Positions 1 through 40,598 of a DNA stretch of 40,598 nucleotides are shown in pieces. The first letter of the stretch is position 1; each line of letters opens with the position of its first letter. This stretch comes from a virus. Taxonomy: Duplodnaviria > Caudoviricetes. Under the pieces are notes generated by a model. That model had not been told where the DNA came from. It ran no database searches and saw nothing but the letters and a program-made list of their open reading frames with translations. A program made the translations under genes and the position numbers. The DNA lies in the IMG/VR virus record IMGVR_UViG_3300022698_000177, positions 1-40,598 of that record. One strand, 5' to 3'.

Positions 1-513
1 GACGAAGGCGTTTCATTGAAAACAGCTGAGGAACCTTCTGATGATGATGAGAATTCATACCAAGAAAAAGTTGCTGAGAAGGGAGTTAGATTAGCTGATG
101 AGATAACTAAAAAAATTACAGTCTATAGATTTGTTGATCGAAGGGCACAGGAAGAATCAAGAAAATTAGCAAAAATCAATTCATCTCTTGCAACACAGGT
201 TGTTTCTAAATTGAACAATACTAAATACTCTGATAATCTTAGAGTTATTTTTAGATTGTTTCTAAAAGACATCCCAGACGCTAAATCTCTATGTGGAGCT
301 AATTACGAAAAGTATGTAAGACAATTAATGTCAATAAAACGGACAAGATTAAAAATTTATTTCAAACAACAAATTAATGTTTTACTTCTTAACCTTTTAG
401 AGGATATTGACTACAAAGAAGCATATGGGAAGCTTACGTCACAAACTCAATTCCAAATCAATTTATTTCTCGCCTACTATTTAACAATGGTACTAAAAAA
501 TTCCGTTTGTTAA
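1..513 (+). CDS. Hypothetical protein, 5'-truncated (C-terminal part only)
   Basis: The frame is open from base 1 (gac gaa ggc gtt tca ttg aaa...) to TAA at 511-513 and converges on the - strand block. No recognisable motif. Confidence 0.75.
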   Translation, partial: DEGVSLKTAEEPSDDDENSYQEKVAEKGVRLADEITKKITVYRFVDRRAQEESRKLAKINSSLATQVVSKLNNTKYSDNLRVIFRLFLKDIPDAKSLCGANYEKYVRQLMSIKRTRLKIYFKQQINVLLLNLLEDIDYKEAYGKLTSQTQFQINLFLAYYLTMVLKNSVC

Positions 514-514
514 A

Positions 515-1759
515 TTATAACCCTCCTGGATTAAGACTTGCAAGTAATGCTTGTCTGGATACAGCGTCAGCCGGAGCCCTACCATTTGCAATCACAATCT
601 CTACTGTTGGAGTTTGTCTTCTTCTCGCCGCTTCATTTTTAGCAAGTAAATTTTCTTCGGCTGGAGTTAATACATTTCCTGGTTGGTTTACACTAGTTAG
701 AGCTCCAGCTTGAGTTCCTACTAGTCTTCTTAGATTTGATCTTTTTGTATGTAATGTTCCGTCAGTTTTATTTAATGCATCCAAATAACTTCTAAGAGTT
801 GGTCTATTTGAGAATGTATTATTTCCTTCCTCAATTAATATACTGTTATATAAACTTGTAAAATCTATTCTTAAATCAACAATGGCTAGTTTTTGATTGT
901 AAGCAATTTGTTGTTGATCTCCACCTTTTACTACAGTCATGTTTGTAATGACACATGGATCAAGATTATAAATGCCAGTGGCTTTAATTTTATGAAAGAA
1001 TGGCCAGTTGTATGTTTTACCATCATCTGAACGCGGAAGTGCAAGCAATAAAAACACTGCCAATGGACCCGTTATATATTTTAATGTTGATTCGTAATTA
1101 CCTGGATGTGGATTGTATAATCTAATTGTCGCTGTGTATGATGGAGTGTAACCGCTATTTCTCCAGACTTGAGGGAAGTCAACTCTATGTCCTGCAAGCA
1201 TTTTATTTACTAATTGTGCACCGCCTCCTAACATTCCGCTCAAATTTTGAGCTTGGCCAGCTTGCATCTTACCAATCATTGATTCTATGCCGCCTGCTAT
1301 ATCTTGGGCTGCTCCAGATGCTCCTGTTAATACACTTCCTGCTGCACCGCCAATTCCTTCACCCAGTTCTTTAGACACGTTCCCTAATGCTTTTACGGCC
1401 TGTGTCCCTGTTTGTGAACCTGTCATTTGAGCTAACTGTGACATTCCCATTGACGCAACATCTGTAAACTTCTGTAAAAATGTTTCGCCATAATCATTTG
1501 TAAATGAATCTGTTGGAAAGTTGTCAGCTAAGAATGCTGCTCTAATTGGTATTGGCGTATCAAAGCCATGTTTATTTAAAATCTGCAAATATTTAGCAGA
1601 ATCATCTTGAACTCTAAATAGATTTAATCCACTTTCGAATGAAGGTTTACAAGGGATGATTTCCATGACGGGCATACTATTCACGATCATTTCATCGCTT
1701 AACCACGTTGATGGTGGTAGACCATATATCCCTAAAAATGGATCCAAGTTTCTAGCCAT
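515..1759 (-). CDS. Putative tail tube cap/baseplate structural protein (T4 gp48/gp54-like)
   Basis: 414 aa with AGGAGA RBS. Has a Gly/Ala-rich middle followed by DFPQVW...SYTATIRLYNP...WPF...CVITNMTV...VDLRIDF, a pattern resembling tube-fold baseplate proteins. Lies directly downstream of the tape-measure-like gene. Confidence 0.5.
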   Translation of the reverse strand: MARNLDPFLGIYGLPPSTWLSDEMIVNSMPVMEIIPCKPSFESGLNLFRVQDDSAKYLQILNKHGFDTPIPIRAAFLADNFPTDSFTNDYGETFLQKFTDVASMGMSQLAQMTGSQTGTQAVKALGNVSKELGEGIGGAAGSVLTGASGAAQDIAGGIESMIGKMQAGQAQNLSGMLGGGAQLVNKMLAGHRVDFPQVWRNSGYTPSYTATIRLYNPHPGNYESTLKYITGPLAVFLLLALPRSDDGKTYNWPFFHKIKATGIYNLDPCVITNMTVVKGGDQQQIAYNQKLAIVDLRIDFTSLYNSILIEEGNNTFSNRPTLRSYLDALNKTDGTLHTKRSNLRRLVGTQAGALTSVNQPGNVLTPAEENLLAKNEAARRRQTPTVEIVIANGRAPADAVSRQALLASLNPGGL

Positions 1760-1770
1760 TATCTATCTCC

Positions 1771-4700
1771 TTAGTTGATGTTACATCTTGTAACATCACT
1801 TGCAAATTTATTACCTGATGAGAATCCACCGCCTGCTGATCCACCTCCCCCTCCATTCATATTAGAGAGAGTACTATTTGTCTGAGCAACAATATTTGTA
1901 TTTTGAATTACTGCTGCTGTTGTCTTTTGCCCACTATATCTGATGCTTTCATCAAGTCTATTTTCCAATTTGTTCATACTTCTTCTATGTTCCAGGACTT
2001 CTTTTTGTGACATATAAACATCAGTATTTGCTTCTCTTAATCGATCAAGGCCAAGACTACCACCTTTGGCTTCTCTGATTGCATTTCGTCTTAATTGTTC
2101 AGCATGCATTCTTTGCTCACGACGAAATCTTTGATTTGGAGTAAGAGAGCTTACATTTGATGCTGCTGATTTTTGGTCTGGTTCCCAAGGTGCAGCTCCT
2201 TCATCATTTAACCATTTTTCTAAGTCTGATGAAAATGTTCTGTTGTGTATTGATTTAACTGTGGCTTTTACTCTTTTATATATAGCACCAATTACTGGAA
2301 TTTTTTCAATGTTTTCATCTAACATATCTCTTACTTTAGTAAATACTTTAGATATGGCAACAATAGGGAACATGAGAGTGTACAGTTTTTCTTTAAGATC
2401 TAATTTTTTCCACAACCAAGAGAATGCACCTTTTACAGCGCCTATTATTTTTCCAACCCACATTTTAATCCAATCAATTATACCTGATAGAAAACTTGGT
2501 TTTTCCCACCAGTCTCTAAATTCTTTAATTGCACCACCGAATATTTTATTGAATCCCCATTTTGCAACAACTAAGACTGATTTTGCTGCTTCTCTAAAAG
2601 CTTTCATTGGGAATGTAACAATATTCCAAAGACCTTTTGCTAAATCTCCAATTGTTGCTAATGACTTTGAAATTCCTTCAGAAATTTTCTTTCCTCCAAC
2701 AAAACCAAGAATGCCTCCGGCCGCAGCTCCAATTGCGCCACCCAACATTGTCCCAAGACCAGGTATAACCGAACCTGCTGCAGCTCCTAATGCACCGCCT
2801 TTTAATGCTCCGTGTTTTGCTCCTGCCCAACCAGTTTCTCGGCCCCCCATAAAACCTGCAATACCTCTTATAATCCAGTTGCCAACAAACCCTGTTGCAT
2901 TTCCTTCACGGATAGCGTTGAACATATCCCAAAGACCCATGCCACCACCGACAAGAGCGCCAGCAGTTACACCAACCATTCTTCCAGCAAGTCCCAAACC
3001 AAATTTTCCTGCTGTTCCTAATGCACCACCTGCTTTAGTGGCTGCACCACCAATGGCACCACCAATACCACCGAGACCAAGTTTAGTTGCAGCGCCGCCA
3101 ACAGCTCCACCAATCAGAGAAAGAGCTGGACCTAAAAGTTTAGTCAACTGACCAATACCTTTAAATAACATATCTTTCAAAAAAGTTAATCCAAAGATAG
3201 CAAACTCCCAAATTTTACTTCCCCATTTTTTCAAATTCTTTCTCATTCTATCCATTAATCCAAGCTGTTTTTCTGAATTCTCTGATGATTGTTCTGATGC
3301 TTTTGCTGTAGATGCAATATTTTGTGCCATACTTGGAGAATGTGGTCCTTCTCTTTTCTCTTGAGCTTTTTTCATCTTCATTAAGTTAAAAACATAATCT
3401 CTAATATCAGAGAAATTTTCTTTAACTGATTTTCCACCCAAGAATTTATCTCTTAGATTTTCTTTTGTTACTCCCATATTTCTAAATACTTTGCCTGGTT
3501 TTAAGAAATCTGAAAGACTTGATATTCCAGCCTCTTTCATTGCTGATCTATCAAGACCAAGTTTTTCTATCATTGAATCAAAGATAGATTCACCCATCGA
3601 CTGAATAGATCTAGAGGTCATCATTTCTCGAATTTGACCGAACATCGTAGTTGTCTTTCTTTCAGGAACATTTATTGTACTGCCAGTTGCTTGTTCTGCC
3701 ATTGCTCTAGTATAGACTGTAATTTTATCTATCTGCGGCATTAAGCGTGTGTATATTAAAGATAAAATATTTGCTGATTTCAAAAATACATTATCAGTGG
3801 ACATTGCTCTTCTAACATCACCAGCGTATCCACCTCTTGCTCCAAATAGAAACTTAACAGGGCTTATGATTGCACTTTGTAAAAGATCAGAAAACATTAA
3901 CATGTTTCTAAAAGCTGGATGTTGTAACAAAGTTCGTTGCCATGCAATTCTTAAACGAGATGTCATACCAACCATAGCAACTTTCAATTCAAGAACAGCT
4001 TTTAATAGTCTGTTTTGCCATGAGGCTTCTTTTGTATCTCTTGCTTTTTGAAATTCTTCAATGAATGTTTGAACTAATCCTTTTTGCTGTTTTTGTTCTC
4101 TCTCTACAACAATAGTTTCAACTCTTGATAATCTTTCAGACATTAAATTGAGAGTGTTATTTAATTTTAATGCAATATCAGCAGATTTGGCCTCATCAAT
4201 TTGCTCCAATAGTTTATCAATTGGAGTTACAACTTCAGCTGCATGGACTTCAACAATCCCACCCTTTCTGATGAAACCACCTTCTTGAAGATGTGGCATT
4301 GCTTCTTCTTCTGCTTCTTTTCCTTTACTGAATATTCCTGATATGGTTCCTTTCGCTTTTGACACTCCTTCAGTCATTGCATTTTTTACTTTATCTTTTA
4401 TTCCTTGTGCTGCATCCTTGAAGACATCAGTCTCCATAAATTTGCCTGCAAAATAACCGAATAAAGGAGTGGCTGTTGATAATGCCATTGCTACTGTGTT
4501 TGTTCGATTTATACTAATATCTTCGCTGATTGCTTTTCCGTATTGGTTTATAGCTTGTGTTGTTGCCTTTCCTGTGTCAACAGTAATATTTCTCACACCA
4601 GTTGCAAGAGAATCAATAGTTCTTCCCAAACCCTTTAAAACATTACTATAACCTTGAGCAACGTCTGATGTAATTTCACCTCTTTCCAATTCGAGTTGAG

Positions 4701-4926
4701 CCATCATTTTTTGCTGTTGTTTTGTCAACGCACTGACTTCATTTGAAACTTGTAGTCTTTTTCTGTTTTGCTCTTGTGTTATGTCTTCAACGCTTCTATG
4801 AAGGCTATTTATCCTTTTCGCTCTTGCACTATCCATATTAGTCGTTGTTTCTCGTAACAAATCTTTCGATTTTATTTCGTTTCTAATTTCTGGATCCATT
4901 CCAGGTGGTAATTTTTTATCAGCCAT
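1771..4926 (-). CDS. Tape-measure-like tail protein
   Basis: 1051 aa, helical/coiled-coil, with a long Gly/Ala-rich amphipathic segment (GGAVGGAATK/GGAIGGAATK) and a Trp-spaced helical region. Sits in the morphogenesis block. Confidence 0.65.
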   Translation of the reverse strand: MADKKLPPGMDPEIRNEIKSKDLLRETTTNMDSARAKRINSLHRSVEDITQEQNRKRLQVSNEVSALTKQQQKMMAQLELERGEITSDVAQGYSNVLKGLGRTIDSLATGVRNITVDTGKATTQAINQYGKAISEDISINRTNTVAMALSTATPLFGYFAGKFMETDVFKDAAQGIKDKVKNAMTEGVSKAKGTISGIFSKGKEAEEEAMPHLQEGGFIRKGGIVEVHAAEVVTPIDKLLEQIDEAKSADIALKLNNTLNLMSERLSRVETIVVEREQKQQKGLVQTFIEEFQKARDTKEASWQNRLLKAVLELKVAMVGMTSRLRIAWQRTLLQHPAFRNMLMFSDLLQSAIISPVKFLFGARGGYAGDVRRAMSTDNVFLKSANILSLIYTRLMPQIDKITVYTRAMAEQATGSTINVPERKTTTMFGQIREMMTSRSIQSMGESIFDSMIEKLGLDRSAMKEAGISSLSDFLKPGKVFRNMGVTKENLRDKFLGGKSVKENFSDIRDYVFNLMKMKKAQEKREGPHSPSMAQNIASTAKASEQSSENSEKQLGLMDRMRKNLKKWGSKIWEFAIFGLTFLKDMLFKGIGQLTKLLGPALSLIGGAVGGAATKLGLGGIGGAIGGAATKAGGALGTAGKFGLGLAGRMVGVTAGALVGGGMGLWDMFNAIREGNATGFVGNWIIRGIAGFMGGRETGWAGAKHGALKGGALGAAAGSVIPGLGTMLGGAIGAAAGGILGFVGGKKISEGISKSLATIGDLAKGLWNIVTFPMKAFREAAKSVLVVAKWGFNKIFGGAIKEFRDWWEKPSFLSGIIDWIKMWVGKIIGAVKGAFSWLWKKLDLKEKLYTLMFPIVAISKVFTKVRDMLDENIEKIPVIGAIYKRVKATVKSIHNRTFSSDLEKWLNDEGAAPWEPDQKSAASNVSSLTPNQRFRREQRMHAEQLRRNAIREAKGGSLGLDRLREANTDVYMSQKEVLEHRRSMNKLENRLDESIRYSGQKTTAAVIQNTNIVAQTNSTLSNMNGGGGGSAGGGFSSGNKFASDVTRCNIN

Positions 4927-4938
4927 TTAAAGATCTCC

Positions 4939-5853
4939 TTACAGCTTGTTTATCAATTTATAAACTCTTGGGTCTGGTTTTTTGAGGGTTACAATTACTG
5001 AAATTATTTCTTCAGGAGCATATGTCTCTTGGTAACATAATATATCCATTTTTTGAGGATTTACATTGAATACAGTTTCGTATGCAGTATAGAATGGATT
5101 GATCAAATGTTTGTTGACCATAGCCGCCTTAGATATTAACTCTGGAGCTCCCATTTGATCTGCTTTCCAAAAAATCTTTATCATTACAATATACTGATTA
5201 ACAAGTTCTATAAATTGTTTCTGTGATAAGGTTGTTTTATTTTGAAATGCAGTTATAAGCATCTCATGATATTTTTGTAAATTCTTATTATTGAAGTCTT
5301 TTAATTTTCTTATTTTCAATGATAGAAAGGAAACGATCTCTTCTATTTCTTTTTTATTAATAGTATTTATATTCAATGAAAAAATTCTGCTCCAATAAAA
5401 AGTATAAAAGTTTATAAAATCTTGTTTAAATGTTTGATAGAAACTATTTCCAAATTCATAAGCTGATCTGTGAACTAACTCATGAATTGTAACACTAGCA
5501 AGTATATTGTTTGATGCGAAGCTAAATATATTAGCACCGCTTTCTACAAAAATAAATACCATTTTTCCAATGCTTAAACCAAGATTATATTTTAGAGAAG
5601 ATGGTTGTTTTTTCAAAATTGATTTATAAATTTTGTCAGTCAAATAACATGGAACTAGTTCATTTTGCATCATTAATTTTGCTAAAACTTTTGTGATTGG
5701 TTGAGTAATTGAAGTTTTAGCCATAGCTTTTAAGTATGATTGTTTAAGTTTTGTGGACGTATATATCTTTATACCACCAATAGTTGTAACTACTTGTAAC
5801 TCACCTCTTGGGGCAGCGAATATCTCTGTTATTTGTTTAACTTGATCTTCCAT
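4939..5853 (-). CDS. Hypothetical protein with HExxH zincin-like motif
   Basis: Contains TIHELVH. Start moved to the ATG at 5853 (MEDQVK), which follows a GGAGA RBS. The ORF-track start at 5880 overlaps the terminase gene. Confidence 0.55.
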   Translation of the reverse strand: MEDQVKQITEIFAAPRGELQVVTTIGGIKIYTSTKLKQSYLKAMAKTSITQPITKVLAKLMMQNELVPCYLTDKIYKSILKKQPSSLKYNLGLSIGKMVFIFVESGANIFSFASNNILASVTIHELVHRSAYEFGNSFYQTFKQDFINFYTFYWSRIFSLNINTINKKEIEEIVSFLSLKIRKLKDFNNKNLQKYHEMLITAFQNKTTLSQKQFIELVNQYIVMIKIFWKADQMGAPELISKAAMVNKHLINPFYTAYETVFNVNPQKMDILCYQETYAPEEIISVIVTLKKPDPRVYKLINKL

Positions 5854-5863
5854 GTTATCTCCC

Positions 5864-7519
5864 TTATTGATTTCCTTCATACATGCCTAAAATATCAACA
5901 AACCCTCCCATTTCATCAATTCTTTCTTTAACAGTTGCCATTACAGATTCATTTGTGAAGTTTTTTGAGAGTCTTGTATTTCCAGTAATAATATCAGCCA
6001 TTTCTTGATTTATTTCTGTGTATGTTTCGCTATCAATCATCAATGGTGGGTCATATTTTCTTACGTAGAATACACATGAAGTTGCTAATGCTAAGTCATC
6101 GTGACATCCTGTGTCTGCTTCAACTCTACCATTTGTTTTTGTTACAAGTCCTGTTAATTCCAGAGCTAATCTTTCTGATTTTATACACTCTGGATATTGT
6201 GTTACATATGAATATAGAGCATCGATCATCAATGGTCTGGTTTTACTATTTGTTGAAAGACCAGGTAATATTGTTTGTTTACCGCGTCTTTCTTTGTAAA
6301 TCATATGACCTACTTCACTATTATTCAATTGTTCAACAACTTGGTTCCCATATGAGTTGGATTCTACAACAATCAAACCAGGATATTGTGCAGCTAAAAC
6401 TTTCACAACTTTTACATAATCAAGGACTTTACTTTTACCTTGATACTCTGCAACTTGTTCAAGGGTTTCATAATCCCAAACAGTAACAGCAGATTTATCT
6501 TCTCCATGTTCTGGTGCGGTATCAACACCCATTATATAGTATTTACCAGGTATTGGATTTTTAAATCTCCACAATTCTCCATTGAAAAGTTTCAGTCTTT
6601 CAATTGGTTCTGCAACAGCATCCTGAACTTTTTCAACTGTTTCAGGTTCAAAGAACGATCCCTCAGCTGGCAAGAATTTTAGTTCCAATTCCTGTGCAAT
6701 TTTTCTTGGATCATTATCAAACAATCTACATTGTGTTTTATACCAATCAGGATCATTTGCTAATTCAGGAATCATTTTCCAATGAATAACAAATGGTTCG
6801 AAAATATCATCTCTTGAAATAGATTTTTGGTAACGCTGAAAATACCACTCTCCAACGCCCATTGTTTTATTTGGTGTAGAGAGAACAACCGTTCCATAAG
6901 GAACATTTGCTTTCTTTGCTTGCATCTGGTTTGTTGAAAGAGCAGGAACCATTGAAGTCCAAGCAGTATCAATATGATGAACGAATGCTGCCTCATCGAT
7001 TACCAAGAATGTGATAGCTTTACCACGAAGAGTTTTATCAGGAGCATTTGGATTTACTGGTGAAGCATATACTTTGCTCCCATTTGTAAGAATGAAAGAT
7101 TGCTCTGTTCTTTTTGCAAATCCTCTTCCCAAAGGACCCTTTGGAGGTTTCATCCATTCAGGAACTTTTTCAACCATTCCACGGATTGCTCTCGCAAAGT
7201 CTGTAGCTTCTTTTCCATCCTTTGAAATAATACCAATGACGGCGTTATCGAAAAAGATCGATAACCAGGCAGCATATGCTTGAATGATTGTTGAGATTCC
7301 AATCTGACGGCTCTTTAGTACAAGAACATATCGTTTTGCTTCGACCAGATTTACTAACTCGACCTGTTTTTTGTATGGAATAAGATGCGCGTCTTTACCA
7401 GGAAGTTCAATCATTATATAATTACGGCAGAAGTATTCGAAATTGTTTTTGCATCTGAGGTATTCCGTAATATACTCATCTGCCATATTTTTTAGTTCAG
7501 AAACTTGAAGTTTTGGCAT
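5864..7519 (-). CDS. terL: Terminase large subunit (T4 gp17-like)
   Basis: Walker A LKSRQIGIST, Walker B FLVIDEAAF, coupling motif LSTP, nuclease motifs GVDTA...DKS, VESN and HDDLALA. Confidence 0.93.
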   Translation of the reverse strand: MPKLQVSELKNMADEYITEYLRCKNNFEYFCRNYIMIELPGKDAHLIPYKKQVELVNLVEAKRYVLVLKSRQIGISTIIQAYAAWLSIFFDNAVIGIISKDGKEATDFARAIRGMVEKVPEWMKPPKGPLGRGFAKRTEQSFILTNGSKVYASPVNPNAPDKTLRGKAITFLVIDEAAFVHHIDTAWTSMVPALSTNQMQAKKANVPYGTVVLSTPNKTMGVGEWYFQRYQKSISRDDIFEPFVIHWKMIPELANDPDWYKTQCRLFDNDPRKIAQELELKFLPAEGSFFEPETVEKVQDAVAEPIERLKLFNGELWRFKNPIPGKYYIMGVDTAPEHGEDKSAVTVWDYETLEQVAEYQGKSKVLDYVKVVKVLAAQYPGLIVVESNSYGNQVVEQLNNSEVGHMIYKERRGKQTILPGLSTNSKTRPLMIDALYSYVTQYPECIKSERLALELTGLVTKTNGRVEADTGCHDDLALATSCVFYVRKYDPPLMIDSETYTEINQEMADIITGNTRLSKNFTNESVMATVKERIDEMGGFVDILGMYEGNQ

Positions 7520-7525
7520 CCTACT

Positions 7526-7548
7526 CTCCTTTTATTTTTGTTCTAAAA
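7526..7548 (-). promoter_or_regulatory. Candidate late-promoter motif plus RBS upstream of terminase (TTTTAGAACAAAAATAAAAGGAG)
   Basis: A near-identical TTTT(A/G)GAACAAAAA..TAAAA..GGAG element precedes the hub-like gene at 9011-9042. Confidence 0.4.
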
Positions 7549-7623
7549 TAAGATATATATCTAGAACTATATATATTAATTAATGAAATGAAATGAGTGA
7601 ATTTTTTTAAAAGGAGGATAAGA

Positions 7624-7731
7624 ATGAAGGAGAGAGGTTTTGGAGTAGTGGTTTCTATTTTTTATTCTTTTGCTGACGTGGCGATAAAGGTAATTAAATT
7701 AAAACTCGAGTTAGGGGGGGTGACCCCCTAA
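7624..7731 (+). CDS. Small 35-aa ORF MKERGFGVVVSIFYSFADVAIKVIKLKLELGGVTP (not in ORF track)
   Basis: Perfect AAGGAGG at 7611-7617, 6 nt before the ATG. AT-rich upstream region, and a terminator-like hairpin at its 3' end. Confidence 0.4.
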   Translation: MKERGFGVVVSIFYSFADVAIKVIKLKLELGGVTP

Positions 7732-7744
7732 TTCTTTTTATTTG
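7708..7744 (+). terminator. Intrinsic terminator-like hairpin
   Basis: GAGTTAGGGGG-loop-CCCCCTAATTC followed by TTTTTATTTT on the + strand. Confidence 0.6.
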
Positions 7745-9005
7745 TTCTAACTAAATTTACTGTAGCAGTTGTTTCCCAATCTGAAGGTCTTCTAAACATA
7801 ACCTCTGAACTCCAAAGAATATATTTTCCTTCAAAATCTGCATACTCTACAGTTTTTGGTTTGAATTTTACACACTCGCCTACTTTTGTCAGATGTAAAA
7901 CTGGAAGGTTTCTTTCAATGTTTATTGAAACCGTTGACATGTCAGCAATTGTTCTTCCCATTCTAGAATTGAATATTGCTTCGTTTGTATTATCTCCAGT
8001 ATCTTCATTATAATATTTGGTTCTATTTACAGCAGTATCGATGAACAATTGAGAAGCTGAAGATTTAGATTGATACATAATAGAATATGCTGAAGCAACT
8101 TGATCTAATGATTGTTGAACTGTAGCCGTTAATGTATTATTTGGTCTAACTAAATGACGAATATCTGTTGCCAATGATGCAAACTTTGCATTACCAGAAT
8201 AATCAGTTTGAATTGTATCATATGTATAAAAGGTTTTTCCATCAACACATTCTTCTAAAATTCTTTTTGTTTCTCTTTCGTCTTTCATAGCAGCTAATTC
8301 ATACACAGTAAAAGTCTGAGCTTTTTTTAGCCTTCTTGTTAAATTCATTATATTCACAGTTTTATCATATTGACAAAAAACTCCAGGCGTTCCATTGAAC
8401 AAACCAAATCTTTGATCAAGATATCCATCAAACATATCCATATCGCCTCTATTGTACTCTTTTATAATTTTATAAAAGGTTGTTGGAGGAATACATACTT
8501 GATCAATGCTGGATGTGTTTCGACCGTCTGTATCATAGTTTACTGATGCTCCAACATCAGATGCTAATCTTGATATGATACTTGAAAGATTGGTTCCTAT
8601 GAATACTCTATTAACAAGAGTGTTCATTATTACATATGCATCTCTAGCAACAGTCACGACAGTTAATATAGTTCTGTCTTTTTGAGTTTGTGTAGACATT
8701 TCATCTTTTTCTGTAAGTTGAAAATCAGACGAAACATACATTAGATCAATATCAATTCTTGGGCCAGGATAAATTTGTTCTCTATGAAGAGTTATTCCCA
8801 ATTTAATTGGAGCTCCACCGAATAGATCTTCTATGATTACATCATTCGGATCGATGCTCATAACGAGTGTGACTACCTGATATGCTGTAGATAGTGAAGA
8901 TGTTAAATTTACACTAATCATATCATTCGTATAATCCAAGTCTTTGATCTTGACTTGAATATCGTAAGTTCTATTTGGAGTGAAAACTCTTCTTTCCTCT
9001 GGCAT
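7728..9005 (-). CDS. Putative baseplate hub/tail protein (gp27/Mu gp44-like)
   Basis: 425 aa, beta-rich, with a C-terminal ...VGECVKF...FEGKYILWSSEVMF...WETTATVNLVR typical of hub proteins. Adjacent to the terminase. Confidence 0.45.
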   Translation of the reverse strand: MPEERRVFTPNRTYDIQVKIKDLDYTNDMISVNLTSSLSTAYQVVTLVMSIDPNDVIIEDLFGGAPIKLGITLHREQIYPGPRIDIDLMYVSSDFQLTEKDEMSTQTQKDRTILTVVTVARDAYVIMNTLVNRVFIGTNLSSIISRLASDVGASVNYDTDGRNTSSIDQVCIPPTTFYKIIKEYNRGDMDMFDGYLDQRFGLFNGTPGVFCQYDKTVNIMNLTRRLKKAQTFTVYELAAMKDERETKRILEECVDGKTFYTYDTIQTDYSGNAKFASLATDIRHLVRPNNTLTATVQQSLDQVASAYSIMYQSKSSASQLFIDTAVNRTKYYNEDTGDNTNEAIFNSRMGRTIADMSTVSINIERNLPVLHLTKVGECVKFKPKTVEYADFEGKYILWSSEVMFRRPSDWETTATVNLVRTNKKN

Positions 9006-9010
9006 TCTAT

Positions 9011-9042
9011 CTCCTTTTTTTATTTTTTTGTTCCAAAAAAAA
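9011..9042 (-). promoter_or_regulatory. Candidate late-promoter motif plus RBS (TTTTTTTTGGAACAAAAAAATAAAAAAAGGAG)
   Basis: Shares the motif found upstream of the terminase. Lies just downstream of a hairpin ending the upstream operon. Confidence 0.4.
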
Positions 9043-9055
9043 TACGGGAATAGGT

Positions 9056-9079
9056 TTGGGGATGGTTTCCCACCCCCAA
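9056..9079 (-). terminator. Hairpin TTGGGGGTGG-GAAA-CCATCCCCAA
   Basis: 10-bp stem (one G-U pair) with a GNRA loop, just after the stop of the 313-aa gene. A T-run follows about 13 nt later. Confidence 0.6.
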
Positions 9080-9095
9080 TTTCAGAGATTTAGAA

Positions 9096-10037
9096 CTATG
9101 ATGCCGGAAGCCTTTCTAAGACTTCATACATCCGTGCTGGAATAACGAGAACGCTTTCTGCTGCATTCTCCATAAGGCGCTTGATATTAAGATTCGGTTC
9201 AAAGCTACTATATCGAACGATCGCTAAGAACACTTGCCATGCTGAAGGTAATGGAACCGGTTGTCCTTCTACAACATCCGGAAGCATTTCTTGGAGAAGA
9301 TTCGAAACTTCTTCTCTTCTCTTTTTGCCTAAACCTTCAATGACATCCAATACCCCAAGCATTTCATCTTCTGTCAATCTACTTGAGAAGCTCTGATCAA
9401 TCATATCCACAATGCTATCTGAAAAGATTGTCATGTATGAAGCAATTGCAGATGAAACGCTCGTATCAGAACTTTCGATGTGAACCTGGCGCATCTCACC
9501 AAGAGAGAAGCCAAATGTCACTCTCCGTCTATCATATTCTGTTGTGATACCGAATGCAACCGATGCGGCTCTTGTACCGTTGTAGCTATTGTTCACGATC
9601 ATAACTGGAAGTATATCTCCAACGTTCGGAGCATTCTGTGAACTTTGAATGACAATCTCATTTCGTAAAGACGTCAACTGCGGATGAAGAATGTGATTCT
9701 CGGTCATAATCGGCATACCAACTGAAGCAATGGCATTTCGGATTCTGTCATTCAATACGTCGTTTCCGATGAATTTATAAAGATTCGATACGGTACCACA
9801 ATATTCATACTCAGGTGTTTCTTGCCCTTCAGTAATATCAACGGGTCTTGTATAGATTGCTAGTCTTGGTAATTCTAAACCATCCGTAGGATGAGGATGA
9901 TTGTCTTCATGAGGTTTCATAGTTGCTAATTGACGATAGACGACCTCTGAATATCTATCGACGTAAGAGTATTGGCCTTTGTAATCTAACTCTGTATTCA
10001 GGCCCATATCTCTGGCTCTTTCTGCAAAAGGTGTCAC
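9096..10037 (-). CDS. DUF932-like protein
   Basis: 313 aa. GTVSNLYK..N and VMIVNNSYNGTRAASVAFG resemble the DUF932 NSxDG motif. Confidence 0.5.
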   Translation of the reverse strand: MTPFAERARDMGLNTELDYKGQYSYVDRYSEVVYRQLATMKPHEDNHPHPTDGLELPRLAIYTRPVDITEGQETPEYEYCGTVSNLYKFIGNDVLNDRIRNAIASVGMPIMTENHILHPQLTSLRNEIVIQSSQNAPNVGDILPVMIVNNSYNGTRAASVAFGITTEYDRRRVTFGFSLGEMRQVHIESSDTSVSSAIASYMTIFSDSIVDMIDQSFSSRLTEDEMLGVLDVIEGLGKKRREEVSNLLQEMLPDVVEGQPVPLPSAWQVFLAIVRYSSFEPNLNIKRLMENAAESVLVIPARMYEVLERLPAS

Positions 10038-10381
10038 TTTTTGATCTCCCTTCTCAATCTCTGTGATAGAGATTTCACGAGTCTTTTTCTCATTGTTTCA
10101 CGAAATAGTTTCATACGTCCTTTGAATATATGATGAACTATTATTTCACATGCTATATTAAGAACCTCGGATGTATCATTGACTTGGCCTCTTGGACCGT
10201 ATCTATTTTTCTCTAAGGTTATTTGACCATCAATATCTTGAAGTAGGATGATTGTAGATTTTTCTACAGCTTTTCTGCTGATATATTGTGAACCCACATA
10301 TCTCTTTACTGCTTTTTGTGTTGGTACTCCCCAATTACAATCATCATCCTCTATCCACGGAGGAACTATTGTTGGTGCCAT
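10034..10381 (-). CDS. Hypothetical protein with DnaB C-terminal-like motif
   Basis: 115 aa. ITLEKNRYGPRG resembles the DnaB arginine-finger motif (AKNRNGPTG), but there are no Walker motifs. Confidence 0.45.
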   Translation of the reverse strand: MAPTIVPPWIEDDDCNWGVPTQKAVKRYVGSQYISRKAVEKSTIILLQDIDGQITLEKNRYGPRGQVNDTSEVLNIACEIIVHHIFKGRMKLFRETMRKRLVKSLSQRLRREIKK

Positions 10382-10980
10382 TATACCCTCTTCGCTTGAA
10401 ATCGCATATAGATATCTCGACCATCAAATTCATATGGGGAAGCCATCTTGTGAACTTGAAATCTGTTTTCAAGTTCAAAGAATTTAACTGCTCTTGATGG
10501 AGTCCAAAGAGATGCATGAGGGCAACCTGGTTCATTTACAATTTCAGTAGTGAGAAGAATATTGTTAGATTCAAAATTTGGACTATAAACATCTTCTTCT
10601 AACAGCATCCTTGCAAGGATTTCATAATTTGGAACGATAATATCAACGACGCTTCCTTTTCTTGTGATTGTTGATAGAAGATAGATGAAATACAATAATC
10701 TATCGAAAGGAACATGCTCAAGAAAACGATAGATACACACAATATCAAATATCAATCTTGTTCGTTCCATAAATTCATATGCATCTTCATTGCAAAAACA
10801 CTCATATGTATCTCTCTTTGTTCGGTTTGAATTCCAAACTAAAGCATCTTGTTCAATTGTTTTTGGTGAATATGCTGAGTAATAAGATGTATCCAAGTTT
10901 ACAAGGAAGTATGATTCAACCAGTTTATTCAATACCGATAATGGTTTTTGTTTTCCTGCTGCTACATTGAGAATTTTCAT
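10381..10980 (-). CDS. Class I SAM-dependent methyltransferase-like protein
   Basis: N-terminal KILNVAAG (motif I), NLD, FLEHVP and IIVPN. Confidence 0.65.
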   Translation of the reverse strand: MKILNVAAGKQKPLSVLNKLVESYFLVNLDTSYYSAYSPKTIEQDALVWNSNRTKRDTYECFCNEDAYEFMERTRLIFDIVCIYRFLEHVPFDRLLYFIYLLSTITRKGSVVDIIVPNYEILARMLLEEDVYSPNFESNNILLTTEIVNEPGCPHASLWTPSRAVKFFELENRFQVHKMASPYEFDGRDIYMRFQAKRV

Positions 10981-10983
10981 ATA

Positions 10984-11715
10984 TTACCTCACGAATTCTG
11001 TTATTATACTTTTAGTAAATGGAGCTATATACAACTGAAAATATCTTTCTTTGTCAATATCATCTGTATCAATGACTCTTAGAGTTCTTTCTGATATTTC
11101 CATTTCCCCATAACCTTTTAGAAAGATATTGATTTTTCCATTGCTCAATGGAATACCGAATAATTTTTCATTGGTCGAACTCATAAAGTTATCTTTTATT
11201 TTTTGAAGATTCCTGAAAATAGAATCCTTATTTGCGTAATTGATTTTACAAATTTGTTTGTAAACATTATCCATTTCATCATAACGAAACGAAACACCTT
11301 TAACTGTTATTTGATTGCTATCATCTAAAGCAATATATGTTCGTCTATCTATTGATGAAATGAATATCAAAAAATGTTGTCTGATGTTCAATGGAACATG
11401 ATGGATGTTTGTTTCTGTCAATCTTTTTGTGATTATTATACCATCGTACTGTCTTAGAATAATATTGTCTTCCTGGATATTATTCCTTGAAATGTATTCG
11501 TTAATGATTGATCTCGTTGTGTTTCTTAATAGAGATGTTAATTTTGGATTCTTTCTCATCATTTTACCGATTTGAATATTTCTTTCAAGTTTATTATCTA
11601 AATCGATTCCTGATAAATCAAGATCCAATTTTTTCATTATTGTATAATGACAGGCTTCAATGTCATATAGAAATACATCTCTTTGAATCAATTTTGTGTT
11701 TGGGTTTATATTCAT
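10984..11715 (-). CDS. Compact family-B DNA polymerase-like protein (palm/thumb only)
   Basis: FLYDIEACHY (motif A-like), RQYDGII (motif C-like), TVKGV, and C-terminal DIDKERYF. No exonuclease domain in 243 aa. Confidence 0.5.
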   Translation of the reverse strand: MNINPNTKLIQRDVFLYDIEACHYTIMKKLDLDLSGIDLDNKLERNIQIGKMMRKNPKLTSLLRNTTRSIINEYISRNNIQEDNIILRQYDGIIITKRLTETNIHHVPLNIRQHFLIFISSIDRRTYIALDDSNQITVKGVSFRYDEMDNVYKQICKINYANKDSIFRNLQKIKDNFMSSTNEKLFGIPLSNGKINIFLKGYGEMEISERTLRVIDTDDIDKERYFQLYIAPFTKSIITEFVR

Positions 11716-11723
11716 AGTGAAGA

Positions 11724-11802
11724 TGGTAAGGCAGACTATGGATCCGGCGGAACGTATTCGCCGGTGGAGATGAAGAACGATCCTTTTACGTCTGCCTTAC
11801 CA
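11724..11802. ncRNA. Structured GC-rich intergenic element (nested stems), unclassified
   Basis: Perfect 13-bp stem (TGGTAAGGCAGAC 11724-11736 with GTCTGCCTTACCA 11790-11802), inner GGATC/GATCC pair and a CCGGCG/CGCCGG hairpin. Confidence 0.45.
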
Positions 11803-11808
11803 AATCCT

Positions 11809-12558
11809 TTACGCTAAGATATTAATAATGACTCCATCGATTTGCAGATGGTGATTGATGTCTGTAACTTCTGCTTGGCGTGCAAGAAGCCATTCAACAA
11901 CGTCATTATTTGTAGTGAGTTCATCAATTGCTTTTGCGCTCTGTTTGTAAAGCAATTGAAGTGCTTCGAGATCAGCATTCAGAAGTAGCTTGGCTGATGC
12001 ATCCGCTGAATTGTGTGTCAATACTTCGACTTCCGTATCTTTCTTTTTGACGCGGGTTGTTGCATACGGGATCAATTTTCCATCAATGTTGTTACAGAAT
12101 ACACAGATCAATCCTGTTCGAACTCCATAACTTTTGATATAGATATCGTTCTCGTATGCATTGACGATACAGAAGCCATTGTTGTAAACATCCATCGATA
12201 GACCAGGAAGATTTAAGACCGGATGAACATCTGCATTTTCAAATACACGAAGTCTTCTTGAATCTGGTTCTTCCGAACCTTCTTCATTCGATTGATCTTT
12301 CACAGCCATGATCAATGTTTTTGTTGGATCAACTCCACGAATTGCAACTTTGACTTGATTGATGTTATCAAATCTGTCGCAATTTTGCTCGAACCACGGA
12401 GTCAATTGTGTAATACCAATAGTTTGTGTTTGAGGTTCTTCTGCTTCTTGTGTGGTTACTTCATCTTCGGGAATGTCAAGTTCATTTTCCGAGAACATTA
12501 CCTGATCTTCCGTTGGTGCATCTTTTACCATGCGGGATAAATTTTCACTCGTGTTCAT
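11809..12558 (-). CDS. Hypothetical protein
   Basis: 249-aa ORF with AGGAG RBS and an acidic N-terminus. Confidence 0.75.
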   Translation of the reverse strand: MNTSENLSRMVKDAPTEDQVMFSENELDIPEDEVTTQEAEEPQTQTIGITQLTPWFEQNCDRFDNINQVKVAIRGVDPTKTLIMAVKDQSNEEGSEEPDSRRLRVFENADVHPVLNLPGLSMDVYNNGFCIVNAYENDIYIKSYGVRTGLICVFCNNIDGKLIPYATTRVKKKDTEVEVLTHNSADASAKLLLNADLEALQLLYKQSAKAIDELTTNNDVVEWLLARQAEVTDINHHLQIDGVIINILA

Positions 12559-12943
12559 TCGTTTTTGTCTCCTTTACACAGATATCTTTCCACTTCTTTG
12601 AATCCTCTTCTGGATTCACTCTCCATTGATTGGCATCGATTTTAGCAAATGATTCTATAGAAGCCCCTGCTAGAGCCATAATTTTGATAACTTCTTCATA
12701 TGCCTTTACTGGTGCTACTCCATTATTTTCAAATTCTTTACAGGTTAATAACCAGGGTGGTAAATCCCTTTCCCACACCCCTGAATATGCTGCAATAGCT
12801 TTGTTTACATAATGTTTTAGGAATACCAAGAAGCTTGGAAGACTAAGAGATGGATCGTCTTGATATTCCCCAAAGACACTTCTTTCATACTCGCGCTCTT
12901 TCATGTAAAGGCGCATCATGTTGAGTTCATTTTCAGGTGACAT
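12545..12943 (-). CDS. Possible MazG-like all-alpha nucleotide pyrophosphatase
   Basis: KEREYERSVFG...EEVIKIMALAGASIE resembles the ER..Q..K.G / ELIQVAAVAVA pattern of phage MazG-like proteins. The acidic metal-binding motif is degenerate. Confidence 0.4.
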   Translation of the reverse strand: MSPENELNMMRLYMKEREYERSVFGEYQDDPSLSLPSFLVFLKHYVNKAIAAYSGVWERDLPPWLLTCKEFENNGVAPVKAYEEVIKIMALAGASIESFAKIDANQWRVNPEEDSKKWKDICVKETKTNEHE

Positions 12944-12953
12944 GAAATCTCCT

Positions 12954-13673
12954 TCAAGATAATAATCGACTTACATATTCTGCGTTTTTTCTTAGCTTGT
13001 CATGATAATCTGGCATGTATTCAAGAACTAATGTGCCGTTCCATTTGTATCGATTTTTTAAGTCTTTTACGAATCCAACCAAATTTAAATCGCCTTTTTC
13101 TGAATTGAAAGGTAGATGTTGTCCGTATTTTCTTGATCTATTTGATAGATGAATTACAGTTGTGTGATCCAAAAGGAACCCCATAATTTTATAATCAAAC
13201 CAAATGTCTTCAATGTGACTTGTATCGATACACATACTAACGTGAGGATAATATCGAATGCATTTATCAATTATTTCTAATGGACTTTTTAGTTCTTTTT
13301 TCTTCTTCCATTGAAAGGTTTCAATTGCTAATCTATATGGAACTGTTCCTGGATGCAATTTATTCTCTAAATAAAACATCAAGAAACGTTTAATATTTTT
13401 ATTCGGATGTATAATAAAATCAGTTGTTCCATAAGTATGATTCCATAATGCCATCAATGACAAAATTTCAGTTGGCTCTCTTTTTGTTGTATCTAAAGGA
13501 AGATGAAAAACAGGAACTTGTGTGCCAATTTTATTTAAAATTGTTAAGATGTATTCTTCTTGCTCTTTAAATCTATCGTATTTGTATGCTGCTAATTGAA
13601 TAGAGTCGGGAACTTCTTCTAATTTGTATCTATTATCTTCACCGAATCCATATGAGATTGCAACTCTTATCAT
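12954..13673 (-). CDS. Xylose isomerase-like TIM barrel (AP endonuclease 2 / sugar phosphate isomerase family)
   Basis: Metal-binding motifs LAIET, CIDTSH, IHLSN, QHLPF and LVLEY. Confidence 0.7.
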   Translation of the reverse strand: MIRVAISYGFGEDNRYKLEEVPDSIQLAAYKYDRFKEQEEYILTILNKIGTQVPVFHLPLDTTKREPTEILSLMALWNHTYGTTDFIIHPNKNIKRFLMFYLENKLHPGTVPYRLAIETFQWKKKKELKSPLEIIDKCIRYYPHVSMCIDTSHIEDIWFDYKIMGFLLDHTTVIHLSNRSRKYGQHLPFNSEKGDLNLVGFVKDLKNRYKWNGTLVLEYMPDYHDKLRKNAEYVSRLLS

Positions 13674-14578
13674 AGATAACGCCTTCCGTCAAATCCCCCA
13701 TGAATCCCTTTCCAATTTATGGCAATTGCTTCAGATGTATGTATTGATTCCTCATGACTGCATTTTACAATCCAATCGATAACCCCATCTATATTATCAA
13801 TTGATTTGGAAATTGATCTGATTGCATCTTCGACAAACATTGGGTTCTCTGCTGCAATTCTTCCAATTTCTTGTTCGTCAACCCTCTTTATGATTGGGTA
13901 TGGCAGGGTTGGTAAAACGCTTTCTACTTGTTCAATAATATCTTCAAGCCAAATGTAATTACTACCATTTGTATCGACCTCAACGATAATATCAGCAAAT
14001 GATCTTTGATTGTGAGGATAACCTTTTCCATCCAAAGCATTGCATAACTCAGCAGAACAAGGACAGTATGATGCGTATTGAATTTTTACTCCTTGAAAGA
14101 AACGATAATACCACTTTCTGATTTTCGTAACTTTATCAAGGTCTGTCATTTCAACATCATAAAGCTGACCTTCAAATCTGCAATTGTAATAAATTGGAAA
14201 TTCATTATCAGAGATTAATGACTTTCTTTTGATTGGTAATTTAAAATCGAATGTCATATATGCTGCTGATTTGCCTGGTTCACTGCTTTCTCCGACATTT
14301 TTAATCAGTTCTTCAAGTATCTGTTTTATCAGTAAACTTTTCAGTGGCAAATCAAGGTACGGTTTCAATGTAAGTAGGAGTCTCGACATTGAAATGCCTT
14401 TTATGTCTGCATCAAGACTTGTCCTTAATGCAACATTAGCTGTCATCTGATGGAACCCTCCATATTTTGATTCCAGCTTAAATGGCACTTGAACATTTTC
14501 AACTCCTACTTGCATGATAGGGAGTTTTACATTAGGTTCTGTACATTGTACATCAGGTAAACACTCACTTGTTGTCAT
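13670..14578 (-). CDS. folE2: GTP cyclohydrolase type IB (FolE2/MptA)
   Basis: PDVQ, VGVENV, KGISMSRL, CPCS, HNQRS, ENPMFVEDAIR and ESIH. Confidence 0.92.
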   Translation of the reverse strand: MTTSECLPDVQCTEPNVKLPIMQVGVENVQVPFKLESKYGGFHQMTANVALRTSLDADIKGISMSRLLLTLKPYLDLPLKSLLIKQILEELIKNVGESSEPGKSAAYMTFDFKLPIKRKSLISDNEFPIYYNCRFEGQLYDVEMTDLDKVTKIRKWYYRFFQGVKIQYASYCPCSAELCNALDGKGYPHNQRSFADIIVEVDTNGSNYIWLEDIIEQVESVLPTLPYPIIKRVDEQEIGRIAAENPMFVEDAIRSISKSIDNIDGVIDWIVKCSHEESIHTSEAIAINWKGIHGGFDGRRYL

Positions 14579-14593
14579 ATATTATGATCCCCC

Positions 14594-14845
14594 TTACATA
14601 GTAAAATACACATCCGTCACTTTATCTTTCCATGCTTCAAAATCTTGAGCTGATATTTGTGAATCAGGCATAACATCTAGATTGTGTTCTCTATCATTTT
14701 CACATGCGAAATAAATAGCATCATCTCGCATTAAATTATCAACTCTTGTTAGATTATAATCTTCATCGATTGAATAAACTTCATCGTTTCTTTCACGAAC
14801 GAATAAAATTTCGCCTCCACATTGAGGACAATACATTTTTCTCAT
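14594..14845 (-). CDS. Small zinc-ribbon protein
   Basis: CPQC...CENDREH. ATGA-type overlap with the upstream gene. Confidence 0.65.
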   Translation of the reverse strand: MRKMYCPQCGGEILFVRERNDEVYSIDEDYNLTRVDNLMRDDAIYFACENDREHNLDVMPDSQISAQDFEAWKDKVTDVYFTM

Positions 14846-15252
14846 ACATCTAAATCCTCAGGATTGAAATGAAATGGCTGCTCTTCTTTTTCTGCTTCTT
14901 GTATCTTTTTAGCTTTCTGCTCTTCAGCCATTCTCATTTCAGCTTTTAGTGCCTCAATATCGAGATTTATTTTATCCATCTCAGCTTGCAACTCTTCTTT
15001 TACTCTGAGTGGTATTTTATATTTTGTTATCATATCATATTTCATTTCAATCTGTGGTTCGGGAATTTCTCTTTCTATACCAATGCATGTATCGAATCCT
15101 TCAGGAACTGTTGACGATGCATCACCAAATGGTTTTTGCATTAAATATTGGTCGAATACATTATTTGCTTTTATTGGTGTGTCAAGATATTTACTCACAA
15201 AATCTCTATCATTGTCTCCAGTTCCATAGAAATATTTATCTCTTGTGCTCAT
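14842..15252 (-). CDS. Hypothetical protein with C-terminal coiled coil
   Basis: 136-aa ORF translationally coupled to the RNAP beta stop. Confidence 0.7.
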   Translation of the reverse strand: MSTRDKYFYGTGDNDRDFVSKYLDTPIKANNVFDQYLMQKPFGDASSTVPEGFDTCIGIEREIPEPQIEMKYDMITKYKIPLRVKEELQAEMDKINLDIEALKAEMRMAEEQKAKKIQEAEKEEQPFHFNPEDLDV

Positions 15253-18251
15253 TTGTGTTCAACTCCTATGACTGTCAAATAGGAATTCATCAATTTAACT
15301 GATTCTGGAACCATATCCAATTCTTTCGAATCATCTGTCATTTGTGATTCAATAACGTTGCGAATGTAAGAGTTTTTCAAATCGATACAATCTGATTTGG
15401 TTGTTAAGAATTCATGTAGATTACAAGGAGCATCATGCCCGATCAAACATGCGGTTTCCATTTCACCACATCTCTGACCTCCCTTATTCTTTCTTCCTCC
15501 TAATGGTTGTAATGTTCTTCTGGCATATGCGCCAATCCCTCTTGCAGCTAATTTCTCTTCTGCAATATGAACCATACGGAAGAAGTAAATGTAACCAACC
15601 GCAATTCGATTGATCAATTCAACTTTAGAAACAGGATCTTGTATTTTGTATTTGAATTCAGCTCCTGTGTATTCCATTGCTGCTTCAACATGTTGTAATT
15701 TACATGATTGAAATGGAGCTTGGATGATCGTAAAATTTTCAATAAATTCTTTTGTTATCTTTTTTGGCATTTGTGTAACAAACTGTTCGGAATACCAATT
15801 CCCTTCGGTTTGATCAATTATATTAATGAATCCTAAAAGATATTTTTTAATTTCTTTTTGTGGAGCTTTATCATCAATCATTTGCAGAATATTTGTTTTT
15901 AATGTTTCCACTGCCATTGCTAAATGTAACTCATACAGCTGACCGATATTCATACGAGAGATTATACCCAGAGGATTGATACAAATATCCAAATGCCTTC
16001 CATCTGGTAATTGTGGCATTTTATCATGAGGAACAATTCTTGAAATCACTCCCTTGTTTCCATGTCGATTTGCCATTTTATCGCCAACCTTCACACGACG
16101 AAAGTGGACACCATACATTTCAACTTGAATGCCATTAATCTTTTCTCTCTTTTGTTTATATTTTCCAACAAACGAGAACTTATCAAGACCTTGTTCTCTT
16201 ATTGTTTTCATTGCCTGGTCTTTTGGCATAACTGATTTTAGGACCTTCTGAATATCTTTTTCTCGGTCCCTTTGATTTGCAAGTCTTTCTTCGACCCATT
16301 CTTTAAATTCTGGAACTTCCTCATTCCAATAGTTTCCAAACAAATTGACTTCTGAAATGATGAAATTCTTTTTTGCTTCCAATTGGACTGGTTCTGAAAA
16401 CACAGAGTAATGCTCATCTGAATTCAATTTCTTTAAGATTGCATATGGGTCGCCTGCATTAATTGTTTCAAGTTCATCAGGTAGTGGTTTGTATTTATCA
16501 TCTTCTAATGATAACAATACTTTATCAGGTGTAATTGTAAATGATAAATCCTTATAGTGAACAGATGTCAAAATATCTTCTTTTACTAATCTTTCGGATA
16601 TGACAATTCCATCCTCATAATTGTTTCCATAGTAGACCATCACACCTGTAAGTAAATTTCGACCAATGTTTATACAACCGTTTGTACAGAAATTGCTTTC
16701 TGCTAAGATATCGCCAGCTTTGAATTTGTCTCCGGGACTAACATAGATATTAAGAAAATCCATGTGTTCAACGTAAATTTTTCTGTAACGAATATCAAAA
16801 AGATCAGCTTCCCCATCTTCATACATAACAATAATGAAGTTTTTATCGATATGAACAACTTCACCATCTTTCTTTGCAACCTTTACGAATTGCGTATATG
16901 GAGTATATAATCCTTCTGACCCTGAACTGATCAATGGAGTATCGAACTCTCTTAACATGATTGCTTGTCGCATCTGAGATGATGCCATTTGTAATCTTGT
17001 TTGGTCGTCATGTTTTAAGAATGGAGTCATTGAAACTGGTATTGAAATTGGGTGTTTATCTTGTGTATCTCTGGAGAATTTTAGCTTCTCATCTAAATTA
17101 ACGTTGGCTACTAAATTCTGTAATACTCCACAGTTATCTCGGTCAGGAGTATCGACCGGACACAAACGACCATACATTGTTGGACAAATATCTCTCAAAT
17201 GCTTCGGAATATTTTCTCTCTTGAAACCGCCAGGACCAAGAAGACTGATTCTTGATAGTTTCGTTAATTCTTCAATTGGATTGATTGAAAAATCAAACTG
17301 AACAATATCTGATACATTGCACTCCGAAAGTATCTGCGTTGAATTGATATTGAATTTTGGTTGTCTTGAAGTTCTATTGGAAAAGCATAAATCAAAAATG
17401 ATCTTTGAAATTTTTGCAATTACAACATATTCAAAACAACGAACTCTTTTATTTGTGAAAAGGGTATCATCAATTGATCCTGTTTTAAGTATTTCTGATA
17501 ACTCTTCAAGAATTGATTCTTTTTCCATGAATTGTCTGGACAATAAATCAACTTTCGGAATCAGATCAATTGCGTAAATTATGTCTTCGCCTTTTGATTT
17601 TGCATTGTATTTCGAATATTTTCTTCCAAGTTCAAGAATAAAATCGTCAGTTGTGTAACCAATCGATTCATCACAATAAACTTTTAAGTCGTGCCTTAAT
17701 ATTTCATATAGATTATCACTTTCGGGATCGATTTCTTCTTCTAAATCGTATTTTTCTTTTACTTCTTCGATTCCATAATATGCAAGAAGCAGAAGACCAA
17801 AAGGAATTTTCTTTCCAAGAAAACTCACTCTGATAAATGGAGCTTCCTTGTCTTTGAATATCATTAAGGTTGCCACATTTGTTCTCAGCTTTATAGTTTC
17901 ACCCCTTGTTACAACTGGAATGTCGAAAAGCTGAAATAAAGGAATTTTTCTTCTTCCATTGATATAAACATAATTCCCATCAATCAATTTTGGTATGAAT
18001 ATGCTCAGATCAATTTCAGAGGATCCTTTTTGTAATTTAATTGCCAATGTTTGTTTTAGAGTTTTTGCTAACTCTCCCGATGAAAAGCGTGAATCTTTTA
18101 AATTAATCTCATTGATTTGAAAACCAATTTCTTCAACGGGTTTAACTATTTCTTCTACTAAAGGTAAAATCTGGTCATAATCAAGCTGACGAAGTGTGAA
18201 AATATTTCTTTCATCGTCATTTATTGCTGCAAGTGGATTAATTATTTTCAA
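15249..18251 (-). CDS. rpoB: Phage multisubunit RNA polymerase beta subunit
   Basis: YINGRR, LGPGG, YGRLCPVDTP, HDDQTR..MASSQMRQA, NYEDGIVISER, GDKMANRHGNKGVIS, NPLGIISRMNIGQ and GGQRCGEME. TTG start. Confidence 0.95.
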   Translation of the reverse strand: MKIINPLAAINDDERNIFTLRQLDYDQILPLVEEIVKPVEEIGFQINEINLKDSRFSSGELAKTLKQTLAIKLQKGSSEIDLSIFIPKLIDGNYVYINGRRKIPLFQLFDIPVVTRGETIKLRTNVATLMIFKDKEAPFIRVSFLGKKIPFGLLLLAYYGIEEVKEKYDLEEEIDPESDNLYEILRHDLKVYCDESIGYTTDDFILELGRKYSKYNAKSKGEDIIYAIDLIPKVDLLSRQFMEKESILEELSEILKTGSIDDTLFTNKRVRCFEYVVIAKISKIIFDLCFSNRTSRQPKFNINSTQILSECNVSDIVQFDFSINPIEELTKLSRISLLGPGGFKRENIPKHLRDICPTMYGRLCPVDTPDRDNCGVLQNLVANVNLDEKLKFSRDTQDKHPISIPVSMTPFLKHDDQTRLQMASSQMRQAIMLREFDTPLISSGSEGLYTPYTQFVKVAKKDGEVVHIDKNFIIVMYEDGEADLFDIRYRKIYVEHMDFLNIYVSPGDKFKAGDILAESNFCTNGCINIGRNLLTGVMVYYGNNYEDGIVISERLVKEDILTSVHYKDLSFTITPDKVLLSLEDDKYKPLPDELETINAGDPYAILKKLNSDEHYSVFSEPVQLEAKKNFIISEVNLFGNYWNEEVPEFKEWVEERLANQRDREKDIQKVLKSVMPKDQAMKTIREQGLDKFSFVGKYKQKREKINGIQVEMYGVHFRRVKVGDKMANRHGNKGVISRIVPHDKMPQLPDGRHLDICINPLGIISRMNIGQLYELHLAMAVETLKTNILQMIDDKAPQKEIKKYLLGFINIIDQTEGNWYSEQFVTQMPKKITKEFIENFTIIQAPFQSCKLQHVEAAMEYTGAEFKYKIQDPVSKVELINRIAVGYIYFFRMVHIAEEKLAARGIGAYARRTLQPLGGRKNKGGQRCGEMETACLIGHDAPCNLHEFLTTKSDCIDLKNSYIRNVIESQMTDDSKELDMVPESVKLMNSYLTVIGVEHK

Positions 18252-18253
18252 GT

Positions 18254-18439
18254 TTAAATCCCCCTATCTTTACAGAACTTTTTCAATGCTTCCTCTAGAT
18301 TTGAATCTTCGACATAATAAGGATCGCCATTGAATTCAATTACATTCATTAATAGTTGTGTTAGTCGAAGGTCTGGATACGCATACCAGACCTTCTTGAC
18401 TAACCCAATGATTCTTTCAATTCGTTCTGGTTCTCTCAT
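18254..18439 (-). CDS. Small DUF1040/YihD-like protein
   Basis: MREPERI...W..YPDLRLTQLL motif, common in phage small proteins. Confidence 0.6.
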   Translation of the reverse strand: MREPERIERIIGLVKKVWYAYPDLRLTQLLMNVIEFNGDPYYVEDSNLEEALKKFCKDRGI

Positions 18440-21144
18440 GTAATTCTTTCGCCCTTTAGAATCTTATCCATGACTCCTGAATAACGTCCTTCGTATAAGA
18501 TTCCTTGTAAGATTGATCGTTTTGGATTGGAGAATGCCATTGCAAGAATCCAACTTTCTTGATTTGGCACTGATTGAATACTGTAATAATCGGGTTCAAC
18601 TTTATCACGATCATCCAACAATCTCCATTTTTGATAATTTTTCCACATTAACTGCGCAACTACGCATTCAAAGTGAACATGATGTATATCTTTATCATAT
18701 ACCTCAAATAGTTCATGTACTATCATCGTATATGTCTTATTTTTAAATTTATGTAGTAACTGTGCTACTGATGCGAGATCGCCAATAATGTCTTTTTGTT
18801 TCATTGAAGATCCTGTATCGTCTGATTCTCCTTTGATGACTGCTGAACCAGATGTGTGAAATGTTCGGAGGACTAATTGTGTTCCTCTTTCACCCAATGT
18901 TTGTGCTGCCAGAATACCAATGAAACGACTATTCAGACTTTTATATAAATCACCATAGCATTTTTTGCATATCTTTGGAGATTTACATAAAATAGGACTT
19001 CTAATCTGAACAACTTTATTGACAATATCTTTGTAATTATCATGTGTAATTTTGAAAAACCCTTTTTCGTCTTCCGTTAAACACCAACGATTGACTAACA
19101 TTCGAGCTTTTCTTAGTGAATTAACATCTACTTCTAATGTATCTGTGGTACCACAATCTTCTAGATCTAAATCAATTTGTAAATTCGCACATGTGAAAAT
19201 TAATTTTCTTGATAGATATCCTGAGGTCCCTGTATTCAATGCAACATCAAGAAGACCTTTACGGCATCCATATGTTGAATAAAAGAATTCCTCTTGGGTT
19301 AATCCATCAACCAGCGAGTTCTTAATTGGTAATGGCAAAATCTCACCATCAAAATTTGAAATAAAACCACGAGCTAAGATTAGCTGTTTGACCTGATCCC
19401 AACTACCTCTTGCTCCTGATTCAATCATATATGAATATTTGAATTTTTCTCTTAACTCTTGAATTAATGTTGGATTTGAGAATGCAACTAATTGGTCTCG
19501 TATTTCATCATTTGCAAATATATGCTCTTTGATTTCACTTGCGCCTTCGACTGGGAAGTCTTGTAATGACATTGTGCAACCAAATAGAGTTGCATATTTG
19601 AATCCTTCCCTTTTGATATTATCTAAAACTTGAACAGTCACATCAAATGGATATTTGTTTTTAATATCATTGAGGACTTGGATTAACTCTTTCTTTCTCA
19701 AGATTCCTTCTACAACTGGATAATCTTCTGGTAATTGTTTGTTGAATTCTGCTTGACCTGCTAATATTTGTTTTCCTTTACATTCAACTTTTTCTTTTGA
19801 GAATCTTTCTGAAGTAAGGTAATAAATCCCCAAGATTATATCCTGACTTGGAGTTGTTGTCAAGTCTTCATTTGCTGGGCTGCTCAAATTTCTTGAAATT
19901 GAAATTTTCTTAATTATCTCTTCTTTTGCTTCAGTTGTTATCGGAATATACACTGCCATCTGATCTCCATCAAAATCTGCATTGAATGGAGGGCATACCA
20001 ACGGATGAATCTTGATAACTTTATCTAGTGTAATTAGTATCCTGAAACCAAGCATTCCGAGTTTATGGAGAGATGGTTGTCTGTTCAATACACAATACTC
20101 TCCATCAACTATCTCCTGACATACCTTCAGCAGTACAGGCGAGTCATTATCTATGCATTGATCCACAAAGTCAATTGCTTTATTCAACAATTTGAACTTT
20201 CCAAGTTGAATGATTCTTTTAGCAATTGGCAACTTAAATATTTCTAAGATCATCAAATATGGTAGTTTACATTCATCCAATGACAATGTTGGATCTGGAG
20301 TAATTACTGCTCTCCCTGAAAAATCAATTCTCTTACCAAGAATATTCCCCCGAATCAATCCTTCTTTCTTGGCCATTTTTTCAAGGATTCGTGTATATAA
20401 TTCACTGACATCTTTTTGCAACTGTTTGAAATATGTATAATACAATGCTTTATCTCGGTGAATATCAACAATTGTATCTCTCATAATTTCTTTTTTCGTT
20501 AATATCTGAACATAATAACGATTAATTTTATCCATCAATTGCTTTGTTTCACCAGAGCTCTTTGAGGTTGGTCTTAGATCAGGAGGAAGAACAATAATCT
20601 GATCTACCAATAAATTGTTTATATTATTCTTGATCAGACTCCACTCTGTAATACCTTCCTCTAACATCATATCAGCATAGCCTTCAACGAGAACTCTTAT
20701 CGCTTCCGCTCGTTCCCATTTTTCTGCATCTGACGGTATTTGATCCTCATTCAAAGTAACAGCGAAACCATTATCATCTGCGTATAAAACACTCTTATCG
20801 TTTCGCATTAAATCGTCAATTGCTTTCTTCAATATTTTACCGCCAATGTCTGCAAGAAGATCATAGAATAGTGGGTTGATAACAGGAATTGGCAATGTTA
20901 TTTTTGCAAATCTTTTTCTTCTTGCATCACTGTTAATAATATCAACTCCACATTCGGAACACTTTCCACCTGATTTTGACACACCATGATATATACCACA
21001 TTGGCATGTGTAATTTCTTACAGGTCCGAATATCTGCTCGGAGAATAACCCTTGTGGATGAAACTTCTTTTTACCGAATGTTTTTAGAGACGTCACTTCG
21101 TCTAAATTTTCACAAAATTTCTCATAATCTAATATCTTTGGCAT
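18436..21144 (-). CDS. rpoC: Phage multisubunit RNA polymerase beta' subunit
   Basis: GLFSEQIFGP, Zn motif CQC...CSEC, LPPDLRP, LGKRIDFSGRAVI, NRQPSLH, catalytic NADFDGDQMAV, bridge helix RKGLLDVALNTGTSGYLSRKL and trigger loop TQLVLRTFH. Confidence 0.96.
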   Translation of the reverse strand: MPKILDYEKFCENLDEVTSLKTFGKKKFHPQGLFSEQIFGPVRNYTCQCGIYHGVSKSGGKCSECGVDIINSDARRKRFAKITLPIPVINPLFYDLLADIGGKILKKAIDDLMRNDKSVLYADDNGFAVTLNEDQIPSDAEKWERAEAIRVLVEGYADMMLEEGITEWSLIKNNINNLLVDQIIVLPPDLRPTSKSSGETKQLMDKINRYYVQILTKKEIMRDTIVDIHRDKALYYTYFKQLQKDVSELYTRILEKMAKKEGLIRGNILGKRIDFSGRAVITPDPTLSLDECKLPYLMILEIFKLPIAKRIIQLGKFKLLNKAIDFVDQCIDNDSPVLLKVCQEIVDGEYCVLNRQPSLHKLGMLGFRILITLDKVIKIHPLVCPPFNADFDGDQMAVYIPITTEAKEEIIKKISISRNLSSPANEDLTTTPSQDIILGIYYLTSERFSKEKVECKGKQILAGQAEFNKQLPEDYPVVEGILRKKELIQVLNDIKNKYPFDVTVQVLDNIKREGFKYATLFGCTMSLQDFPVEGASEIKEHIFANDEIRDQLVAFSNPTLIQELREKFKYSYMIESGARGSWDQVKQLILARGFISNFDGEILPLPIKNSLVDGLTQEEFFYSTYGCRKGLLDVALNTGTSGYLSRKLIFTCANLQIDLDLEDCGTTDTLEVDVNSLRKARMLVNRWCLTEDEKGFFKITHDNYKDIVNKVVQIRSPILCKSPKICKKCYGDLYKSLNSRFIGILAAQTLGERGTQLVLRTFHTSGSAVIKGESDDTGSSMKQKDIIGDLASVAQLLHKFKNKTYTMIVHELFEVYDKDIHHVHFECVVAQLMWKNYQKWRLLDDRDKVEPDYYSIQSVPNQESWILAMAFSNPKRSILQGILYEGRYSGVMDKILKGERIT

Positions 21145-21147
21145 AGA

Positions 21148-21390
21148 TTATCTCCTTGGTTTAAATCTTTCCATCAGATATACTCCTATTGAATAAAAAT
21201 GCTGCTGAATTTTTTCTGAGATCATTTTATCAAGATCAGGCATGATCTCTTTCACTATAACTTTGACATCATCAGCAGCTAACTCTATTTGAGAATTTCT
21301 GATGGCTTTGTCTACAATACGAGCGATTTCTTGCTCCAATAATGATGGTGGCTGTGGTCTCAGCTCAGTTATCTGAATCTTCTTTTTCAT
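21148..21390 (-). CDS. Hypothetical helical protein
   Basis: 80-aa ORF immediately upstream of beta'. Confidence 0.65.
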   Translation of the reverse strand: MKKKIQITELRPQPPSLLEQEIARIVDKAIRNSQIELAADDVKVIVKEIMPDLDKMISEKIQQHFYSIGVYLMERFKPRR

Positions 21391-21586
21391 GAGATTCCTT
21401 TTCTTTCAACTTTTCTTTTAATCGACCAACTTTTTCATCAACTGTATCACTTGTCGTTTGTGCAGTTCTTTCAACCATTAGATTAAATACTTGTCTTGCA
21501 GCTTTCTTAGCTGATTCAACTATACTATCAATGACTGAATTTATTTCGTCGGTCATTTCTTTATCACTCAATCGTTTTTTCTCCAT
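21365..21586 (-). CDS. Hypothetical helical protein
   Basis: Start moved to MEKKRLS (ATG at 21586, AGGAG RBS). 73 aa. Confidence 0.6.
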   Translation of the reverse strand: MEKKRLSDKEMTDEINSVIDSIVESAKKAARQVFNLMVERTAQTTSDTVDEKVGRLKEKLKEKESHEKEDSDN

Positions 21587-21930
21587 GCTCCTAACACCTC
21601 TTGTCTCTCGTAGTGAATTTCGTCCCAAGGTGTAAAATAACAATCATCTAGATTGAAGCAGGATAGCATGCTTGTTATCATATGTTTTGAATTGTCTGTC
21701 AATTCATGTTGTCTCAAACTATTTGGTATACAAAACTCGCCCGTCCTCGGAAATGCATTTGGATGGGGAGATTTTAACATAACCATGTCGATCTTTCCAT
21801 TTACTGTCTTAACTGTATAACCACTTATTTCGAATTTTTCTGATAGCCTTGTGATCTTATAAATTTCTCCTTTAAAGATCAGCTTTTTTGGAATAATAAA
21901 TTTCTTAATTTCATGATTTATTATTTCCAT
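21568..21930 (-). CDS. Putative small E2/UBC-like protein
   Basis: PHPNAFPRTGEFCIP matches the UBC active-site signature HPN-x5-G-x2-C. TAATG-coupled to the upstream ThiF/E1-like gene. Confidence 0.55.
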   Translation of the reverse strand: MEIINHEIKKFIIPKKLIFKGEIYKITRLSEKFEISGYTVKTVNGKIDMVMLKSPHPNAFPRTGEFCIPNSLRQHELTDNSKHMITSMLSCFNLDDCYFTPWDEIHYERQEVLGAWRKND

Positions 21931-22790
21931 TATGCGGCCCCTGTCTCAGGAATTAATTCAATGTAAACAGCACTTCCTTCTTTGAAAACTGAAACAACAA
22001 AATGATTAAAATCTTTCTGACAAGCAACAACTGAAGACAATTGTTGAATTATATCTCTGCTATCTATCAATGTTTTTGCAGGAATTATTTTTTGTGCAAT
22101 TGGATCTACTTTACTCCCTAAGAATATTGTCATATCCCTGCTTTTATTTGCGCCAAGAATCGGGACGATCTTATCTGGCAAATTTACAAACTTTTCTTCC
22201 CCTACTACATTATCATAGACAACATCACAGCAATAGTTGTCAATATGTTTTACACAATCTAGTTCGTATTTCTGGACTGTTTGACTGTCGATTAATCGAT
22301 TGATTACACCATTTCCTATCATCATAGAGATTATTGATGCTGCATATCTAAGATCTTGTTTCGTTAATTCGGTGATATATCTACCTTGTTGTTTTGTTGA
22401 ATAACTAACATTTTTTCTGAAATCACCCATTAAATATCTTGACGATATATAAAATCTTACATCAATTTCATTTTTTCGGTCATATGTATAATCACGACAA
22501 TCGATTACTAGCCCTTCCGCTGGAAGTTTTGTTACTCCTTCAACATAACTTGCTTGAAATGCCCACACCTCAATATCACAATTTTGTTGAAGAATGATGT
22601 CTTTTAATGCATCAACTTTTGCACTTCCTAAATCAATTTGACGATAGATAGAATTTCTAAGATTTTTTTGCTCAACTATATCATCATCAATGATAATTAA
22701 TCTTTCTATGTCGTCTAGATTGGCAATTGCATCTGCTGTGAATCCGCCGAGTGTTCCAACTCCGATTACAGTTACAGTATCAAATGCCAC
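21930..22790 (-). CDS. ThiF/E1-like adenylation protein (second copy) with extra C-terminal domain
   Basis: VIGVGTLGG, IIDDDIVEQKNLRN, AKVDALK and IDCRD. GTG start with AGGAG RBS. Ends IELIPETGAA. Confidence 0.8.
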   Translation of the reverse strand: MAFDTVTVIGVGTLGGFTADAIANLDDIERLIIIDDDIVEQKNLRNSIYRQIDLGSAKVDALKDIILQQNCDIEVWAFQASYVEGVTKLPAEGLVIDCRDYTYDRKNEIDVRFYISSRYLMGDFRKNVSYSTKQQGRYITELTKQDLRYAASIISMMIGNGVINRLIDSQTVQKYELDCVKHIDNYCCDVVYDNVVGEEKFVNLPDKIVPILGANKSRDMTIFLGSKVDPIAQKIIPAKTLIDSRDIIQQLSSVVACQKDFNHFVVSVFKEGSAVYIELIPETGAA

Positions 22791-22817
22791 GTTGTAAAAT
22801 CTCCTTTGATTTTATAG

Positions 22818-22839
22818 TTGGGGGACCGGAGTCCCCCAA
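22818..22839. terminator. Perfect hairpin TTGGGGGAC-CGGA-GTCCCCCAA
   Basis: 9-bp perfect inverted repeat in an intergenic gap. No U-tract, so the terminator role is uncertain. Confidence 0.45.
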
Positions 22840-22850
22840 TGACTTCTATA

Positions 22851-23459
22851 TTAGCATCCGGGTTCCTGTTGTGTAACCCAGGTACGTGGTGCTTCTGGTT
22901 GGCAGATTGGTTCTGTGAAGATACTGCACTCACGAAGAGCTTTCATTTCTTCTGGGCCAACTGCCTCCGGTAGATATTGTGATTTATATTTGAATAATGA
23001 ATTCGTCAATCTTATCGGATAGCTTAGCGGAAGATTGAAATAATACTTCTTATATTTATCGCCCGGATTTTGAACTGTCCTGATTCTTGTTGTCGGGTCG
23101 ATTTGTCTCAACTCTTCAGTTACAAGCTCTCTGAATGTGAGTTCATCATCAAAAGTTTTGATTTTCAATCTTCGTCTGACGAGTTCATCATCCCGTGCCG
23201 CTGCTCTGATTTTAAGATCATTCGTCTTATGGATTAAAGCCTTCAATGCACGACCGAATGCTTTTTGTTTACCCTTCTTTTTTGAGAATGAATCTTTTAG
23301 TGAACAAATGGCAACGCCACGTGCTTCAATTCTGCCCAAACGTGTATTGATGAATAGACACGCTGTGAATACATTATCCACAATTGGGCTTCTGGAACCA
23401 TAAAAGGCGATCTTATCAACCCCATTTGCTTCCAGAATTCGATTTGTTTTTTCGTTCAT
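22851..23459 (-). CDS. Hypothetical phage protein
   Basis: 202 aa. GVAICSLKDSFSKKKGKQKAFGRA matches a recurrent phage motif (G.A.C...D.F....G...A..RA). Confidence 0.7.
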   Translation of the reverse strand: MNEKTNRILEANGVDKIAFYGSRSPIVDNVFTACLFINTRLGRIEARGVAICSLKDSFSKKKGKQKAFGRALKALIHKTNDLKIRAAARDDELVRRRLKIKTFDDELTFRELVTEELRQIDPTTRIRTVQNPGDKYKKYYFNLPLSYPIRLTNSLFKYKSQYLPEAVGPEEMKALRECSIFTEPICQPEAPRTWVTQQEPGC

Positions 23460-23471
23460 ACTTCCGCCTTT

Positions 23472-23504
23472 CTGAAGGGGGCCTGGCGACCCAGACCCCC
23501 TCAG
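23472..23504 (-). terminator. Hairpin directly after the Ubl gene
   Basis: CTGAGGGGGTCTGG-GTCG-CCAGGCCCCCTTCAG on the - strand. No U-tract. Confidence 0.45.
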
Positions 23505-23508
23505 GTTT

Positions 23509-23988
23509 TTATCCCTTTTTGCCGGCAGGCTTCAGGAACTCCAGATTATCGCCCGCTTGAAGGACGTAATCTTCCCCTACTTGCTTGCCGTTGACCAGGC
23601 CGGTGGAGAGGCGATCCACGTTCAGAACTTCACGTAGAAATTCACCGACTTCCTTGACCTGCTTTCCGGCGACTGGGAAGTTACCGGAAGAGGCACCACA
23701 CGACACATGAATGGTCGTGGTGGTCCGATCACCGAACTTGGCGCTCGGTTTGGTCAGGACGCTTTGGGCCTTGAATTCGATTCCGGTGACCTTTCCGCTA
23801 TCTGCTGCGGTCGCTGCGGGCTTGGAGATGGTGGCTTCGGATCCGGCACCGTATTTGGCCAGGATGGCGTCGACCACTTCCGCCTTCAGCTTTTTGGACA
23901 TTCCCGGAAGACCCAGCTCGTGGGAGCACATTCTTTTGAGCTCTTTGTCGGTTTTGGCCTCGAGTTGTTCGCGTGTGAAATTACCCAT
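23509..23988 (-). CDS. Ubiquitin-like (beta-grasp) protein with N-terminal Rho-N/HeH-like domain
   Basis: C-terminal ~70 aa IHVSCG...LVNGKQVGEDYVLQAGDNLEFLKPAGKKG ending in Gly. N-terminal L...TDKELKRMC..LGL.G.SK..KAEVVDAIL. Lies immediately downstream of the E1. Confidence 0.85.
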   Translation of the reverse strand: MGNFTREQLEAKTDKELKRMCSHELGLPGMSKKLKAEVVDAILAKYGAGSEATISKPAATAADSGKVTGIEFKAQSVLTKPSAKFGDRTTTTIHVSCGASSGNFPVAGKQVKEVGEFLREVLNVDRLSTGLVNGKQVGEDYVLQAGDNLEFLKPAGKKG

Positions 23989-24010
23989 GGTACAATTTCT
24001 CCTTTTCTTT

Positions 24011-24706
24011 TTACTTCACGATTCGAATTTTTGCGTCTGAAGACATATTCAACATATCGAAATATACCTCAGAGCGTTCGTACTCACCTCTCACAACCGC
24101 GTTGTAAAAGGTCCAACACATGAGGGTAGCAACCCCCAAATTTGCAAAATATAATTGCGGGTCTGACTGTGAAAGTTCTTCACACGACATTTCTTCCGGT
24201 AACTTATCGTCAGGGTTTGCAATTTCCGGGTGATACGCACACAAGTCCGGAGTTAAATCTTCCCCATCTTTCCGGATGTATAGTTGCACATTACCATCGG
24301 TAAATTCATTCCCACCAGAGATTAAGGTAACATCTTTTAATTGTTTACAGTAATTTGAAACTATCATTCTGGTTTTGTGATTGTCTACACATAAGAATAC
24401 TATGTCTTCCTCTTTAACAACGTCTTTTATATTAGCTTCGTTGACATAGAATTCTGCAGCATCAAATGGCAGAGTTGGGAACTTCATCGATAGCTCAGTT
24501 GCTTTAATGTCAGCTTTGTTACCAATTCGACCAAACTCCTGTCTTACATAATTCTTCTGTTCATATTCGTCCCCATCAACTAGAAGAATTTCTGCCGTAA
24601 GATCATCTGCATAATTTAAGAACCTACATAGTCTTTCTGCTAGAATAGAACCAACACCACCGAGTCCAATAATCGTGATATAGAGCTGTTTTACATCAGT
24701 TGTCAT
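24011..24706 (-). CDS. ThiF/E1-like ubiquitin-like activating enzyme
   Basis: IIGLGGVGS, LVDGDEYEQKNYVRQ, NKA, CVDNHKTR, ISGGN and MSCEE (candidate catalytic Cys). Confidence 0.9.
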   Translation of the reverse strand: MTTDVKQLYITIIGLGGVGSILAERLCRFLNYADDLTAEILLVDGDEYEQKNYVRQEFGRIGNKADIKATELSMKFPTLPFDAAEFYVNEANIKDVVKEEDIVFLCVDNHKTRMIVSNYCKQLKDVTLISGGNEFTDGNVQLYIRKDGEDLTPDLCAYHPEIANPDDKLPEEMSCEELSQSDPQLYFANLGVATLMCWTFYNAVVRGEYERSEVYFDMLNMSSDAKIRIVK

Positions 24707-26291
24707 GATCGCTACCTCCCCCGAATGCTCTTCTGAACATTTCTCTCAGTTTGCTTTCTTTCTTCTCGGGGATAGGAATAGAATTTGACCCGGGTTCTGG
24801 AATCCTCTCAATAGTTTCATCTGCTTGTCTTGCGGCCTCCAAAGCAGCTTGATTAGCTTCTTCTGCTTCTGCATCTAGCAATGCTCCTGAGTCTCTTTCG
24901 CTTTGAGCCTCTAGGTCTGCTTCGGTTGAATATTCGTTGCTGATTGGAGTTTGGCAGAAAGGGCAAATGGAATCATCACCATCAATAAGATGATAACCAC
25001 TACCACATGCTTTACATGTAACAAATCCGGATTTTCTTGCTTGGCCATCCATCACTGCTACATCATCGAATCCTGCATATTCAAATGCATCACCTTTGAT
25101 ATAATTTTCAACTAAAACTTCATCCCGATCAAGTTGGACGAGATGTTCATCAGTCAAACATCCAAGGCATTGCAGGATAGTCCCTTCTTCCTCCTGAACT
25201 ACTTGACCACATTTCTTACATAGATAATATTCATCATAATCTTCATCATTGATTTCATCAATGATTTTACATTGTCTGTGGACGCATGTCACACAAGGAA
25301 CCATTTCTCCATCTGCATTGTGGGGAGGAAATGCAGCTGGATTTGTTTTTGCAGCTGGACCGACATTGTAGGGCGATGTCTTACCTGTAGCAACTGGAAG
25401 ATTCTTTCCTGTCTGTGCCCAATAACTGCTATCATAATGTTTACCCCAACCTCCATAATAACCACCGTGTCCATAGAATCCGCTTTGCCATCCACCACGG
25501 TAGCTCTTGTAGGTATATGTCCCGCGCTCGACCATATTCATCCACTTTTTATTGAAAATTCGGTCGCGGTCTGATACCATTACATCATAACGACGATCAT
25601 ATTTCTTTGTATAATAATATGCAGCACCTTCTACTTTTTTATCAATAACCAGTTCTCCATTTTCCCACTTATAAGTTGTGGTAATGGATTTGTTTTTATC
25701 GACTGGGTTAGTTTCCTGCATCAATACAATATCTTCAATATAATCAGACGGATGGACTACAATACGATGTCCATTTGCTACGATTGATGCGGATATGCTT
25801 GGATAGGGATCGTTTAAATGACCCAATGTAATATGAAGACCATCAAAGTGTTCTTCATCTGAATCATCAACACCCGAGTGAAATGCTGACATGCTTCCAT
25901 GACTATGAATTGTTCCGATCATGGTATAACCTGAAATAGTAATTCCCTTATCATAATCACACGATGCCCCTGCTACTTTTTGTGTCGGGGGAATTATTTT
26001 ATGGTGTCTTGTTTCTTCATTGTAAAATAATAGAACTATAGCTTCGGATCTGTATTGTCGATAGACCTCTTTGAAGAAACTGTGGGTTTTTGCAAGCCAT
26101 TTTCCAGGAATTCTGGAAATATGCATGGTAGCTGTTGCTGCAATACTATCTAATATTGAGATATTTTTGACGGGCGCGATGCTCTCCATAATGCCGAGTT
26201 TCTTTTTGAGAAACACACCCTCTTTTGCAATGATGTAACAAATATCATCATCGGGTAATGGACTTCCATCATTCAGGACTACATTGAACAT
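24696..26291 (-). CDS. JAB/MPN+ metallo-isopeptidase with C-terminal zinc ribbons
   Basis: SEAIV (catalytic Glu) and JAMM motif GTIHSHGSMSAFHSGVDDSDE. C-terminal CxxC pairs (CVTC, CKKC/CLGC, CKAC/CPFC). Confidence 0.88.
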   Translation of the reverse strand: MFNVVLNDGSPLPDDDICYIIAKEGVFLKKKLGIMESIAPVKNISILDSIAATATMHISRIPGKWLAKTHSFFKEVYRQYRSEAIVLLFYNEETRHHKIIPPTQKVAGASCDYDKGITISGYTMIGTIHSHGSMSAFHSGVDDSDEEHFDGLHITLGHLNDPYPSISASIVANGHRIVVHPSDYIEDIVLMQETNPVDKNKSITTTYKWENGELVIDKKVEGAAYYYTKKYDRRYDVMVSDRDRIFNKKWMNMVERGTYTYKSYRGGWQSGFYGHGGYYGGWGKHYDSSYWAQTGKNLPVATGKTSPYNVGPAAKTNPAAFPPHNADGEMVPCVTCVHRQCKIIDEINDEDYDEYYLCKKCGQVVQEEEGTILQCLGCLTDEHLVQLDRDEVLVENYIKGDAFEYAGFDDVAVMDGQARKSGFVTCKACGSGYHLIDGDDSICPFCQTPISNEYSTEADLEAQSERDSGALLDAEAEEANQAALEAARQADETIERIPEPGSNSIPIPEKKESKLREMFRRAFGGGSDHDN

Positions 26292-28887
26292 TGATTATGC
26301 TCCTCTCATCTTGCATGAATCTGTAAGGTGAAGTGTCACAGGTAAAGTAGTAACCGTGGAAGTTTGGCCACGCGCTTATTGTTTCGGATTCAGATTGTGC
26401 TTTACCTGTTACTCTTGGCGTTGGAATATAATCCAATCTTGTATTTACTTCCAAATATTTGTCGAGAGTAAAATAATCTACATGTTGGGTGTAATTCGAA
26501 AGTTGCATGGCTTTATTTCCTCTAAATCCATGAACCTTGAATACAAACCACCCATAATCATTAACATGATCATCAGTACCCTGAATAATATCACCGGGCT
26601 GGTATTTGATTTTTGAAATATCGATTGGTGCGTGTTTCAGCGATGCCCATTTTTTAGATTTCATTGTTGTCTTCGAGAATTTCTCCATGACATCGCTATA
26701 CCATAATGTACAACAATTGGAGCAAAGAACCAATGGTTCTGGTCCGCCTGTATCTGTTAAGAAACCAACAATGATATTAACATCTTTCTTTGGAAAGTGT
26801 GCAATACCTGTTTCACGGGCCTTAATCTTCGTTCCTGCTCTCAATCCTTCATATTCATTTGTGATCTTTCTTACTTTTCCAATATTAACAACACCACTGG
26901 ATTCAATGTATCTAACTGTATGAATATTTTCTTGTTTATCTTGCATAATGATATCTACATCGCCAGACAACTCATGGATTGTAAATCCCTGAATAGTTTT
27001 TACAGAAAGCATATTTGTGGGGTTTACCCAATCTGACACGACAACTTTGTCGCCAATTTTGAACTCGATGTCTAAATCAAATGAAGGAATGAATATACTA
27101 TCTTCTTTCATAATATCGTCTCGTATTTGACCTGGCGACGGTCGTCTCATACCTCTATAGTTTGGATCATAAGTAACTCCGTAAGGAGTTCCGTATGCGA
27201 TTTCATACTGAAGTCCGCTTGGTTTTTCACGAACAGCCATTAGCTTTCTTCCAATACGAAAAACACCAGGAAGAGGTTTGCAGTTATCCACCTTCATTAT
27301 TTTATAACGATCAGACGATGGACCATCAATAGGAATTGTGAAATCTCCAGATCTAACATGTTCATCGGTATGTTCAAATGAAAATACCAATCTTCCAAAT
27401 CTTGAGACGTCAATTCCTTTGTAAGTCATAACGCTAGCATCTACCAATGGTAACTCATTCCTCGGTGAAGTAGTAATCAAATATGCCTCATTCTTGTTTA
27501 ATTGTACTCCATCATAGACTGGCTTTTCTACATCAAATATTTCTCCATCTAGATTTTCAACAATATAGAAAGAATCTCCGAATCTTCCTTCGTGGACCCC
27601 TTCTTGTGTCTTTCTTATAAAAGAAACTTTCTTGTATGATTTTGATCCGAGTTTGGTTTTGACAACAACAATGTCGTTCTCCTTAACTTCAATTCCATTT
27701 TTCATTGTTGCTTTTTCAACGAATCGTAACTCTTTTGTTTTCTGCATCAAGAACTTTTCAAACTTCTTTGTGTTCTTGAATAGAATCAACTTTCCATCTT
27801 CTCTTTCAACTCGGATGTATTTTATATCACCAGACCCATCGGTTGTAAAACCAATCAATGAGTTAATATAACATAATTCTTTTCCATTCTTGATGTAGAA
27901 TGGATCTCCAACGTGAACATAATATTGTGAGTCGATAAACATCCCTTCAGCTACATCATAATAGAGGCGATGTTTTCTTCTTGATCTTTTTGATAATGGT
28001 TCATCTCTTCCTGTATCACCTGGAATAACAAACATGTCAGAAAGAGTTTTATATCTTATGTCATGGAGTGCGGTTAACTTATAATTTCTTTTTATCTCGT
28101 CTATAGCGTCCCCAATTGTCATTGGGATTTTGACCCAACCAACATTGTAAATAAACATCGGGTCTCTTTGAGATAAAGCATGCCATTCCATGAATGAATT
28201 AACTCCAGCTATATTCTCGTATGCTTTAATATTATATGTGTAATCTGAATTGAATTCGGCAGACCAAAATGATGTAATTGCTTGATCAACCGCAGCATTC
28301 AAACTTTTTGGAAACCCCATGTGTGCTTGATCGCCAAAACAGATATACTGGGCATCAGATATATTGGGGAATGGAGCTTTCATAAGATAATCAGCCATAC
28401 CCGCAATTCTAGCAACTCTGAAATATATTTGACCTGCGCCTAATTTGAAGTCATTATTTATATAAAGGAAGAATACACAATAAGGCAAAGCTAGAGTAAA
28501 TCTTTTAACTACATTGTCTTCATTGAAATATTCATCATATCCATATTCTTCAAGAAGACCTTTTTCTTCTAACTTTTTTACTTCGTCCTTCAAATCTCTT
28601 CTAAGACTGATTGTTCGAAATGCAGGCGGTTCCTCCACAACAACAATAGTTCCGTCATTGACTTTTTCGAGATAACGGCAATTTGGAGGAAGAATAAGAG
28701 ATGTCATACCTGCTGTTTTTTGCATCATCTTCTGTAGATAATCTCTTGTTAGAATGCTTTGCTTTTTAACTATTGGTGTTGAATCAGCCTGTAATTCATC
28801 TTCCACCGATTCGTCATAATCATAATCTGAACTATATCTGTGAGCATACCTTGCATTGATTCGAATTTCATCCTGCATTATCGTCAT
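26269..28887 (-). CDS. Prokaryotic E2 (family D/PRTRC-B-like) domain fused to long beta-rich C-terminus
   Basis: VVEEPPAFR, LALPYCVF, APFPNISDAQYICFG (candidate catalytic Cys) and FWSAEFN. First gene of the E2-JAB-E1-Ubl run. Confidence 0.75.
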   Translation of the reverse strand: MTIMQDEIRINARYAHRYSSDYDYDESVEDELQADSTPIVKKQSILTRDYLQKMMQKTAGMTSLILPPNCRYLEKVNDGTIVVVEEPPAFRTISLRRDLKDEVKKLEEKGLLEEYGYDEYFNEDNVVKRFTLALPYCVFFLYINNDFKLGAGQIYFRVARIAGMADYLMKAPFPNISDAQYICFGDQAHMGFPKSLNAAVDQAITSFWSAEFNSDYTYNIKAYENIAGVNSFMEWHALSQRDPMFIYNVGWVKIPMTIGDAIDEIKRNYKLTALHDIRYKTLSDMFVIPGDTGRDEPLSKRSRRKHRLYYDVAEGMFIDSQYYVHVGDPFYIKNGKELCYINSLIGFTTDGSGDIKYIRVEREDGKLILFKNTKKFEKFLMQKTKELRFVEKATMKNGIEVKENDIVVVKTKLGSKSYKKVSFIRKTQEGVHEGRFGDSFYIVENLDGEIFDVEKPVYDGVQLNKNEAYLITTSPRNELPLVDASVMTYKGIDVSRFGRLVFSFEHTDEHVRSGDFTIPIDGPSSDRYKIMKVDNCKPLPGVFRIGRKLMAVREKPSGLQYEIAYGTPYGVTYDPNYRGMRRPSPGQIRDDIMKEDSIFIPSFDLDIEFKIGDKVVVSDWVNPTNMLSVKTIQGFTIHELSGDVDIIMQDKQENIHTVRYIESSGVVNIGKVRKITNEYEGLRAGTKIKARETGIAHFPKKDVNIIVGFLTDTGGPEPLVLCSNCCTLWYSDVMEKFSKTTMKSKKWASLKHAPIDISKIKYQPGDIIQGTDDHVNDYGWFVFKVHGFRGNKAMQLSNYTQHVDYFTLDKYLEVNTRLDYIPTPRVTGKAQSESETISAWPNFHGYYFTCDTSPYRFMQDERSIINVQCSPE

Positions 28888-29267
28888 TATTCACCTCGTA
28901 GAAATTTGTAACGTTTTGCATACTCAGTTAAAATTTTCTCAGGTCGATGATCATTGATTTGCCAAACTCTTTGTCTCTTGATAGATACTTCTCCATCCCT
29001 TGCTTTTTTCAATTCTTTTTTATTGGTTGTGAACAGGACAGCAAGGTAAAGGTTTTCGCTTTCTCTTTCAAGAGATAAGAATGCAATTTCATCTTTGATT
29101 CGACCTGGCACTTCAAGAGAAAGGAATATATTCGGACCTCTTGGGAGAATCATCTCATATTTAATGTTCTCCTTTTCTTCCTCAAATATTTGATCGCAAA
29201 GGATTCTTATTTTCTCAAGGTTATCATCTGATCTGATTTCCTTGAGGATTTCACTTAGAATCGTCAA
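28887..29267 (-). CDS. Hypothetical protein
   Basis: 126-aa ORF, TAATG-coupled to the E2 gene. Confidence 0.65.
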   Translation of the reverse strand: MTILSEILKEIRSDDNLEKIRILCDQIFEEEKENIKYEMILPRGPNIFLSLEVPGRIKDEIAFLSLERESENLYLAVLFTTNKKELKKARDGEVSIKRQRVWQINDHRPEKILTEYAKRYKFLRGE

Positions 29268-29279
29268 TGATGTTTCTCC

Positions 29280-29606
29280 TTACTTTTTGGACTTTTTAGT
29301 ATAGAATCTTCTGGTTGGTGTGTCCATATATTCAACGCGTTCGAATGAAACAGATCTCCATCCCTTTTTATCCAAATCATAAACATGCATGATTTTGTTT
29401 TTCTGAATTAGTTTCAAGATTTGTGGGATGTTTACCGATTTTGGTTTGTCAGGTTCTGGTATTTTTGTAAAATCCAGAGTTGCTCTCATAATACGATCTG
29501 TTCCATCTTTCTTTTTGAACTTGATCATTACTTCTTTTTCATCATATACTTTTTTCCAGAATTGTAATGCACTAACAATGACATCACTATCGATTGGTTC
29601 TGCCAT
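29280..29606 (-). CDS. WYL_2/Sm-like SH3-fold phage protein
   Basis: KFKKKDGTDRIMRATL...VYDLDKKGWRSVSFERV. Confidence 0.7.
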   Translation of the reverse strand: MAEPIDSDVIVSALQFWKKVYDEKEVMIKFKKKDGTDRIMRATLDFTKIPEPDKPKSVNIPQILKLIQKNKIMHVYDLDKKGWRSVSFERVEYMDTPTRRFYTKKSKK

Positions 29607-29609
29607 AAT

Positions 29610-30653
29610 TTACCCCCGTTTGTCGGAATGAACTAAATCTCCGACTGCATCTTTCTTTTCATTCAGATGTTTACTCATCATCAAACAGGAGTGATTGCAT
29701 CGTTTACAATAATGGACTTTATCAAAACCGATGGCATAGTATATCTTTTTTGATAACAATTCTGGGTGTGCTGGGTCAAACAACTCCGTTACGTTGAATG
29801 TTGGAGCTGACACCCCTCTTATTCTTAAACATAATCTAATTGTGCCATCTGCATCAATTGATAAATTGTGAATTCCTTTATCCAATTCACAATCAAAGTT
29901 TGATGGTAGAGTATTGAACATCCAAGGAATCAATACTTCCTTCATATGAACATATAAATCCTTGTCCTGCATTATATTGTTTAATGTTAAAGCTAAATCG
30001 AATGTTGGATATACAAGCGACCAATTGTTTCTAATATTTGAAAAATCATAATATGGACTTTTTCCACGATCAACAAATGTTATGTCGCTATATATTTCTT
30101 CATCGCTTAATTCGGAAATTAATTGATGCAACAAATGTTGATTGTGAGCCATTACTGTGATCTCTGCTACAACATCTTTTACTTTGCCGCTTGCTTGAAT
30201 TTCTTTCAGTCGTTTCAACCCTTCAATACTTTTTGTGATACGGTCTTCTGTCACTCCATACTCATTGAATATTGGATCGACTGAACTTGTAAATCCATCG
30301 ACATAATCTGTTTTTTCAAATAGCTTTTTTATGAGAGGTTGGATCTCCGGTGTGTTGTTGCTAATGATTGTATAGAAAATTTGATTCTCATTACAATAAT
30401 TAACAATATCAGGTAGATCTGGTCTTAGAAGCGGCTCACCTCCATAAAATATATGAAACATATTCGGATTATGAATCTTCATTCTTCTGAGAGTATCAAT
30501 GACAACTTCTGTTGGCATTTCATTTCTAATATAATGTTTCATATCAGGATACTCTCTTGGTTTGTCTTCATAATCACGAACGATTGCGCAATAATCACAA
30601 GTCAAATTACATTTTCTTGTGAGAAGCCAATTTACTATTTGGACTTTACTCAT
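29610..30653 (-). CDS. Radical SAM protein with C-terminal SPASM/twitch-like Cys motif
   Basis: CNLTCDYC, YGGEPLLR, and C-terminal C...IDADGTIRLC...CKRCNHSC. Confidence 0.9.
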   Translation of the reverse strand: MSKVQIVNWLLTRKCNLTCDYCAIVRDYEDKPREYPDMKHYIRNEMPTEVVIDTLRRMKIHNPNMFHIFYGGEPLLRPDLPDIVNYCNENQIFYTIISNNTPEIQPLIKKLFEKTDYVDGFTSSVDPIFNEYGVTEDRITKSIEGLKRLKEIQASGKVKDVVAEITVMAHNQHLLHQLISELSDEEIYSDITFVDRGKSPYYDFSNIRNNWSLVYPTFDLALTLNNIMQDKDLYVHMKEVLIPWMFNTLPSNFDCELDKGIHNLSIDADGTIRLCLRIRGVSAPTFNVTELFDPAHPELLSKKIYYAIGFDKVHYCKRCNHSCLMMSKHLNEKKDAVGDLVHSDKRG

Positions 30654-30661
30654 ATATTCTC

Positions 30662-31045
30662 CTAATCAAAGCGACCATGAATTTTTTCATGCCATTTACT
30701 ATTTCTGAATTCTTCTGATAGTTGATAGTCAACCCTCAAGTAAGCAGCAACTTTTTTCTGTTTGTCTATAACTTCAAATGCTGATTCATATTTATCTTCA
30801 TCGAGATTATAAAATCTCATACCGCTTGGTTTTGCTGCCCAATCAAAAGGTCTTCCGTTTGTATAATCTTGTAGTTCACGAATAGAAGATGCTATCAATC
30901 TTACTCCAGTTCCATTTCCGTAATTTTTTTCATGACCTTCAAGAAAATCAGAAAATTCACTCAGAGCTTCTATTTCATCTGCATCAATTGCTAATACGAA
31001 AGATGAAGATGAACTGTTTGTTACAAAATCAGTTTTTACTTTCAT
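30662..31045 (-). CDS. DFVTNSS-motif family protein (copy 5)
   Basis: MKVKTDFVTNSSSSSFVL. ATG at 31045 follows a GAGGTG RBS. Confidence 0.75.
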   Translation of the reverse strand: MKVKTDFVTNSSSSSFVLAIDADEIEALSEFSDFLEGHEKNYGNGTGVRLIASSIRELQDYTNGRPFDWAAKPSGMRFYNLDEDKYESAFEVIDKQKKVAAYLRVDYQLSEEFRNSKWHEKIHGRFD

Positions 31046-31052
31046 ATACACC

Positions 31053-33242
31053 TCAATGAAATGATAATACTTCGTCTGCCTCTAATTGATCTTCATGGCG
31101 ATGTGAGATCAAATAGATTGATTTTCCTATTTTCAATTTCGACAAAACTTTTGATACATAACCAATGTTTTCTTCATCCAAACTATCAAAGATTTCATCG
31201 AACAATAGAATGTTGATTGATAAATCTTGAATATTTTCTTGTAAATCAGCAAGGGTTAAAATTGTAGCAATATCAACAATTCGTGTCTGACCTCCTGACA
31301 ATTGAACTCTTGAATTTGCTCTTGTGTATGTATCAATCACATTAACAGAAATCTTGTCTCTAAATTCCCCTGCTTTTGTTGCAGCTAATGTATCAAATGA
31401 AACAATGTACCTTCCGTTTGTGAATTTCTCAAGATAATAACCAACTTTCTCATTCATAAATGGAATTGCTTCATCGATCAACATTGATGGAATGCCTGAA
31501 GATGAAAATGCTGTTTTCCAAAACTCCAATACTTCTTGACGACGATGTTTTCTGATTCTTTGTTCTTCAATTTGACGAAGTTCAAGATCTATATCACCAA
31601 TCTTCTTGATATAGGAATTCATCTGAGTTTTGTCATATTCAGTTTGCTCTTGTGTTTTTATGGAGTTTTCTCTGGCACTTATTGTATTTTCAAGATCGGT
31701 TATTGTTTTTGATATCTGATCAATTTCAGTAATTGTTGATTGCTGTTCTGCTTTCTTTGTAGTCAATATCTGAATTTTAATTCTTAGCTCTTCAATTGAC
31801 TCTTGAATCTCTTCTTTCTTCTTTTTTATCTCTGCTTCTGCAAATTCTTCTACTTTTTCATTTGCTGCAAGAAGACGAGATTCTACATTCAACAATTCTG
31901 ATTTTTCTTCTGTCTGAAATTTCTGTAATTCATTATTTAACTTATCTTTTGATTGATTCGCTTTATCAGCACCTGCAAACATTTTTTGGTTGATGGCTTT
32001 TATCTCAATTTTTAACTGATCGATTTCTTTAGTATATTTTTCTATTTCTTCTTTGTATCCATCAACTTTTTCCTTTAAATGAACAAGTGTGTCTTCTGAA
32101 ACTTCCTGTTGACACAATGGACATTCAGCGATTGCACTATCAATGACACTTGTTTCAATATCATGTATTTGAGTGTGAAGAGATGAAATCATATAACTTA
32201 ATTTGTCAACTTTTGATTCAACTTCATGTCGTTCATTTTGACATTCATTAACAAAGTCATTTGCTTTATCTTTGATCTCATTGATTTGATCTTTTATTGA
32301 ATCAATCGACGCCTTGAATTTTTCTCTGATTTCATTCTTCGCTTCATTAGCCTTATCTTTTATTTCAAGGAGTTTTGTCTGTTTTTTATTTTCGATTGAT
32401 TGTACTTCCGGATCAATTGATGATTGAACTGATGCAAATTGAGATTCTGCTGTCGCAAGTTCTGTAGATGTAGTTGAAATATCAATATCTTTTTTATTCA
32501 ATTCACCCAGTTTTACTTGCCATTCTTTTAGCAATCTAGAATCTGTATCATTGCTCTTTTTGAGTTCATCAATATATCGCTGTTTTTCTTCTTCAAATTT
32601 CTTTTCGGCTTCCTTCAGGATTTCAATTTGTGCTTTCGCATCTTCAATCAATCCCTCTTTGATTCCTTTTTCCATTTGAAGTTTTTCTAGTTCTTCTTTT
32701 ATAATCTTCAATCGTGCCTTTGCTTCTTCATAATATATTTGATATTGTTCTAAAGCTAGAAGCTCACGAAATATTTGTTTCTTATCTGAATCAACAAGGT
32801 CTGTAAAAAAGTCTTTTACCTTCTGACCAAACATCAATGTGTTCATAAATGATCTTTTTGAACATATTAATTTTTCAATTTCGGGTAAAACTTCTTTTTG
32901 ACCCTTTTTTATATCAACTCCGCCTTTATTTAAAACGACGGTATTGCCCAATTTGCTATATTTCTGATATCTTGTTACAAGATATTGTTCATCGTTTACT
33001 GAAAATTTGACCCACGTTTTACAATTCTTACCAACGACATTGTTGACGACATCATCACCTTTCATTCCTTTACTTGTAATACCAAACAACGTAAAAGGAA
33101 TTGCATCCAATGCCATTGTTTTACCAATACCGTTCGGTCCTGTTATCAATATAAGACTGTCATCTTTGAATTCTAAAACCATTGGGTCAAGATAAGGACC
33201 ATAATTTTTCATTCCTACTTCTTGAATGTTCACATGTCTCAT
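31053..33242 (-). CDS. Rad50/SbcC/T4 gp46-like SMC ATPase
   Basis: Walker A GPNGIGKT, coiled coils with CPLC zinc hook, signature LSGGQ, Walker B LLFDE and ISH. Start placed at 33242 (GAGGT RBS). Confidence 0.93.
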   Translation of the reverse strand: MRHVNIQEVGMKNYGPYLDPMVLEFKDDSLILITGPNGIGKTMALDAIPFTLFGITSKGMKGDDVVNNVVGKNCKTWVKFSVNDEQYLVTRYQKYSKLGNTVVLNKGGVDIKKGQKEVLPEIEKLICSKRSFMNTLMFGQKVKDFFTDLVDSDKKQIFRELLALEQYQIYYEEAKARLKIIKEELEKLQMEKGIKEGLIEDAKAQIEILKEAEKKFEEEKQRYIDELKKSNDTDSRLLKEWQVKLGELNKKDIDISTTSTELATAESQFASVQSSIDPEVQSIENKKQTKLLEIKDKANEAKNEIREKFKASIDSIKDQINEIKDKANDFVNECQNERHEVESKVDKLSYMISSLHTQIHDIETSVIDSAIAECPLCQQEVSEDTLVHLKEKVDGYKEEIEKYTKEIDQLKIEIKAINQKMFAGADKANQSKDKLNNELQKFQTEEKSELLNVESRLLAANEKVEEFAEAEIKKKKEEIQESIEELRIKIQILTTKKAEQQSTITEIDQISKTITDLENTISARENSIKTQEQTEYDKTQMNSYIKKIGDIDLELRQIEEQRIRKHRRQEVLEFWKTAFSSSGIPSMLIDEAIPFMNEKVGYYLEKFTNGRYIVSFDTLAATKAGEFRDKISVNVIDTYTRANSRVQLSGGQTRIVDIATILTLADLQENIQDLSINILLFDEIFDSLDEENIGYVSKVLSKLKIGKSIYLISHRHEDQLEADEVLSFH

Positions 33243-33243
33243 A

Positions 33244-34272
33244 TTATACCTCACAATTTTGAATTATATCGAATCCCTCTTTTTCATATTCTTCTCTGTA
33301 ATCTTCAGGGATTTCTTTTATTTCAACATAGCGACGAAGTCTATCATCCTGAGACATTGAACTTGTTATGCCTCTATCGGTAATATCTACTTCTGTTTTA
33401 TCAACAATATTGAAATCTTCGGATATTGATGAAACATCAACTCGCTCTTTCATAATAACTTTTACATGATGTCCGGCTTCTTTTGCTTCTTGGGCTTGTT
33501 TGAATGCTTCATCTTTTGTGTCTTCTGTTACAAAGACTTCAATATGTTTTTTATATCTGGAAATTGGAACTGAGTCTACTTGTAATGTATCAGTATCAAC
33601 AACCAAAAATCTTTTCTCTTCCCCTTTTTCACCCCAATCTAATTGAATCAATGATCCAACATAATATAGAGCAAATCCATCTTTTATAATTTCTTGTGGT
33701 TTGTGATAATGACCTAACAATACAAGTTCATACTTTCCAACTAAATCTGCAACTTTGACATCAGATACAATACTCATACCTGAATTTAAAATACCTTCAC
33801 TAAGACCGAAATGTGAAACTAATATTCTTGCTTTATTTTCTTTGACAATTTTTGGAACTTCATATGAATAGGGAGCTAAAAGAATATCTCCCTCGTCAAT
33901 TCTATATGTTTGATTGAATGGAATCCAATAAACGCCAGGAATATGTTGAATTGATCTTAAGGCCGAAACAACATCTTTACCTTTACCTGATAAATCATGA
34001 TTGCCATCGATAACATAAAAATTCAATCTGTCACCATATTCGGTAAAGAATTCAACCATAATTTCCTGAGCGATTGCATAAATTATTGATTTACCGTGAA
34101 GCAAATCACCGCCGACAATGATTATCTTAATATCATTTGCAATACAATATTCTGCTACTTCTACTAATGCTGTTTTTATGCTATGCAATCGCTCAGGGAG
34201 ATTTGTATCATCCTCAATTTTATCCTGGCTATATCTTGAGAGATGAATGTCTGCGATGAATGCAAATTTCAT
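33244..34272 (-). CDS. Mre11/SbcD/T4 gp47-like metallophosphoesterase nuclease
   Basis: ADIHL, GGDLLH, GNHD, SH, LGHYHKPQ and YVGS. Adjacent to the Rad50-like gene. Confidence 0.92.
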   Translation of the reverse strand: MKFAFIADIHLSRYSQDKIEDDTNLPERLHSIKTALVEVAEYCIANDIKIIIVGGDLLHGKSIIYAIAQEIMVEFFTEYGDRLNFYVIDGNHDLSGKGKDVVSALRSIQHIPGVYWIPFNQTYRIDEGDILLAPYSYEVPKIVKENKARILVSHFGLSEGILNSGMSIVSDVKVADLVGKYELVLLGHYHKPQEIIKDGFALYYVGSLIQLDWGEKGEEKRFLVVDTDTLQVDSVPISRYKKHIEVFVTEDTKDEAFKQAQEAKEAGHHVKVIMKERVDVSSISEDFNIVDKTEVDITDRGITSSMSQDDRLRRYVEIKEIPEDYREEYEKEGFDIIQNCEV

Positions 34273-34508
34273 AATTTATTTGAATCTCCTTTTTCTGAAA
34301 TGCTTTCAGCTTCCTTATAAGCAGGAGCTTGATCTTGTTTCAATTTCAACTCTTCATCTTGAGTGATAACTTCAACTTGTTGCGTATCTGATGAACCACT
34401 TCCATGTATGATTCCAACCATTGTCGGAATCAAAATTGCTCCAATGATAAGAAGAATGAAGATAACAATAATTAATTCGATCAGTGTAAAACCATTATTC
34501 TTTTTCAT
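34269..34508 (-). CDS. Small prepilin-type N-terminal cleavage/methylation protein
   Basis: MKKNNG|FTLIELIIVIFILLIIGAILIP is a class III signal peptide with Glu at +5. Confidence 0.8.
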   Translation of the reverse strand: MKKNNGFTLIELIIVIFILLIIGAILIPTMVGIIHGSGSSDTQQVEVITQDEELKLKQDQAPAYKEAESISEKGDSNKL

Positions 34509-34932
34509 TATTTTCTTCCCTTTTGATTGTATTTAAGATTGAAAATAAATCGATATTTTCTATCATCAGTTTTTCAATTTTATTTACATCCAAACCAATT
34601 AGAGTTTCATAACCACTACTTGGCATATCTGTAGACGTAATGACGTATCCTCTATCAGAACACAACTCTAAAATTGTATCAAATGCAACATATTCGTTGT
34701 CAGTATCTCCCTTCCATATATCATAACCATTTTGTAAACTGACTACATTGTCGTTAACTAATTCTAAAATTTCTTTTCTGTGGTCATCATGTATATCTTG
34801 CTCTATATATTCCATCGAATGTTGATCAATTTCTCTTAATATCTCTTCTTCAGAAAATACACAATTAGGAGGTATTAAAACAACGAAGGCTGTAGAAGAG
34901 CTATTTGTAACAAAATCACTTTTTATTTTCAT
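34495..34932 (-). CDS. DFVTNSS-motif family protein (copy 4)
   Basis: MKIKSDFVTNSSSTAFVV. TAATG overlap at 34932. Confidence 0.75.
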   Translation of the reverse strand: MKIKSDFVTNSSSTAFVVLIPPNCVFSEEEILREIDQHSMEYIEQDIHDDHRKEILELVNDNVVSLQNGYDIWKGDTDNEYVAFDTILELCSDRGYVITSTDMPSSGYETLIGLDVNKIEKLMIENIDLFSILNTIKREENNEKE

Positions 34933-35249
34933 TAGTAACATCCGTGATATTCAATATGATCTTCATCGACACCAATCTCAGCGAGAAGGCCCAGCATATC
35001 AAAATTATCCATCATGGTTTCTCCTTCGATTGTATCTTCTTTTTCTGTTATATTCCATCCGGTTGATGTAATATCATCCATATCATCTTTTCCCAAATAT
35101 GAATTGTAACTTAATGCGCTTGGATGATATTGTTTGATGAAATCTAAATGGTTATTGATAAGAAATATTTGAATATTCGTAAGATTCTTTTTCTGAATAA
35201 CAAAACTCGCACATGAGCTATTTGTTACATGGTCTGTTTTTATTTTCAT
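34932..35249 (-). CDS. DFVTNSS-motif family protein (copy 3)
   Basis: MKIKTDHVTNSSCASFVI. GAGGT RBS. Confidence 0.75.
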   Translation of the reverse strand: MKIKTDHVTNSSCASFVIQKKNLTNIQIFLINNHLDFIKQYHPSALSYNSYLGKDDMDDITSTGWNITEKEDTIEGETMMDNFDMLGLLAEIGVDEDHIEYHGCY

Positions 35250-35251
35250 AA

Positions 35252-35596
35252 TTACCTCAGGTATTCGAAAAATCTCCATTCGAAGTTTTCTGATTCACCA
35301 CCATCTCTTAGAATGTAATCGAACACTTGTCCAATTAATGTTCCATCTTCATCCCCAAACGAACAATATTTTTGTTCGCCTGGTTGAAAAACAACATTAC
35401 ATTTTTCTGCTGATTCCAAGAGATTTTCTTGTGTGTATTTACTGGCTGTAATTGGCTCATATTCTTGAACATACTGGTCAATTAAATGAGGGTTTTCATC
35501 AACAAATTCAACCAATGATCTAACAATATCGCTTGTATTAGTAATCAGAAATGCTGTTGATGAACTGTTCGTAACAAAATCAGACTTGATTCGCAT
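35252..35596 (-). CDS. DFVTNSS-motif family protein (copy 2)
   Basis: MRIKSDFVTNSSSTAFLI. GGAGG RBS and TGATG overlap. Confidence 0.75.
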   Translation of the reverse strand: MRIKSDFVTNSSSTAFLITNTSDIVRSLVEFVDENPHLIDQYVQEYEPITASKYTQENLLESAEKCNVVFQPGEQKYCSFGDEDGTLIGQVFDYILRDGGESENFEWRFFEYLR

Positions 35597-35976
35597 CAAC
35601 GGTCCTCCCAACACATTTCAATGTGCCCTGGATTATCAATTTCAATACCCAAATGTTTTAGGATTTGAGTTTTGATTTTGAATTTGAAATCTCCTAGTGT
35701 TTCATCATCTTTCATTTTCGTGTAACACATACCAACTGCTGGTGGTTCGTCGTCATAATAATCACTTGGGCCGAATGAGAATTGAAGATCACTTGTTTCT
35801 AATAATCCTTCAAATAATTCATACCGATCTCTTTTTAATTCTTCAAGATCACATTCCAATTTTGCAGCTACAGTGTTTAAAATATCTTCTGGAATGTCTT
35901 CGATTTCAATATATGATCCCATCACTACAAATGATGATGAGCTTGAGTTGGTTACAAAATCACATTTTATTTTCAT
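35596..35976 (-). CDS. DFVTNSS-motif family protein (copy 1)
   Basis: MKIKCDFVTNSSSSSFVV. GAGGTG RBS. Confidence 0.75.
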   Translation of the reverse strand: MKIKCDFVTNSSSSSFVVMGSYIEIEDIPEDILNTVAAKLECDLEELKRDRYELFEGLLETSDLQFSFGPSDYYDDEPPAVGMCYTKMKDDETLGDFKFKIKTQILKHLGIEIDNPGHIEMCWEDR

Positions 35977-35977
35977 T

Positions 35978-37375
35978 CTATTCACCTCGCAAAATTTGAT
36001 ATGCCACTTCTCTGTCTATTTTGTTTAGCTTTCCTTTTCCATACATGAAATATTGAACTGGCCATTTCTTTTGATCATAATAATACTCTCTACGATAATA
36101 TGTTTTGGCCATATCTTCACATCCATAATCAACCAGATCTATAATTATGGGAGTTTGTTTATTCGGAGCTGTTCTAGTTATTCTTCCAGTTAATTGCTCA
36201 ATGTTTGAAATTGGAGATGTCATAATCAACGAATCTTTCCAAGGCGCATCAATACCGTCTCGACATTTACCTGGTGTCGCAAATGTCAATTTTGAATTCA
36301 ATGTTTCAAGGCCGCCCGCCCCACAAAATTTTGCTTTACTTTTTGATGGTGCCCAATTGTATAATTCGTCAATTAATTTTATTCTTTCAGATATACAAAT
36401 CAAATCCCGACTCTTTAATTTTGCTAATAACGCTCTCATTACTTCTTGAAACGGTTTTGATTTTTTTATTAGATTAAGATACCTTGCCCTCTGGAACTCA
36501 CCAGCCCATCGAATATACTTAGATCTGCGTGGTGTATCAATCTGATAATCAACAAGGATAACTGTAACCCTTGCATTCATTGTTCCTTCGATGTCACTAT
36601 CTGAAAATATATCTCCGAGGTGAAATTCAATAATATCTCCATTACCATCAAATCTATATGGAGTTGCACTTAACCCATATGTGTATTTGCTTGGCATATG
36701 AATTGAACATTCTGAAAATGTTGGTGCTCCGACCGATGTATGAACTTCATCTGCAACAAACACTCCGATGTTTGCTTCATTTAATTTAACTAAGAAATCT
36801 TTACGATTTCTTTTCAATAATGATATATATGTTTGGACTGTTGCAATGATAACCGGTTTGTCCAAATCATCCATAAATGTCGAAGAAGTCAACCTAGCAA
36901 TATCATCATCTTGCAGGTTTGTAAATTGCTTTAATCTATTTCTCCATTGTTTCGAAAGATCGTCACGATGGACTAAAATCAACGCTTTTCTTTTTCTCTC
37001 AGCAATCATATAGATTGAAATAACAGTTTTTCCAACTCCAGGTGCTAATTGTAATGTCGCTGCTTCATTCGACATTATATAGTTTATTGCTTTTTCTTGT
37101 GCTTCACTTCTGGGTGTTATATTATGTGTAATGTCAATCTCTTGGCCTTCATGACGAACATCACGAATATGATAATCAAATGTATATTGTTGAATCGGAA
37201 AGTTCCTTGGGATTAAAAGGAACTTTTCCGACTCAATGTAAAATGTATTTACAATGTAATTTGATGAATTGTACGCCTTTGTACGTCTTTGAAGGAACTC
37301 TTTGATTTTAATATAAAAATCTTCGTATTGATGTTCCTTTGAGATTAACAACCCAGATCTTCTGACGATTTCCAT
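35978..37375 (-). CDS. Superfamily 2 helicase (UvsW/XPB-like)
   Basis: PRSEAQ, LAPGVGKT, DEVH, GLSATPYR, GID and EQLTGRITR. Confidence 0.9.
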   Translation of the reverse strand: MEIVRRSGLLISKEHQYEDFYIKIKEFLQRRTKAYNSSNYIVNTFYIESEKFLLIPRNFPIQQYTFDYHIRDVRHEGQEIDITHNITPRSEAQEKAINYIMSNEAATLQLAPGVGKTVISIYMIAERKRKALILVHRDDLSKQWRNRLKQFTNLQDDDIARLTSSTFMDDLDKPVIIATVQTYISLLKRNRKDFLVKLNEANIGVFVADEVHTSVGAPTFSECSIHMPSKYTYGLSATPYRFDGNGDIIEFHLGDIFSDSDIEGTMNARVTVILVDYQIDTPRRSKYIRWAGEFQRARYLNLIKKSKPFQEVMRALLAKLKSRDLICISERIKLIDELYNWAPSKSKAKFCGAGGLETLNSKLTFATPGKCRDGIDAPWKDSLIMTSPISNIEQLTGRITRTAPNKQTPIIIDLVDYGCEDMAKTYYRREYYYDQKKWPVQYFMYGKGKLNKIDREVAYQILRGE

Positions 37376-37812
37376 TAGGCTATACTGAATGTCGCCTTGG
37401 AGTTTTCATTTTCAAAAACTGTTACATAATCAAGAGTGAGAGATTCGTTTTTGGATCTTAACCTTAGATCAGTGATTCTGTTTTCGATTCTGCGAAATAT
37501 TTCTTCAGACATTTTTTCTGCTGTTGGCTCATATGGAACTGGGATTACTTTTAACTTCAATTTATTCATGTATTCGATTGTTTTTTCATCAATATCGTTG
37601 ATCATAAATGCATGATCCAAAACATCGAATATCAATCCCAATTCTGCTTTTAAATGAGAAAAGTCAATAATCATACCATTCTCATTTAAAGATGTTGCTT
37701 TCAATCCAACTAAGACGACATAATTGTGCCCATGAAAATTGAAGCATGCTCCATCGTGTTTACACAACCTATGTCCCATTGGAAATGTGAAACGTTTTTC
37801 TAATCTATACAT
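37375..37812 (-). CDS. queD: 6-carboxy-5,6,7,8-tetrahydropterin synthase (QueD/PTPS)
   Basis: GHRL, C..FHGHNY, GMIIDF, LDHAF, PTAE and FENENS. Confidence 0.9.
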   Translation of the reverse strand: MYRLEKRFTFPMGHRLCKHDGACFNFHGHNYVVLVGLKATSLNENGMIIDFSHLKAELGLIFDVLDHAFMINDIDEKTIEYMNKLKLKVIPVPYEPTAEKMSEEIFRRIENRITDLRLRSKNESLTLDYVTVFENENSKATFSIA

Positions 37813-37824
37813 ATATATTATCTC

Positions 37825-39129
37825 CTACCATGTGAATTCACTATATTGCTGCAATACAAATTCTTTTAAATTTTCTAGATTGTGAGAAAGTACTTCTATT
37901 TTCTTATTTAATTCAGTTGTGTCTGTATTTAAAGTAAACATCTTATTAATTCTATATTTGTTAATCAAATATTTTGCAAATTCAGCAGAGACAACTGTTG
38001 TTTTCTCGATTTCAGCAAGGGCTTCATCAATTGGTATGTTTTTTCCGATTAATGCACTCAACGGTTTTCTGATTGCATTCAATGCCAGATATTCATCAAT
38101 CAATTCTTTTTCTTTGTTGATTTCATGCTCAAGCATTGTTTGATTCATTTGTGAAAACATATTGAACGTATCAAGTAACATGTTATCGACTGATTTTGTA
38201 ACAACTTGTTGATTTAAATCTGATAAAATGATTTCAAATGAAATTTGCCCTTGAATAACTTCTTTTAAATTTTCAACAAACTCTTGATAAATCTTATCTC
38301 TATTTCTTTCTCTGATAACTTGAAATTTAATCTCTGTTTCTGAAACAGATACATCTGTGAAACCAATCATGCCATCGCCCAATTCTTTCGAGAATTTTTT
38401 CAAAAGAGATTCAAACTTCTTTCCGGGTGGCCATGATTTTAATATGACTGTATTTGATTTTGGATCTTCAATTATTACGCCCGATACTTTAATCTTTGCT
38501 TTTCCTTCTGTCAATAATTGTTCAAGATCTTCAGGCGGTGATGTTATGATACAATCTGTCTTTGGTGCAATAATCGGTTTTCTTTTTCTGATCCCTAATA
38601 ACCACAACAATCTTTGTTGTAAATCTCTGAGATCATAACAGGGAATAAATGTTTTAAAACCGAAACCGATGCCCTGTGTATATTCATTGCCCAATAAACA
38701 TAGAGGATACATTGTAGGAAGAAATAATACTTCCTTATCAGCTAATTCACTATCGATCCATTCTGAGTAATTGATATATTTAAATGCCATATCAAGAGTT
38801 CTTTCGTGAAGTTTGCACTCTGTGTAACGAGGAGCGGCTGCTCCAACAGGTTCGACTCCAACGTTTGTGCCAAAATTGCCCTGCCCAAATAAAAACCCTT
38901 GACGAACTAATTGAACAATTGTTCCATAACATTCACCATGTGGATGATAATGACCAATTGTATATGCATCAACTTGTCGTGATTTTACAAATTTACTTCT
39001 GGCAATTTTATAAGCTGATAATAACACCCTACGCTCTACTGGTTTTAAACCATCAATGTCCAATGGAAAATTTCGGTAATTTGAATATTTTCCATAGTCT
39101 TCATACAAGCGCGGTAGGTTTTGATCCAT
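37825..39129 (-). CDS. Type IIA topoisomerase A subunit (GyrA/ParC/T4 gp52-like), no C-terminal pinwheel
   Basis: DGLKPVERR, YHPHG, QGNFG, AAAPRYT (catalytic Tyr) and GIGFG. Only 434 aa. Confidence 0.92.
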   Translation of the reverse strand: MDQNLPRLYEDYGKYSNYRNFPLDIDGLKPVERRVLLSAYKIARSKFVKSRQVDAYTIGHYHPHGECYGTIVQLVRQGFLFGQGNFGTNVGVEPVGAAAPRYTECKLHERTLDMAFKYINYSEWIDSELADKEVLFLPTMYPLCLLGNEYTQGIGFGFKTFIPCYDLRDLQQRLLWLLGIRKRKPIIAPKTDCIITSPPEDLEQLLTEGKAKIKVSGVIIEDPKSNTVILKSWPPGKKFESLLKKFSKELGDGMIGFTDVSVSETEIKFQVIRERNRDKIYQEFVENLKEVIQGQISFEIILSDLNQQVVTKSVDNMLLDTFNMFSQMNQTMLEHEINKEKELIDEYLALNAIRKPLSALIGKNIPIDEALAEIEKTTVVSAEFAKYLINKYRINKMFTLNTDTTELNKKIEVLSHNLENLKEFVLQQYSEFTW

Positions 39130-39550
39130 ATTTGAATAGAAGCTCCTTTGTTGTTTCTTTTGCAGCTTTCAACATCGTCGGAAATTGCACTGGTAATGGC
39201 AATTTTGCTGATTCTAAATCTTCTCCCTGTATCACTTTGATTGGGTCGAAATATGCTTTTAGACTCGGCATGTATGCAACAGCTTGTGGATATAGACCGA
39301 AGACATATGAATAATCTGTCATTCGACTATCTGCCCAAGGCCATGGCCATTTTTCTCTTTCAGATGCAATCACCGAATAAGGCTTTCTTGATTCAAGAAA
39401 TTCAACAACCAATTCTTCATACATCATTGGATTAACTTGAATCAAAATTTCAAGTGGAATTCGAATTGGCGATGAATCATGATATGTACTTCCAATCCAT
39501 TCCATTACTCCATATTTTACAATGTAAAAATCACCACGTGTGCCCATCAA
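39101..39550 (-). CDS. Hypothetical phage protein
   Basis: 149 aa, N-terminus MGTRGDFY, internal WPWPW. Confidence 0.7.
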   Translation of the reverse strand: MMGTRGDFYIVKYGVMEWIGSTYHDSSPIRIPLEILIQVNPMMYEELVVEFLESRKPYSVIASEREKWPWPWADSRMTDYSYVFGLYPQAVAYMPSLKAYFDPIKVIQGEDLESAKLPLPVQFPTMLKAAKETTKELLFKYGSKPTALV

Positions 39551-39841
39551 TTACTCCATTCGTGCAAGGATCTCAATAAAGCTGGCGACATCGCCATTCT
39601 GTTCGATTTTAAGGTCTTCATAGGGTTCAAGGATTCTTCTTCTCAATTCAGTTTCTGCATCATGAACGCCATCAATCCATTCTGACATTGTGGTGTATGA
39701 AATCTTTTCTGAATTGAGTATTAATCTTCCAACGAGTTCGCATATTGTATAGTTTAGATCGCCTTTTGATGTTATAAAACTTAGCAATCTTTCAATTTCT
39801 ACATCGATATGATTTCTATCTTTTTGTTTTATGTAAGGCAT
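39551..39841 (-). CDS. Hypothetical phage protein (MPYI...GDLNY family)
   Basis: MPYIKQ...GDLNY...ELRRR...PYED.KI..NGDV, a recurrent phage family pattern. Confidence 0.7.
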   Translation of the reverse strand: MPYIKQKDRNHIDVEIERLLSFITSKGDLNYTICELVGRLILNSEKISYTTMSEWIDGVHDAETELRRRILEPYEDLKIEQNGDVASFIEILARME

Positions 39842-39845
39842 GTTA

Positions 39846-40013
39846 TCAACCCTTTCTCAACTTGCATTCTAAGGGTTTTTTACCCTTTTGAGGAAACATG
39901 ATTTTACCTTTTTTCGATGTTCCCCATTTGCATATCATTTGATTGGTCAAATTCTTTTCCATCAAATCACATGCAGGACAATCCATAGTTAATGCTTTTT
40001 TTCGATAACCCAT
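39846..40013 (-). CDS. Small basic 4-Cys protein, 55 aa (not in ORF track)
   Basis: MGYRKKALTMDCPACDLMEKNLTNQMICKWGTSKKGKIMFPQKGKKPLECKLRKG. GGAGG RBS, and it fills the gap between its neighbours. Confidence 0.65.
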   Translation of the reverse strand: MGYRKKALTMDCPACDLMEKNLTNQMICKWGTSKKGKIMFPQKGKKPLECKLRKG

Positions 40014-40016
40014 TGA

Positions 40017-40322
40017 CTACCTCCAGTTCGCATATCTTTTTTCTTCTAGATCTTCTCTTTTAAAAATTGCATAACATATAGCAATAAGACTACAAATTAT
40101 ACATAAGATAGTTCCCCAAAGTATAAAGGGATTTCTTGCGACTTCTATATTTGTTATAGCTAATGTTGCAAAGAATGAAAATGCTAAAATCAATAAACCT
40201 ATAGTCATAGAGAATAAATAATTTATATATCTCAATGCTCTAGTGATATATGCACAATATCTTGCGTCTTTGCATACTGGTTGGACTAAACATTTTTTAC
40301 ATGGATTGAATAACATCATCAT
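40017..40322 (-). CDS. Small membrane protein with N-terminal PCxxCLVxPVC motif
   Basis: LFNPCKKCLVQPVC...C followed by two hydrophobic helices. Confidence 0.7.
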   Translation of the reverse strand: MMMLFNPCKKCLVQPVCKDARYCAYITRALRYINYLFSMTIGLLILAFSFFATLAITNIEVARNPFILWGTILCIICSLIAICYAIFKREDLEEKRYANWR

Positions 40323-40597
40323 CTCCGCTCTGTTACATCATTTGAGCAATAGAAAAATATACTAACTGCAATGATAAAATTAATAATTGATGCTGTATAA
40401 AATTGCGTATCTGTAATTGTACCTGACCAAACAAATTCTATAATTGCTAATATTAATGGAAGCACTATAGTTATAAGAAGAGATAAAAAGCTAACAATTT
40501 CCAATATCTCTTTATATCTTTGAAGCATTTTACAATTGTAGTATTCCTTATTGCATACCGGTCTAACTAAACATTTGTTACACGGAGAGAATAACAT
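40319..40597 (-). CDS. Small membrane protein with N-terminal PCxxCLVxPVC motif (paralog)
   Basis: LFSPCNKCLVRPVC...C followed by two hydrophobic helices. Confidence 0.7.
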   Translation of the reverse strand: MLFSPCNKCLVRPVCNKEYYNCKMLQRYKEILEIVSFLSLLITIVLPLILAIIEFVWSGTITDTQFYTASIINFIIAVSIFFYCSNDVTERR

Positions 40598-40598
40598 T

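Follow-up and report, generated by a model that had tools for sequence, protein, structure and literature searches.

We found that a window of 40,598 nucleotides (the whole stretch of DNA analysed here, from an uncultured large tailed phage, IMG/VR record IMGVR_UViG_3300022698_000177) carries intact genes for an E2-like protein, a JAB peptidase, a ThiF-type E1, and a ubiquitin-like protein (Ubl). Together these are predicted to give the phage a Ubl conjugation cascade of its own, which may well tag phage transcription and replication proteins during infection, a reading that we consider evenly balanced.

The predicted conjugation locus lies in the phage core region

The original prediction described a complete E2-JAB-E1-Ubl set on the - strand. 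All four ORFs were found there intact (23509-28887), with every quoted motif in place (Table 1). The E2, JAB, and E1 ORFs overlap their neighbours, and a gap of 22 nt separates E1 from Ubl. The Ubl gene has a GC3 of 0.64 and a Shine-Dalgarno-like sequence, which points to high expression, and a hairpin of the kind that follows its stop codon lies 3' of Ubl in 65 of 67 loci. Profile scans showed that the window also encodes terminase, RNA polymerase beta and beta', and SbcCD, in agreement with the proposed placement in the phage core region; that the phage is lytic, as was also proposed, is not evident from the window. QueD/FolE2 genes are present, and no tRNA genes were found in the window. 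The locus is larger than the four genes first described, as a second ThiF protein and a small HPN-Cys protein follow the block in 68 of 68 loci.

Table 1 Features of the predicted conjugation locus and its surroundings in the window
Feature	Position	Strand	Description
E2, 872 aa	26269-28887	-	Predicted family-D UBC-like domain ~62-272, C183, FWxxxFNxD; then ~600 mostly beta residues
JAB/JAMM peptidase, 531 aa	24696-26291	-	E83, H129, H131, S139, D142; long C-terminal part
ThiF-type E1, 231 aa	24011-24706	-	Intact adenylation residues, invariant crossover Cys175
Ubl, 159 aa	23509-23988	-	Predicted Rho-N-like helical domain 4-50, linker, beta-grasp 88-159, C-terminal Gly159
Stable hairpin	23472-23504	-	Directly after the Ubl stop codon; -27.7 kcal/mol, no U tract
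Optional protein, 202 aa	22851-23459	-	Detected in 24/68 loci
Second ThiF-domain protein, 286 aa	21930-22790	-	No conserved crossover Cys, invariant Tyr138
Small protein, 120 aa	21568-21930	-	Invariant HPN-x8-C
RNA polymerase beta'	18436-21144	-	Context; downstream of the Ubl block in 68/68 loci
RNA polymerase beta	15249-18251	-	Context; downstream of the Ubl block in 68/68 loci

Catalytic residues and predicted folds of the four proteins

The E1 carries the motifs GLGGVG and SCEE (C175). It matches ThiF at E 2.7e-19, above the Pfam cut-off, and PRTRC_ThiF at 1.7e-10, below the cut-off. C175 was present in all 69 distinct viral sequences, and the other crossover Cys, C156, in only 43 of them. 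In the JAB, E83 and H129-x-H131-x7-S139-x2-D142 are invariant in 70/70 distinct viral sequences, and the C-terminal part bears conserved CxxC pairs. It matches Prok-JAB (8e-5, below the Pfam cut-off) and PRTRC_A (1e-10, below the cut-off). PRTRC/6d JABs have a JAB-N domain with a conserved Arg and Trp; here an N-terminal extension aligns to PRTRC_A from residue 19, and none of its Arg or Trp residues is invariant.

The E2 contains the motif PNISDAQYICFG with C183, which is kept in 66 of 69 distinct viral sequences (three gaps). It lacks HPN and has N175 upstream of the Cys. Its match to Prok-E2_D (E 1.9e-4) lies under the Pfam cut-off, and the same model matches 46 of 55 aligned relatives at E<=0.01. 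In tblastn searches, the E2 domain returned no match from plasmids and one weak match from phages. Among the best 50 structural matches of the E2 model, the 12 that span ~57-263 are without exception E2/UEV entries (Z 4.6-5.6), in line with the UBC-like domain first proposed. These came from a second aligner; Foldseek, run with the full model, gave no E2 among the matches listed, and its best matches were Spt5/DSIF chains with TM-scores of just 0.05-0.17. The extension of ~600 residues includes predicted SH3-like barrels at 388-452 and 677-754, which match BAH/Tudor/KOW folds in structural alignments of the model. The likeness to Spt5 may reflect any chain of SH3-like barrels.

The Ubl ends in PAGKKG directly before the stop codon. 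Of the best 50 structural matches of its model, 49 cover the C-terminal domain (~88-159; Z 4.9-6.0) and are mostly ubiquitin, MoaD, SUMO, or TGS entries, in line with the predicted beta-grasp; the Foldseek list was similar, with every match at E>0.001. A PDB sequence search with the Ubl profile found nothing significant. In structural alignment, the modelled N-terminal domain pairs with that of Rho (Z 5.8, rmsd 2.1), and a Rho_N profile matches 60 of 121 members. The E2 and Ubl matches all have Z under 8, where the structural aligner warns that a match can be a common arrangement; we predict a family-D UBC-like fold for the E2 and a beta-grasp for the Ubl because the matches are consistent and the motifs are present.

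The Ubl Gly is invariant in 69 of 71 distinct viral sequences. Among 120 close relatives, 83 end in Gly-Cys, 34 end in Gly, and 3 add another residue, and tails are longer in distant relatives. Judged by these ends, most close relatives appear to make the Ubl as a pro-form, whereas in this genome the Gly is exposed from the start. BilA, too, is reported to be cleaved one residue before its end (PMC10557695).

The block keeps one gene order and its descent mostly parallels that of RNA polymerase

A survey of synteny in related phages revealed exactly the same four-gene order in all 56 viral loci with enough upstream DNA to be assessed. In a reverse search from beta', all four genes were present in 15/15 loci with a beta' identity of at least 57% and at least 8.4 kb upstream. 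Of 8 loci at 39-54% beta' identity, a single one carries the complete four-gene set inside 10 kb, and two lack both this set and the two genes that follow it, six in all. The block is not a universal feature of this RNA polymerase clade. Across 50 loci, pairwise distances of the four genes track those of beta' (Spearman 0.78 for E1, 0.81 for Ubl, 0.83 for E2, and 0.61 for JAB), as for vertically inherited genes, with rpoB at 0.95 and the radical SAM gene at 0.70 in the same comparison. Supported splits in conflict with the beta' tree numbered 2 of 23 for E1 and 7 of 33 for E2. These comparisons suggest that the block mostly follows the RNA polymerase tree and that its descent is largely vertical.

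A second ThiF protein and a small HPN-Cys protein

The second ThiF retains GxGxxG, D35, K58, and D100, and its C-terminal domain ends in TGAA in 117 of 120 close relatives. By eye this tail reads as a beta-grasp; it had no Atlas match, and its profile comparison with the Ubl was negative (probability 0.2). In the 120-aa protein, H56, N58, and C67 are each present in 70/70 sequences and constitute the HPN + Cys motif of the E2/UBC superfamily. Two of its three PDB matches are E2s, both weak (E 0.5 and 1.2), and UQ_con matches 2 of 140 family members. Its Atlas model was poor and gave no E2 match, and it has no profile likeness to the large E2. From its motif, the small protein is likely a minimal canonical-type E2, and the two proteins likely form a separate E1/E2 pair. 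We also considered the two ThiF proteins as a eukaryote-like heterodimeric E1. We set this lower because the second ThiF keeps the motif residues named above and an invariant tail, and because 4 distant loci carry ThiF2-like and mini-E2-like genes but not the main four, though there the TGAA end is missing and scores are weak.

The proposed cascade and its targets

The four-gene set likely performs conjugation. In the chemistry that we infer, JAB would trim the pro-Ubl after the invariant Gly. The E1, presumably a homodimer, would then adenylate this Gly and form a thioester at Cys175, and the Ubl would be handed to Cys183 of the E2. As no E3 gene was seen, the SH3-like barrel array of the E2 itself would choose the target on which a lysine isopeptide forms, and JAB would later remove the tag. 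Once attached, the tag would bring a basic Rho-N-like domain with it and may therefore serve to tether the target to nucleic acid, not to mark it for degradation. The targets are most likely phage proteins. The original prediction had named both the phage's own proteins and host defence factors; we favour the former, and the latter are less favoured because the block order is fixed and mostly follows the RNA polymerase tree.

A more elaborate version, which we regard as unlikely in its entirety, combines co-transcriptional tagging with a role for the second pair. Here, the E2 with its Spt5-like barrels would ride the phage multi-subunit RNA polymerase, and the Rho-N-bearing Ubl would be put on the polymerase or on transcription factors as a reversible switch. 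The second ThiF would be a self-contained E1-Ubl fusion without a catalytic Cys that hands its Ala-ended tail to the canonical-type mini-E2. If true, a bacterial virus would be using ubiquitin chemistry for regulation in a eukaryote-like manner.

The same chemistry might instead be aimed at the host, with host RNA polymerase, the ribosome, or defence factors being tagged, or with JAB stripping host Bil/CBASS conjugates. We consider this possible but less than probable. Host conjugation systems do act against phages (PMC11601596; PMC10097602), and a PRTRC protein B is reported to be a hotspot of diversification in one gut prophage (10.64898/2026.10.01.756045). Region 456-590 of the E2 is also variable (mean identity 0.25 vs 0.50 in the UBC domain), but identity in region 591-770 (0.56) exceeds that of the UBC domain. 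A fixed position and largely vertical descent, as in this block, are not known to be typical of accessory counter-defence genes.

It is improbable that the Ubl tags no protein and instead carries sulfur or an acyl group (thiocarboxylate, CysO/ThiS-like) used to modify a small molecule, tRNA, or DNA, perhaps together with the neighbouring radical SAM enzyme. The Ubl is nearer to TGS/ThiS models (matching 105 and 49 of 121 members) than to Prok_Ub (0), its recurring Gly-Cys end resembles CysO-Cys, 56 of 68 loci have a radical SAM gene three genes upstream, and the window contains QueD/FolE2. However, an E2 with an invariant Cys always lies adjacent, and the lack of sulfur-transfer context first noted was upheld, as ThiG, MoaE, rhodanese, and desulfurase had no match among 41 scanned window proteins (all except two short end ORFs). 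Minimal related operons on MAG contigs also keep E1, Ubl, and one or both of E2 and JAB without a radical SAM gene.

A Bil-like weapon that puts the Ubl on virion proteins of co-infecting phages (superinfection exclusion) is more doubtful still: Bil conjugates its Ubl to phage tail proteins, as summarised in PMC11601596, and related cassettes are carried by phages and plasmids, but the E1 architecture and gene order differ from those of Bil, the block has a core location, and add-ons of the Rho-N-like and SH3-like kinds fit better with nucleic-acid machinery.

Wherever the literature found characterises bacterial Ubl conjugation, it does so as immunity of the host against phages (CBASS, Bil) or in biochemical terms (Bub); the 6d/PRTRC type was predicted in 2006 and has stayed a prediction. 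The lineage studied here maintains an elaborated version beside its RNA polymerase, and this fixed and mostly vertical block suggests a function within the phage's own cycle.

Comparison with known systems

The original prediction called the set PRTRC/Bil-type. Only the first half of this label held, and the kin of the set is the PRTRC/6d operon type rather than Bil. Like Bil types I and II (BilABCD; PMC10557695), the set has Ubl, E1, E2, and JAB without an E3, and the Ubl is made with a short C-terminal extension in Bil as in most close relatives here. However, BilD has an IAD-AAD-CYS layout, whereas the E1 here is a single adenylation domain; the gene order is unlike, and Bil is a host defence. 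PADLOC models matched nothing in the four proteins beyond generic E1 stretches. Bub (6E/DUF6527; PMC11601596) is defined by an E2 Ser, an E1 Tyr, and a DUF6527 protease, whereas the main E1 and E2 here have Cys and no DUF6527 match was found. The second ThiF resembles BubD in lacking the crossover Cys and having an invariant Tyr there, but its partner has HPN-Cys rather than Ser and its tail is fused to ThiF itself. Its Ala end can be compared with CBASS Cap2, which shows that a C-terminal Ala can be conjugated (PMC10097602). The contig resembles mReC phages (Weinheimer and Aylward 2020, PMC7481178) in being a tailed-phage contig with beta and beta' subunits and terminase; the main text of that paper does not mention ubiquitin, ThiF, or JAB.

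We take PRTRC (NCBIfam TIGR03735-03738) to correspond to operon type 6d of Iyer, Burroughs and Aravind 2006 (PMC1779556). Shared features are a separate Ubl, JAB, ThiF-type E1, and family-D E2 found together, an E2-JAB-E1 order equal to B-A-ThiF of Ralstonia phage Dina, a Ubl end of G-x-K-G, and an E2 with a conserved Cys and no canonical HPN His. However, the absolutely conserved His downstream of the E2 Cys in PRTRC/6d, the residue by which family-D E2s are defined, is Asp215 here (65/69 Asp, 1 Glu, 3 gaps), which aligns with His in two plasmid PRTRC_B-like proteins, and the two-domain Ubl is not Prok_Ub/PRTRC_C (PF14454 in 0/121 members; no PRTRC_C match). Since this residue and the Ubl family differ, we do not assign the set to PRTRC in the strict sense. 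Further differences are the 600-aa E2 extension, the Rho-N-like domain, the JAB CxxC pairs, and the fixed position beside the phage RNA polymerase, with the second ThiF and small E2-like gene following. The alpha-helical PRTRC partner (F/E) and ParB had no NCBIfam or Pfam match in the window, and the flanking 126-aa and 202-aa genes matched no family. Minimal related operons on MAG contigs lack the add-ons (Ubl 70-85 aa, E2 216-239 aa).

PRTRC genes on phages have already been annotated (Dina, AB2). As the full cassette occurs in the 39-kb phage Dina, we rejected a strict link of such operons to multi-subunit polymerases. The literature searched, mostly outside subscription papers, held no description of a phage-run conjugation operon or of these operons as conjugation systems, and no measured activity for any PRTRC/6d operon. 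Related operons also occur in the cultured large phages Arash, Vibrio D69, Bacillus WH1, and KLEB27-3. These share an E2_D with the FNxD motif, JAB, the E1 crossover Cys, and a Ubl ending in xKG, but have a short E2, no second pair was seen, and their E1s form a separate long-branched clade (100/99). Unlike the two-domain Ubl here, the Ubl is single in Arash, with a corrected frame of 66 aa, and forms 3-5 tandem repeats (poly-Ubl) in the others. LC-MS of the lytic phage Arash picked up the related E1, JAB, and E2, with 2-5 peptides each (PMC10585845 Table 2), matched here by supplement numbering, with the number of the E2 deduced from gene order. With 116 of 252 proteins listed, this proteome is evidence that the three are expressed, not that they are packaged. 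Because related operons occur in lytic phages in culture, of which one has a mis-annotated Ubl and a proteome in print, the function of the whole operon type can be tested directly.

Identity and conservation of the block

Inspection of the window sequence confirmed the four open reading frames and quoted motifs of the original prediction, a phage-encoded ubiquitin-like (Ubl) conjugation operon. The E1 exceeds the Pfam cut-off for ThiF; the matches of JAB to Prok-JAB and of E2 to Prok-E2_D (found in 46/55 aligned E2s) fall below cut-off, as do those to PRTRC_A and PRTRC_ThiF in the block. In the predicted Ubl model (mean pLDDT 67), 49 of the top 50 structural matches cover the C-terminal domain and are mostly ubiquitin, MoaD, SUMO and TGS entries. 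The remaining one spans residues 4-50 and is to the Rho N-terminal domain. In the E2 model (mean pLDDT 88), 12 of 50 matches lie over about residues 57-263, every one an E2 or UEV entry, and most of the others fall on SH3-like barrels (388-452 and 677-754). The proposed beta-grasp-like Ubl domain and UBC-like E2 fold are modestly supported by these models, with Z of 4.6-6.0, below the aligner's stated safe level.

Locations of the features discussed. L-numbers denote relatives' loci used for comparison.
Feature	Location	Strand	Description
QueD	window 37375-37812
Radical SAM gene	window 29610-30653
WYL_2/Sm-like protein	window 29280-29606		108 aa; two genes upstream of E2 in 56/68 loci
E2	window 26269-28887	-
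E2 residues 591-770	window 26578-27117	-	most conserved part of E2, mean identity 0.56
JAB	window 24696-26291	-
E1	window 24011-24706	-
Ubl	window 23509-23988	-
Second ThiF	window 21930-22790		286 aa
Small HPN-Cys protein	window 21568-21930		120 aa
RNA polymerase beta'	window 18436-21144
FolE2	window 13670-14578
Bacillus phage WH1 poly-Ubl	L016:778-1677		5 Prok_Ub repeats
Bacillus phage KLEB27-3 poly-Ubl	L019:718-1425		4 Prok_Ub repeats
Vibrio phage D69 Ubl precursor	L017:2385-3176		3 repeats
Arash gp251c	L018:102-320		annotated; appears to be in the wrong frame
Arash overlapping ORF	L018:107-307		66 aa, ends TGTKG

Conservation was counted over distinct viral sequences from 82 loci. All 69 E1s retain the adenylation residues and C175, and all 70 JABs the five JAMM residues; E2 C183 is present in 66/69 (the other three are gaps) and the Ubl Gly in 69/71. 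Synteny was profiled in 68 loci found by a Ubl profile. The order E2, JAB, E1, Ubl, second ThiF, small protein held in all 56 with sufficient upstream DNA; in the remaining 12, truncated at contig ends, the part present agrees. Some loci derive from the same genome: among 53 complete ones there are 50 different beta' sequences.

The four-gene description stands for those genes but overlooked the last two. The second ThiF ends in TGAA in 117/120 relatives and has an invariant Tyr138; the conserved crossover Cys and the MoeB-type RQ are both absent. In the 120-aa protein that follows, HPN and Cys67 are invariant, motifs that suggest a candidate mini-E2, with weak profile support. Two add-ons had also been missed: a mildly basic Rho-N-like domain in the Ubl, and an E2 extension, whose top-ranked Foldseek hits are Spt5/DSIF chains with very low TM-scores. 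E2 residues 591-770 contain an invariant PLxLCSN motif with Cys722.

Genome setting and inheritance

The window (34% GC) bears nearly every gene on the minus strand. Family and profile matches identify terminase, a tape-measure-like gene, SbcCD, helicase and a topoisomerase subunit, along with a multi-subunit RNA polymerase represented by both of its large subunits. Judged from sequence, the source belongs to the large tailed phages, broadly of the type named mReC in PMC7481178; related contigs reach 277 kb. FolE2, QueD and the radical SAM gene may belong to a 7-deazaguanine pathway of DNA modification.

Because the synteny loci had been selected by Ubl, we ran a reverse search from beta', covering 12 of the collection's 64 parts and keeping the best 80 loci. 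Among these, 32 have at least 39% beta' identity, 23 of them with at least 8.4 kb upstream. All four genes occur in 15/15 such loci at 57% identity or more. At 39% to below 57% (n=8), one is complete, one lacks an E2 match, four have only weak second-pair matches and two show none of the six genes within 10 kb. The other 48 polymerase loci among the best 80, all more distant, gave no match to the block genes. The block is therefore fixed in one subclade, not in all polymerase-bearing phages. Distances of E1, Ubl and E2 track beta' fairly well; JAB, the second ThiF (Spearman 0.49) and the small protein (0.34) do so more weakly, and some gene-tree splits conflict with beta'. Distant polymerase relatives (L193, L195) carry two weak-scoring pairs resembling the second ThiF and mini-E2 upstream of beta', with the main four genes absent.

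Predicted chemistry and targets

The proposed free C-terminal Gly applies to the window and to 43 of 71 locus Ubl sequences (12 add Cys, several have other or longer tails, 8 were unparsed), but to a minority of close relatives: 83/120 end in Gly-Cys, 34 in Gly, and 3 add a different residue. A variable tail beyond an invariant Gly gives JAB a task, trimming the pro-form, as shown for BilA (PMC10557695). Ubl GC3 is 0.64 against 0.21-0.35 in 15 other window genes, and Ubl ranks first for GC3 among the six genes in 64/74 loci; a hairpin lies 3' of the gene in 65/67. We read this as high expression of Ubl. Since the needed residues are invariant, pro-forms exist and sister systems are reported to share the chemistry (PMC11601596, PMC10097602, PMC11601603), the block probably performs thioester-based Ubl conjugation.

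The Ubl would be conjugated to phage transcription or replication proteins, a reading with roughly even chances, favoured because of the fixed polymerase-side position, largely vertical descent and phage-specific add-ons, which resemble nucleic-acid machinery modules. The same three features favour it over tagging of host proteins, which is unlikely, over sulfur transfer instead of protein tagging, which is improbable, and over competing phages as targets, slightly more improbable still. An elaborated cascade kept beside the polymerase by a phage lineage reverses the usual host-defence picture.

Relatives and comparison with known systems

Minimal versions of the window's subfamily occur on MAG contigs (L090-L093, L095, L096, L098, L099). 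One of their Ubls ends in Ala; at its locus there is a second large E2-like gene in which the Cys motif appears to be absent. Three loci filed in archaeal or bacterial MAGs (L088, L089, L094) have the phage block together with SbcC/rSAM; L088 and L094 include polymerase genes as well. All three are probably binned phage DNA and thus give no reliable host indication.

Related operons occur in the cultured large phages WH1, KLEB27-3, D69 and Arash; Edson, D148 and D181 gave matches only. In the first three, every Ubl repeat ends xKG, with E2_D, JAB and E1 downstream; the WH1 poly-Ubl carries a virion structural protein annotation. In Salmonella phage Arash (OQ632216), the 66-aa ORF overlapping gp251c has a ribosome-binding site and a terminator-like sequence and is likely the Ubl of an unrecognised Ubl-E2-JAB-E1 operon. 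Related Arash proteins are reported as produced during infection, in a loose list of 116/252 proteins (PMC10585845). The cultured-phage E1s form a clade apart from the window E1, in a tree with 16/30 inner branches unresolved.

The components are of known kinds, and PRTRC-type cassettes in phages are already on record: RefSeq annotates a full one in Ralstonia phage Dina, that of Burkholderia phage AB2 was interpreted as a partitioning cassette (2026, PMC13366799), and PRTRC protein B is described as diversifying in a gut prophage (2026 preprint, 10.64898/2026.10.01.756045). Our literature search returned no account that treats such phage-borne cassettes as conjugation systems, and neither JAB nor ThiF is mentioned in the main text of PMC7481178 or PMC7824862. 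An FNxD motif is common to the window E2 and those of the four cultured phages, whereas His stands at this position in two plasmid PRTRC_B-like proteins, so the type 6d His, described as "absolutely conserved" (Iyer et al. 2006, PMC1779556), is missing in the phage E2s. Of the label "PRTRC/Bil-type", the PRTRC half survives as operon type, without strict membership, and the Bil half does not. The block is a real, conserved variant of the predicted PRTRC/6d (Ubl-JAB-E1-E2) operon type, which the cultured relatives render testable.
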